Source of the DNA: Ruditapes philippinarum
Lineage: Eukaryota
DNA: 64,000 nt
Direction: 5' to 3'
NCBI RefSeq assembly: GCF_026571515.1
Contig: NW_026853342.1
Location: 186,001 to 250,000, forward strand
Part shown: positions 1-64,000 of the stretch, piece after piece
Position numbering within the stretch: position 1 is the stretch's first letter
Layout of the letters: each line of letters starts with the position of its first letter
Position numbers and translations under genes: made by a program
The notes under the pieces: generated by a model
The model's input: only the letters and a program-made list of their open reading frames with translations
Told to the model about the DNA's origin: nothing
The model's database searches: none

Positions 1-1557
1 GTTCTTATAACAAATATGTTGATGTTCTTAGACCCGTTTTTGTGTGGGAGAGTAGCTTTAAGGAATATGCGAAGTTTAATTTTAAAGATATATACCTTTA
101 AACAAATATATTACCTTTTATTAAACGTAAATCTTGACATAAGCAATAAAATAGCTTACCTTTGTATAGGTAATCATAATTGTCACCTTACGTAGCGTTA
201 AACATGTTTTAAAATACAAAATTCACTTAAAAGAGTCACTCTAGATAAGCTTCGATCAAAACTGTCTGTTTAACTACATGCATGTATACTAACGGTAAAT
301 CTATTTATATATCATTCAATGGAGATATCGATATGATGGACTATTGATTTTCTGCCTTGCAATTTTCAATTGTCAGTATACAGCCGGTTCTGTATTGACA
401 TAAATATTTTAAAATTTAAAACGATACCTGAAAATAGTTCCTAAACTTATAATGCATAATAGTACCGTCATAACATAACTTATTTGTTTGTACCCCGCTT
501 AAACTCTTTACTATATAGCCTTATTTGACGATCCTTGAAGTTAATAATTGTTGCAACATTCTCCAGGGGCGAGTAATCTATATACACTAAAAGGAACGTA
601 ATGTTCAAGTTCTCTCCCCTGATACAAATCGGTGATGAGTAATAATGCATAGCGGTGAAAAGTTACACTAAAATGTTAGTTCCATATAAACAAATTTTAT
701 TGGCATTATATAGTACATACATACTTATAGGCATATAACATTGTATTATAATTGTGGAAATTAAAACATGAAACAATGCGTATTTGTTTCAGGGAATGAA
801 GTTTAAGCAATTATTTGCTGTAACAAACATGTATATATTAAAACTTTAGAAAACATTGTTTACATTAGTTTATACCAACATTTACAAAGACAGCGTTTTA
901 CAAATATACAATTGAAAAATTAAGAAATGATATCGGAATTGTCTGTTAAACACCGGTGCGTACAAACTGACCACTAAGGCCGTATGATTTTTTTTTCTCG
1001 TTTGTATAGTTGGCGAACGGCAAAAAATGATATCCGTACAATTTTCGAATTTAAAATCGTGCTGATATGTAGTGCACGAGATAAAAGTGGTAAAGTGACA
1101 TTATGCCCATCTAAAGGTATATAGTGAGTGAACAGGTGAGAGTCAAAATAAATTTTCATTTTGCCATCATTCCTTTTGATTTAATAATTTACTTCGCAAA
1201 AACAATAAATAACCACCGGATTTTAATGAAATTTCAGTGAATGTCATTTAGAATTTACCTGTAACTTTCAATTTATAAAAAGAGTGGGGCAGTCTTTTTA
1301 TATTTAAGGCATATTTCAAAGTATATCCGTAACATTTTCCAATATAATCTGTTGGTCAAACATCATTTAAACAGTCAATCTTTTGAAATATAAAGTCAAT
1401 TAAGCTCAACTTCACATGAAAATATAAGCATAATGTCACTTTAAAGTACCCTGAAATCAACATTGTTGTAAGCGTCTGAAAGTAGTACTAGTATTTTATA
1501 AACTAGATTTATGTCACGGTTCAGAACTGTTCACTATTTAGGGGAGAAGATGTGTAA

Positions 1558-1634
1558 GCGGCCGGATAGCTCAGTCGGTAGAGCCGCGGAACGGTATTCC
1601 GAGGGTCCCGGGTTCGAGTCCCGGTCAGGCTGCA
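1558..1634 (+). pseudogene. tRNA-like sequence in the 5' LTR (GGT at the anticodon position, Thr-like; not a canonical tRNA gene)
   Basis: A box TAGCTCAGTCGG, B box GGTTCGAGTCC, T stem CCGGG/CCCGG. Acceptor and anticodon stems are imperfect. Followed by TTTTT. Confidence 0.75.
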
Positions 1635-1808
1635 CATTTTTCTCACCCTGTGACATTTGGCACCCAACGGGGGACCGTGACTGCTTATAGCTCAGAGTTC
1701 AATTAACATTGCTCTGTAGCTTTGTGAAATTCGAGGACGAATTTCAATATTGTGGTGAAGTATGTCACGGTTCAGAACTGTTCACTATTTAGGGGAGAAG
1801 ATGTGTAA

Positions 1809-1885
1809 GCGGCCGGATAGCTCAGTCGGTAGAGCCGCGGAACGGTATTCCGAGGGTCCCGGGTTCGAGTCCCGGTCAGGCTGCA
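1809..1885 (+). pseudogene. tRNA-like sequence in the 3' LTR (identical copy)
   Basis: Exact repeat of 1558-1634 within LTR2. Confidence 0.75.
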
Positions 1886-2799
1886 CATTTTTCTCACCCT
1901 GTGACATTTAGAATATATTTTATTAACAATTTTCAGAGTTTATAGATTAAATACCGGTACAATGAATAAATTATATTTTGCAAATGACGTACGTTGTGCT
2001 ATTTATCTTTTTTAGAGTGTGCGTGCGTCCTTAACAAGTTTTCCCATATAAAAAATGTATGCCTAAGTATTTGAATAATTCGACTATTTCTAATATCGAT
2101 TTATTTAAAGTCAAGTGGTTATAAGTGCGTCTTCCTTTTTTTCAAATTTCACATTTTTTTAATCTTTTTTAATATCAACTTAAATTCTCAATCATAACAA
2201 GTACTCACCAGGTTATTTCAAATATTTGACCGAACAGCTGTTGATGATTCTGTAAATAAAACAGTTTCGTCATCAAAGAAAATGAATAAATAATTTCTAT
2301 TATATACTAATAAAAGAAGAAGAAGTTTGTTCAACACTCCATTAGGCTAAAAAGCCCATGAGGATAAACATAGCACAAATATCTACATACAACTAACAGT
2401 GCATGAGCAATGAGAAACATGTTTGAAATAGAATGCGTATTTTCATATACCGTATTTACACTGTAAAATTTTATTTTTTACAGCAGTGACACATATTTTC
2501 CGGATTTTCACATGTGTCTTGCCGGACTACTTTCTTCTTAATTCAGTCAATACACAGAATTAAAATAGAAATCTTAAGTATTGTAAGGTCTAACATGATA
2601 CATAGTATATAATAAATAAAACATTCAAGTTTTTTCTAAAAATACTGGATTTATTTTCATCTTGTGAAATGAAAATTATCATATTTCACTTGTGGCTACA
2701 GCGACTAGTGAAATGTTTATTTTCATATCACTCAATGAAAATAAATACTGTATTTAAAGAAAAGACTTGAATATCTCTGAGAACGAAAAGCGCGAAACA

Positions 2800-3150
2800 T
2801 GACAGTACGATGGTAACAGTGCGGCAGTACGATGGTAACAGTGCGGCGGTACGATGGTGACAATACGACAGTACGATGTCGAAGCACGATGGTGACAGTT
2901 CGTACTGTCGTACTGTCACCATAATAATGTCGTACCGTCACCTTAGTAATTTCGTACTGTCACCATAGTAATGTCGTACTGTCACCATAGTACAGTAATA
3001 CTGTCACCATATTACTGTCGTACTATCACCATAGAACTGTCGTACTGTCACCATAGTACTGTTGTACCGTCACTATAATTATGTCGTACTGTCACCATTT
3101 TACTGTCGTACCGTCACCATAGTACTGTCGTACTGTCACAATCGTACTGA
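2800..3150. repeat. 21-bp minisatellite (GTACTGTCGTACTGTCACCAT-type) with an inverted block (foldback-like), copy 1
   Basis: Several GACAGTACGATGGT units are followed by an array of the reverse-complement unit. Confidence 0.8.
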
Positions 3151-3964
3151 GGCCGGATGGAGTACGATATGCTTTTGATATAGACATGTTGGACTCTGAA
3201 AATGAAAACGAGGTAATATGGGGTTTGATATGCATTTGGTATGTTAATTTCTACTCTGGAAATGAAAACGAGGCTAATTTTTAAAACAAAAATCATATCC
3301 CGACCGATCATTAGTTTTATTGAAACATCACGTGGTTCAAACGCTTTAAGTTGATTGGTTATGAACTAAATTTTTGCGAGTTTGATAAAGATTAATACAC
3401 CAAGGACAACAGTCCTTATATCGACCTTTATATTTTTTTAATTAGATCGCTAACCACCAGAATATGTTGAGCAAATATGAAATTAAAGTGCGACTACCCA
3501 TGCCTTTTGAAAATACAAATATTTAGTTTCAACGGGTTTTCTTTTTATCAACTGTTTTTGTCAATATTTTCAAATTTGATGACGTTAATAGTTTGAATAA
3601 CAATGACAAATCAATACGCGTGCAAACAGTACAGTGTTTACACTGAACAAAACAAAACAAAAAAAAAAGGTTTCTTTTCCCGGAACGAATATGAATTTAT
3701 AATAGATATAAAAGGATGAAAGAATACGTACGTGTTTAAACAGCAAGACTTGAGTAATTTAATAATGAATAAAACAAATATGCACAAGGTAAATTAGGCG
3801 TTAATAAGCAAATATAGTATATTGAGATATTGAACAATAGAAGACATTCAAATTTGAATGATTTAATTGGTTGATTTAAGTAACTTTACTTTATTTAATT
3901 CGATGGTCAGTGTAATGTTCAATCTAGCCTTGTAATTTAAGATCCCACAACGTGCTTAATTTTC

Positions 3965-5534
3965 ATGATAAAAATGAACATGATATTAAAAGGTAAGTAG
4001 TTTTTCTGAATTGTTCATATTTCAATCATATTTTGTTTTTCTTCCGTATTTTTCAATATAAATCACATTGACATCAAATTTAGTGACGAATTTTATGGAA
4101 AAAAGTTTAGGCTCATTTTAATATACTGGCAATTTACAAACAAAACACAAGCATATTGATGAAAATATTTCTGTCAAATTGACATGGATTATTATTATCC
4201 ATACCGACAAAATTACAAACTTTTCGACAACATTTCTAGCACATTGAAAATATTACTAGTACATGGGCGACAATAGACTATTTTTACAATATGATATTTC
4301 CATAGAAACGGAAGTAGCATTTCGCGCATGCACAAAAAAGCATTAACGCTAGAATACATTTTATCAGTATTTAAAAATTCTATTATCAAATTGATATAAT
4401 CTAAAAGATGAAACATAAGTTTAGAATATTTTTTTTTTCATTTTAAAAATGTAACAAAATTCGTAAAATTTTAAAGAAGCATTTTTCAACAAGAGCAATC
4501 TTACTTTATGATCTGTTAACGTTGTGAATGAAAGTGCGTGTCGTTAAGAGGCAAAATCAGTAAAAATGACTTTAAGCTTATAAAAACATTAAATAAATCA
4601 TGTAAATAGGAGATTTGTTCATTTTGTATGTAATATCAAAATATATACTACTTGAAAACATGCTTATGCTTCCAAGATTTGCTCATATTTATATAAAAAC
4701 AAATTGTGTTGCCCTAGAATAATAAAACTCGTCATAATAATTATAAAATATTTCAGTGCTCAGCGTCGGAATATTTCTTCCAATTGTCGCGTATTCTCTG
4801 ACACAGCTATCGGACAGATTCCGGACAGAATATGTCTGTGACATGGACTATGGACAGATTTTAGAGGAGACCGGTAAACGCAGTGTATTGTCTTGCGGAG
4901 GAACATGTTCCCGGAGAACGGACTGTCGATCCTTTGTTTTCAATCCTCAGGACAAGATGTGCCGATTGAACTCCAGGATTCTCCTATTTCCGACCTACGG
5001 ATGTCCCGTCGTAGTCAAATATGTGAGTAAAACAACGTTTTATTTAAAGGGACTCCAAGTTTTTTTTTACATGACAGGACTGGAAAAATGTTTTCGACAA
5101 AAATACTGTTTCAAACAGTGAAAATATCAGGTTTTTATTTCACTGATATATTTCTATAAACCACCGAAAAGCATCTGATAAATGCATATAATGATATGGT
5201 TTATTTAAATCTAATAACATTTTATTTTCAAAACAAAAAAAAATTCAAGTATTCAATGTTATATATCATTTCGTTGATAGCATGCTTGTTTGAAACTCAT
5301 TAGACCAAAATAGAACTTAGGAGTGATGCCATGTCTTTCTCTAGGGTTACTTTTTGGCTTCAAATCCCGGATTGACAACACCACCACCATTTGTAGGGAA
5401 AATTGTTGGCGAATCATGCATTGATAGCACAGAGTGCGTAGAAAATTTTACAGAATGCAGTGTAACTGATGTGTGTATGTGCCTACCAGGATATGTTTAC
5501 GATTATACAAACCGCACATGTATTTTCATAATGG
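3965..5534 (+). CDS. Secreted PAN/apple + Cys-rich EB-like module protein, duplicated 5' part (3 exons, truncated copy)
   Basis: Exons 3965-3992, 4757-5022 and 5345-5534 have GT-AG ends and consistent phases. Translation gives a signal peptide MIKMNMILKVLSVGIFLPIVAYS, a PAN motif CGGTCSRRTDCRSFVF...CRL, and GESC..STEC...TEC...VCMC.PGY. Confidence 0.75.
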
Positions 5535-5685
5535 GTAAATTGCATTTATTTCTTTAAAATCTTATTTAAAAAATCGGAGAACCTTTTGGCAACGATATAA
5601 TTATATGAAAAGGTGTATTCAACTTCAGCTTAAAAGAAGATAACCTGTGTTGAAAAGAGTATTGTGTGACCTTAAGGTAGTCTTA

Positions 5686-5929
5686 CTGTAATGCTTTCCC
5701 GCCAAAGAAATTCTAACATCGGCCAATACCGTAGCATATCGGTTATTTCCGGAACATTATTTTTTCAAAATCATTGGCTAAGATTATTTACAATCACTCA
5801 TCCTTTATTGCTATGTATGGTTATAAACGGTTAAAGATTACTTTGTTATTATAAAAATAACGTTCCGGAAATGACCGATTTTTTACGATATTGGACGATG
5901 TTGCAATTTTTAGGCGGGAAAACATTAAA
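5686..5929. mobile_element. MITE family A (TIR CTGTAATGCTTTCCCGCC...); further copies at about 10540-10797, 29059-29320 and 37567-37813
   Basis: Long imperfect terminal inverted repeats around a 240-260 bp element; four dispersed copies in the window. Confidence 0.7.
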
Positions 5930-6175
5930 ACGAAATATTATATTTATTAAAAAAGAATTCATTCGAGACAAACCTTTTTTGGCCGTTGCTGGGTAAATTT
6001 TGAGTTTTCTATTTGTTGTTTTGATTGCAAACTATCTGATTGAAACCTAATTTGTACATCATATTTCACTTGTGGCTACAGCGACTAGTGAAATGTTTAT
6101 TTTCATATCACTCAATGAAAATAAAAACTGTATTTAAAGAAAAAAAATATCTCTGAGAACGAAAAGCGCGAAACA

Positions 6176-6675
6176 TGACAGTACGATGGTGACAGTGCGG
6201 CAGCACAATGGTGACAGTGCGGCGGTACGATGGTGACAATACGACAGTACGATGTCGAAGCACGATGGTGACAGTCCGTATTGTCACAATCTTACTGTCG
6301 TACCGTCACCATAGAACTGTCGTACTGTCACCATAGTACTGTCGTACTGTCACCATAGAATTGCCGTACCGTCACCGTAGTAATGTCCTACCGTCACCCT
6401 AGTACTGTCGTACCATCACCACCGTACTGTCGTACCGTCACAATAGTAATGTCGTACTGTCAGCATAATACTGTCGTACTGTCACCATAATAATGTCGTA
6501 CCGTCACCTTAGTAATGTCGTACTGTCACCACAGTAATCTCGTACTGTTACCATAGAACTGTCGTACTGTCACCATAGAACTGTTGTACCGTCACCATTA
6601 TAATGTCGTACTGTCACCATATTACTGTCGTACTGTCACCATAGTACTGTCGTACTGTCACAAATATCGTACTGA
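6176..6675. repeat. 21-bp minisatellite with an inverted block, copy 2 (more units)
   Basis: Same structure as 2800-3150 inside duplication unit 2, with a longer array. Confidence 0.8.
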
Positions 6676-7479
6676 GGCCGGATGGAGTACGATATGCTTT
6701 TGATCGATATAGACATTTTGTACTCTGAAAATGAAAAAGCGGTTATATGGGGTTTGATATGCATTTGGTATGCTAATTTCTACTCTGGAAATGAAAACGA
6801 GGCTTATCTTAAAAAAATCTTATCCCGACCGATCATTATTTCTATTGAAACATCACGTGGTTCAAACGCTTTAAGTTGATTGGTTATGCCATGAATTTTC
6901 GCGAGTTACATAAAAGTTAATTCACCAAGGACAATAGTCCTTATATCGACCTTTATATTTTTTTAATTAGATCGCTAACCACCAGAATATGTTGAGCAAA
7001 TATGAAATAAAAGTGCGACTACCCGTGCCTTTTGAAAATACAAATATTTAATTTCAACGGACTTTTTATCAACTGTTTTTGTCAATATTGTTTTTATATT
7101 ATGACGTTATTAGTTTGAATAACAATGACAAATTAATACGCGTGTGACAAGTACAGTGTTTACATTGAACAAAACAAAACAAAAAAAAGGTTTCTTTTCC
7201 CGGAACGAATATGAATTTGTAATAGATATAAAAGGATGAAAGAATACGTACGTGTTTAAACAGCAAGACTTGAGTAATTATGAATAAAACAAATATGCAC
7301 AAGGTAAATTAGGCGTTAATAAGCAAATATAGTATATTGAGATATTGAACAATAGAAGACATTCAAATTTGAATGATTAAATTTGTTGATTTAAGTAACT
7401 TTACTTTATTTAATTCGATGGTCAGTGTAATGTTCAATCTAGCCTTGTAATTTAAGATCCCACAACGTGCTTAATTTTC

Positions 7480-10400
7480 ATGATAAAAATGAACATGATA
7501 TTAAAAGGTAAGTAGTTTTTCTGAATTGTTCATATTTCAATCATATTTTGTTTTTCTTCCGTATTTTTCAATATAAATCACATTGACATCAAATTTATTG
7601 ACGAATTTTATGGAAAAAAGGTTAGGCTCATTTTAGCATACTGGCAATTTAGAAACAAAACACAAGCATATCGATGAAAATATTTCTGTCAAATTGACAT
7701 GGATTATTATTATCCATACCGACAAAATTAAAAACTTTTCGACAACATTTCTAGCACATTGATAATATTACTAGTACATGGGCGACAATAGACTATTTTT
7801 ACAATATGATATTTCCATAGAAACGGAAGTAGCATTTCGCGCATGCCCAAAAAAGCATTAACGCTAGAATACATTTTATCAGTATTTAAAAATTCTATTA
7901 TCAAATTGATATAATCTAAAAGATGAAACATAAGTTTAGAATAATTTATTTTTCATTTTAAAAATGTAACAAAATTCGTAAAATTTTAAAGAAGCATTTT
8001 TCAACAAGAACAATCTTACTATATGATCTGTTAACGTTGTGAATGAAAGTGCGTGTCGTTAAGAGGCAAAAATCAGTAAAAATGACTTTAAGCTTATAAA
8101 AACATTAAATAAATCATGTAAATAGGAGATTTGTTCATTTTGTATGTAATATCAAAATACATACTACTTGAAAACACCAGCTCTTATGCTTTCAAGATTT
8201 GCTCATATTTATATAAAAACAAATTGTGTTGCCCTAGAATAATAAAACTCGTCATAATAATTATAAAATATTTCAGTGCTCAGCGTCGGAATATTTCTTC
8301 CAATTGTCGCGTATTCTCTGACACAGCTATCGGACAGATTCCGGACAGAATATGTCTGTGACATGGACTATGGACAGATTATAGAGGAGACCGGTAAACG
8401 CAGTGTATTGTCTTGCGGAGGAACATGTTCCCGGAGAACGGACTGTCGATCCTTTGTTTTCAATCCTCAGGACAAGATGTGCCGATTGAACTCCCAGATT
8501 CTCCTTTTTCCGACCTACGGATGTCCCGTCGTAGTCAAATATGTGAGTAAAACAACGTTTTATTTAAAGGGACTCCACTTAGGTATTTTTTACATGACAG
8601 GACTGGAAATACTTTTTCGACAAAAATGTTCCATTTGATGTAGATCGAGACCATTAACTTGTGTGGAAAATTTCAGATCATTCGCTTACTCTGTTTTTCC
8701 CAAAATAATTATTTTAATTATGAAAAATGACCCAAATTTTTAAAGCGTTGCAACGCTTTTCACTCCAATCGGGCTAAAAATAGCACAAAAATATAATTTT
8801 CAATTAATTTCTTAGCATATTTCGTAATTATCTTTGCATATATTTCAAATGTAAGGCCATGATCTATGTAAGAAATTAAGAAATTAAAATTTTGTATTTT
8901 TTCTATACTTTTACACCTCAGTTGAGTTCCTTTAAATATAAAATATGACATTTGTTTAAATTGATATAACATTCAGCGTTTGAAGCACGTGATGCTGCAA
9001 TAGAATTCATTATTGGATCCAATCTTATCAATTTAGCCTCGTATTCATTTCCAAAATCCAAAACATACATATCAAATGCATATCATACCTAATATAGCCA
9101 TATTTTCATTGTCAGATTCAGAAATAATGCATATCGTACTTCCTCTAGCTTCATTTTCATTTTTCAGGGTCAAAAATTCATATCATTCACGTATTGTACC
9201 CTTAGTAACAAAGTTCTGTCAAAAAATGTGAAATCAATGGGTCATTATACATTGTTGGCAACAATACTGCTTAAATTGGACTCGTACACAGCTGTAAAAC
9301 CTATATCTGACTCGACTCATTGTCCAATAAACGATTTCGTCAAATAGAATCCAGTATTACACTCAACAGCGGATAATAACTTCATGAATAAAACATGATT
9401 GTAAATCATGATATCTTTTGAGTACGTTTGGTATATTAACGTTTTATATTTGCGATTTGACTGAATTTAGTTAAAAAGTAGTCCGGCAAGTTACCAGTCA
9501 GTGAAAATACGGAAAATTTGTTTCACAGCGCGAAACATGAATTTTTACAGTGAAAATACGGAAAATCAAAATACGCACTTTATTTCATCAATCAATATTT
9601 TATTTATATAAAGGATATTTGTTTAGTTCAGTGTAAGATCGGGACATTTTTCACCGAGTGAGCACCAAAAGGTATATTTCACGAGTTGCGCAGCCTGGAG
9701 TGAAATATGAACTTTTTGTATTCACGAGATGAAATATATTCCGATCTCACAATAAAGCAAACAATTTTTTTATTATATGCAAACAAACGTTTAAAAAGAC
9801 ATTTTAACCTAATGCTAAATGAAAACCGAACCAAACAATAATACAACGATGTCAAGTCAGTAAGTTGGTTTCCAGTACTGTGAACGCTAGTATTTCTCTG
9901 AAACAACGTGACGGGCTTAAATTTAAAACTGTGAAATATATCAAATTGATAATTTCACTGTTTCAAACAGTGAAAATATCAGGTTTTTATTTCACTGATA
10001 TATTCTATAAACCACCGAAAAGCATCTGATAAATGCATATAATGATATGGTTTATTTAAATCTAATAACATTTTTATTTTCAAAACAAAAAAAATTCAAG
10101 TATTCAATGTATATTACATTTCGTTGATAGCATGCTTGTTTGAAACTCATTAGACCAAATAGAAATTAGGAGTGATGCCAGTCTTTCTCTAGGGTTACTT
10201 TTTGGCTTCAAATCCCGGATTGACAACACCACCACCATTTGTAGGGAAAATTGTTGGCGAATCATGCGTTGATAGCGCAAGAGTGCGTAGGAAAATTTTA
10301 CAGAATGCAGTGTAACTGACGTGTGTATGTGCCTGCCAGGATATGTCTACGATTATACAAAACCGCACATGTATTTTCATAATGGGTAAATTGGCATTTA

Positions 10401-13400
10401 TTTCTTTAAAATCTTATTTAAAAAAATCGGAGAACCTCTTGGCAATGATAATAATTTATATTAAAAGGTGTATTCAACTTCAGCTTAAAAGAAGATAACC
10501 TGTGTTGAAAAGAGTATTGTGTGACCTTAAGGTAGTCTTACTGTAATGCTTTCCCGCCAAAGAAATTCTAACATCGGTCAATATCGTTAGCAAATCGGTT
10601 ATTTCCGGAACATTATTTTCAAAATCATGGGCTAAGATTATTTACAATCACTCATCCTTTTATCGCTATGTATGGTTATAAACGGTTAAGGATTTTTGCA
10701 TGCCGAAATATTGTTATTATAAGAATAACGTTCCGGAAATGACCTATTTTTACGATATTGGACGATGCTGCAATTTTTAGGCGGGAAAGCATTAAAACGA
10801 AATATTATATTTATCAAAAAAGAATTCATTCTAGACAAACCTTTTTTGGCCGTTGCTGGGTAAATTTTGAGTTTTCTATTTGTTGTTTTGATTGCAAACT
10901 ATCTGATTGAAACCTAATTTGTACATATAATTAATCACTCGGGCCTATTTGCTTTCGAGAATACACACTTGCGCATTTGAATCCGAACAGTGCATAAATT
11001 TTACAACAATGCACTTAAAATGTATATCTATTTAATTTCTTATTTTATAGACTGTCCAGCGTATGGAATTACGTTTCAGATGTGTCAGTAACGACCGAAT
11101 ACAGGCTCATTGTGGACATTTCTAAACAACGTGACGGAGGACGAATGTAGAGCTATATTTTGACCACTAACACAATTCACATGCCGTATATTTGAGTTCA
11201 GCTATAAGAGATATGGAATGTAAAGTTTTTTCCTTAGACACAATTCCGACAACAAACATAATTGATGGATTACGAACAAAGAGTACGAAATTTTTTGTCT
11301 ACGCACGTGACTGTGCACTTCGGCTACGACCATGTTTTACGGCATGTGACGTCAACAGTGATTGTTTGGAACGTGATTCGGTGTGCTTTCAGGGTATTTG
11401 TCTCTGTAGGGTTGGCTTCAGCTATGATTCCGAGCAGAGGAAATGTGTTTCAGGTACATTACTTACACTATATGTACTCTTTTCAGTTTCAGCCATTTTT
11501 TTTGTTGTTATTGTTGTTTTTGTTGATGTTGTTGTTGTTTGTTGTTTTTACCCAATCAATGATTACTGCGCAAATTCTGATGATTATTATTCATGACCAG
11601 GAAAAAGATCATATTATTCATTTAACGATGGTGGCAATATGGCTTGAGTTAGATACAAATAATATTATTGAAAATTAAAACATTATACGCGGTAAAAACA
11701 AGAGAACATTTCCTTTAAAATGTTAGCCCGCATACAAAAGGTCATTGTTCATAAATATCAGCTGATGTTTATATACACCAACATTTTTTATAGTTTTATT
11801 TTTTAATTGAAAAGGTACAGACCATCCTGCTGTCAAATTCCCATTACCTTTTTTCTATAATTGTTTTTTTCTTTTAGAGAATGATCTTATTTGGTAACTA
11901 AAATAAATAGATGTTCTACTGTTTTAATTGATGTGTTTTATAAATATGCCGTTTGATGTCCAACATATGAATGTTGTGCGAAGAATAATAATTCAGAGAT
12001 TATTGCTGTGTAACATAATTATGAATAAAAAATATATTTCAATTGAGATAAGGAACAAAACGCATCAGTTTTTTTATGTGATAATTGCATAGCCGTGCCG
12101 ATTTTGCGACTCCGTAAAAATGGTATTGCACAACCGTGCATATATTTCGACGTGACGTCATTTGCGTTGTATATAATAAAAAAATAGCGTTAAAACGCGC
12201 TATTTGTTAGCGTTACAGTATAGGCGCGTCATTGGAAAAAAAGATTTTTTTCCAATTTAAACACTCTTTCTTTTTTTGGTATGTGATAAATAGAATATTA
12301 AATTCGTGTAAGTTCATTACTGAATTTATTGAACTCGTTGAATAGAATAATAATAAGCTCGCCAGAAAGGCTGGCATAATATAATTTTATTCAACAAGTT
12401 CAATAAATTCAGTATCGAACCTAATACACTCATGTATGCAATTATAAAAAATGTGATAAATGGTTTTAAATATTTTACCTTTGCTTAAATTCCAGAATGC
12501 TTTCTTTACTCGAAACCAATGACTGGAAACTCTTACCAAAGGATATCCGGGATATACATAACACACTTCAATTTCTCTAGAACATATTCCGTTCAAAATG
12601 GTGCGGAATGCCTGAATTATTGTACGTCGGATACCAACATCAGTTGTGTAAGCCTAATGACAGACACGATTTCCTCCACGTGCTTCCTGTCGGAACAAAC
12701 GCTCGGTGTATACCCAGATTCTAGCTTCGTGACAAATTTTGCCTACACTATTGTACAGTTGGACTGCGAGCCAATGACCTCACCCATCGAAATGATCCCG
12801 TGCTATGGGAATGTGTGTTCCGCTACCAACAGCGAATGTCGCGACAGTGTCTGCAAATGTGTAAAAGGCTTACGCTACCAAGCATCTCTAGACCAATGCA
12901 CTGAAAGTAAGTACAATCAAATTGTATTACATGTCGCTTATATACTTACTTCAATTGCAAAAGTTATCAAACGACATTATGCACGGCCATTTTGAACAAA
13001 TATTAGTATCCAGCTTTATTTGTCATCCAATGAAAATGCTTCATTTCTTAAACATTCTGTGTGTTTATTTTCATAGAAGAACAAATATCGATACCAAGTC
13101 CGATAATAGTGAACACTAAAGATGATCATTATATAAATATTAAGTGTCATTAAAAAAAATGGCATTTTTTTTACCAACTTTTCATGACCTGTTAAAGGGA
13201 ACGCAGCTTCCCATACATAGTTTATTCATTCTTTTATTCAAATTAAACATAGATCTACTCAGTAAGAATTTCATATATTTCAATAAATGTCTGTGATTAA
13301 AATATTTTACTCAAAGATGAGCATAGTATATCTTTAAATAAAAAAGATATAAGTTAGTAAATTTACATTTTATCAAGATCAGATAGTCTCTACCATATTG

Positions 13401-13804
13401 TAGGATTAATTTTTTTTTATATATTTTGTCGTTGTTGTGTTTTGTTGTTGTTGTTTTTGTTTGTTTTTTTAAGCAAAAAAAAACAACAATTTCTTAAAAC
13501 TACTATTAATATAACGATAACTATAATTTCAGTATGTACAGGAATGTACGGAAACACCTTCCAGACCATCCTTGATTTCCATGTCGATAAACACAACGAC
13601 GTCACTTTAATAATGACGTCAAATGACGTCATCAATGAATGCAAGGCTGCGTGTGTGAAAGAGGACAGTTTTGTTTGTTTAATGGCAGAGATAAACTTCG
13701 AAACAAATGAATGCACATTGTCGTCTAAAGCCTACACGCAAATATCGACAGGTTATTATCTTACAGATATTAACTACGTCACAATGATTAGAGATTGTGC
13801 TTAA
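7480..13804 (+). CDS. Secreted multi-PAN/apple and EB-like repeat protein (PAN-EB x3 + PAN); exons 3-4 disrupted in this assembly
   Basis: Exons 7480-7507, 8277-8542, 10193-10385, 11051-11453, 12496-12906 and 13533-13804 (TAA). Repeated CxxxC...C..h.h...C.L PAN patterns alternate with six-Cys modules. Exons 3 and 4 carry indels and stops (pseudogenisation or sequence error). Confidence 0.7.
12075..12445 (-). mobile_element. Non-autonomous element with a large one-sided palindrome (same family as 19408-19770)
   Basis: Palindrome GAATTTATTGAACTCGTTGAATA...TATTCAACAAGTTCAATAAATTC plus TATGTGATAA motifs; reverse complement of the copy at 19.4 kb. Confidence 0.6.
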
Positions 13805-14100
13805 TGTTTGTTTGTTTGTTTGTTTGTTGTTGTTGTTGTTCTTTGTGGGTTTATTTGGTTTGTTTGTTTGTTCGTTCGTTCGTTNNNNNNNNNNNNNNNN
13901 NNNNNNNNNNNNNNNNNNNNNNNNNNNNNNNNNNNNNNNNNNNNNNNNNNNNNNNNNNNNNNNNNNNNNNNNNNNNNNNNNNNNNNNNNNNNNNNNNNNN
14001 NNNNNNNNNNNNNNNNNNNNNNNNNNNNNNNNNNNNNNNNNNNNNNNNNNNNNNNNNNNNNNNNNNTCGTTTGTTTGTTCGTTCGTTCGTTCGTTCGGTT
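13805..14100. repeat. (GTTT)/(GTTC)n microsatellite spanning an assembly gap
   Basis: Tetranucleotide repeats flank the N run at about 13885-14066. Confidence 0.85.
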
Positions 14101-14721
14101 TTTTTATAATTATGTCTTATTTTATTTTATTTTTTTTCAATATTCAGTTGTTTTTTGTTTTCTTTTTTGTTGCTGTTGCTGTTTTTGATTCTTGTCTTTT
14201 TTTTTCGTATAACAACAACAACAACACCATTAAAATGCTGTTGCGGTGACAGTGATTACAATAATGCGGATGGAGGTGGAAAAGATTTAGTCATTTTCGT
14301 TTTCTGAAAGTGTATTTTGACGGTTTTACTATAAAATGCTACAAATAATTATATTTACAAGGTGGCATTCTTTGCAAATTTCATCTTGTCTTGAATCTAA
14401 AAAAACACATGTGCACATATGACTTACATACGCATTTAAACGATTGTTTAATATTAATAATATTACCGACCGTACAAAAGTATTATTGACATTATACTGT
14501 TAGATTCTATATCTCGGGTTTTAATGACTTAAAGTATAAATGATATGTAAGTGTATTCTGCTTTAAAAGTATTTAATCACCTAACTTAGGTTTAGTAAGG
14601 ACACTCAAAATATGATAAATATTCATTTCAGTACGGATTTGTTTTTCAAATGCATTGTATTGCCTTTCTGTAATATATGAAATTTCCTGTTTTTCTGTTT
14701 AAGGACATTATTTCTGTAGTA

Positions 14722-15347
14722 TATTTAAGCGACTGGTACTAATTGACATTCTTTTAGAAAGCTTGCTTCAGCGACTGGTACTTCATGACATTCTTGTAGA
14801 AAGTTATTTCAAGCGTCTGGTACTTAAGAACATTCTGCTAGGTAGTTTGCTTAAGCGAGTGGTACTTAATGACATTCTTTAAGATAGTTTGTTAAAGCGT
14901 CTGGTACCTAAGGAAATTCTTTTAGATACTTTGTAAAGCGTCTGGTACTTATAGGCATTCTTTTATATATAGTTTGATTAAGCGACTGGTACTAAAGACA
15001 GTCCTTTATGTATTTTGTTTTAGCGTCTGGTACTAAATGACATTCTTATAGGTAGTTTGCTTAAGCGTCTGGTACTTGAGGACATTCTTTTAGGTCGTTT
15101 GTTTTATCAACTGGAACTTAAAGACATTCTTTTAGTCTTTTAGGTAGTTTGTTTAAGCGCCTGGTACCTAAGGACATTCTTTTAGTTAGTTTGTTTCAGC
15201 TACTGGTACCTAAGGACATTCTTTTAGTTAGTTTGTTTAAGCTTCTGGTACTTAAGGACATTCTTTTAGTTAGTTTGTTTAAGCGACTGGTACATAAGGA
15301 AATTCTTAAAGGTAGTTTGTTTAAGCTACTGGTACTTAAGGACATTT
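14722..15347. repeat. 42-bp minisatellite (TTAAGCGTCTGGTACTTAAGGACATTCTTTTAGTTAGTTTGT)
   Basis: About 15 diverged tandem units. Confidence 0.85.
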
Positions 15348-17569
15348 TTTTTAATAATTGTTCAGGCGTAAAATATGTATATATTAAAATGTCTGTAAAA
15401 TGTTTGAGGATTTCAAGAAATAGTTGTTTTTTTATGAAAATAGCCCATATAAGTAGTGCGTTTCACTTTGTCCGGTGAGTTTTTCATAAATCAGATACTG
15501 CAGATCTGCAACAAGTATCCATTTACTAATTATTTAAAAAAGTTTCTTTTCACGAATTTCAGTATTTTCACGAAGCTTACCTAATTCTTATTTAAATTCA
15601 ATTCAATTAAATTCCAGAAAAACTCAGAGCACAAGCCATGATTACATAAACACATTGGAATATGTAAAGCAATGCTTGATATTAAAATTTCTCATCGCTT
15701 GTGCTTCAGTAGTTTTGTGATAAATACAATGTTTAATTATAGCACACACGCACGCGCACACAAGCACACGCACGGAATATTACAGAGACTTTGAGGAATG
15801 ATATTTCATTATGCTATTAAATGTGAAAATTAACATCGATAATTTAACTCGTTTTTATCTTTCCAGCATGCTTAACCCGTATTTTTACATTCATCACTCA
15901 CTTCTAGAATGTATCATGAATTTAATGTGTGTGTTTTGATATGCAAATAAAATGCAATAAATAATGTTATACTTGTTTGTTTGTTTGTTGGTTGGTTAGT
16001 TGGTTTGTTTCTGCCAATTCGTCGAAGGCGAAGACATAAGCAGATCTAGTGTCTTCGCCTATTAAGATGTCGTTATTTTCACCTAAATTGTATCGTATCT
16101 CCGCAGAAATCTGCCACCATAGTATATAGAAATTAAATACAAACTTTGGCAAAAATGCCCCCAGGTTAATATTCGCAACAAAGTGTGAAATATATCTCCC
16201 GATATATAATGCATATAAAACGTTTTTGATACGTTCATGTTTAGCAAAAATGTAATAATTCTATAATATACATAGATTGAAAAGTATAAAAAAAAAACTG
16301 AAAACTCAATATTTTCCTAGAAATTATATCTGTTATTTTTAAACTTTCATGTCGAACTCAAAAGGACGAGAATTGATTCCCCGCTTGGTTTGCGTTACCA
16401 TTGTTGTATATAAACCAATTCAAGACATGTGTGTTAAAATTAGCCTCCTTATCAATAACATTAAGGCAATGGCATTGTTCAAGTCTGCCATTTAATAAAA
16501 AGGCGGACAACTCTTTGTCCCTTTCTCGCAAGAGAACGGGAATCCTGTAATGCGTGTATGTGGTCGCATGGTCACTTTCCTTACACCATGTCCTCGATGC
16601 ACGTATGTGGTCGCCTAGTCGAAAATGAAAAGATTTTTAAGTATTTTGTTACATATAATGCAGACCAAATATTTGCAGTACATATTTCACATAATTATTC
16701 TTCGATGTTTCAAAATTGTTTTTGATGCATAATTATATACATATATAAAATGTCACTTAAGTGAGGTTACAACGTTGATTACAACATACAGGATCTTTAA
16801 CTTGTAAAAGTGCATACAGCAGTATACTTAAATGCACTTAACATATTTCTTACTAGTATTTGATAACTATACTTTAATCAATGTTATTATTTTTACATTT
16901 GAATAGAAAACAAAAAGGACATTCAAAATGAATTGGTCTAAGAGCTAAGGTATTTAATATGTAGCCTTGAACGTCTGCAAAATCGATATTGATCATGCCC
17001 CGGGGTAAGAATTGACCCGCCCCGGGGTCACTTGATTATAGGAAAACACATGTGTGAAACTGCAATGCCAAGAGCTTAGATATTTGGAATGTAGCATCAA
17101 TTTGTAGATTTCTACAAAAGTTATATGGATTATGACCCTCAGTTCAAAATTTGCCCTGCCCCGGGAGTCACTTGCTTTAACAAGACTAAGGTATAGGAAA
17201 ACACATATAATATTCACGATTTTCAAGATCCAAGAGTTTATTCAGCACAAACATACAATATATTAATTGCTATACATATCATAAAATATGCATGTAATAT
17301 GACAAGAAAACAAACAATCAACAACATGAAATACATTTGGGAGCAATGAGAATGACCAAAAGAAAACAATATTCTTGTTGAGAAAAGTGTAAATAGATAG
17401 TTATAATTTATGTATTTAAACAATCAGATTTTTTATTACTCGTTTACATGTAGCTAGGTATAAGTACTTTATTCATAATACTTTTTTGGCTAGATGTCAT
17501 AATAATTCTAAATTTCTGGATACTAGGCCAAGACCAGTAATAATTAGGAAGTCAACGATATCTTATTTC

Positions 17570-18306
17570 TGGGTATAGATGGATACCGAAAATAAGTTAT
17601 TTTTGCGAAAATAAGATCGCGGCTACGAAAATAAGATTCATTTTTGAAATAGTGCATTTATCTGTTTAAATAATTATGTTAGTTTTATATTTATGCATTC
17701 TTTGAATGATTTAACAGTACATTTGAATTTCAGAACAAACAAAAATATTTTAAAAAGTGAAATTTGAGCTGAAAATACCATCGTATGACAATATTTAGCT
17801 CAAATTGCCGTGAAAAACGAAAAAAGATCGGGTCTACGAAAATAAGATTTATTTTTGATATAATGTATTACAAATGTTTTTGGTTGTTAATAAATGATTT
17901 GCATGAATGAAATGATAATTTTCAGATATATTTTAAAAAGTGAAGTTTGAGTCGTAAATATATACCATATCGTACGAAAATACCTCAAATTGCCGTGTAA
18001 TCGAGTCTACGAAAATAAGATTTATTTTTTATATAATTGTATTAAAATCGTATTTTGTTGTTATTAAATGATTTGTAAGAATGAAATAATAAAGAATGAA
18101 ATGTTTTGTAATGAAATATTAAATCTTATTTTCGTAGACCCGATCTTATTTTCGCTTTTCAAGGCAATTTTAGCTATTTTCGTACGTATGTATTTTCGGC
18201 TCAAACTGCACTTTTTATATATTTTTGGGATTCTGAACAGATAATGAACTATTTCAAAACTAAATCTAGCATATTTCCTCTATGTTTATTGAGGGTCTAT
18301 CTACCC
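17570..18306. mobile_element. Foldback/MITE-like element with internal CTACGAAAATAAGAT repeats
   Basis: Imperfect inverted termini GGGTATAGATGGATACC / GGTCTATCTACCC. Internal direct repeats are followed by an inverted copy (ATCTTATTTTCGTAGACCCGATC). Confidence 0.5.
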
Positions 18307-18826
18307 GTTCAGGCACAAAAAGCAGATTTCGCAGTCGAGTATGGACCCCGGACATGTCACCAGTCATGACCTTACAGAGTTAATTTTGAAGCACAAATTG
18401 ATGATAATTTACCCCATGCAATTTTCACGGAGTAATAGCCAAAGATGAATATTGAGCCAAAAGTAGGTCATAATACGGTGGTCAATTAGAACCAAAATGT
18501 ACAGTCACCTGAGACAATAATGAAGTAGGTAGCCCTAAAAATGGCTGTTGTTGCCAAGCCGTCATTCGTACTAGGGCCCACTCACCCTATTACCCCATAC
18601 TCGTCGACTCTGCCTACTTTGAAGGGCCACTCCCCTCGGCTTTATTCAGGACACCGGCTGTTAACTTCATGCAAGCTTAGTCGTTCCGCCTTATACGTTA
18701 CCCCGAGCTGTAGAAAACATGCGAATTTGCCGTCTTACATGAAGCATTGGTTCTTCAATCATCTGCCGATGCCCTGTGTGTTCCAAACGACGTGTACGTA
18801 CCGCGGGGGATTAATTGCGTGTAAAA

Positions 18827-20363
18827 TCCGAGTACGTTACCAAATACAATAGTACCAATAACTTTTATATCCGGGTACGTTATCAAATACAATAGTATCA
18901 ATAACTTTTATATCCGGGTACGTTATCAAATACAATAGTATCAATAACTTTTATATCCGGATACGTTATCAAATACAATAGTTTCATTAACTTTTATATC
19001 CTGGTACGTTGCCAAATACAATAGTACCAATAACTTTTATATCCGGGTACGTTATCAAATACAATAGTATCAATAACTTTTATATTTGGGTATGTTATCA
19101 AATACAATAGTACCAATAACTTTTATATCCGGGTACGTTATCACATACAATAGTATCAATAACTTTTATATCCGGGTATGTTATCACATACAATAGTATC
19201 AATAACTTTTATATCCGGGTACGTTATCACATACAATAGTATCAATAACTTTTATATCCGGGTACGTTATCACATACAATAGTATCAATAACTTTTATAT
19301 CCGGGAACGTTATCAAATACAATAGTATCAATAACTTTTATATTTGAGTATGTTATCACATACAATAGTATCAATAACTTTTATATCCGGATACGTTATC
19401 ACATACATAGAGGATATTGAATGAGTGTAGTTTCATACTAAATTTATTGAACGAGTTGAATAAAATCATATTATGCGAGCCTCTGGCGAGCATAATATTG
19501 TTTTATTCAACGAGTTCAATGAATTTAGTATTGAAACTACACGAATATAATATTCTATTTATCACATATATAAAATAAGAACAGTAAACTGTTAAAATGA
19601 GTAATTTTTCAATGACGCGCCTACAGTGTAACGCTAACATTAGCGCGCTTTAACGCTATGTTTCTATATAGCGCAAATGACGTCACGTCAAAGTGTTATT
19701 ACACTAGTGTAATATCGTTTTTATTACATGGCTTTATTACACTCCTGCGCCGCGGTTTATGTGATAATATAGTATCAATAACTTTTATATCCGGGAACGT
19801 TATCACATACTATAGTATCAATAACTTTTATATCCGGGTATGTTATCACATACTATAGTATCAATAACTTTTATATCCGGGTACGTTATCACATACTATA
19901 GTATCAATAACTTTTATATCCGGGTATGTTATCACATACTATAGTTTCAATAACTTTTATATCCGGGTACGTTATCACATACTATAGTATCAATAACTTT
20001 TATATCCGGGTACGTTATCACATACTATAGTATCAATAACTTTTATATCCGGGTATGTTATCAAATACAACAGTACCAATAACTTTTATATCCGGGTACG
20101 TTATCAAATACAATAGTATCAATAACTTTTATATTTGGGTATGTTATCAAATACAATAGTACCAAAAACTTTTATATCCGGGAACGTTATCACATACAAA
20201 GTATTAATAACTTTTATATTTGGGTACGTTATCAAATACAATAGTACCAATAACTTTTATATCCGGGAACGTTATCAAATACAATAGTACCAATAACTTT
20301 AATATCCGGGTACGTTATCACATTGAAAAGGGAAAATAACTTTTATATCCGGGTATGTTATCT
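18827..20363. repeat. 43-bp minisatellite (CCGGGTACGTTATCAAATACAATAGTATCAATAACTTTTATAT) interrupted by a mobile element
   Basis: Tandem units on both sides of the insertion at 19408-19770. Confidence 0.9.
19408..19770 (+). mobile_element. Non-autonomous element with a large one-sided palindrome, inserted into the minisatellite
   Basis: Cleanly interrupts one repeat unit at ...CACATACA|TAG. Hairpin 19410-19556 centred on ATGCGAGCCTCTGGCGAGCAT; second arm bounded by TTATCACATA...TATGTGATAA. Confidence 0.8.
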
Positions 20364-21124
20364 TTTCAGCACTTTCTTGTTAAAAAAAAAAAGGGCGATT
20401 AATTTTTTTTTAAAAGTCTCGATGCAAATAAAAATTTTAAAAGAAATTTTTTTAAGAATTTATTTTAATTTTTTTTTCAAAAAATAACTTTTAACCCTGG
20501 GGAGAAAAATCCTTTGAACAATTTGCAAACTTTATTTTTTTTTAATTTTAATAAAAAGTAAAAAAAAAATGTTTTAATCAAGTTAAAATTTTCTTTAGAT
20601 TAATATCATATAAAATCATCATGTAGCAAAGTGAATTTTGCCCCTTAAACCCTTTCCCTCAAAAATTTTTCTTTTTTTTTTAAAAAAGCTTCTTATTTTT
20701 TGTGTATTTTATAGTTTCCTAACAGTTAATGATTGGCTTAATTACCTGAGCTATGTTTAGCTTCTGTTATTTTTTGGCATTGAATACAGTTTAAGTAATT
20801 GAGTATTTTGTATAGAAGTCAAACTACTACTTTGTTTACATTTTGAAATTTTTGACAAATTGTTTCACATTTCGCGCTAATTTCTTCAGGTAGCAAGCAT
20901 CTAACTTGCTCTAAACCAATTATATAAACGTAATTAAATTCCCCTTTGTCATTTCTTAATGTAAAAATGTATGGGATCTGAGGCATAATGTGGCCTTAAA
21001 TACAAAATATTAAATCATTTTTACTTTATTCTTGGCCATTAAAAAAAGAAAATATGATTTACTATATAAACAATGAGTAACGTTTCGAAAATTATTAAAG
21101 AGCGACAGGGATGAAATTTAATTT

Positions 21125-21720
21125 TTTTGAGAAATTAAAATACTTTTGTCTTGATATGCCTTTAAAAATTAAGCATTTTGAGAAATTAAATAGTTTTTGC
21201 CTTGATGTGTCTTTAAGACTTAAACTTTTTGATAAATCAAATATTTTGTTGCCTCGATATGCCTTTATAATTTAAAGTTTTTGAGATTTTGAGAAAGTTT
21301 TGAGCTTGATATGTCTTTATATTTAATCCTTTTGGGAAAGTAAAAAGTTTGTTGTTCGTGGCATGCCTTTTATATTTAAATATTTTGAGAAATAAAATAG
21401 TTTTTTGCCTTGAAATGCCTTTTCAAATTTAAACCTTAAAAAATTTTGGGCGTTTGATATGCCTTTTAAATTTCAACCTTTTAAGAAATTTAATATTTTT
21501 TTGCGGTTTGATATGCTTTAAAAGCTTAAACCTGTTTAGAAATTAAATAGCTTTTGGTTTTGATATGCCTTTTAAATTTTAACATTTGGAGAAATTCAAT
21601 CGTTTTATGGGCTTGATAAAGCTATGCCTTTCAATTTAAACATTTTGAGAAATTAAATCGTTTTGTTGCTCTCGACATGCCTTTAAAATTGAAACCTTTT
21701 AAGAAATTAAATCGTTTTTG
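21125..21720. repeat. Degenerate minisatellite of about 52 bp (TTTTGAGAAATTAAA...TTGATATGCCTTTAAA)
   Basis: The motif recurs about every 50-55 bp. Confidence 0.7.
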
Positions 21721-22392
21721 GATGTGGGCGGGATTGATATGGCTTTAATGAGCTAAAATTGATATTTGTTATCAATGGGAAGTGAACGGAACATAAATAC
21801 TTTCATATCGTTCAAGCATATTTCCGTTCTTTATTAGTACACTTAAATTGGTTATAAGTATTTTATCGTTAGTTCATGGAATTTCATTTCAATAATTCAA
21901 TATGAATAAGTTTTGTTTATGATTGAAAGCATTTGTTTTTAAGGACGTGAATAAGTAAAGTAACAAAGTTAAAATATTTTGTTTGAGTTTCATCAACACA
22001 TAGTTTTTAAAATTNNNNNNNNNNNNNNNNNNNNNNNNNNNNNNNNNNNNNNNNNNNNNNNNNNNNNNNNNNNNNNNNNNNNNNNNNNNNNNNNNNNNNN
22101 NNNNNNNNNNNNNNNNNNNNNNNNNNNNNNNNNNNNNNNNNNNNNNNNNNNNNNNNNNNNNNNNNNNNNNNNNNNNAAGACTGGATTATGTTAATTAAAA
22201 TTCGCTCTTAAAGAAATATACAAACATGCATTTCCTACATCTTTATTCATCTTCAGCTTTATTTAAACTATAGTCAGACAGTTCTGTAAAGTAAAAATGC
22301 TTGTACATGAATAGCGGCGTGAACGGACATTAAGGAATAAGTTGAATGAAAATGACTGACACGTGAAAGTTTCAAGATCTAAGTCAAGCAAA

Positions 22393-24097
22393 ATGATACC
22401 AGTTTATCGCACTTTTATGTGTAATATGATATCAGTTTATACCACTTTTATTTATAATATGATATCAGTTTATACCACCTTTATGTGCAATATGATACCA
22501 GTTTATACCACTTTTATGTGTAATATTGATACCAGTTTATACCACTTTTATGTGCAATATGATACCAGTTTATACCACTTTTATGTGCAATATGATACCA
22601 GTTTATACCACTTTTATGTGCAATATGATACCAGTTTATACCACTTTAATGTGCAATATGATACCAGTTTATACCACCTTTATGTGCAATATGATACCAG
22701 TTTATACCACTTTTATGTGCAATATGATACCAGTTTAAACCACTTTTATGTGCAATATGATACCAGTTTATACCACTTTTATGTGCAATATGATACCAGT
22801 GTATACCACTTTTATGTGTAATATGATACCAGTGTATACCACTTTTATGTGCAATATGATACCAGTGTATACCACTTTTATGTGTGATATGATACCAGTT
22901 TATATTAATTTTATGTGTAATATGATACCAGTTCATACCACTTGTATGCGTAATATGATACCAGTTTATACCACCTTTATGTGTAATATGATACCAGTTT
23001 ATACCACTTTTATGTGTAACATGATACAAGTTTATACCACTTTTATGTGTAACATGATACCAGTTTATACCACTTTTATGTGTAATATGATATCACTTTA
23101 TACCACTTGTATGTGTAATATGATACCAGTTTATACCACTTTTATGTGTAATATGATACCAGTTTATACCACTTTTATGCGTAATATGATACCAGTTTAT
23201 ACCACTTTTATGCGTAATATGATACCAGTTTATGCCACTTGTATGTGTAATATGATACAAGTGTATACCACTTTTATGCGTAATATGATACCAGTTTATA
23301 CCACTTTTATGTGTAATATGATACCAGTTTATACCACTTTTATGTGTAACATGATACCAGTTTATACCACTTTTATGTGTAATATGATATCACTTTATAC
23401 CACTTGTATGTGTAACATGATACCAGTTTATACCTCTTTTATGTGTTATGTGATACCAGTTCATACCACCTTTGTGTGTAATATAATACCAGTTTATACC
23501 ACTTTAATGCGAAATATATTACCAGTTTATACCACTTTTATGTGTAATATGATACCAGTTTATACCACTTTTATGTGTAATATGATACCAGTTTTAACCA
23601 CTTTTATGTGTAATATGATACCAGTTTATACCACTTTTATGTGTAATATGATACCAGTTTATACCACTTTTATGTGTAATATGATACCAGTGTATACCAC
23701 TTTTATGTGTAATATGATACCAGTGTATACCACTTTTATGTGTAATATGATACCAGTTTAAACCAATTTTATGTGTAATATGATACCAGTTTATACCACT
23801 TTTATGTGTAATATGATACCAGTTTATACCACTTTTATGCGTAATATGATACCAGTTTATGCCACTTGTATGTGTAATATGATACCAGTTTATACCACTT
23901 TTATGTGTAATATGATATCAGTTTATACCACTTGTATGTGTAATATGATACCAGTTTATACCACTTTAATGTGTTATATGATACCAGTTTATATCACTTT
24001 TATGTGTAATATGCCACTTTTATGTGTAATATGATACCAGTTTATACAACATTTATGTGTAATATGATACCAGTTTATACAACATTTATATGTAATA
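22393..24097. repeat. 33-bp minisatellite (ATGATACCAGTTTATACCACTTTTATGTGTAAT)
   Basis: About 50 tandem units; accounts for the repetitive MCNMIPVYTTF ORFs. Confidence 0.95.
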
Positions 24098-24306
24098 TTT
24101 GGACAGAATTTTGTATATTGTGCTAAGCTATATTTGACTAGGAGGGGACTTAATCTAATGTTTCTAGAACTTGTTGCCCAAACCATTTGCTTTTTGCTAT
24201 ACACTCATCATTTGTGTAATATCTTGCATGTATTTGATACAATAAATAAACTATGTTTAAACTAAACTTAGCTATATTTGATACAAATTACGACAAGTTG
24301 CGTGAA

Positions 24307-27300
24307 ATGGGACGTATCGCAAGAATGTTGTTGTTGTTGTTGTTGGCCTGCTATATAACATATGGAGGAGCTTTCTTTACCAGTAAGTACCTCACACCAG
24401 ATTAATACAATATCTTTATAGTTCTTTGTTTGCGAGTTCAAGTAATAAATTTTTGTTCAAAACTTTAATGTAAAGTAATTTTAGAAGTCCACTTTGCACA
24501 AAATATTAAGTAAGATGATGTAATTTCTACAACTTGATGCCTATATATGTCACATTTATTGACTTCTTTGCATGTCACACTATTTGTCACATATATGTCA
24601 CATTTATTGGTTTATCTCAACATGTCACCCAAGCTCGCTCGAAAGATATGATCATTCATTTTGGCAGCAGCAGCTTATTTTTCTCCATGATGCATAAAAA
24701 ATGCTCTCCTTGATCTCTCGTACATCATATTGGTAAACATCACAAAAAATCAACTTGCATACATATTAAGTATAATTCAGTGAATAACTGTATTCAAAAT
24801 GTATAGGTGACATTTAAGGATATGAAACAAGGGACGTCATTCATGTGAATATGATTAGATAACTCCAGTCTAACTAGCTTGACAAAAAGTATGTATTGTA
24901 AATAAATAAAAAAAAAACGTTTCATATAAATATAAATATAATAACACAATAAATTGTTATCAATTTTATTTTAAGTACTTCTGATATACGTTGCCAAATT
25001 CGACTGAACTTAAAAAAAAACAGTCGGAAATTTTTTACTCGTATATAGTGAAAACAATGGCCTAAAATGGCATTGTGATCTTTTTCTCTGTCAAGTTGAG
25101 CTGAATTAATTTCAAAAGATGGATTATTGTATTAGTAATTGACCAATTAGAAATAAAAACCATTTACTATGTTTGTGATATAATATAAAAGGGCATAAAT
25201 AATATAAAGACTGCCCCACTTTTTTTAAGAATTGAAAGTTACCGGTACATTCTAAACGTTATTTATAAATATTTTCTTCAGTCATATGAATTATTGGTTA
25301 TATTTTTCATAGTAAAATATAAAGTTGAATATCATGACTGCAAAATGTCAGGTTATTTTTAATTTTACATGTTCGGTGATCATTAACACTTAAATGGACA
25401 TTTCTTATATCACTTTTAATTAACAATGAAGATTTGCTATACATGTATTTAAGATCTCACTTTCCCGGGCAAACATACATTATGTTTAAAGCTGCATGCC
25501 TCCGGTTGAACTAAAATATTTCACGAAAATCAGACTTGAAAAAAAAGAACTGAGATTTTAAGGAAAGTAAAAAGATTGAAAATAAAAGTAAAAATGTTTA
25601 TGTTATGTGCGATTTATAATCGATTTTGCAGTATTTTTCACCATATTTCTACTGCGTTACTAACTCATTAAGGGCTATATTTTGTATATTTCGACCTCAT
25701 AATTTACATAGATTGTAAGTGCTGTTCGCAATGTAAAAATAATTTATTTGTTCACGTCACAATACTTTACTTTATTATTTATTTTCATTTTTTTTATGTA
25801 AATAAGCACGAATCTGGAGGCGTGCTGCTTTAAAGCTATCGGAGAATTATATGTATTCTAATTATTTATTTCTTCCTTTCTGACGAACAGATGTACAGAA
25901 GAGGTTCAACGGTGAATTGTTACCGGCCGATCCGCTCGTGTGTACAACACAGAATGTTACTTTCACATGTGTACTGAACGACGACCCAGTATCGAACTTT
26001 TCCATTGGCTTTACCTTTAAAACTAGAGAAACAAATGGAAAATTTGTTACTGTAGATCAGAATAGAGTCACACATATAAACGAGACGATGGCTCAATATA
26101 CGGTGACCTCTATCCCGCCTCTTTCGGATGTCAACAAGCCCTACTTCATGTATGTTAAAAGCTTTTACTGGCAAGAAATCGGCGATATTAATGAAACATT
26201 ACAGCTTGGAACCACCACTTCAGTTCGTGTTTACCGTAAGTTCGTATTTTCCAAGTTCGAGTTTACCAAGTTCGAGTTTACCGTAAATTCGTATTTTCCA
26301 AGTTCGAGTTTATCAAGTTCGAGTTTACCGTAAGTTCGTGTCAACCGTAAGTTATGATACATTTTTGTATATGTTATCAACTACATTGTCAACCATAGGC
26401 GCAATACGTGTAGGAAACAATACGTTATCCCTGATTTGAAGATATGCCAACAACAAAAACACGTCATTTAAGCTACGCCTGATAAAGTAAAAACTTCCAA
26501 AAGAACTATTCGTACTTTTTTTTTTTTTCAAAAAGTATGTCCACCTATGAAGAATAACAAAAAGTTACTGAGTAGGTTTTTGTAGAATTTTGATTACGAA
26601 TACACTAAATTTGCTACCTTTATAGAACATCACTTTGAACGATAAATGCAATAAAAGAAAAAGAAAAAGAAGTCAAAAGATTACTTAAAGGATTGCGAAA
26701 ATGCGTCCCTTTTCCTTACATATATAATTCGCTTATTGTTGCGGCTAATAGATTGTCAACAAACTTATTCTATATGAAAACACATAAATTTGAGAAAAGA
26801 AAATTCAAAAGAAAAAAATAAAGGAAAAGTAACACTAACAACAAAAAGATAAAAGAACATTTTAAACCACATTTGCTTGGTCTTATAAGGGTACAAAAAT
26901 ACAAAATAATTACAAAATTAATTCATTTTTTTCAGCAATGCCCGAAGAGGTGAAAGATTTTGCCTGTATCGTGAATAATTACAAGACGATGATTTGCTCC
27001 TGGAAGTACGGGACAGATTACGGCAATTACATGCCGGAAGTCATCTTTTTGTGGTAAATATTTTTAGCTGCATGGCCCAATGGTTACCATGTCGGATTAG
27101 TAATTAAAGGATTTCGCGTGGATTCAAACCCCTTGAGCTAGAAACTTTACACTCATTGCTAAGTACTGGTTGTTTCCAGGAACGGATTCGAGTTTTTAAA
27201 TAAGCTTATAACTTCCTACGCAATCGAATTAAAATAATTCCGTACGTAATAAGTTCATGTATAATAGTAATTTAGTGTTTTGTATGGAAGTCAAAATACT

Positions 27301-30300
27301 GTTTTGTTTACATTTTGCTGATTTTATAACAAATTATTGTACATTAAGCGCTTTTTTATTCAGGTATCAAGCATCTAGCATTCTCCAAATTTATTATAAT
27401 ATTAAACATTATAAAATTAATGTTTGCTTTTTCTAAAGAAGAAATTATTTGTTTGTTTCTGAGGCATAATGTGCGACATTATAAAACTAATGTTTGACCT
27501 TTCTACAGCAGTGATTTTTTTCATTTCGGAGGGATGACGTGCCTTTCATGAATAATTTTAAAAGGAACTCAAAAAAAATTATTAGCCCCCTTACATTATA
27601 ACATTAATGATATGAAGTAAGTTAATAGATAATTATATTAATTTATAAATGTCAATTATACACCATTTTTATATTTAACCAGTGTCTGCTTTATCATCTG
27701 TGACAGTCATTCTTCACTTTTATTCATGGCGATTACTTTTTGCAGGATAAGGCACGAGTGATTTTATAAAGATTTTGTCTTAAGAGTAAAGTTAGGACTA
27801 TTCCTAAGTACAAGAGTTAGGACAGTTTCTTGAAACGCTCCTAAGTTTAGTCTTATGTTTGAGACTTACGATTCTTTATGAAACGCACCCAAGGAGAATA
27901 GTTCATTAAAAAGAGTTTGTTTTTATTTCAGGAGGATCCCATACTACAGTACATCTTGGACCGAATGTAAATACTTAAACACCAAAGATGGGTCCTGCAC
28001 ATGGAATGAAACAAGGGCTGGATATTTCAAAAATTCTAACATCACCATTAGACTGACGTTGAAACAGCGGTGTAAAATTGACGTCACTTCCGAGTTTCAT
28101 ATAGATACGTCAAAAATAGGTTTGTTTACATTATATGTGTTGTACCTACGCATGTATGTTACCCATGTGTTCCATATTCCATCCATAGAAAACATATATT
28201 AATTTATCCAGGGGCTTTTGAGAAATATACTTATGTTAGCAGGTTGTACAGAAGTGGGTGTATTGCATTGTGATACTGTATAGTTATGAAAAATGCATTA
28301 TTTTTGTATATCGAACATTCTAACACTCACGTGATTTTGTCCCTATAGACAAAGAAGGAAAAAACTGGTGTTAAACTGCCAATAAGCACCGGTTAAGGAC
28401 TACTTGTATATGCGCTGTTATGTTTTCATCCTCGATTACATAGTTTACAAAGCATTTTAAAGCAACAATAAAAAACATTTTTATTTATATTTTCAGTTCG
28501 TATAATGTTTTCTTTTCATACAATACCGAAATAGTATCTCACATACACTAACGCCACAATCGTCATATAAGATCCATATATCAGTTAATAAATATTTTGA
28601 CAAAAAGGTATTGTCGTTTTGATGCGACAAAATTAAACACTCAGGCCTACGGCCTACGTGGTCAATTCCTACGCATCAAAACTCCAAACCGGTGTTAAAT
28701 AGCCGATATACACTTCTCAGGCCGATGTTATTTCTTAAGTATTTTTTACTTTTTACACTGGTGCTAGAAAAATCTGTGATGCTTATCATCTGTGCTTATC
28801 ATCGGAACAAAAAGCGCGCAATTACAAGTGATTTGTTACAAATATGCAAAATGTAACCGAAGGAATATTTTGACTTCCATACAAAATAATAAATACCTTT
28901 TAACTTTATTTACTTTAAATACTACAAAAGAATCTAAATAAGGTTCAGCTATTTAGTCAATGACTATTTCTTTGGGCCACTGAATCTGGACACTAAATCT
29001 ATAAAGAGTTTGCCAAATCAAAATATTAGCATTTTGGAGGCTTATTGGCCTTTTACATACAGTAATGCTTTCCCGCCAAAAAAAAAAATCTAACATCGGC
29101 AAATATCGTAAAACATCGGTCATTTCCGTTATTTTTCACAATATTCGGTATTCAATAAGTTTTGACCTTTTATAATAAATATATAGAACATAGCGATAAA
29201 GGAAGAGTGATTGTAATTATTAATCTCATTCCCCGGATTTTGAAAAAAATTACATTCCGGAAATAACCGATTTTCTACGATATTGGCCGATGTTAGAATT
29301 TCTTTGGCGGGATGACTACAATAAATATTTCACTTGTCGTCTGATTCTTAGAAAACTATTTATATAACATACATCCTAGAGTTTATATTTTGACTTCTAC
29401 AAATAGTTATGATAATACATAATGTATCGGGCTGATTCAAATGATACATGTAAATAATATTGATTACATGGAAATCGAACATCTTTCGTCCTCACACATC
29501 AAAAATATGAAGAAGAGTCATCAGGTACTTCAGCAATGATAAAAGTATAAAAGATTAAATATATCCTTAAATGTACACGTCGATTTCTACAAATAGTTTT
29601 ATTATCTGTGTTTTGATATCCGTTTCATATTAAAATTAATTTTCACATCGATATTTGAGCCGCGTCACGACAAAACCAACATAGTGCGTTTGCTACCAGC
29701 ATAGATCCAGACAAGTCTGCGCATCCGCGCAGTCTGACCAGGATCCATGCTGTTCGCTTACCAACTCTATTACAAGTAGAGAAACGGATAGCGAACAGCA
29801 TGGATCCTGATCAGACTGCGCGGATGCATGCTGGTCACAAACCAATTATGTTGGTTTTGTCGTGACACGGCTCATGTATATTTCAGTAAAGCCGGATCCT
29901 GTTTCCAGTATCAGATCTAACGTTATAAGCAGTACTTGTATCACGTTGCTATGGAAGGCCGCAAATTCTGGACCGTTTTATCCGAAAGAACATTTAATTA
30001 CAGTGTCGAGTCGTGGAGTTGCTGTAACTGTACGTAATTTAGTCCATGAATTTGTACGTTTTAGTCCATTTAACTGTAAGTAATAGTCAATGTAACTGTA
30101 CGTTATAGTCCATGTAACTGTACGTAATAGTTCATGTAATTGAATGTAATAGTCCATGTAATTGTACGTTATTGTCCATGTAACTGCGCGTAATAATTTA
30201 TGTAAATGTACGTAATAGTCATGTAACTGTATGTAATAGTTCATGTAATTGTATGTAAAAGTCCAAGTTACTATACGTAATATAGTCCATGTATCTGTAT

Positions 30301-33300
30301 GTAATAGTCCATGTAACTGTATGTAATAGTCCATGTAACTGAACGTTATTGTCCATGTAACTGTTCGTTAAAGTTCATGCACTTGTACGTAAAAGTGCAT
30401 GCAACTGTACGTTTTAGTCCATCTAAGTGTACGTAATTGTCCATGTTACTGTACTTAATAGTCCATGTTACTGAACGCAATAGCTAATTTAACTGTGCAT
30501 AATAGTCAATGGACATGTACGCAATAGTCAATAATACTGTACGTAATAGTCCATATAACTGTACATAATTGTCCAGGTTACTGTACGTTATAGTCCGTGT
30601 AACTGTACGTAATAGTCTATGTAATTGTACGTAATAGTCCATGTAATTGTACGTAATAGTCCATGTAACTGTACGTAATTCTTCATGAAACTGTACGTTA
30701 TAGTCCATGTAACTGTACGTAATAGTCTATGTAATTGTACGTAATAGTCCATGTAATTGTACGTAATAGTCCATGTAACTGTACGTTATAGTCTATGTAA
30801 CTGCACGTAATTGTTCATGTAAGTGAACCGAAAGTCCAAGTAAGTGTACGTAATAGACCATGCAACTGTATGTTATAGTCCATGTAACTGTACGAAATAC
30901 TCCATGTAACTGTACGTAATAGTTTATGTAACTGTACGTAATAGTCCATGTAACTGTACGTAATAGTCCATGCAACCATGTAACTGTACGTTAAAGTCCA
31001 TGTAACTGTACGGTATGTCCATGTAATTGTTCGAAATAGTTCAAGTTACTGTACGTAATTGTCCATGTAACTGTACGTAATAGTTCATGTAACTGAACGT
31101 AATAGTCAATGTAACTGTACGTAATAGTTCATGTAACTGTATGTAATAGTCTTTGTAACTTCACGTCATTTTTAAGTAACTGAACGCAAAAGTTCAAAGA
31201 ACTGTACGTAAGAGTCCATGCAACTGTATGTTATAGTCCATGAAACTGTGGGGTATAGTCCATGTAACTGTACGCAATAGTCCAAGTAACTTTACGTAAT
31301 AGTCCATGCAACTGTATGTAATAGTCCATGTATCTGTACGTAATAGGTCATGGAACTGTACGACTGTACGTATTACTCAAATACAACTGTACGTAATAGT
31401 TTCTGTAACTGTACGTTAAAGTCCATGTAATTGTACGTAATAGTTCATGTAATTGTACGTAATAGTTTATGTTACTGTATGTTATAGTCCATGTAACTGT
31501 ACGTTATAGTCCATGTAACTGTACGTAATAGTTTATTTAACTGTTTGTAAAAGTTCATGTAACTGTACGTTATAGACCATATAACTGTACGTAAAAATTT
31601 TATGTAACTGTACGTAATAGTTCATGTAACTGTACGTTTTAGTCCATGTAATTGTACGTAATAGTCTATGTAAATGTAAATTGATCATGTAACTGAACGC
31701 AATAGTCCAAGTAACTGAACGTAATAGTCCATGCAACTGTACGTTATAGTCCATGTAACTGTACGTAATACTCCATGTATCTGTACGTAATAGTTTATGT
31801 AACTGTACGTAATAGTCCATGTAACTGTACGTAATAGTCCATGCAACAATGTAACTGTACGTTAAAGTCCATGTAACTGTATGTTATAGTCCATGTAAAT
31901 GTACGTAATAGTCCATGTAACTGTACGTAATAGTCCATGCAACTATGTTACTGTACGTTAAAGTCCATGTTACTGTACGTAATAGTCAATGTAACTGTAC
32001 GTTAAAGTTCATGCAACTGTATGTTATAGTCCATGTAAATGTACGTAATACTCCATGTAACTGTACGTAATAGTTAATGTAACTGTACGTAATAGTCCAT
32101 GTAACTGTACGTAATAGTCCATGCAACTACATTTTCGTAATAATTCCATGTAACTGTACGGTATGTCCATGTAACTGTACGCAATAGTCCCAGTAACTGT
32201 ACGTTATAGTCCACGCAATTGTATGTAATAATCCATGTAACTGTAGGATATAGTTTATGTAATTGTACGTAATAGTTTATGTAACTGTATGGAACAGTTC
32301 ATATCACTGTACGTTATAGTCAATGTAACTGTACGTTATAGTCCATGTAACTGTACGTAATAGTTTATGTAACAGTATGTAATAGTTCATGTAACTGTAT
32401 GTTATAGTCCATGTAACTGTACGTAAAAGTTTATGTAACTGTACGTAATAGTTCATGAAACTGTACGTTTTAGTTCATGTAACTGTACGTAATAGTCCAT
32501 GTAAATGTTCGTAATAGTCCATGTAACTGTACGTTATAGTCTACGTAACTGTACATAATAGTCCAGGTAACTGTACGTAATAATCCACGTAACTGTACGT
32601 AATAGTCCATGAAACTGTACGTAATAATCCACTTAACTGTACGTAATAGTTTATGTAAATGTACGTAATAGTTCATGTAACTGTACGTAATACTTCATGA
32701 AACTGTACGTAATAATCCACTTAACTGTACGTAATAGTTTATGTAATTGTACGTAATAGTTCATGTAACTGTACGTAATAGTTCATGAAACTGTACGTTA
32801 TAGTCAATTTTACATTGAAGAAGCCATATTAACTGAATACTTGTAATTTCTCATGAGAGTAGTGTTACTCATAAACCTTGAGAAAGGAACGTGATAAATT
32901 ACATAGTATACATGAAAGAAAAGATGAAAACGTAATTGTTGTATTCTTATTGGGTGGGATAGGTACAGAAAGGGATGGCAATGTCTTATGAAATATAACT
33001 CAATTCAAACGATATGTTATGCTTCAGAAATTCATATCTTAACTATGCTTTAGAAATGTCAAGCATGCGTATAATATTCTAATAATGAATTTAAAGAACG
33101 ATAGATGTTTAACAGCTGAAGAAAGAAGTGCTGAATTTGCAGTACTGTGTCGTTAAAGTAGCAAAATGTAAACAAAGTAGTATTTTGACTTCCATACAAA
33201 ATATTAACTCACTGTAATTATACCAATCGCCAACAGAGAAAAAGAAGAAGAAAAGAGTTCATCTATATGACAAATGAGTATTTTTGAGATTTTTTTTTTT

Positions 33301-36300
33301 TTTTGAAACTGTAACAAGATAACAAAATTAAAAAGAAAGGTTTTAGGAAAACAAATGATAGCATTTTTGAGGCATAATGTGCCTTTAGCTTACTTATATT
33401 TCACATTTCAGAACAGCACGCTAACGACGACAATGGACAGCGAACAATTTGAACACACACATACGTTTTGTGGTCTGCATCCATACACAGCATACAGTTT
33501 TAGCGTTCGCATTAGACCTACTGGTATTTACTCGGGGTACTATAGCGAACCTGTTATACATACGTCCACGACTTATTCCGACAGTAAGTTTGTTTGTTTG
33601 TCTGTTTGATTTTTGGGTTTTCAGTCACACAGACACAGGGTAGGTCATATGGCTTCGTTCCATCCTTACATGTGGAGGAAGACCTTAGGTGCGCTTCCGT
33701 GCATTATTTCAGGCACGAACGGGCACTCGAGAAGAGCCACTGACGTTCCGTAAGCTAGCTGGATAATTTCATCATATGAAAGAATCCAAAGTCCCTGTAG
33801 GGATTCGAACCCACAGCGGTGAGGGGCAGGTGGTTTGAAGTCAACGGCCTTAACCATTCGGGCACGGACTGTTGCTCATACAGTCCTTACTTAGTAACTC
33901 GTGTATTTCATATTTTAAATCATTTTGATGGTCTAGATTTTGGTTACACAAGGTCAAGGTCACTTGTGCGAATAGACTTTTACTATTTAGCTTTTTATTT
34001 CTTACCAATGTCTTAGTAACTTACCTTGGGTGGCCCTATTACCTTTTTTTTAGCAGAAACATCCCTTGATATCGCCCCAGCCAGTGTTATATCCTCGTAA
34101 CTAACTCGTTTCATGTACTATAACTATTTCAAAGCAAACTTATAATTCATTGTCCTTATCTTAAATTGTGACATGAGTAGTTCCAAGTGCAAGTCCCGAT
34201 GTTACAGATTACAGGTGGGACCAAAGAGAATGTGAAGATGGAGGAGAAAAAAGACTGGTGTGTTTGTTTTGGAAGGTAACAAAAATACTATCATGAACTA
34301 GTCTTACTTTATTCTTATTTCTAAGATAATATAATTAGTAGAAGAAAAACGAAACATTATAGTTACATTCTATTATATTGTATCATAGTTTGGGGACCTG
34401 TCTGTTGAAAATGTCAGAGTTAAATCGTATACATATACATGCACAGTGCGTTAACTGGAGTGCAGGTATTAGTAACCCGCACTCCAGAGCATGCCCATTG
34501 ATTGGCTCATATTTGCTGGGGTTTACTAATTGTGACGGCAAAGAAAGGGACAGCGACAGAAATATCATACTCAGATGCTAGTTGATTGGTTACTTTACTT
34601 CTGGGGTTTCATATTGTGACAAAACGGAACGTGTTCTTATGTTTGACTATGATACAAAAGAGAAGGAACATCAAAACACTCGGCAATCTGATTAATACTC
34701 GATGGCTACGCCCTCTCGTACAAATCAGATAGCCTCGTGTTTCGATGCTCTTTCTATTACTTATCACATACCCGTACTATATGGCGATTCCGTAAAAATG
34801 GTATTGCACGATCGTGCATATATTTGGCGTGACGTCTTTTGGGTTATACAATCATAGTGTAAAGACGCGCTAAACTGTAGGCGCGTCAATGAAAATGCAT
34901 GGCCAAAACACGATTTTTGGAGAAGGGGCTTCAGCCTTTTTCTCGGGGAAAATATGCATGACTTTGGCATACTTTGGGAAAAGGGTCTCACTTTTAACAC
35001 AAACTTTTAAGTTCTTCAAAATAGAAAATCAAAGAGCACTGGGAAATACTATAATAAGGCAGTAAAAGACCTTTATTTAACACGGTCATTTAATTTTGTT
35101 GTAAAGTCTATGAGAAATTCCAAAAGACTGATGAATTTTGAGTACCAAACTGGGGAAACAAGAATTTGGTTGGGGAAGCAGCCTATATTCGGTTTTTTGG
35201 CCCTGAATGGTTTAAACTTTTTAAACGGTCTTTATTTTGGTATGACTATTAAATTCGTGTAAGTTAATTTATTGAAATCGTTGAAAAAAACAATATTATG
35301 CTCGCCAGACTTCGTGAAGTTAAAATCGGGAATTCATGGAGCTGAAATCGTGAATTCATAAATTTCGTATGTTGAAAACGTGAATTCACGAAGTTAAAAT
35401 TGTGAATTCATGAAGATTAAATCGGGAATTTATGAAGTTGAAATGGCCGTGTCGGTGTTTTCTAATTCATAGTTTGCTGACTGTTTTTCCAATTCTTTCA
35501 GCCAATAAAAGCGGAGAATCAGAACGGACCAATGAAAGGGCTGCAAGGTGAGTTCACGGCATTACCACCTGCCAATCATATCATCAAAGAGGACTGGGCG
35601 GCGGGAGTGACGTATGGCTGTTCTTATATTCTGTGTAACACGAGTTATCTGTTCACGATAAAAGCAAGAAATATAAATGGTACATCAAAACGAGGCTCAG
35701 CTGTTACCATACCAGCCTTTGTGTCAGGTACTTGCATTTTATTATTTTGATTTTGGTGATGGTTAGTTTAAAAATACATTTTAACATCAGTTTACATAAG
35801 AACAAAGTCTCAGAATTCGTCATTTCACGTCGTTCTGATTTGTTGACTTTCAGTGCTTCTATTTCTAAACTTTTATAAATGTGAATACGAAATGTTTATT
35901 CTACATCAATTTAATGAAAAACAATGAGAACCCATGCTTGGTTTAAGTTTGTCATTTCACATTTGTAGGTTCCATCATAGATGTTGACCATGAACTAAAT
36001 GTTGGACATGCAACTCCAAACAATGTAAGTGACTCTCTTTTTTTTTTTTTTCTTTAATATCTGGATCCTAAAATAACATGACAAACCAACGGTGGAATCA
36101 TTATATTATAAATGCAATTTAATTTTGAGGCCCATTCAATCCCAAAATAAGTTTTTTTTACTCTATATAACTCAAATGCTTTTTTTAATACATTAAAATG
36201 TTTGTTTCAGTTTCCAAAGTACTGATTGGTCGTATATCTTTTTTTTTTAATTCGTGAAGTTATAATGATTTAGTCATTTTTGCTTTTTGCAAAACAAAAT

Positions 36301-37130
36301 ACCACTTTGTTAATGTTTTGCTTATTAAAAAAGAGAAATCATTTCACATTCAATGCTTGGTTTTACACATGGTTATAATCAATCATCCTCTATATTCAAT
36401 ATTTAAACAATAAAAGTCTCCAATTGCCACCAATTCCAGGGGCATTCCCAATATATTAAATGCTATATATAAAATAAGATTATCTCATTTTTCTATCATC
36501 ATCATAAAAACTGATAAAAAATCATTTACATATTGATGGTATAATGATATTTTCCTTCATATGTATATTCACCTATGCACGCCTAGTTGTTTTTTGGCGG
36601 TGCACGACATTTCGTCGAAAGACATCTCGCCGAGTACGATAGTTTGTCGAATATGGCATTTGGTCGAAAGTTAACACTACGACCATTGATCGAAAATAAA
36701 TTTTTATCGCCGTTCTTGAACGGCGATATTTACAATTAACAAGATTTGAACAGTTCTACCTGTACATCGTCTGTCTTTAACCAATCAAAACGAATAATTT
36801 GATATCACATGATAACAAAATGGACGTCAAAAACTTCGGCTTCGCCAGAGAAAAAAACACTTAATGTTATAATGCTTTTTTGTTCTATAGGAACAGAATG
36901 TTCCGCCTGTTGAAGTCACTGGTACAAGTATTAATGGGGAAGCAAGCGGTAATGGACAAGAAGATGACGGTATACCTACATGGGTTGGTTACCTGTTAAA
37001 AGAAATATCTGAAGTAAAACAACAAATGAAAGTTGTCGGCAAACTAGAGTATGCTGTACAAAATATTAGTAACAGAATTAAAGATATTGAGGGAATACTC
37101 AATCGATTCGAAACACGCCAAATGCAGTAA
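24307..37130 (+). CDS. Secreted class I cytokine receptor-like protein (Domeless/gp130-like ectodomain: Ig + cytokine-binding module + FN3) with a C-terminal coiled coil, about 552 aa
   Basis: Ten GT-AG exons join in frame: 24307-24382, 25891-26235, 26936-27053, 27932-28119, 29887-30029, 33412-33583, 34181-34275, 35502-35727, 35969-36024, 36891-37130 (1659 nt). Signal peptide MGRIARMLLLLLLACYITYGG; FACIVNNYKTMICSW (C-x9-CxW); VKPDP; LHPYTAYSFSVRIRP...GYYSEP (degenerate WSxWS); a further FN3. AATAAA at about 37187. Confidence 0.8.
25490..25829. mobile_element. TTAA-flanked MITE (Kolobok-like non-autonomous DNA transposon)
   Basis: TTAA|AGCTGCATGCCTCC...GGAGGCGTGCTGCT|TTAA: TIRs with AG/CT termini and a TTAA target. 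Confidence 0.65.
26224..26352. repeat. Short 15-17 bp tandem repeat overlapping the exon 2 splice donor
   Basis: TTCG(T/A)GTTTACC(GT)AAG is repeated about 8 times, starting inside the exon. Confidence 0.75.
27066..27240 (+). mobile_element. Degenerate tRNA-derived SINE
   Basis: A-box-like TGGCCCAATGG and B-box-like GATTCAAACC, followed by a body CATTGCTAAGTACTGGTTG...GGAACGGATTCGAG. Confidence 0.5.
29656..29874. mobile_element. Palindromic MITE family B (TIR TGAGCCGCGTCACGACAAAACCAAC)
   Basis: Almost entirely self-complementary; other copies at 43343-43579 and (partial) about 45450-45555. Confidence 0.8.
30024..32806. repeat. 22-bp minisatellite (GTAACTGTACGTAATAGTCCAT) beginning at the exon 5 splice donor
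   Basis: A 2.8-kb array of more than 100 units filling most of the intron. Confidence 0.95.
33588..33868 (-). mobile_element. tRNA-derived SINE
   Basis: The minus strand starts with a tRNA-like head (A box TGCCCGAATGG, B box GGGTTCGAATCC), continues with a conserved-looking body and ends in an (AAAC)n tail. Confidence 0.75.
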
Positions 37131-40100
37131 CTATTAACTTGATGGAGATGATAGATGTGACTGTTTATTGAAAATCAACGTACTGCAATAAATGTAATAT
37201 CAGTCCGATGTAAATTTGATGAAACATTTTCTATATAAGCAAAACATGATTTGAAAGTTTATTGTTATATACATGTGGGAATCTTACTCATTGTTAAATT
37301 TGATTCAAAAGGAAATTTTTGGTTGCATGTGCTTTATTATTATTATTTTATAGCGTGCGAGCGTGCGTCCGTGTGTGATTTGTGTGTGGTTTTTTTTTTC
37401 TCTTTATCATTTTATTTGTTTGTTTGATTTTGATACATGTTGTTTCAACGTGATGTTTTGTCTTATTTTGCTAATATCGAACAAAATAGTCGACTGTTAA
37501 ATGACTCAAAATATGTAAATGGTAATGTTACTGGTGTAGAAAAGTGATGAATAAAATTAAAGATATACTGTGCTTTTTTCCTGCCAAAAAATTCTAACAT
37601 CGGCCAATATCGTAAAAAATCGGTCATTTCCGGAACATTATTTTCCACAATTTCCGATATTCAATAATTTTAACCATTTATTATCGCAATTTAGTACATA
37701 GCGATGAAGAATGAGTGATTGTAAATAATCTAATGCTCAAGATTTTTTTTTAAAAGAGTTCCGGAAATATCCGATTTGCAAAGATATTGGCCGATGTTAG
37801 AATGAGCATTACAGAAAGGCTATGCTCAAAAATAAAAAAATAAAAAACATTTATTGCAGAATTTTTTAATTTTTTTTTGAAATCTAGTTTATTCTTTCTG
37901 AATATGTCTAATTTTAAAAAGTGAATTTGTAAACTATGTTTAGGAAGCAGCATTCCTATAACTTGACAAATTAAGTTGGTCTATCCTTATAAAAACTGCC
38001 AGCGTTATTAATGACACTATGTAATCATACGGTGATTACAAGAAATGTGTGTAGAGCTTAAAACGTAAAAAAAATTTTTTTCTTTATTCAAAAAATGTTT
38101 AGGTTACATTTTAAAAGAGACTGTATAGAAATTATCTTTTTTTTTTTTCAAATATCAAATTTAAGCATTATATATCTTTAAGTAGGTCGTCATTTTTTCT
38201 CACAGATCAATGCATTTCTGACTAAATGTAAAACAAAGCTAGAATCTAATTACTTAACATTGCAATAGATATAAAGTTTTGTATTAAAATCACAATCACA
38301 GACGATTAAATCAGAAATAGTTTTTTTAAGTAAGGATTATACAAGGCACTTTTACAAATATCTTTTGATTTATCTTCTATGCTTTTTTACAAGTTCTCTG
38401 TCGTTTTAAAAAAATGCCTTCACTATCTTTTGAATTAATCATTTTATCAACTTTAGACAGATGTTGTTTTGTTTCTTTGTTGTTGTTGTAAGATATATAT
38501 TTAAATCTAGTTATAATGTACCTGTCTTCAATTGTAAATTTGTAATCTATGTGTAAATAACCTATTATTTCAATACTCAATTCCTTATCAATACATTTAA
38601 GAACCTTAAATTGTCTTTTTTTATTTTCCTCGCAAGAATGTAAGTTTACGAATGTTTGCTCATCCGTACAACAATCTGTTGTTTGACGAGTAACAACAGC
38701 ATATAGTCTCAATCGCAACTATTCGGTCCTTTCCGCCAGTCTTCGGATAACGTTATTATGAATAATAGCCGAGGATGTTCCAATCGCAATTCCTTTCGTC
38801 TTTGTGCCATTATTAAAAGAAAACAACAACAAACAAAAAACGTACCCTGTTTGTGCTAGAATAATTATTTTTTCCATTTCCTGTATTTATTTATTTATTT
38901 AAATAGAAGTATCAATGTATTTATGTATATATTTTTCCCCCTTACCCTTTCAGGCCTCAAATAGTGAAAAAATGCTCTATCTAGACCACAGGGAATCGGC
39001 ACAGTGTTGGGATAGTGTAAAAAATTAATTCTAGAAAAAAAACTTATATACTGTATATATAATATATAGACAACGGGTTGAACTCGCCAAATCGGCGGAA
39101 TGCCACTCGACCAGTATAAGTCAAAATTGCAAAGTCATTCTTATGTTAACCATATAAAGCTATATATCAAATTGCAGGTAAATGACATCACTAGACGTTG
39201 ACAATAACATAATTGTCCCCACTTACACCGTTTTTGAACAACAAACAGATATTTCGGATGGAATTTCGTATTTCTGCTAGGTCGGACACGACCGTGCCCC
39301 CACTCGATTTTCTACGTGTAAAAACGCAATTCCAAACCAACACAAATAAAACCAAAACCAAAGTTGTAAATCATCCGCTATTGTAAGAAAGACATTAATT
39401 TCAATGAACAAATATCTTATTTAGGTAAACCATTTTAAATATGAAAGAATAGAAAGAATATGACAGAATATGCAAGAAAAAATATCTGACACATGTTTGC
39501 GGTTCGGATCGAAATATCCGTCCCTCGGGTACCCGACTTTAGGCGGTAACACGGCAAGCCTCGCTACCGCCCAATGGGCTGGGTACCATCAAGACGGATA
39601 TTCCTATCCAAACCGTAACATATTACATTATTCTTGCATAGCAGTCTGGCGTTTCCGTTAGTTTTAACAATGCCTCAAATTTCATCTGGCAGGGGGTGCA
39701 AAATGAGTCGCGCGCTTTACAATGGCGTCATTTTCGAGCATTTTATGAATGTACTGCGTTAAAATGACGTCATTTTTGTGTATGAAAGAAGGGAACTTTG
39801 TGCTTAGAATGTCGTCAGTTCGCCGTTGTTTTTAAAAGTTGTAAATTCTCTGGTATTGTAAGAAATGGATGAAATGATACTCATTTCAATGAACAAATAT
39901 CTTGCTGAGGTAATCCATTTTAGTGATGTAATATTTTGGCAGAATATGCCAAAAAATATCTGACATATACGTGCGGTTCAGATCGAAATATCCGTCCCAC
40001 GGATACCTGCCCATGGGCGGTAACTAGGCAAAAATCTTGTTATTGCCTCCTTTGCCCTCACAAGTAAGATCTTTATATGAACCTATATATATATATAAAG

Positions 40101-40565
40101 ATCTGGAAAGGGTGATCCCTCGGAAAGGGTGATCCCTCAACATAATTACATGAAAATTACAGATATCATGTTTGATTGAGTCTGTTTATGAGGAATAATC
40201 ATCCCTTACATCCCCTAGCACAGGCTTGAGCGGTACTTACTTTTCAACACTTAAAAGTACTTAAAGCCAAATAAAACATTAAAAAGAAACAAATCGAAAT
40301 TGAGCTGGAAGGAAATTAGTATGTATTTATTAAAAAAGAGCACTTTCATATATCAGATTGAAACTCCATCTGTTCAGAGAGGTCGATACATTTAATTATC
40401 TTTTGACAAAATATATATACATTTAATCATACATGTATTAACATATGCTGCCTCTATAATTTGAATATATTAATATATGATATTTAGTTTGGCTTTTAAG
40501 CAGTGTGGGTACAAAAAAAACAACCTGGACAAAATGCATGTACAAGGCTAAACGCACTTAAAATA

Positions 40566-43500
40566 ATGAGGATTTTAAGCAAATGTTTATCTGACTATCA
40601 CAAACTTGGCGCAGTATTCTGTGTACTTAGTGTGATATTCATAATGGATGTGTTTTTTGGACAACAAACGGTACAAATTATGTTTATTTATATTTTTACA
40701 AGGAAAAAATTAGTAAAGGCCAATTGTGCACCAGAAATTCTTTTATTTTTAATTCTCCTATTGTAGTTTTCAAAAAGTTACTCATTGGCCAATAACCTGA
40801 ACCATCTTCAGCTTCTCTGTAGATTATTTTGGCAATTTGTACACCTATAGTGATTTAGTATTTTGTATAGAAGTCACACTACTGCATGACTTGAACTGAC
40901 ATTACATTACATTTTGCTACTTTTATGACAAATTATTTCGTATTTGGTGCTTTCTTTTTTTCTTTAAGTGATATGTATTAACCAAACTCTGAGAGCATCT
41001 TGAGAATGTTATAAAACATACGTTTACTGTTTCTAAAGAAGGAAGAATTTTTTTGTTTCTGAAACATACGTACGTACGTTAAAGACACTTAGAGTAAAGT
41101 CCTCGGATATGTCCCTATAGGTTATAATTTGACAAAATGTCACCTATTTATTTTAAATTAATTTGTTCTCTGGATAATTCTTAATCTTTTCGGTGTCTAT
41201 CTTTATGATGTTTACTATTTTGAGACACGGGAGACCAATGAGATCCTTACCTGAAGAAAAATACGGTGTTGCTGTAAAAAATTGATATCTTTTGGACAGG
41301 ATAGACTGACTGAGAAGGTTTTGTAAACCTTTGAAACATTAATTTCAATATAATACATAAAATTAACAAAGAAGCCACAAAAACTCGAACATTCAGTAAT
41401 TATATATTGCAGACATTTCGCCTATATGCCTTCATTAGTGCAAAACAAAATAAAATTACCGTAAACGACGTCATAGCGGAACATGCGTTAAACGCGCGAA
41501 AAATGTTATATAGCGTTTAGCGGCAAACTATAATAACATGTAACAAATATTTGTATTATAAATAAAGCTGGTACATAAATGAAATTGATCAATAGTGATA
41601 CAGATGTCTATTAGACTGTGTTAACAAAAGGAAGATAACAGATAAACATATTAATATTCATGTAATGATATAGAACATGTCATTTTATTTTATTTTGTTT
41701 TGAATTTTCACTGAACGTAGCTTTAGCCAAATGGGGACTGGTCTCAACTCTATATCATATTTCACAATTAAATTGAGACCAGCTCAAATTATTGTATTTG
41801 ATAAATTTGGGGCCATATACCGTTTAATTCTAAAGAATATGTCTTATGTGGGGTTGTGAAGAAAAATGATTGTATTTGTGATAATGGCTTTAGCTTGAAC
41901 AACTTTTTGTGAACTTGGCTCGTATGTTTTACTTCGTCTTTATGCATTCTTAAGGGCCTTAAAGTGTCCAACCTCGTATTATCCGCTAACTTAATTCGTG
42001 GAAAATGAGATGGGTTAGCGATCTATGCGATGATTTGTGAATATATTGAGAGAAAGTTCGTTGCATGTTGAAAATTCAAGCGAAAAGGGTAACGAATACC
42101 TGCGACTTATGCGAAGAAATTGAGAGTTTTCGAGACATTTTTAACTATCTCGCGAATGCTTACATTCGCAGCCCAGTGTGGCAGGAGTTAACGATTACAT
42201 GTCAAATAAATCCACAACAGTTCAGAGGATCTTTAAAAAATCTGGACATGATGTTTCAGGATCATACAAATGCTGCGTGTTCATCTAATAATAAATGCTA
42301 GCAGGAGACCTATTTGACTCAGATTTGGGTAAAAAAACATCTGAAGTTCAGACTACCATGTGCCTTCCAAACCCTAAAAAGACTAAAAGTTGACGACATG
42401 TCACAACCAGGTAGACGGTTGTAAAATATTTGTGGAGGTAGATGATATATGCATACTTTTATGGCACGAAATCAATGAAATGATAATATCGCGAAAATGA
42501 TTTTAAAAACCCAAACCCTTGTCCACGAGCATAAAGCATGGCTCTTGATACAGAAATTTTTCAGTATAGAAATAAACGTGGGCTATTGCACTGCTAGCGA
42601 AAATGGACGGCTAGTCTAATAATTATGAGTTTCTGATATCAGAACGGATAACAAAAGTAAGCGGGTAAATTAAATTGTTGCCTATATTTCATTGTTCCCC
42701 TAGCTTGCATACCATCTCAGTGAAACGTTACAAATTGCCGAAATCTTTGGGGGTTTTTTCGTGAGCTTGGAGTTTAAAAAACAACAAAATATAACAAAAC
42801 AAAGTATAACAAAACAAACCATAGCAAAACTAAACATAACAGACATACAAATAAATGAAAAACAAAAACATTTGAAAACGAAGTAGAATGCATGAGATTT
42901 TTATGTTTACAGCAGAATTTTGGGCACACTGTACCAGTGAAAGGATTGAACAGAGAAAGAAAATTTTGCAACGAAAGTGTATATTCCGTCTTACCGAAAA
43001 GTACCATAATTAATGAAATGGATATTGACACGTTGTATGACACAGTGTCAAGGTAAGTGTATGGCAAATACTTGTCCTAAATCTATGACAGCCATTTGGC
43101 ATGATTGGACCGCTTAAACATCCTATACAAAAGGGGAAGTCTGGAGTTCGATTTTCGTAAAAAAAAAGTTTTGTTATGTTTAAAGCGTTGAAAGCTTAGA
43201 CTGTCATTGACCCGTTTTCACCTTCATATTTTGTATAATTGCGCACATCTGGATCAGCGGTAATTTACATCTATGTTTTACTGATGCACAGTTTTGATGT
43301 CCATAAGGTATTCCATCCCATGAACATTGCCGGATTAACATTTGAGCCGCGTCACGACAAAAGCAACGTAAGGCGTTTGCGACCAGCATGGATCCAGACC
43401 AGCCTGCGCATTCGCGCAGTGTGATCAGGATCCGTGCTGTTCGCTATCAGTTTCTCTACTTGTAATAGGGTTTGTTAGCGAACAGCATGGATCCTAATCA

Positions 43501-46500
43501 GACTGCGATGATGCGTAGACTGGTCTGGATCCATGCTGGTCGCAAACGCATTACGTTGGTTTTGTCGTGACGCGGCTCATTTACTCTTCTTTAACCGCAA
43601 GTGATTCAGTAATTCACCAGTTAATCCATATCGTAGCTGTTGGTAGTTTTCATTCTGAATCACGAAAGTAAGTCACATAGAATTTACCAGTGCACAGTTC
43701 AGCAATCGCATTATTTCTGGGAAAGCTTTCAAGCAATTTACCAGTACTAGTTGACTCTTTTACAATAAACTTACAGCTTGCGCATGCAAGTGCAGAGGTA
43801 CATTGCAAATAACCGTTGTTTTTTATAATCTGTCACAACAAACATGACCTGCGCCGTCCGGAAATCTATCCCGGGTCGCTCGATTTTAAGTTCAACGCTC
43901 TACCTATTGAGCTAACCCGAAGGCTTCAACATTTTGTACCAAGATTGTTTCAGTTTATTGGGCTGCCCTAGCTTTGTGCTGTTAAAATATGAATTGTATT
44001 TTGACATCTCTTAGTTTTATGATAATTAATGTTATGGAACGGACTGTAAGATAAAACCACACATTTTAAAAACGTATACATGTGTATTGTATTAATTAAT
44101 TCAAAAGCAGAGCTCATCGTATAATAAAACGCAAGGGCGTTCTGTAAGACATGATAGTCTATCATAAACAATTCTACCAAACTTTGAACTATGAAAAAAA
44201 ATCACGTAATCATAAACGGCTTTGGTTGGCTTTTCGTTGTTTTTTCTCTTTTTAAACTTAGTTACATTTTATCAATGTGAATTTCAGTTATGTAACAAGT
44301 CAACAAATTAAATGTTGCAATGAGACCAGAGTGGGCCCATATAATGCATTTGGCAAGAACATCTGTTCAGACTATTTTCACAATGTTCGGAATACATGCC
44401 TAGTCTATTCGTTTGGGTAAGAATATTTTGCTTAGTGGTGGTGGTGTTGATAAGAGTTTTCGCTCCGGATCACGGCAGTAAGCCACATTGAGTTAACCAG
44501 AGCACATTTCAGCCACCGCATCGTCCCTGGGCAAGCTGTCAAGCAGTTTACCATACTAGTTGCCCCTTTCACTTTTGCAAGGAACTGAAACTATAAATGC
44601 CAGAGCAGTGCGAATGACCGTTTAAAGGATTTGATGATCGATCACAACGAAAGTGACTTGCAAAGTCCGGGAATCGAACGCGGGTCTCCAGATTCATAGT
44701 ACATAGTTCTAACTTTTGAGCAAACTGTTTGGTTTCTTTGGCTTAGTTGACACATCCCCTCATATATGTATGGATTTAATGAGACGCTTATGGGGTACAA
44801 TAAATACGGAATATGATATGCAGAGCGTTGTGTCAACTAATCAAATTAATTATGTATTTAATGAAGCGCTTATCGGGTCAACCAAATCAAGTAAAAAATT
44901 GCCAGATCTTTTGATACGTTTTCGCAAAACTATTTGTTTAGGCGATTTTCACAAAGTCCGAGATATTGTGTATCGTACATTTTGTAAAGGGAATTTTTAC
45001 ACATGGGTCTGTTTAAACTTATTGTAGCTTCTATATATATTATTCCCAAATCACATTTTAGAAAGTTAAGATGATTATATGCAAGGTACATTTATAACCA
45101 GAAATTATGTACATGCACATGTTTCCGGGATTGTGAGCATTATTGGTGGTCTCGTCATTTTAGACAAAACTTATTAAATGTTATTTTAACAGTTATCTCT
45201 CATTTTGAATAAGCTGTGTTTGAGAATAAATGAACTTTTAAAAGTAGTTTTAAATTTTGTAAAATATTCAATGGGAGGAAGCACAGTTCACATTTCTCAA
45301 ATATCCGAGAAATTTAACAAGAACCTTTAATTCAGAAATTCCTTCAGATTTAGTTCCGTTTTTTTCACACGATTAGACAAACTTCGGATTTTTTTATCCA
45401 TGCAATAGTTACTATTATTGCATTTACAAGTTTATTAGCTGAAATACGTTCGTTATCAGTTTTTCTACTTGTAATAGACTTGGTAAGCGAACAGGCTGGT
45501 CTGGATCCATGCTGGTCGCAAAACCATTATGTTGGTTTTGTCATGACGCTGCTCAATATGTAAATATCTTTGGTTTTTCTTCATTTAGCTCACAGATGCA
45601 TTTCGAGTTTGAAAATTCCATTTGGAAAGATTACAGATGTGAAATTCATACGTTTGACCCCAGGTAATGTATGGTTATGTTATACATCTACATTTATTCG
45701 AAAATTGTACAATATAGTCTTTGTTTGATTAAAGATAATTATTCTCCTTATCTTTGTGTAAAATATTTTTATTGCAGATTTTTTTCCTCTTTTTTTTTAT
45801 TGAAATCTATAAAATTCTTCCAGAAAGAATTTCTTTCTTTTTTTAGAATTTTATCTAAATCTAAATAAAAGAACGTACAGACAATGCATGGGAATCTGTG
45901 TTTCTTAGTATGGGTCATGTAACAGTAAATATAATGTTCTTTTAAACAAAATACTGCTGCGAGAAGCTTTATATTCATAGCTTGTCCACTTAAGTGTGTA
46001 GGATTTAAAAAATAACATTTTAACATAAAAACTTTGAAGCAATTACTAATTTTTGCAAATATTTAATTTGAACATTGTATGTCTTTAAGTTGGCCTGTTT
46101 TTATGATTAAAGATTATTAATGATTGAGAGTTTTGCATTATTTTGAAGCAAGATAATATTTATTATAGACGTAGAAATATGATGATCTTATTTCTACTTC
46201 TTCTTCGAAACAGCTTTTATTAAGTTTTAAAGATGTGTATGATAAGTGCATGTGCTGGGATTGACAAATGTACATTTTTATTTGTATTTTATGGCGTTTG
46301 GAGCGCCATACCCCAAGTGATCAAAAGCGGCAACCACAGACAAAAGTTTTTGCAACTTTTACCTTTACATAACATCAAAACAACCAGAATGTAGCTTTAG
46401 ATACCACGTAACTTGAGTTTCGTTTCGTTCCGGTGCAAATCCGTAAAAAATGAATGTCTTAAAGATATGCCTTACTAGACATAACACATTCGTTCCGGTG

Positions 46501-47780
46501 CAAAACCCGAAAAAAATGAATGTCTTAAAGATATGCCTAACTGGACATAACACAAGCATTCAAAATAAATCTCGATTTTTGTAGGAGTCAAATCTGTATA
46601 AAACATAATCATTGCAATCATCATTTACAAAATTACGTGATCAATTTAATCATTATCACTTTACTATCTATACGTACTACAATCATGTAAGGCTAATTGC
46701 TACAACCTATCCTTTTTGTTAAATCAACACCATACTTCTTTTCAGCCTATCGACAAATGGTGTGAAGATACCAAAGGGAGTTAACTTTCACCTCATCGGA
46801 CTTTCTGATAGTGATTCTATGGTTCCGGCACCGCCCACTTTAAGAGACTTTTCAACTTGGGAAATGAAATCTCTGTCATCCATAAGACGGTCACTAAATC
46901 ATAAAAAGGTTTGTGATCATAACAATTTTTCAAACGTTGGGTTTTAATGCTTTTGCATGTTACGGACCTGTAAGGTTCTTGCAATAATGATAATTGATGT
47001 TCTTTGTTAAATAATAGATTTATCTTGTATAATCTAGTTCCTGGATAGTTTATAGCATTACGTAGTGAGTGAAGTCGTACACCCATAAATGCAACATCCT
47101 CGTTGATTGGCTCTTGGGTTTACTTAATGCGACGACAGAGAAAGGGATAACAATAGAAAAGTCATATTCAGTTGCTCGTACATTTGTTACTTTTTTCTCG
47201 GGTTTCATATTTTGACGACATCGATTTTTTTTTCTATGATACAAAAGTGAAAGAACATCCAAAAAACCTCTGTATTGTAATTTATACTCGGGGACTATGT
47301 ACCCTCAAACAAATCAGACAGCTTCGCGATGCTCTTTTTATAACTTAGCTCTAGACTTGTTATCAACGCTTAACGAATATGACAATTTTTTTTCAGAGAT
47401 ATATAGATATTTTGAAGATCGATATTGAAGGCTGGGAATGGAAAGCTTTACCTGCCGCCATACAGTCACGTGACCTAAGCTATGTGAGACAAATTTGTTT
47501 GGAAATTCATTTCGGATTTCAGTTTAAGAATGTATGGCCTGACAACCGTGAAATGGATTATAAACAACTTTCAAACACTACATGGGGCGATGTTACATTT
47601 GCCAATCAAATTGAAGTGTTGAGAGGTCTGTATGACAACGGATTTAGGATTTTTCGATGGGAGCTTGTCCCAGGTTGCAGAATGTATAAGTCAAGAAATT
47701 CTCAAAAAATAATCAATGTGCTCGTAGAAATATCGTTAGTGAATATACATCGTGAAATGGACGCCATAGAATCACGATGA
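40566..47780 (+). CDS. METTL24: Methyltransferase-like protein 24 family (Methyltransf_22/FkbM-like), about 331 aa, with an N-terminal signal anchor
   Basis: Exons 40566-40670, 42913-43052, 44288-44416, 45589-45663, 46746-46908 and 47397-47780 join in frame. Motifs CLVYSFG, FEFE...CEIHTFDPS, IDILKIDIEGWEW, VRQICLEIH, LYDNGFRIF. The first exon is the least certain, and this is family-level similarity rather than proven orthology. Confidence 0.8.
43343..43579. mobile_element. Palindromic MITE family B, full-length copy
   Basis: TGAGCCGCGTCACGACAAAA...TTTTGTCGTGACGCGGCTCA. Confidence 0.85.
46425..46554. repeat. Tandem duplication of about 65 bp (2 copies)
   Basis: TTCGTTCCGGTGCAAA...GACATAACACA occurs twice. 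Confidence 0.8.
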
Positions 47781-47792
47781 ATCATTCTTTAA

Positions 47793-48075
47793 AGATCCTG
47801 TAACACAAATTTGTTATGGTTTTATATCATAAATATGATGCTCAAATTAAGATTTATCAATTTTGTAAGTTCTAAAAAGCATTTTTTTATAATGATATTA
47901 GCAAATTTAATATTTCATGACCTATATGTAAAAATATTTGCAGTACATATTTTACATGTTCTTCGATGTTTAAAAATTGTTTTATAAGCATAATTACATT
48001 GTATATACATATATATATATAATTTCACTAAAGTGTGGTATACAACCTCAATTACAACATACATGTACATGATCT
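47793..48075. mobile_element. TTAA-flanked MITE (Kolobok-like) just downstream of the METTL24-like stop; partial relative at about 16630-16800
   Basis: TTAA|AGATCCTGTA...TACATGATCT|TTAA. Confidence 0.6.
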
Positions 48076-48346
48076 TTAATTTTTTTAGACAGTTTTAACA
48101 ATAAACTTATTTACTGTACATATATCAATTGACTATGATATTAGATTTTAAAAATATATATATATATATATTTATTCTTTTTTCTTCATTTTGTTGGGAT
48201 TAATGTAAACGTCATGCCCTTATGTTCCCGTTTTATTTGTACATGTATATAAAGGTTTATTTTCCTGCATTATTTCGAATTTAAAGTATATGTATATTTT
48301 TATTCCTTTCTCTTCATTTTGCTGGGGTTAATGTAAAGGTGGTGCT

Positions 48347-48515
48347 GATTTTCCTGTATTATTTGTATAATACGATCTAGGGTTTATTTTCCTGTAGTAT
48401 TTGTATAAGACGATCTAGGGTTTATTTTCCTGTATTATTTGTATAAAACGATCTAGGGTTTATTCCCCTGTATTATTTGTATAATACGATCTAGGGTTTA
48501 TTTTCCTGCATTATT
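48347..48515. repeat. 38-bp minisatellite (GGGTTTATTTTCCTGTATTATTTGTATAATACGATCTA)
   Basis: About 4.5 tandem units. Confidence 0.8.
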
Positions 48516-49695
48516 TCGGACACAAGACTGTGGGCATCAAGGCTACAACCAATGACCTGCCGACAACTATCAGTACAGTTTCCTCAAATAAAAACTTTGA
48601 CTTACAAGATAACTGTGAGTCATGGCTGAAAAATTCGATTTAAAAGTGACATTATGCTCATTCAACAGTATATATTCAGTGAAACTGTGGAAGTCGAAAT
48701 AAGTTAATACTCTGCCATAATCCAATTACTTTGCATGAATCATAAATTAGTCACGTGGCACAAAGTAATTTCTTCAAATATCTTTCGGAATTCATTTGTA
48801 ATATTCAATTAATAAAAAAGAGTGGGTCAGTATTTTTATATTTTAGACACAGTTATATATTTTATCCGTTACAATTTCTAATGTTAACATGTCAATATTT
48901 AAAAATTTTGAGGATAAAATATATAAATCTTACAAACAACTCTGAAAATTAAATTCAGTGTCAAAACTAGGCGCGAAAAAGGTCCTTTTCACTTTACACA
49001 AAGTAGGGTGATACTTTCCCTATAGCATTAGGAAATTAAATTGTATCGATATTCTAAATTGTGAAGCGATATTGTATCGATTTGTTGAATATCGATGATA
49101 TATCAATGCCGATATAAAGTATTGGGCAACTTTAGATAGCCACCACACCTAATGTTGCTCGACTAAGCTGAACCAACAAGTAATAGAAAGGGAACATTAT
49201 GTTCCGGAAAGTTTTATTCTGATTTTAGGACAATCACGTGTGTTGAATAACAGAGATATTTCCTGTTATATTTTTTTTTTACGAGAAATTACCATTAGGT
49301 TATGAATTCAAAACAATGTTTTTACTGTTGTTTTTTTTTTAACTTTTTACATTTTTTTTTCATCAATTATAGCTTGACACACTTTACTTGCAAGACTAAT
49401 GAAGATGACTATATGAAATTAAGTAATGCTTTCTTGAGAATTATGCATAGCCAATCATTGAGTTTTGACCAAACTTCACAGTGATTTGATCGGCTACGCA
49501 AAGGGAGACCACTGCATCGGAATTTGAATTTTGACCGATACTGATTTGTGTTCCTTTGCAAACATCGAGAATTCTTGTTCAACTCCAATATTCAAAACTG
49601 CTGAAGTAAACATGAAAATTATTACGTCTTGTTTTCGTTACGTTTGGAAAAAAAAAACAACAGAAAAGAAAAGTAAGTAGTTTATCATTATTTTA

Positions 49696-50030
49696 TATTA
49701 AGAAAACAATGAAAAATGTTCTCTGAGTAAGGAATGTCTAATTATCAACCTTAACAAGAAAAACAAGGCAGGCGTTCATTGAACGCAAACAAATCTGTTT
49801 CAGACGTATGAGACATTGTGGCGAGTATATATAGTATCACATACCGAACTCAAAGAAAGTTTTTATTAAGAAAACAATGAAAGTGTTCTCTGAGTAAGGA
49901 ATGTCTAATTATCAACCTTAACAAGAAAAACAAGGCAGGCGTTCATTGAACGCAAACAAATCTGTTTCAGACGTATTAGACATTGTGGCGAGTATATATA
50001 GTATCACATACCGAACTCAAAGAAAGTTTT
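49696..50030. repeat. Near-perfect tandem duplication of about 167 bp
   Basis: TATTAAGAAAACAATGAAA...CTCAAAGAAAGTTTT occurs twice. Confidence 0.85.
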
Positions 50031-50849
50031 AAGCAAAAAAGAATCTTTTTTTTATTGACGCCCTAAAGTATGACTACAAAATTAAGCGCGCCTTATGACG
50101 CAAATGACGTCGCAACCAAATATATGCATTGCCACGCCATTTTAACGGAGTCGCCCAAAAGCGGCACGAGTATGTGATAAAGCTATAAATTACTCACTGA
50201 CAGAAGTCAATAGAAAAATGTCCAATTCCATCTGCAGCGTACACAAGTTTTGCTACAGAATTCTGTGACTCGTGCTGGATAGTCCTACAACAGAGAGATT
50301 TGGTGGAACAGACATTTTCTCATCGTTTCGAATGACCGTATTTCAGGGGTCAATGGCCGTGACCTTGGGTTTTGCATGAGGAGAAAAATCCTTGATACGC
50401 TAACGTCGACTGCATTGTTGAGTATATCTAATATATAGATACGCTTTATATGGTGTTACTTATGTCGTAAATTGTGCGTAAATATTAATGGCATATTAAG
50501 CCTCAGTTTCATATGTGATTTGGGAACAGTCAAACTCTTGGCCCCGAGGTGGAGGGGATAGTGTTTTGAACTGTTGCCCAAGCCCCTAGACCGAGGGCAA
50601 CAGTTCAAAACACTTACCTCGACACCGAGGGACAAGTGTTTGACTGTTCCCAAATCACGTATGAAATAACTGTTTTATTACTTGAACAACAATAGTTTTG
50701 CACATATGTTAATAATCAAACTTAATACTTTAACTATGTCACGTCACGTCTGGTTTATGATCAAGATCGATGGACGCTTCAAGTGGAAATCCTCTATGCC
50801 GTCAATGACATCAGAGCACGCGAGGGAACCGTCGAAACTATTGACCGGT

Positions 50850-51066
50850 AGTAGTGAAGGGGGGCACTATGGCACAAAACTTATGGCACAAAAACTTATG
50901 GCACAAATGTGGGAACATTATGGCACAAATGTTGGAAACTTATGGCACAAATGTTGGAAACTTATGGCACAAATGTGGGAACATTATGGCACAGTTTTTA
51001 TAGACCTGGGCAACGTACGGTCTTTAATAAATGGATAGGGTGTACTTAAACCCCCTTGACTACTAC
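50850..51066. repeat. Putative Polinton terminal inverted repeat, outer part
   Basis: AGTAGT start; TTATGGCACAAA(TGT.GGAA.C) repeats at about 50867-50992; an inverted copy of the tip at 51051-51066. The partner TIR lies outside the window. Confidence 0.65.
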
Positions 51067-52549
51067 ATAGATAACAACAATGTTGTGTGTACACATTCTT
51101 TATTGAACAAAACATTTTTTTATTGAACAAACATTTTTTTAATAAACAAACATTTTTAACAAGATGAACAACATATTAACACAACATTCTTCAGAAATAA
51201 CAGTCACAGTGAATCATCATTGGATTATAAATCATACACTAGCATCAAACATTGTAAGCACTTAGGCTATTTAAAATAGCTTCCTTTCGCATCGGCACAC
51301 AGTAACATGACATGCGATTGCAAATCGAGGTTTAGTAATTTGGTCTAGCTATTCATCGATACTCGCTGCCAATACACTTCGCCTTATATTGAACCAATAT
51401 CACAGACTCTGTTGCTCAATTAATGATCTGTATAAATATATTCAGGTATTCATATGAAAACAGTCCTAATACGATTACACTAGAACTTCTGTATTGAGAT
51501 TCCCTTTTCTTAAAGCCAAAAGTAATCTAAAAAGCGAATAGTTACGTTAACCCACTTTTCCGTGACATTTACACCTATTTTCCACTTTTTGATTAAATTT
51601 TTGGACTTTGATTTGGTTAAAGTATAAAGGATTCTGGCATTTTTCTTTTTTCCCAGGGAAAATGGTTTAAATATGTTCTTGTTTTCAAAAAAAGGTGGTA
51701 ATCCGTACGAATCAAAAAGGTGGTTAAATCGCTCTTATTTTTCTTTTAAAAAAGAAAAAGAAGCATCACCAATGGTTCTCCCAGGGGCTTGATTTGGCTG
51801 TTTTTATGATTTGTGTTGACCCAATGTAAAGCTTCTTTGATGTGTTTTTTTGTTTGGCTCTGGGAAGGTTGATCCTCTGGGGCATACCACCTCCATGGGG
51901 AAAGGGGGCGTTCGTAATCGAAAATTGGATTTATTCGGAGGAATTGTATTTGCTAATTCAATTCAGTTTGTCCAATTTTTTCCCAGCGAGTTTCCCAACT
52001 TTTTTTCTTTCCATGGCCAACTGATTCCAAAAAGGGGCTGATTCAGGGTTTCTGTTGCGGATAATTGTTGTTGATTTTGTTTCCTTATATTTTCCCTTCA
52101 GTCCACTGTAAGAAATTTAGTATCCGTGAGGATAGGAAACCGGGTTTGGGGGGACAATCTGAACCCGTGTGGATTGAGATTAAAAAAAAAAACAGTCCTA
52201 TTTCACCTTTTTTCAATTAAATTTCCAGATTGATTTTCCCAGTGGGGCGTTTTCTTATGTAACCAATTTCCAATCCATAAGTTGTCGCCTTGAAGGCCGC
52301 GCATATGTTTGTAGAATAAGCTAGCCTCGATGCCTTAGCAGTTTCAGACTAGTGGCACATGATCCACACTGACTACATCCAGTACATTGAACTGCCATCT
52401 CGATTACTTATGCTAAAGTCCTGTGTTCTCGTACTAAACTATCTCACATAGATTATACCATACTAGATTATTTTATCTCAGTATTCTAAACGACTATCAT
52501 CTATCTCCCCGCTAATGTACTCATATGAATAAGAATATGTTCCATGTCT

Positions 52550-53866
52550 TCAATAATCTGTGATGATTTCTCGGATGGTGTTGATTTCGATTTGATTATC
52601 GAATTCTGCATACACAATCACGTTGATGGGTACACCAAGACCTTCTGAGAACTGAAGGTCGATTCTCATGTTTCCTGTTTTTATAGGGTGTAGTTGACCT
52701 TCCTCGCTTCCTTGATCGGCGGTGAGATCAAATCCCCATAACGTGTATCCTGCCTTGTACTGTCCCAAACTCATTCCGAAACTTCGATTCATGCCCATGG
52801 AGCCTGTGGCCTGGTATAGTGACATGTAGGATCTAGCCACCTCGCCATCGGTGAAATTCGGTGTGAATGCTTTGTTATGCGTGGTTTTGCCATCAATGCT
52901 GACTTCTAACTTGGATAGGTTAAAGTGTTTGAAATCAAATGGATTACTGGCAGCATTTCCCTTGATGTCTGAATTTCTCACCATCCCGAGAATGATGCGT
53001 TTTGGGAGTTGTCCGAGAAACAAGTGATCATCAATTTTAGATCTTTGTCCGGCAGGGATGGTAAATGTTTTCACGACAGCACGTCTAATTGGAATTTTCA
53101 TGTTGTACTGTGCAATGGCTTGATTCAAGTTGTTGGCCACCACGGGAAGCAGGTCCACTGTTCTCACATTGAATCCTACCTGCTGTATCACCACTTTACC
53201 TTCAGCAGTGCCCACAAGACAAAAGTTGTTGGACGTCCTGTTGAGTTTGAGCCTGAGTTCAATACCATTAGGAAGATATTTTTCTTGCAGGAACAAATCT
53301 AAATGTAATCGTCCGATGAGTTCACAAGATGCACTCCCTCGAATGCGCAATCGTCGACGTTTCCAACCGTCATTAGCCCCTCCGGTTGTGTTGTCTTGCA
53401 TGTGTGTCGCTGTATCTTTGTCCCAGAGTTCAAATGCCTTGAGTTGTGTATCTTGACAGTCTTTACTGTAGGACAGTAGATTTTCAATATAAGCCCGATA
53501 GGGGTACAAATCTGAATCGCTGGAAACGAGTTTGTTGTTCAGGTACAAGTCTATGCTGCTGAACATACTGTGGAAAAAGTTATTGACCACAGACACTTCT
53601 GCATCATTACCCAAATTTGCACCATCCGCAGCTGCGACTACTTTGAACTTCACGTATAAGTAAGACTGATTGAGATCTGTCCATTTCTCTGTCTGTGGTG
53701 GAATGATGAATTCAATTGGTGCTGAATTATTCAATGCTGAGATAGGATAATGTTCTGTCCATTGTGCATCTTGCATGGCTGTCATGGTGGGTGGCACAGA
53801 AGTAACATCAAGCTCTGTTTTACTACACTCGCAAGATCCGTGTTGCATCATCGTTGTTCTAGTCAA
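52550..53866 (-). CDS. Major capsid protein (double jelly-roll, Polinton PY/hexon-like)
   Basis: 438 aa with the typical motifs ECSKTELD, PIEF.IP, NNFFHSMFS, YPYRAYIE.LL, GQLPKRIILGMV, NPFDFKHF and YAEFDN.IEI. Confidence 0.92.
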   Translation of the reverse strand: MTRTTMMQHGSCECSKTELDVTSVPPTMTAMQDAQWTEHYPISALNNSAPIEFIIPPQTEKWTDLNQSYLYVKFKVVAAADGANLGNDAEVSVVNNFFHSMFSSIDLYLNNKLVSSDSDLYPYRAYIENLLSYSKDCQDTQLKAFELWDKDTATHMQDNTTGGANDGWKRRRLRIRGSASCELIGRLHLDLFLQEKYLPNGIELRLKLNRTSNNFCLVGTAEGKVVIQQVGFNVRTVDLLPVVANNLNQAIAQYNMKIPIRRAVVKTFTIPAGQRSKIDDHLFLGQLPKRIILGMVRNSDIKGNAASNPFDFKHFNLSKLEVSIDGKTTHNKAFTPNFTDGEVARSYMSLYQATGSMGMNRSFGMSLGQYKAGYTLWGFDLTADQGSEEGQLHPIKTGNMRIDLQFSEGLGVPINVIVYAEFDNQIEINTIREIITDY

Positions 53867-55148
53867 ATATATCGATTGGTCTTGAAGACGTCTTGAGAAG
53901 TTTACTTCGTATAATTCCTTGAAGTGGATTGCTCCGACGACGCTTGGTTGTGAAATGAGGTGTTTTCTTGTGCGTCGGTTTATTTATACGTTTTGTTGCT
54001 CGACGAGGTCTTCTTCCACCTCTGACACGATTGATGAGTGATCTGCCCAATTGCAATGCTGCTGCTTTTCCAATGCTTTTGATTGCTTGTATGCCACGAG
54101 TCTTCAACACCTGTTTCGGACTTTTGCCTTTTAAAAGTACATCGGTGATAGCGCCTGTGCCTTGTCTAACTCCTTCATTTTTTATGGCTCTCATCGTTGA
54201 ACTGACAAGAGGTGCTAGAAGAGGTGTAGTAGATTTGATGGCCGAGTGAAACAAAGACCCTAGACCATGACCATATTGTCGGGGAACGCCTCTATACACG
54301 GGATACATGATCAATGTGTTTTCTTTTCTAAAATGCAACTTGACCATAGACTTGCCTTCTACAAAATGAACGACTTCGCCTGTGTCACCCCTTATATTGA
54401 TTTCAATTTCATCAAAATTGGATTTGGAGATGGGGATGTAATGCAAATTTAAAAATTCTTCATGAGTATGATTTGAATCTTTTCGAGTCGATTCAAAAGG
54501 TACCACTCGAAGTATGGGTGCCTCAATGTTTCCGAGGAACGTAAAATCGGCCAGATCGGAATAAATGAATAAATGATTGGTGCCTACATTTAAATCGACA
54601 CCATAAGGAAAGGGATTTTTGTCGGTGGGGTAAATATCACCCATCATCATACTCACACCTCCTAATTTCATGAGTAATTTCGGATGAAAGTGTAACCCCA
54701 TCTCAGTATGAGTGCTGTTAAACTTGACACGTTTCTTGGGTGTGGAATAACCAATATGAAAAGTCATTTCATTGTCATGTAAAAGTTTCCCTACAGCTTT
54801 TTGAATGGCTTCATCAATTTCGGTGATGAGGTGTTCTGGGGAAGAATACACCCCTGGTGGAATACAGCACGCATAACTGTATTGATCGTTTATCTTCCGA
54901 CACTGATGTGAAAATTTATTCATTTTCTTGCCTAAATTTAAATCGGTGGTGACAATTTTGAATTTCGATTCTTCTTCAGACACATTTACAATTTGAGAGG
55001 GGATAATAAGTTCTACCAAAGCCATCTCCCATTGACCTTTTTCGATATGGATAGGTTTAGCTAATTTCGTTCTAAATTGACTTTGGGTGTTGTTCTTAAA
55101 AATGTTGAGTGAGCTGTCACTTAACACGGTGATGTAAAACGAATTCAT
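53859..55148 (-). CDS. Minor capsid protein (penton, PX) in frame with a downstream basic core-like protein (from the ATG at 54308)
   Basis: The N-terminal FYITVLSDSS...F.T.L..PI...WEMALVE, FIYSDL, PILRVV and LHFRK match Polinton minor capsids. The C-terminal ~150 aa (RQYGHGLGSLF..., Arg/Lys-rich, ending DIFD) matches a gene that is usually separate. Confidence 0.85.
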   Translation of the reverse strand: MNSFYITVLSDSSLNIFKNNTQSQFRTKLAKPIHIEKGQWEMALVELIIPSQIVNVSEEESKFKIVTTDLNLGKKMNKFSHQCRKINDQYSYACCIPPGVYSSPEHLITEIDEAIQKAVGKLLHDNEMTFHIGYSTPKKRVKFNSTHTEMGLHFHPKLLMKLGGVSMMMGDIYPTDKNPFPYGVDLNVGTNHLFIYSDLADFTFLGNIEAPILRVVPFESTRKDSNHTHEEFLNLHYIPISKSNFDEIEINIRGDTGEVVHFVEGKSMVKLHFRKENTLIMYPVYRGVPRQYGHGLGSLFHSAIKSTTPLLAPLVSSTMRAIKNEGVRQGTGAITDVLLKGKSPKQVLKTRGIQAIKSIGKAAALQLGRSLINRVRGGRRPRRATKRINKPTHKKTPHFTTKRRRSNPLQGIIRSKLLKTSSRPIDIFD

Positions 55149-55443
55149 GGTTTAGGCTCACCCACTGCTTGTGACAATACACCTGGTTTGATAAATTTCA
55201 AAGTAGGTGTGGGTAAAATGTAACCGAGCGTGCTGCTCAAAAGAATTAACCAGATGGGGTCTTTTGATTCTAAACAGAGCTGAACAATAGACACGGCTAA
55301 CACGAAGTAAATGGCAATGATCTGTGACACGTACGTCAATCTGTTTTTCGGTTCTAGAGATTTCGAAATGATGGAGCTGCTTCTGTTGCTCACCTGTACG
55401 CTGACCGAATCTAACTGTGGCATCTTTTGTGTAGTGTCTTCCA
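55145..55443 (-). CDS. Small two-helix membrane protein of the Polinton
   Basis: Likely start MEDTTQK; two hydrophobic segments ending WLILLSSTLGYILPTP; packed between the integrase and penton genes. Confidence 0.65.
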
Positions 55444-55445
55444 TT

Positions 55446-56552
55446 TTATAGGAGATGACTGGCCGGAATCCAACTGTCAAATTTACTCGGATAACCTTCC
55501 CAGTGTACTTTAATTTCTCTGATCTTTTTTCCGCCTACGTTTCTTGTGCGTCGTGCAAGAACTGATTGAATTTCATAAATCTCAGTGTCTTTTATAGCCT
55601 GGATTTCAGGTAGGTAGAAAGATCCCTCAATCGCTTCACCTCCTAAATCTTCCAGCTTGACCGTAGGTGGAGATGAATGACGAATGGATGTCACTTTAAA
55701 CAATTCTGTTGTCCAATTGGGGAGATATCCTTTATCAAATGTTTTCTTAGTTTTGTTGATGCGAACTAAATCGCCCACTTGAACAGGGAGTGATTTTACT
55801 TTGTTTTTCGATCCATACAAATGGCGTGCCACTTCAGGTTCTGTATCGGGTGTCACTGAAGCCGGTGTTCTTTGAATACTGCGATGAAAGCTGTGATTGT
55901 AGGCATGGACCATATCCTGAAGCACATCGATGTAACATCTTGTTTTTTCATGTGTGAAATATTTCCACATGCGACTTTTCAAACTTCTTTGAAATCGTTC
56001 AACAATGCTGGCTTTGGTCTCTGGATTTTCCGTAGTGAAAAAATGAATCTTTTTCTTCTTTAAGAATTGTTGAAACTCTTTATTTTTAAATTCAGAGCCT
56101 TTATCAGTTTGCAGTGATTTCGGTGATCGTCCACTTTTCAGAATAGTTTGAAACGCTTTGATGAGTGTGTTTCCTGTCTTGTTGAAAATCGGTATCACCC
56201 AAGCATATTTGGAGAAAACATCAATGACACAAAGCAAATAACGATATTGATCATTGTCTTTCATCAGTTTTTGTAGGTCTGCTAAATCGGCCTGCCACTG
56301 GATATCAATACCTCCCACACGTGTTTGACGTCTTTGAAATTTTCGTCGAATCGGTTTGTGCAAGGTGTAGGTCTTCTGTTTCTGAAGCCATGCTTTGATC
56401 TGTTCCAATGATACCTTTGGATAATACTGTTTTGCTGCGACTTGCAATTTACGAATGCCTGCATATCCGGCAGGATGGCTTGGATCATAGTAAATGTCAG
56501 CAAGAAGCGTATCCAGGGTATGCTTCCCCTTTGCTTTATGTTGTACAGTCAT
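55446..56552 (-). CDS. Retroviral-like (rve, DDE) integrase with a C-terminal chromodomain
   Basis: WQADLAD, IDVFSKYAW, LQTDKGSEF and ASIVERFQRSLK motifs; C-terminal YEIQSVL...VHWEGYPSKFDSWI. Confidence 0.95.
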   Translation of the reverse strand: MTVQHKAKGKHTLDTLLADIYYDPSHPAGYAGIRKLQVAAKQYYPKVSLEQIKAWLQKQKTYTLHKPIRRKFQRRQTRVGGIDIQWQADLADLQKLMKDNDQYRYLLCVIDVFSKYAWVIPIFNKTGNTLIKAFQTILKSGRSPKSLQTDKGSEFKNKEFQQFLKKKKIHFFTTENPETKASIVERFQRSLKSRMWKYFTHEKTRCYIDVLQDMVHAYNHSFHRSIQRTPASVTPDTEPEVARHLYGSKNKVKSLPVQVGDLVRINKTKKTFDKGYLPNWTTELFKVTSIRHSSPPTVKLEDLGGEAIEGSFYLPEIQAIKDTEIYEIQSVLARRTRNVGGKKIREIKVHWEGYPSKFDSWIPASHLL

Positions 56553-56553
56553 A

Positions 56554-57336
56554 TCAATAAGGTTCCCAAGAGGTGATGTGAGATCCGGATGCTTTTGGTT
56601 CGTGTTTTATAGGTTTGACTGCTCGAGGTGAAGGTGTTGCAGGAAAGCTGTAACTCGCTTCAAAGAATTTATCTCCATCTTCATCTTCTACATAATCATC
56701 GTCTGAGAGTTGTCTCTGCATCCAAGACCAACGTTGTTTATTTCCAATGTATTCTTGTGGTACATTCATGTCTCTCAGACCACTTGAGAAGTATTCCCAT
56801 CCTCGGGGGCTTGAACCTTTTCGATGGCGTAAGACATCATTCACTAAATCAATAATGTTTGAACCGTCAATAGGTTTGCCTTGCACTTCCAACCGTCCCT
56901 GCTCATTCCATGACATATCGGGATGTTCCTCTAACATTTGAAGAAGAAGTTTAGCTTTACGTCTCATGGTGGTGGGGACGCTGTCCACTATACGATCAAA
57001 CAATGGTTTTCTGACCACAGGATCTGTACCAGCACCTGCACCAGGATCTGCACTAGGATCTGCACCAGGATCTGCACCAGCACCCACTTTTGTAGGTTTA
57101 GGTCGGAGCGCTTTTTTATGTGCCATTTGAAATTGTTGCAATTTTTGTCCATAGAGTTGTGCTTTTTCACTTTCTGACACATGGTCTTCTTTCAGCACAG
57201 CATTCATGTCTTGATGTAAATGTGAAGCCTGGGTCACCTGTGGATTTGGTGGTAATCTTGGACGTTGTTGCTGTTCTGATTTCCATCTGTTCATTTCTTC
57301 CAACAGTTGATACGGAACAATGGCCATTTTCTTCAT
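56554..57336 (-). CDS. Conserved Polinton protein of unknown function (PZ-like position)
   Basis: 260 aa with VP..MRRKAK.LL, WN..G, GSNIIDLV and P.GW..F motifs of the gene upstream of the integrase in Polintons; contains a short ADPG repeat. Confidence 0.7.
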   Translation of the reverse strand: MKKMAIVPYQLLEEMNRWKSEQQQRPRLPPNPQVTQASHLHQDMNAVLKEDHVSESEKAQLYGQKLQQFQMAHKKALRPKPTKVGAGADPGADPSADPGAGAGTDPVVRKPLFDRIVDSVPTTMRRKAKLLLQMLEEHPDMSWNEQGRLEVQGKPIDGSNIIDLVNDVLRHRKGSSPRGWEYFSSGLRDMNVPQEYIGNKQRWSWMQRQLSDDDYVEDEDGDKFFEASYSFPATPSPRAVKPIKHEPKASGSHITSWEPY

Positions 57337-57704
57337 ATTTTATCGACGAGTTTTCCTACGGTATCTGCTATCATAGGCGCCAACGTTAATGCCAAGATGG
57401 GTAAAAATCCACCTTTTTGATTCAAGATCTTTCTTTTCTTGTGAAGAGGTACTCGTCTGTCTGCCAAGAGGCGTAGATGTTGACGGTTCGGTTGCAACTT
57501 GCGCTTTTGAGTGTCTGACAACGGTACGTTTCCTTTTAAAACATTGTGACAGCATTCCGACACACAATGAATGACTTCAGGTGGTGCATGTTTAATCATC
57601 GATTTCCGAAACTTGGGAGTAGCTTGACTTATCGCCATGATTGTAGCACCATGTTTATGAATCAGAGGCTTCTTGTTCTTTCTCGTCTTTCTGTTTGCTG
57701 CCAT
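57333..57704 (-). CDS. Small basic Polinton protein (putative virion core/membrane-active protein)
   Basis: 123 aa; SECCHNVLKGNVPLS...KKRKILNQKGGFLP followed by an amphipathic tail. The GG-F site resembles an adenain cleavage site. Confidence 0.75.
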   Translation of the reverse strand: MAANRKTRKNKKPLIHKHGATIMAISQATPKFRKSMIKHAPPEVIHCVSECCHNVLKGNVPLSDTQKRKLQPNRQHLRLLADRRVPLHKKRKILNQKGGFLPILALTLAPMIADTVGKLVDKI

Positions 57705-57758
57705 GATGTCTTGTTTTCAAATGAAGCTCTCTTCAGTCTGTTGTCTCTTTTTATATGC

Positions 57759-58586
57759 TCAGTTCAGTGGAGAAAATCTGGACATCAGTTGAATGGGGGT
57801 CCTCGGAGAACTGTGTCTAAGAGGTGGTGTGTTCAAGACGGGTGTGCTTAACATGGAGCTGGATGGACGAGATCGATGCGACGAAGGTGTAGTGAATCCC
57901 GATATCACACTCAAAGGTGACAGATTAATAGATCGTGGTGGTGAAGTTTGATCCAACACCTGGCTCACATCGTGTAAATGTGTTAAGGGACTCGAACTTT
58001 TGCTCCTGCTTGGCTTTCGTCTTTTTGTCACAAATCGATCATCAATGTTTCTGAATACTGTCTTCTTTTTCTTGGGTGTTCTCTTAGGTGTTCTCTTTTT
58101 CTTAGGTGTTCTCTTTTTCTTAGGTGTTCTCTTTTTCTTGGGTGTCCTCTTTTTCTTGGGAGCTTGACGTCGACTTGTTGATGGTGCTGCTCTTGCTGTT
58201 CTGGCTGTAGTGCTAGTGCGAGGTGAATCAAACTTTCGTTTGATCTTTTCTCCGTCCCAGCGTAGTAGATTTCGAATCATAACGCCTCCCAAAAAGCCGC
58301 TTCCACCGGGTTTTAATATGATTTTTCTTTTTGCTTCAGCCGTCAGATTGGAATCAGCTAACTGTTCAATGGCCTGCTTGTTCTTGTCTATGAATTTCAT
58401 GGACTGTTTGGGCAACTTGATTTTCTTCTGTAGAATCAGCTTTGCAGCCAATGTAAACCATTTGACCATCTCTCTTAATCCTGCAGAAAGCACCAGGTTT
58501 CTGTGCTGTATGTTGTTTGTTCTGCTAAATTGTTCTAATGCCCGAATGAGCACCGGAGGTGTCCATAATTCGTGATTGACGCTCAT
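57759..58586 (-). CDS. Highly basic protein with PKKKRT repeats (putative DNA-condensing core protein)
   Basis: 275 aa; tandem TPKKKR units from an 18-bp repeat (about 58065-58160) and a Ser/Pro/Arg-rich tail. Confidence 0.7.
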   Translation of the reverse strand: MSVNHELWTPPVLIRALEQFSRTNNIQHRNLVLSAGLREMVKWFTLAAKLILQKKIKLPKQSMKFIDKNKQAIEQLADSNLTAEAKRKIILKPGGSGFLGGVMIRNLLRWDGEKIKRKFDSPRTSTTARTARAAPSTSRRQAPKKKRTPKKKRTPKKKRTPKKKRTPKRTPKKKKTVFRNIDDRFVTKRRKPSRSKSSSPLTHLHDVSQVLDQTSPPRSINLSPLSVISGFTTPSSHRSRPSSSMLSTPVLNTPPLRHSSPRTPIQLMSRFSPLN

Positions 58587-58632
58587 GACTGCACCTTGGC
58601 AAATGAATGCAAACTGTATTCACTCTTCCTTT

Positions 58633-59288
58633 TTATAATCGTGTGTATACAATCGGACCTCGATCTTGCTCTGTCACCCAGTGATGAAAAATATCTGACC
58701 GTAATCGATACATATCCTGCGTCTTTGGATGAAAATCAATGAGTAAATAGCCATGAGGTTTCGATGTTGCATCTTGATAGGCCGCTAATAAATGTGGTAA
58801 CTGTATTTGATTTGCGAGTGTCTTGATCTGTCCTTTATCTCTTGTATTTTGAAATAAAATCATGTAATGAGCATTCAGACTAATTGTTCGACTGTCTTTA
58901 GATTGCTGAAACAAGTTTTGAGTGATATAAATCACACTTGCATTACGATGATGTCCTTTTCGTGTGAACCATAATTTGATTTTTTCTTCATCTTTATCGC
59001 CTAACATGTCGTCAAAGATGACCAAATGTCGATCGGCTGTGTCTGTTACGATATCATCATCGTCGTCTGGAATGCCATCTATGAATTTGATGAAAGATTC
59101 TTGACTCTCTTGAATCATAGCATACACGAGTTGCCATTCTTTATAGCACCAAATGATACGTTGTGGTACAAGTTGAAATAAATTCTCTTTATATTCGATT
59201 AATCGTTTGACAAATTGTGTTTTCCTGAACCGCTTGATCCAGAAATGAAAATATTGCAAGGATGTTGAAAAAGTAAACTGGATTCCAT
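58633..59288 (-). CDS. A32/FtsK-like genome packaging ATPase (1-nt frameshift in Walker A in this assembly)
   Basis: MESSLLFQHPCNIFISGSSGSGK is read from 59288 and shifts frame in an A-run at about 59222 to TQFVKRL. Walker B LVIFDDM; FTRKGHHRNASVIYITQNLF; RTISLNAHY; PHGYLLID. Confidence 0.9.
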
Positions 59289-59357
59289 ACTGATCAATGA
59301 CTCAATGAAAACAAAACAACACATGCATTCTTCTTTATACTTTTATTTTTTTTCAAT

Positions 59358-59885
59358 CTACCATCCTTTACGTTCTGCATGGCGATTACAAAACAAAGTT
59401 AACATGTTAACATCTAACTGTTCATTAACATCAGGCAAAAAATTTAGACAATAACAAACATCATATGGTCTTTTACTATGTTCACACCACTCAATACATA
59501 GATCAGAATGATACTTAGTCATATAATTTCTCAACATATACAGAAAAGTGCTTCCAACAGGTATAGACAAGTCCCAATACTTCAACTTTGTCATCACGCC
59601 TGGAATAGATTTCCACTTCACCACCCGCATTCCATGTAAGTCTAGAAAGTCTGCTAAGGCGGTTTCAATGTCCATCTTTTGATGTATCACACGCAGAGGT
59701 AAATTGTCATACAGCCTGCAGTAAGGATCATCAAACTGATGTACTTGTGAAAAGTCAATGTCTAATCCCATTCTGTTGCGAATGTAATTCATCATAAGAT
59801 AAGCCCATAAATCATTATCGAAGCCAAGATGTACTTTACTGTAATGAGCTTCGTCTACCGTAACGCTATGAGTTGATGTGCTCAT
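59358..59885 (-). CDS. Hypothetical Polinton protein
   Basis: ORF packed co-directionally between PolB and the ATPase; likely start MSTSTH; no recognised motif. Confidence 0.6.
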   Translation of the reverse strand: MSTSTHSVTVDEAHYSKVHLGFDNDLWAYLMMNYIRNRMGLDIDFSQVHQFDDPYCRLYDNLPLRVIHQKMDIETALADFLDLHGMRVVKWKSIPGVMTKLKYWDLSIPVGSTFLYMLRNYMTKYHSDLCIEWCEHSKRPYDVCYCLNFLPDVNEQLDVNMLTLFCNRHAERKGW

Positions 59886-60192
59886 CTTGATGGTTGAGTA
59901 AAGAATGATGACGAGTCTCACATCGCTTCCTATTTATAACTTGACTCAAAAATTGTACAACTTCAGGTTGATTCACGACTCGTGTTTGCCAATCGCTATA
60001 ATGCCAATACGTCCAATGATCGCACATATATCGGGCTGCTATTTGAAATTCATGAAACATGTCTGCTTTTTGCAACTGAGTCTCTATGAAAGCGGGTGTG
60101 ATGCTTTCAGTGTAAGGCGTGATCATGTGAAAAGCAAGAATTAAAGCTTTTCTACAGATAGGACTGTCCAAAACACGTGTGCTTCCTTCCAT
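59866..60192 (-). CDS. Hypothetical Polinton protein
   Basis: 108-aa ORF starting 9 nt after the PolB stop on the same strand. Confidence 0.6.
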   Translation of the reverse strand: MEGSTRVLDSPICRKALILAFHMITPYTESITPAFIETQLQKADMFHEFQIAARYMCDHWTYWHYSDWQTRVVNQPEVVQFLSQVINRKRCETRHHSLLNHQDEHINS

Positions 60193-60201
60193 GTTTCTGA
60201 C

Positions 60202-63200
60202 TTATGAATGTAGATAGCCATATGGAACCGTTTTAAATGTATCTACGACCAATCGTTTGGTGTAAACTGATCGAAATGTTTTCGTTTGTGGACCACTGGT
60301 GACTTTTCTGTCTCTATGTCTTTGAATGCGAGATGGATAATGAATCACGCTTGAATAATTATCTCTGTCTTTCACACAGTCTACCATCGTGTCGAAATTG
60401 ACTTTTTGAGTTGTATCGTAGTCCAATGTGATACCTTTCACTTTACATTTTGTATACCTCTTGCCTTCTACAATATATTCATAGCCGTAATTCTTAGGTC
60501 CCAATGCGACGTATTTCACAATTTTACCTTCCGGTACTTCATCTGTCCATTTACCTAGGCGGCTATTGATGATAGGAATGTTATATTGATCAGGGTCGTA
60601 CACATACATGCAGCTGTCTGTATCAAAGTAAAGCACCCGTTGACCTAGCTGTTCCAACTGTGCATAGAGTTCAAGTCTGGCATAGGCCGTAACAAAGGAG
60701 GCCACCACCACATTAGCCGATGAATGAGGTTGTGCTTGATCTGACTGATCTGAATAGTTTATCAAGATAAATTCATCATGGTCAAACATGTCCACATAAT
60801 TCACGGTGATATGAGGATTCGTGACGATGTCATAAAATCCCGACACTGAGTTGACATATTCCGTTTTCGCTAATACATTGTTTTGTGCATTTTTACCCCA
60901 TAGACAGTTCAGCATGGTTTTTGCAAATGCTCGTTTCCCCACATTCTTTTCAATATGTTCCAGCTCTATGCCTTCGGCCTCAAAATACTCGTCTTTAAAC
61001 GTTTGCTGGTCCTCTGCGGTTTTCACCCAGGGTGGATACCCGCTGGCCTCTTGTTTCATTTTCAGGTACTTGTTAATGTAATTAGTGTACACTTGATCAC
61101 TCCAATGCTCCCAGTGCCAAATATGATAAATGTCCATGATCTGATACCCTCTATCAAGCGCCTTTGCTAATTCGATGGACGTCCATGTTCCGACCAAGGC
61201 TCGATCCTCTATATCATGGTGGCAGAACGTACATTCTTTCTCAGCACATGTCCGACATAGTGTGAATACCATTTTCTTGTTACAATGTAAAGGTAGAATT
61301 GGCATCCATAAATCTTGCGGGGGTAGCACTTTACATTTAATGAGTCCTTTGTAAGTGTGTATCTGCTCGTTATTTATGTCTTCCTGGCTCAGAATGACAG
61401 GATGTCCCAAAGGATAGGCTTTGTATTTACATACATACGGATACAGTGAGCAAATGTCGGCATATTTGATCTCTTGCTGTGTACTTTCATCTACTTCATA
61501 ATATAGTTGTACTGCATTTGTTCTCCCTCCGAATAGAGCCTCACGAGGTTCAATAGGCTCTAAATGTGGATAAAATTGATCTATGAGACTCTTATACTGC
61601 GGATCTTGCTTACAACGTGCATCGAAATCACACTCCCAAATGTACTTGATGGCCATCCCATAGCGTTTTAATGCATCAAAGCGCTGAAATGTCTTTCTGT
61701 ACAATGAGCCCATACTTTCCATTGAAAACGGGTTGATTAAGTCTCGATTGGGATAGCATTTCAAACATCCATGGTACCAGCATCCGAGCATCTCGTAAAT
61801 AACGTTGCTTTCTTCACAGAAGCCGTCTACATAGTGCTGTCCTATACGCTTTTCACCACCATTCAAAGCATGCTGTATGTGTATACCGTCTGTAACTGCC
61901 TCGCCTTGTATCCATCGCACACCTTTGATTGAATATTTGACTTTATTGGGGTACCCCGCATCTGATATGATGGCTAAACTTTGTTCAGGCATAGAGTTCT
62001 TTCTCCAAGCTTTATTGCATGCTTGTGCCAAGGTACATGCTTCTATGAATGGATCAATGTCATCACTGACCAGTAACTGGTATCGAAACTCGCCACACCC
62101 TCTTCTTAAGATATCTACGTCCGACTTGCAGTACGTCTCCATCGCTTGTTGAAAATCGAACATGACTTTGTTGTCGACTTTCTCATTATACCAGGCTAGA
62201 AACTTGTCTCTCGATTCGGGTTTCATACTTCCAGGTTTATAGTACTCTAGTGGCAAATAAGGACCCTTGTAAGTCTGGAACTCGTGCGTATTGGCCCAAA
62301 ACGGAAACCATCCTTTTGCCATTTCAGTCAAACCAAATGTTTTTGGAAAGGCGGCTAGCGGCATGGTGATAAAACTCATAGAGTCAATGAGTCGTACTTG
62401 ATGTGCTTCCAGCATGATGATTTTACTACCGTTCATGATCAGTTTCGGCTTGACTGTACCGTGTGTCACTAAATACCTCAATATAAATTGTGCATCATAT
62501 CCTTGAGCATTATGAGCAATCGCTGTAGCGCCTTGGTGTATCGGTTTACAAAAGTCTTGTAAGGTTTGATCCCCACGAAAAATGACCTCTCGTTGCCCCG
62601 GCACTTGATCACATTGTATTCATGGTTCAGTGACTGCTTCTCTAATGCATTCATGACAAGCCCTCTGTGCCACACAGAAATTAGGAATATGTTCACCACT
62701 GTCAAATCGGCATTCAAAATCGTAAAAGATGAAAGGCACCTCTGGTTGCTTCTCTTTTTCTGGAGATTCATACTTTGGAATGTAGCACTCATGATCAGCA
62801 TTCACCACTTGTTTACAGTAGTAACACTTTTTAGTCCCTGGACACAGATGCGATTTTCTTGTGCCTACGACCATTTGATTGCATTGTTTACACACCCATA
62901 CCGATTGACATATATTCTTCTTATGTTTACCTTTTACTTGTTTATGTTTCTGAAAGCATTCATCACTAGTGAAAAACCGTAAACAATCCATACACTGTCT
63001 GTTTCGTACAAATTTACATTTCGTCGTAGAATAACACTGGCATAAATGTTTACATTGATGCTGTTCTTTACATTTGTAGGCTATATCACAATAATGACAA
63101 TAATAGCATCGGCCTAAGAATCCCGTGATAGACTTTATCGTATCAAAATGTTCTTGATGAAAATAAATGTAAATGGCTGTACTGTGCTCTGTCATCTGCG

Positions 63201-64000
63201 GCGGTGTAAATAACATCTCGCAATTTGCGTGCTGTGCTCGTATTTTAATCACGTATTCTGGATACAGTATAGCTTGTATCTGCTGATATTCCTCGATCCC
63301 ACATGGTTGATCGTATCGTATGCCAGCTTGATCCAATAAAGCTTTAGCTTCTGCCTCTTGTAACGGTCTGTCCGATTGTCGTATGATATGCCATTTTTTC
63401 TTCCATTCAGCGGTATCTTTTTTCTGAGCGTGGCATATGCCTACTACAATAGCACGTGCTAAACACATACAGTCTTTTGAATTTTTGATTTGAATGATAC
63501 TTCTTTTCACTTTAGTCATATTATCAATACTTATATGTGATCCGAAATGCATATTACGTCGTCCGGATCCTTCAGGCATAGAAATATGTGTTATTTCAGC
63601 ATGCATTTCTCCATCATGAACGTTAAAGCTGTCGTTACTCTGCATAACACGTTCAATTTCGTTGAGCAGCGTTTCCCCTGTCACGTGATTCACATCATCA
63701 AACGGAATATGAATCCCGAATTGTAAATCGGGATGTGAAATCGATATCCGTACTTTGTCTCGAGCTTTAGCACGGCACTGTTTTTTCATCTCCTCCACTA
63801 AGCTGTTGAATAAATCATGCGTAAATTCAAACGGCCGATCATAGCTGTCAAATGTCACATCATATACTTTACTTTGTGTCTTGAATTTTCTCGATTTTCT
63901 TTGCATTCTTTCTTTCATATGATAAAATTGACTGACTGGCCTCTCACCTCCATGTTGATTTTCATGATGTTCATCGCACTGATATTCCTCGCTATTATTT
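60202..64000 (-). CDS. Protein-primed family B DNA polymerase (N-terminus outside the window; one in-frame TGA at 62620-62622)
   Basis: ORFs 62620-63918 and 60202-62604 are in one frame (EAVTEP*IQCDQVPGQRE), which stays open to 64000. Exonuclease motifs YDFE, AHNAQGYD and YCKSD; polymerase motifs YADICSLYP, KTMLNCLWGK and YFDTDS. Confidence 0.93.

Follow-up and report, generated by a model that had tools for sequence, protein, structure and literature searches.

Helenus elements are TRIMs that carry a tRNA-derived unit in their LTRs together with a PBS and a polypurine tract (PPT) (Kojima 2024, PMC10886601). According to the accessible parts of that paper, animal Helenus elements have TSDs of 4 bp, pteriomorph bivalves contribute 51 families, tRNA-Lys is a common primer, the A and B boxes are conserved across Helenus, Gypsy elements are the inferred helpers, and promoter function is described as unvalidated; the literature that we searched yielded no later functional study. 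Two other systems, Cassandra of plants (PMC7215508) and Ajax of nemerteans (PMC10886601), resemble the element described here in that both are TRIMs with a Pol III-type small-RNA gene and its terminator in both LTRs, and LTR-LTR pairing has been predicted for them. In contrast to our element, they carry 5S rRNA-derived sequence rather than a tRNA, the TSD of Ajax is 5 bp and, as far as these partial sources go, transcripts have been demonstrated for only one of the two, Cassandra. A further bivalve TRIM with an internal inverted repeat, biv-TRIM (PMC6934838), has repeats of 202-218 bp around a 77-80-bp internal domain, no canonical PBS and the PPT GGGGAGA, and the available part of its description mentions no tRNA unit in the repeats.

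We found a TRIM of 395 bp, with an internal part of 107 bp between its two LTRs, in the window, by which we mean the whole 64-kb stretch of DNA analysed (Table 1). An earlier note on this DNA had described identical 144-bp LTRs, a 4-bp TSD, a Lys-type PBS and, in each LTR, a tRNA-like unit with A and B boxes followed by a T5 run, and all of these features were recovered. The LTRs agree at 144/144 positions and end in TGTCAC/GTGACA; a repeat finder gives 149 nt instead of 144 because the match continues into the ends of the internal part, which agree with the letters of the TSD. The start word of the LTR occurs twice in the window, compared to 0.01 occurrences expected. The probability that the TSD matches by chance, computed from the composition of the flanks, is 0.008. 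Compared by eye with the 3' end of Aplysia tRNA-Lys-CTT (Fig. S2 of PMC10886601), the PBS forms 15 Watson-Crick pairs and one G-U over 18 positions, leaving two mismatches. The two T5 runs are the only runs of four or more T inside the TRIM. The PPT of this copy is poor, with 9 purines in the 15 nt preceding the 3' LTR. The interval holds no ORF of at least 100 aa, and there is neither a second copy of the TRIM nor a paralogous empty site within the window.

Table 1 Features of the TRIM and its flanks (positions in the window).
Feature	Position	Strand	Basis
5' TSD, TTTA	1508..1511	.	sequence; chance 0.008
5' LTR, 144 bp, TGTCAC...GTGACA	1512..1655	+	repeat search; loose read ends at 1512 and 1655
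Purine-rich U3 tract, complementary to T5-containing 1632-1649	1540..1556	+	copy in 3' LTR at 1791-1807; folding and shuffles, significant here, not in the second family
tRNA-Thr(GGT)-like unit, putative Pol III internal promoter	1560..1632	+	A box 1567-1578, B box 1611-1621; ARAGORN, Rfam
T5, putative leaky Pol III terminator, 5' LTR	1637..1641	+	leakiness inferred from published in vitro data
PBS for tRNA-Lys-CTT	1658..1675	+	15/18 Watson-Crick and 1 G-U in this copy, by eye
Internal hairpin 1, predicted	1685..1720	+	folding prediction
9-bp hairpin with AGGA loop, candidate helper-recognition signal	1725..1746	+	common to oyster Helenus and other LTR elements
Weak polypurine tract	1751..1762	+	purine-richer form in other copies
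3' LTR, same as 5' LTR	1763..1906	+	tRNA-like unit 1811-1883, T5 1888-1892
3' TSD, TTTA	1907..1910	.	sequence

The element has the structure that defines animal Helenus: it is a non-coding TRIM shorter than about 1 kb, with a tRNA unit in its LTRs, a PBS, a 4-bp TSD, membership in a dispersed family and a unit that is not its own primer. With its own PBS, the unit forms no more than bulged duplexes, at -7 to -15 kcal/mol (energies that carry no shuffle control), in which the 3' end is out of register; this agrees with Kojima (PMC10886601). The assignment to Helenus made in the earlier note stands, and can be narrowed to the group of oyster families Helenus-3_CGi, -3_CVi, -4_SaGl and -4B_SaGl, which appear to be the nearest named relatives. 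These share the LTR ends TGTCAC...CCTGTGACA, the 9-nt end motif having four matches in the supplement, as well as a Lys-CTT PBS after TTT, a 4-bp TSD, and a Thr(GGT)-like unit whose loop contains the same word, ACGGTA, and which is followed by a T run (PMC10886601). An 18-nt word of the internal hairpin is found exactly in Helenus-3_CGi and, by eye across line breaks, in 4_SaGl and 4B_SaGl, and the oyster elements are similar in size, with LTRs of 139-140 and internal parts of 103-120, compared to 144 and 107 here (PMC10886601).

The supplement as available to us also shows differences. The combination of 144 and 107 is absent from all bivalve rows of Table S1 (PMC10886601), four 13-14-nt words of this copy have no match in the supplement, where line breaks may hide matches, and the PBS match extends over 18 nt here, compared to about 12 in oyster Helenus-3/-4. 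The U3 (by eye) and the tRNA stems are unlike those of the oyster elements, and the PPT is weak in the lineage of the window. We rejected membership in the named Helenus-3_CGi or -4_SaGl on the differing lengths, the lack of word matches and the unlike U3, a judgement made by eye and word search. Identity with biv-TRIM was rejected as well, given the size of the repeats (144 vs 202-218 bp) and the canonical PBS present here. Comparison with published Helenus entries, as far as the supplement could be consulted, gave shared termini, PBS, unit and hairpin in the oyster families and no exact match; by these comparisons, by eye and by word, the TRIM appears to represent an unlisted Helenus family of a type already published for bivalves. 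The host is probably a bivalve, judging by these relatives and by the public sequence sets that contain the DNA, some of which are mollusc metagenomes. It would add one family to the 51 bivalve Helenus families.

The earlier note had called the insertion very young. The identity of the LTRs is confirmed; youth is bounded only loosely, since 0/144 differences give a 95% upper limit of 2.1% divergence. Identity of close, short repeats can also stem from gene conversion or from homogenisation during assembly, and the scaffold has two N gaps. A recent insertion is likely. In the public reads, one contig from run X1 spans the left junction (1416-1539) without a difference, and one from run X2 equals 1906-2036 without a difference and then continues with 18 unplaced letters beyond 1906. 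The X2 contig fits an empty allele, because base 1507 is the same as base 1906. The joint expected of an empty site, 1511-1911, is not among the 15 of 110 joints listed, and the X2 contig is only suggestive of an empty allele at this locus.

To look at the family as a whole, we mapped four public runs (X1, X2, X22 and X24, of which X22 and X24 are RNA) onto positions 1200-2200 of the window; runs X18-X20, with small shares, lay outside this mapping. Depth in the LTR bins is 4,096-9,189 in X1, compared to 3.8-17 in the right flank, and 73,283-177,536 in X2, compared to 13.6-56.5, though depth does not equal copy number. Loose read ends pile up exactly at 1512, 1655, 1763 and 1906, and their continuations are mixed and TA-rich (agreement 0.41-0.52). 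Because the loose ends stack at four boundaries with mixed continuations, the element has fixed ends and many insertion sites; the family is an abundant, dispersed repeat with these exact ends.

The reads also show that the family is split into variants. At 1662, most of the depth has G (1449/1800 in X1, 160/243 in X22), which restores pairing in the PBS. Nearly all X24 reads carry changes at 1662, 1670 and 1674 that give an 18/18 match to the end of Apis tRNA-Lys-CTT in Fig. S2 of PMC10886601, a comparison made by eye on unphased reads. The PPT is purine-richer in X22 (54/69 reads at 1751); X24 carries the form seen in the window (13/13), so the weak PPT is a trait of a lineage rather than private decay of this copy. 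An intact, short copy from an abundant family that is split into PBS and PPT variants is of some use as a test object, suited to asking whether Helenus is in fact transcribed by Pol III, how it passes its own terminator, and how a TRIM without LTR likeness to its helper is recognised.

ARAGORN and Rfam both call a tRNA, Thr-GGT, in each LTR (Rfam 48.7 bits, compared to a gathering score of 29), and make no other tRNA or Rfam call in the 64-kb window. The risk of mis-annotation as tRNA genes, raised in the earlier note, is real: both programs fall for it. A search with patterns that we take to represent the A and B boxes found only two box pairs in the 64 kb, 1567/1611 and 1818/1862. Several features of the unit speak against a working tRNA: C33, at a position where tRNAs near-universally have U, A32, a G-U as the first pair, and G-A mismatches in both the acceptor stem and the anticodon stem. 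In folding predictions the cloverleaf reaches -23.0 kcal/mol and an alternative rod -31.1 kcal/mol, a difference of about 8 kcal/mol in favour of the rod, and the fold of the unit is no better than that of shuffles (z -1.14). Moreover, T is the base at 1590 in about 60% of the depth of X1, X2 and X22, and this variant disrupts one more pair of the anticodon stem. G34 tRNAs of four-codon boxes are nearly absent from, and toxic in, eukaryotes (PMC7293025), and a function of the unit in translation is unlikely on these sequence features. Four oyster families also have a unit able to encode tRNA-Thr-GGT (PMC10886601, Fig. S1), which together with the two program calls is what favours taking the units for working tRNA-Thr(GGT) genes spread by the TRIM, or for two tandem tRNA genes or SINEs; set against the broken stems and the weak cloverleaf, we find such readings very hard to believe. 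The two-SINE version is excluded by the LTR termini, the PBS and the one shared TSD. Kojima already points to the risk of mis-annotation (PMC10886601), and the find illustrates how the number of tRNAs counted in mollusc genomes becomes inflated.

We are fairly confident that the TRIM is a recently inserted, full-length, non-coding copy of an unnamed bivalve-type Helenus that would move by a combination of Pol III transcription and a Gypsy helper. For the Pol III step itself we lean moderately in favour. TFIIIC would bind the A and B boxes of the 5' LTR and Pol III would start near 1560. Termination at the first T5 would leave many transcripts as a short RNA of some 80 nt. The fraction that passes it would end at the second T5, and the resulting RNA, some 330 nt long, would carry an R of roughly 80 nt at each end. 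This implies a layout in which U3 would be 1512-1559, R 1560-1641 and U5 1642-1655, and an R repeat of about 80 nt would suffice for strand transfer. Gag, RT and integrase would come in trans from a Ty3/Gypsy element of the host, with host tRNA-Lys-CTT as the primer at the PBS, and new copies would integrate at TA-rich sites and duplicate 4 bp there. The helper may recognise the AGGA hairpin that precedes the PPT.

The T5 inside the LTR, which the earlier note had found puzzling, is indeed there. It is no oddity, judging by the portion of the literature at hand: by eye, many Helenus LTRs in the Kojima supplement have T runs after the B box (PMC10886601), and leaky termination can explain this common trait. 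In vitro, human Pol III terminates at T4-T9 with an efficiency of 52-65%, rising to at most 73% when a hairpin lies next to the run (PMC13385618), and in yeast T-tracts are not always sufficient for termination (10.1101/2021.08.27.457903). That these data were obtained in vitro with human and yeast enzymes weighs against the model. Because termination at such runs is leaky, the T5 presents no real paradox. If each T5 stops the enzyme with a probability p of 0.5-0.7, p(1-p) would leave about 20-25% of the RNA at full length. The earlier note had also written of a Pol III promoter in each LTR; the A and B boxes are confirmed, and promoter activity is better worded as putative.

The RNA runs neither favour nor refute the Pol III model. 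X22 and X24 reveal no Pol III transcript and no piled read starts or ends on the TRIM, and such unstranded, 150-nt reads would miss a short uncapped RNA. Mapped reads continue into unrelated sequence in 92% of cases in X22 and 85% in X24, with both strands equal. Because the reads run on, the strands are equal and there are no pile-ups, the RNA signal reflects copies inside longer transcripts, or DNA. Copies in longer transcripts keep a Pol II route open, in which the transposing RNA would be made by Pol II from a promoter in U3 or by read-through from a host gene, the tRNA unit would be a passenger or an enhancer, and the T5 would be irrelevant. A TATTTA word at 1535-1540, about 25 nt ahead of the tRNA-like unit, would suit a U3 promoter, and in X22, 117 reads extend across 1512 and 158 across 1906 into flanks of mixed sequence, as read-through would have it; concatenated read-through transcripts have been reported for Cassandra (PMC7215508). 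However, the A and B boxes are intact here and are the best-kept parts of the LTR in an alignment with a distant family, they are kept throughout Helenus in the sources available to us (PMC10886601), the LTR is without an obvious poly(A) signal, and Pol II read-through leaves the retention of a T run after the unit unexplained. We therefore consider transcription by Pol II rather unlikely, and continue to prefer the Pol III model.

Folding raised a second alternative, one in which structure takes part. The LTR folds better than 200/200 shuffles (z -3.21), and in the RNA predicted for 1560-1892 the T5/U5 region of the 5' LTR is paired, at a probability of 0.83, to the purine tract of the U3 in the 3' LTR. 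The duplex, at -17.8 kcal/mol, is reached by 14/5000 shuffles of U3, 93/5000 shuffles of the arm and 0/3006 genomic 42-mers; with slightly different limits it is reached by 0/1000 shuffles. The full-length RNA might then be a rod in which the 5' T5/U5 and the 3' U3 are paired, joining the ends for strand transfer and keeping RNase P and RNase Z away from the tRNA fold. The rarity of the duplex among shuffles and genomic 42-mers argues for this, as do a similar complement in different letters in the LTRs of oyster Helenus-3/-4, seen by eye in the supplement (PMC10886601), and the comparable LTR-LTR super-hairpin modelled for Cassandra (PMC7215508). Yet purine and pyrimidine tracts pair easily, and in a second TRIM family described below none of 15 LTRs reaches 5% in the same shuffle test (best 65/1000). 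We rate the rod as possible and on balance doubtful, and on the strength of the second family we rejected U3-U5 complementarity as a general rule for Helenus. Nor can this pairing account for read-through at the first T5: when the polymerase reaches it, the partner tract is still untranscribed. The Pol III model with leaky termination remains our preferred account of that step.

The internal part carries a 9-bp hairpin with an AGGA loop whose pairing probability is at least 0.95 in folding. Its core word occurs 11 times in Data S1 of Kojima, and by eye both arms of the stem differ in sequence while the loop stays the same in families of Pinna, scallop and Lineus and in Ajax (PMC10886601). The word 'hairpin' is absent from the Kojima main text as accessible to us (PMC10886601), and we found no paper linking the loop word to retrotransposons in the openly accessible literature searched, the single paper returned being unrelated.

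A scan of metagenome contigs with the hairpin word returned at least 120 loci, among which the invariance of the word holds by construction, as the word was the query. Among the 120 loci listed, 31 belong to a second tRNA-LTR TRIM family with the same hairpin, T4 and tandem arrays. Another 16 show the hairpin, a purine tract and TG, as in the 3' ends of LTR elements; they are putative Ty3/Gypsy ends. Among the remaining 73, many look like chance matches in bacterial coding DNA. Eight loci (L003, L010, L022, L035, L047, L059, L078 and L090) share another repeat that has the hairpin word and neither a purine tract nor a B box.

The second family is apparently an unlisted Helenus-type family from an animal host (L043:1260-2057, L118:127-550, L088, L103, L110 and 26 more loci). 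Its LTRs are 152-153 bp, with a tRNA-Ala(TGC)-like unit, its PPT is non-purine, it occurs in tandem arrays, and the 2/2 copies with both ends have a 4-bp TSD. The PBS is Ser-like by eye against Fig. S2 of PMC10886601. In one copy (L105:320-380), the 3' LTR is replaced, right after the position of the PPT, by an apparent tRNA gene that is Asp-like by eye.

The earlier note had supposed that an autonomous partner may still be active. Our search found none: the LTR-end word has no match in the metagenome and viral contigs, the hairpin and LTR-PBS words have none in the viral contigs (three viral-contig scans in all without a match), and 0/9 ORFs near hairpin matches have a Pfam match. As a speculative proposal, the hairpin could be an ancient cis-signal, conserved in structure, through which the machinery of Ty3/Gypsy recognises the RNA, for packaging or for placing plus-strand priming. 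It would be common to bivalve Helenus, Ajax, the second animal TRIM family and the ends of plant-type LTR elements, and it would let lineages persist with a barely purine-rich PPT; we think this improbable as it stands. If true, the AGGA hairpin, the pairing of 5' U5 with 3' U3 and a leaky T5 would make up a minimal, testable cis-code for TRIM RNA produced by Pol III, and the by-product would be a plentiful tRNA-like RNA some 80 nt long. The conserved AGGA hairpin is the one lead worth following.

The window holds several other features. Just upstream of the TRIM, at 1091-1443, lies a MITE-like repeat with a 16-nt perfect terminal inverted repeat and high depth in the public runs; related copies are found near 25063-25374 and 48643-48882. 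A Polinton/Maverick-like endogenous element occupies 52550-62619 on the minus strand, where GC rises to about 40%. It encodes a protein-primed type DNA polymerase B (PF03175, 2.6e-37), an rve integrase with a chromodomain and a weak match to an A32-type ATPase, and has two ORFs of 477 and 430 aa without a Pfam match, which presumably resemble capsid genes. A recent local tandem duplication (2678-6059, 6058-8627 and 9957-10926; 94% identity over 2.2 kb) carries a PAN-domain exon twice, at 4747-5121 and 8267-8638. Exons of an Ig/fibronectin type III receptor-like gene at 25884-33609 are broken up by long minisatellites, with 33-bp units at 22393-24013 and 22-bp units at 30023-32805, and an exon of an FkbM-type methyltransferase lies at 47355-47780.

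Follow-up and report, generated by a model that had tools for sequence, protein, structure and literature searches.

A transcribed clam gene joins a gp130-like receptor ectodomain to a coiled-coil exon whose probable donor is a nearby Rab gene

How can the ectodomain of a class I cytokine receptor come to end in a coiled coil in place of a membrane anchor? This question is raised by a gene of Ruditapes philippinarum that lies in a window of 64,000 nucleotides (contig NW_026853342.1, positions 186,001 to 250,000; all coordinates below are counted within the window, on the plus strand). A sequence-only reading had joined ten exons in frame into a receptor ectodomain, and this is borne out by a gene model with AG acceptors and GT donors, in which the frame runs from an ATG at 24307 to a TAA ending at 37130. 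The 552-aa product comprises a predicted signal peptide, an Ig domain, a cytokine-binding module, one fibronectin type III (FN3) domain, a linker and a coiled coil. Its end had been placed at ...NRFE, wrongly, since the stop comes five residues later.

Exon 1 (24307..24382) supplies the ATG and a signal peptide (aa 1-25) predicted from hydropathy only, with a basic N-terminus followed by a hydrophobic stretch; the N-terminus of the parent receptor is alike. Exon 2 (25891..26235) encodes an Ig-like domain, D1 (aa 26-140), whose model is all-beta (pLDDT 87.6) and finds Ig V/I domains as its best Foldseek matches. The cytokine-binding module's N-terminal half, with conserved Cys 151, 161, 192 and 202, is encoded by exons 3-4 (26936-27053, 27932-28119), and its C-terminal half, with a degenerate WSXWS position, by exons 5-6 (29887-30029, 33412-33583). 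Exons 7-8 (34181-34275, 35502-35727) encode FN3 domain D4, the final receptor-derived piece, and end in a phase-1 donor at a position identical to the parent's. They are followed by exon 9 (35969..36024), a linker of 56 nt running from phase 1 to phase 0, and exon 10 (36891..37130), which encodes an acidic linker, a coiled coil of about 50 residues (aa 501-550) and the stop. The 3' UTR (37131..37726) is drawn as far as RNA contigs reach (X1 record 4, X12 records 11-13), and AATAAA signals occur at 37187, 37550 and 37831.

Sequence comparison traces exons 1-8 to the duplication of a full-length receptor of gp130-like type. A search for paralogues with and without transmembrane (TM) exons, suggested earlier as a check, found TM-bearing full-length paralogues in the same genome. 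The parent, on contig C5970, is 71% identical to the receptor part (65% for exon 2 alone). Its other exons include additional FN3 ones, one for a TM segment (hydropathy 2.9) and one that is Box1-like, and it has a tail frame of 401 codons. When its NCBI model (P0010) was searched against the PDB, gp130 accounted for all 10 matching sequences (E 2e-13 at best, over aa 34-495), and the parent aligns with gp130 D2 over the region equivalent to exons 3-4. The four module cysteines, together with a C-x-W motif, align to parent cysteines and those in turn to gp130 cysteines, while the WSXWS motif is reduced to one aromatic-Ser pair at the aligned place and is equally degenerate in all seven other mollusc receptors aligned, TM-bearing ones included. 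These alignments and the gp130-only PDB matches of the parent uphold the assignment to the gp130/Domeless type, the Ig domain, cytokine-binding module and FN3 domain being homologous to those of gp130. Exon 6 matched Pfam fn3 at E 9.5e-5, under the curated cut-off; exons searched singly gave no Pfam match above curated cut-offs and the tail none at all, and none of 223 candidates scored in a homologue search with exon 2 alone as query. The protein contains ten N-glycosylation sequons. Against the parent, dN/dS over the receptor part is 0.21 (bootstrap 0.16-0.27), which indicates purifying selection at the sequence level. Amino-acid changes unique to the window gene number 14 versus 27 unique to the parent, the cytokine-binding module being less changed in the former; for branch-wise dS, the outgroup is saturated.

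The proposed absence of a membrane anchor is likewise upheld, both by hydropathy and by the surrounding DNA. The highest 19-residue Kyte-Doolittle mean is 1.9, at residue 7, and the protein has no second hydrophobic stretch. In 249 kb of contig (C1829:96,001-344,826), and likewise on the other haplotype, no remnants of the FN5, FN6, TM, Box1 or tail pieces were detected (best E 0.55), whereas all seven sought pieces were recovered by the same search on a control contig. Two of the three membrane-proximal FN3 domains are also missing. Because it lacks both a TM segment and a Box1/JAK-binding tail, the window protein is, on its predicted architecture, a derived, non-signalling offshoot of signalling class I receptors.

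The fusion gene is transcribed and spliced. The joint of exons 8 and 9 is present in four of four RNA runs, on one contig per run, and a single RNA contig (X2 record 10) carries exon 8 at bases 1-64, exon 9 at 65-122 and exon 10 at 123-572 without interruption, which bears out the 8-9-10 junctions for which a check had been called for. The 9-10 joint rests directly on this one contig, the joint listing passing over a T-run at 36025-36062; in a second contig (X7 record 28), exon 10 begins at the identical base 123. Exons 6 and 8 share one RNA contig, 100 letters apart, as exon 7 would require (X1, X12). The RNA joints checked were those of exons 6-8, 8-9 and 9-10, and the joints among exons 1-5 rest on the sequence model. 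The frame is open in RNA contigs of all four runs, with no exonic indels listed. In the raw reads of two 2026 runs (X21, X23; 4-6% of each read), no joint was found, and depth over the exon 8 and exon 10 bins was 0.1-0.3 and 0, too low for joints to appear.

As for the source of the new C-terminus, a Rab gene that lies 50 kb upstream is the probable donor of the last two exons. Exon 9 has the same 56-nt length and the same phases as the penultimate Rab exon, with 28 of 56 nucleotides identical without gaps, a level attained by 34 of 159,890 offsets in 80 kb; exon 10 matches the last Rab exon at 73% nucleotide identity over 165 nt (E 1e-22). Size, phase and sequence thus all point to Rab-derived exons. 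The neighbouring Rab belongs to a small cluster, present in Mercenaria too, in which a coil stands in place of the prenylation tail. Independent evidence for Rab-plus-coil proteins is provided by the NCBI models XP_060579696, XP_060579694 and XP_060579697, each a Rab followed by a coil, with no Cys among the last 10 residues. In canonical Rab11 of the same genome, the identical phase-1 intron leads into a tail with a Cys-Cys motif at its end. In a tree, the window tail falls inside a Rab-coil group of nine rows (support 99/99); it is identical to RabA at 27 of 48 positions, and its sister link with RabA is weak (93/37 on 48 columns), with a long branch for the window tail (0.64, versus 0.09 for RabA). 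In the window gene, the stop cuts off the basic motif with which the Rab coils end. Comparison of introns and UTRs between the window gene and either the parent or the Rab yielded weak AT-rich matches only (best E 0.006).

The Rab coil itself is likely derived from the ORF1 protein (ORF1p) of a LINE retrotransposon, judging by the following comparisons; the direction from ORF1 to Rab is inferred, the tree being unrooted. Searching the genome with the RabA tail gave 30 matches at E up to 0.05, five local and 25 elsewhere. All 17 non-local loci read (16 from those 25 and one from another search) share the start of the ORF1 coil, 15 of them have an endonuclease signature downstream, and the donor ORFs stand ahead of endonuclease/RT frames. 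In a fold search with an ORF1 of this type, human L1ORF1p accounted for the top 11 Foldseek matches, while PDB sequence searches, run once for a single ORF1 and once for an ORF1 profile, recovered generic coils only and not L1ORF1p. The alignment of tail and ORF1 is ungapped, and a P-x-W start and a 3-3 break are common to both. All five tails outscore core-preserving shuffles (z 4.7-6.5, or 2.6-4.5 without P-x-W); for the window tail, z is 5.5 and none of 3000 shuffles scored as well. Downstream coil windows of the ORF1s themselves score 16-32, compared with 65-89. Since the shuffles are beaten, the P-x-W start and 3-3 break are shared and the downstream coil windows score lower, the resemblance points to homology specific to ORF1p, beyond generic coil likeness. 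The RRM and CTD of a whole ORF1p are absent, the exon ending after about 50 coil residues.

The Rab origin of exons 9-10 and the ORF1p type of the coil, which the sequence-only reading overlooked, form the more surprising part of this locus.

With regard to the coil as an oligomerisation device, the hydrophobic core spacing is as claimed earlier (3-4-3-3-4-3-4-3-4-3 from tail residue 15), as is the R-h-x-x-h-E motif, now located at aa 535-540. Beta-branched residues occupy seven of 12 core positions, and beta-branched coiled-coil cores favour trimers. The heptad core, the beta-branched a/d residues and the R-h-x-x-h-E motif, defined as a trimer motif in a passage of PMC5940361, together characterise a trimeric coiled coil, and the tail is predicted to trimerise. 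A three-copy model of the tail scored 0.66, versus 0.12 for the best of three controls, as a parallel, in-register bundle (38-43 contact, pLDDT 79-80), with at least 93% of contacts agreeing between runs; the model covers three copies only, and its pass may reflect likeness to solved coiled coils. The score mark, calibrated on two copies only, was passed by 21 of 30 proteins whose structures were solved as pairs and by 0 of 23 single chains (for eukaryotes, 17 of 29 and 0 of 30). What the three-copy model supports is self-association, and the assembly may be a trimer, dimer or tetramer. All 12 core positions remain hydrophobic against RabA. Purifying selection on the coil is not established, because the bootstrap interval of its dN/dS against RabA (0.50, 0.21-1.16) reaches 1.16 with 55 codons.

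Taken as a history, these observations would fit a sequence of captures. Rab genes would have exchanged their prenylated tail for the first ~48 residues of the LINE ORF1p coil, which became their last exon, and this gain is placed before the Ruditapes-Mercenaria split. A copy of receptor exons 1-8 would then have settled beside the Rab cluster, as the homology suggests, and become linked across a phase-1 intron to the final two exons of a Rab11-like gene copy. In the resulting protein, the coil is predicted to gather three ectodomains, whose intact Ig domain and cytokine-binding module would bind the parent's ligand extracellularly without signalling. A decoy is the likeliest inference for its role, with secretion, ligand binding and antagonism all predicted, and we give somewhat better than even weight to the modelled protein acting as a secreted, pre-oligomerised, high-avidity ligand trap that damps JAK/STAT signalling via the full-length paralogue. 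According to passages of PMC13203501, the mollusc ligand of gp130-like receptors is unidentified. A trimer is not an obvious geometric fit, because class I receptor complexes are two-fold, the IL-6 complexes described in part of PMC11339341 being 2:2:2.

Other explanations share much of this evidence. A secreted agonist or ligand carrier, whose ectodomain presents a cytokine or microbial pattern or whose coil clusters the receptor, has precedents in soluble IL-6R alpha, which activates gp130 (PMC11339341, in part), and in the coiled coil of a shrimp lectin that binds Domeless and switches on JAK/STAT (PMC5645147, in part); multivalency fits cross-linking and the receptor part is conserved. It is nevertheless unlikely, as the ancestor was a tall signalling gp130-like chain rather than an alpha chain, and the probable sources of the coil, cytosolic Rabs and a retrotransposon protein, have no receptor-binding history. 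Likewise unlikely is a dominant-negative that binds the ectodomains of membrane receptors and keeps these from dimerising, either within the secretory path or once they are at the surface. Its model is Drosophila Eye transformer/Latran (Et/Lat), whose binding module is homologous, yet which, in the account excerpted from PMC4751595, binds no ligand and inhibits through inactive heterodimers with Dome. One membrane-proximal FN3 domain is retained in the window protein, but Et/Lat has a membrane anchor and a cytosolic part, both missing here, the other two of the three proximal FN3 domains have gone, and fewer changes have accrued in the binding module than in that of the parent. The lack of ligand binding by Et/Lat counts, in its own right, against a ligand trap.

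The coil could instead be a passenger, decaying or forming another oligomer, with selection keeping the soluble ectodomain and the Rab exons having contributed a stop and a 3' end. The dN/dS interval, the long branch and the cut basic motif are in keeping with this, and five of nine RNA variants in aa 499-552 alter the residue (exonic ones among the 40 of 75 variants listed); with 12 of 12 core positions hydrophobic, an open frame in all runs and a tail still folding as a bundle, we regard it as rather unlikely. Least credible, and already largely refuted, is an artefact in which the real receptor would be spliced to a TM exon far away, exons 9-10 being part of a broken Rab copy. The assembly is fragmented (15,874 contigs), exon 10 shows numerous indels on the other-haplotype contig, and the window's own protein was not recovered in protein-model searches. 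A deeper RNA contig also runs from exon 8 to another FN3 exon; it has 7 differences in 59 letters and goes on into parent sequence. On this ground, and with no TM-side exons in 249 kb, splicing of exon 8 to a TM exon is rejected. Besides the RNA joints, the exon order is repeated on two contigs.

The ligand trap can be set beside several known systems. As outlined in PMC13203501, three to four FN3 domains, a TM segment and a tail are the norm among mollusc 'IL-6 receptor subunit beta-like' proteins; the window protein resembles gp130 (IL6ST)/Domeless-type receptors in its signal peptide, Ig domain, four-Cys cytokine-binding module and FN3 domain and differs in its single post-module FN3, its lack of TM, Box1 and tail, and its foreign end exons. 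Soluble gp130, an inhibitor, is likewise an anchor-free gp130 ectodomain, and the engineered sgp130Fc owes its pre-oligomerised state to a fused module (PMC8649222, in part), but the window protein is a separate gene product rather than a shed or spliced form, with a natural coil, a predicted trimer, in place of an Fc dimer. Et/Lat is a short, inhibitory duplicate of a JAK/STAT receptor, described in part of PMC4751595, which differs in its cytosolic domains, in having no coil and in not being secreted. The orthopoxvirus IFN-gamma binding protein is a secreted ectodomain with a borrowed C-terminal TFIIA-like oligomerisation motif that sequesters its cytokine (sections of PMC3477310), but it is viral, class II and a helix-turn-helix tetramer, whereas the window gene is a host gene, class I, with an ORF1p-type coil. 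In Lyosin, L1-RFX5, NUP42-L1 and USP4-L1, LINE ORF1 sequence provides the host gene with its first or last coding exon (PMC12129022, in part), and L1TD1 is an L1 ORF1p-derived gene (PMC4161310, in part). Those cases are vertebrate and keep coil and RRM, whereas the window gene has only the first ~48 coil residues, apparently passed on again from Rabs to a secreted protein. In large Rabs, the coiled coil precedes the G domain; in the clam Rabs, it comes after that domain, in place of the Cys tail. A Rab domain and a coiled coil on one chain are known from the large Rabs CRACR2a and Rab45 (PMC6504896, in part).

None of 46 profile matches in other species carried a receptor ectodomain, and none of 13 Mercenaria receptor models had the coil; this is weak evidence for absence of the fusion elsewhere, because the same protein libraries missed the window's own protein. 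No report of the fusion or of the Rab-coil genes was found among open PMC papers and bioRxiv, supplements excluded. We tentatively propose, at less than even confidence, that the start of the LINE ORF1p coil has served as a portable trimerisation exon in venerids, giving unprenylated trimeric Rabs and then, by local exon capture, a gp130-like trimeric cytokine trap.

The locus offers a traceable gene of three sources (receptor, Rab and retrotransposon), whose donors persist in the same genome, one of them 50 kb off. If the proposal is true, a LINE ORF1p coil has been reused twice purely as an oligomerisation tag, cytosolic and then extracellular, as a natural counterpart of engineers' Fc or zipper fusions. 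The Rab-coil genes without prenylation Cys form a second unexplained family that merits study. For gp130-like receptors of invertebrates, few cytokine ligands are known, and a soluble multivalent ectodomain from a farmed clam would be a direct bait; the trimeric cytokine trap may offer high avidity for the mollusc JAK/STAT ligand, itself perhaps trimeric.

The assembly comprises 1.41 Gb in 15,874 contigs, and the window covers positions 186,001-250,000 of contig C1829 (NW_026853342.1). Read from the sequence, ten exons between 24307 and 37130 on the plus strand join in frame with canonical splice sites to give a 552-aa product whose sole hydrophobic stretch is N-terminal, which bears out the model proposed by the sequence-only reading. 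The core spacing and R-h-x-x-h-E motif that this reading had reported for the tail (within exon 10) were likewise confirmed, while the protein end lies five residues beyond the stop it had placed. Several tandem repeats accompany the gene: a 33-nt repeat of ~49 copies (22393-24098) ending ~200 bases upstream of the ATG, a 22-nt satellite of ~126 copies (30023-32805) starting inside the last bases of exon 5 at the splice donor, and a short repeat (26222-26339) copying the exon 2 donor region. The repeats at the exon 5 and exon 2 donors may provide alternative donor sites. Elsewhere in the window, exons of a Cys-rich gene lie at 4747-13801 (plus strand), with a PAN domain at 4747-5118 (Pfam E 2e-6) and a near-duplicate block at 8267-8635. 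A Polinton/Maverick-like element occupies 52553-63999 (minus strand), encoding DNA polymerase B (Pfam E 3e-37), an integrase with chromodomain and a weakly matching A32-like ATPase; two of its long frames have no Pfam match.

RNA evidence was drawn from 7 different runs among 24 listed, of which X1 and X2 are recorded as RNA, and X4, X7 and X12 are presumed to be RNA; contigs that are spliced cannot be genomic. The exon 8-9 joint (GT..AG, 241 skipped) occurs in 4/4 runs, on a single contig per run and from at most three studies, and exons 8, 9 and 10 are contiguous on one contig (X2 record 10), in agreement with the predicted splicing. In X7 record 28 the start of exon 10 has an identical offset. 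X1 and X12 each have a contig on which exons 6 and 8 stand exactly 100 letters apart, the spacing that exon 7 requires, and RNA contigs extend to 37726. No joint was seen in the raw reads of X21 and X23, whose depth was 0.1-0.3 and 0 over the bins of exons 8 and 10. A deeper RNA contig departing from exon 8 at 35720 was considered as an alternative splice form and rejected: it mismatches at 7/59 letters and continues into paralogue sequence of contig C5970, and therefore represents another gene.

Exon 8 has 11 matches in the genome, namely the window, contig C15550 and nine others. C15550, near-identical to the window gene (96% aa across exons 5-9), is likely the other haplotype; many small insertions cluster within its exon 10 (C15550:16,100-16,420), which are probably read errors, since the RNA contigs of four runs list no exonic indel, or possibly mark a broken allele. 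All nine other loci continue into FN5-type exons, the FN3 exons following exon 8 in full-length receptors, and none lies on a contig matched by the tail searches. The closest of them, on C5970, encodes two more FN3 domains, together with exons for a TM and a Box1-like segment and a tail frame of 401 codons. All 10 PDB sequences matched by its NCBI model, XP_060595782 (IL-6 receptor subunit beta-like), are gp130 (best E 2e-13), and an ectodomain tree groups this model with the window gene (support 1.0). The window gene and this parent share 71% identity over 392 codons; a dN/dS of 0.21 (0.16-0.27), together with 14 own amino-acid changes against the parent's 27 over 387 codons, indicates that the ectodomain is maintained. 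Searches of C1829:96,001-344,826 and C15550 found no remnant of FN5, FN6, TM, Box1 or the cytoplasmic tail (best E 0.55), and all seven queries were recovered on a control contig.

This genome holds an expanded gp130-like family, with 11 exon-8 matches spread over nine contigs (C13006, C11877, C4752 and C10772 among them), some in tandem and some likely haplotypes. At another paralogue, on C13883 (L087-L089), NCBI models P0006, P0025 and P0028 lack a TM and end directly behind the final FN3, representing either a second soluble form or incomplete models. At C12869 (L046-L047), the parent's sister copy, NCBI isoforms P0004 and P0011 read on through the intron behind exon 8, the site of the cut in the window gene, and end in a mildly hydrophobic tail; an FN5a exon search there found no match.

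In the genome the tail matches best to four exons lying 54-70 kb upstream of the ATG (C1829:140-157 kb), three of which terminate Rab GTPase genes, the fourth (140.3 kb) being an orphan copy with an altered end. These three genes (C1829:140,300-160,700; L017-L019) are Rab11-like, Rab1-like and 'Rab-13-like', with NCBI models XP_060579696 (Rab-11B-like; best PDB matches Rab11), XP_060579697 (Rab-13-like) and XP_060579694. In place of a Cys tail they carry a coil of ORF1p type and, at the end, a conserved basic motif; none of six Rab-coil proteins has Cys in its last 10 residues, and the three genes may encode unprenylated trimeric Rabs. In RabA, the nearest of them (minus strand), a phase-1 intron closes the G domain, and a 56-nt exon leads on to the coil exon, which is in phase 0; the genome's canonical Rab11 shares this phase-1 intron and continues into a tail that terminates in a Cys-Cys motif. 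Window exon 9 is also 56 nt, with equal phases and 28/56 identical bases, a level reached at 34/159,890 offsets, and exon 10 aligns with the RabA coil exon from its first base (E 1e-22, 73% identity over 165 nt). The receptor most likely received these exons from the Rab, since the short exon completes the last helix region of the Rab and further Rab-coil fusions exist in Mercenaria mercenaria (XP_053386909 and XP_053387969; P0033 and P0047) and on one other contig (P0034). A tail tree (38 rows, 48 columns) was built without matches lacking a P-x-W start and without two fragments whose sequence equals that of Ruditapes Rab tails; in it, the window tail falls within a Rab-coil group of nine rows (99/99) and beside RabA with weak support (93/37). 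With dS at 0.82-0.84 against the parent and 0.61 against RabA (55 codons), the two distances are of similar order, compatible with one event.

The coil in the tail belongs to the LINE ORF1p type. Searching the genome with the RabA tail gave 30 matches at E <=0.05, 5 local and 25 elsewhere (best E 7e-7, 42% identity); at all 17 non-local loci read (16 of these 25 and one further locus) a long ORF1 coil begins, with a downstream endonuclease signature at 15, and five read at length contain endonuclease or reverse-transcriptase frames. One ORF1 was modelled (pLDDT 84) as coil, RRM and CTD, and all 11 fold matches of this model at E <=0.001 are human LINE-1 ORF1p. The alignment of tails with ORF1 starts is ungapped, and both have P-x-W and the heptad 3-3 break. 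Against a profile of eight ORF1 starts, with core and non-core positions shuffled separately, 5/5 tails outscore shuffles (window z 5.5, 0/3000; without P-x-W, z 3.3, 4/3000), and later coil windows of the same ORF1s score 16-32 versus 65-89. Among 1.84 billion representatives, the tail profile has 46 matches, comprising six of Rab-coil type, nine with ORF1 RRM-CTD, a further 11 sharing the coil start and a remainder of mostly generic repeats; none carries a receptor ectodomain. That the ORF1 family is so much more widespread suggests that the coil passed from ORF1 to Rab.

Human L1ORF1p is described as trimerizing via a coil carrying R-h-x-x-h-E motifs and a stammer (PMC5940361). In multimer modelling, three copies of the window tail, 7/12 of whose core residues are beta-branched, were predicted to self-associate, scoring 0.66 against 0.12 for the best of three controls, as a parallel, in-register bundle with the motif-expected 38-43 contact (at least 93% of contacts in agreement between runs; pLDDT 79-80). 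The score mark was reached by 21/30 pair-solved proteins and 0/23 single chains (eukaryotes, 17/29 and 0/30), a calibration on two copies only, whereas the tail was folded as three; its score above the mark may be due to likeness to solved coils.

The window gene is a spliced, selected ectodomain gene without a TM that ends in Rab-derived exons, and an annotation or assembly artefact is highly improbable. Its predicted product would be secreted and trimeric, and the ectodomain would bind the parent's ligand with avidity but without signalling, so that action as a ligand trap is the somewhat favoured reading. An agonist or carrier, paralleled by sIL-6R (PMC11339341) and by a shrimp lectin whose coil binds Domeless (PMC5645147), appears rather unlikely. 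That the coil is a passenger is unlikely; in comparison with RabA, 12/12 core positions remain hydrophobic in the window tail, but the coil dN/dS of 0.50 has an interval extending above 1 (0.21-1.16). A blocker of receptor pairing resembling Et/Lat (PMC4751595) is quite unlikely.

Every single ingredient has precedent: a soluble receptor ectodomain in soluble gp130 and sgp130Fc (PMC8649222), a truncated duplicate in short inhibitory receptor paralogues, and an added oligomerisation part in a poxvirus receptor with a borrowed motif (PMC3477310). Vertebrate ORF1p-derived first or last exons retain coil and RRM (PMC12129022), and mollusc gp130-like receptors are described with TM and tail in a survey that never uses the word 'soluble' (PMC13203501). 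Neither the receptor-Rab-coil fusion nor Rab-coil genes were found reported in the main texts of the open-access literature. The anatomy and origin of the window gene are well supported, and in the clam it may function as a trap.
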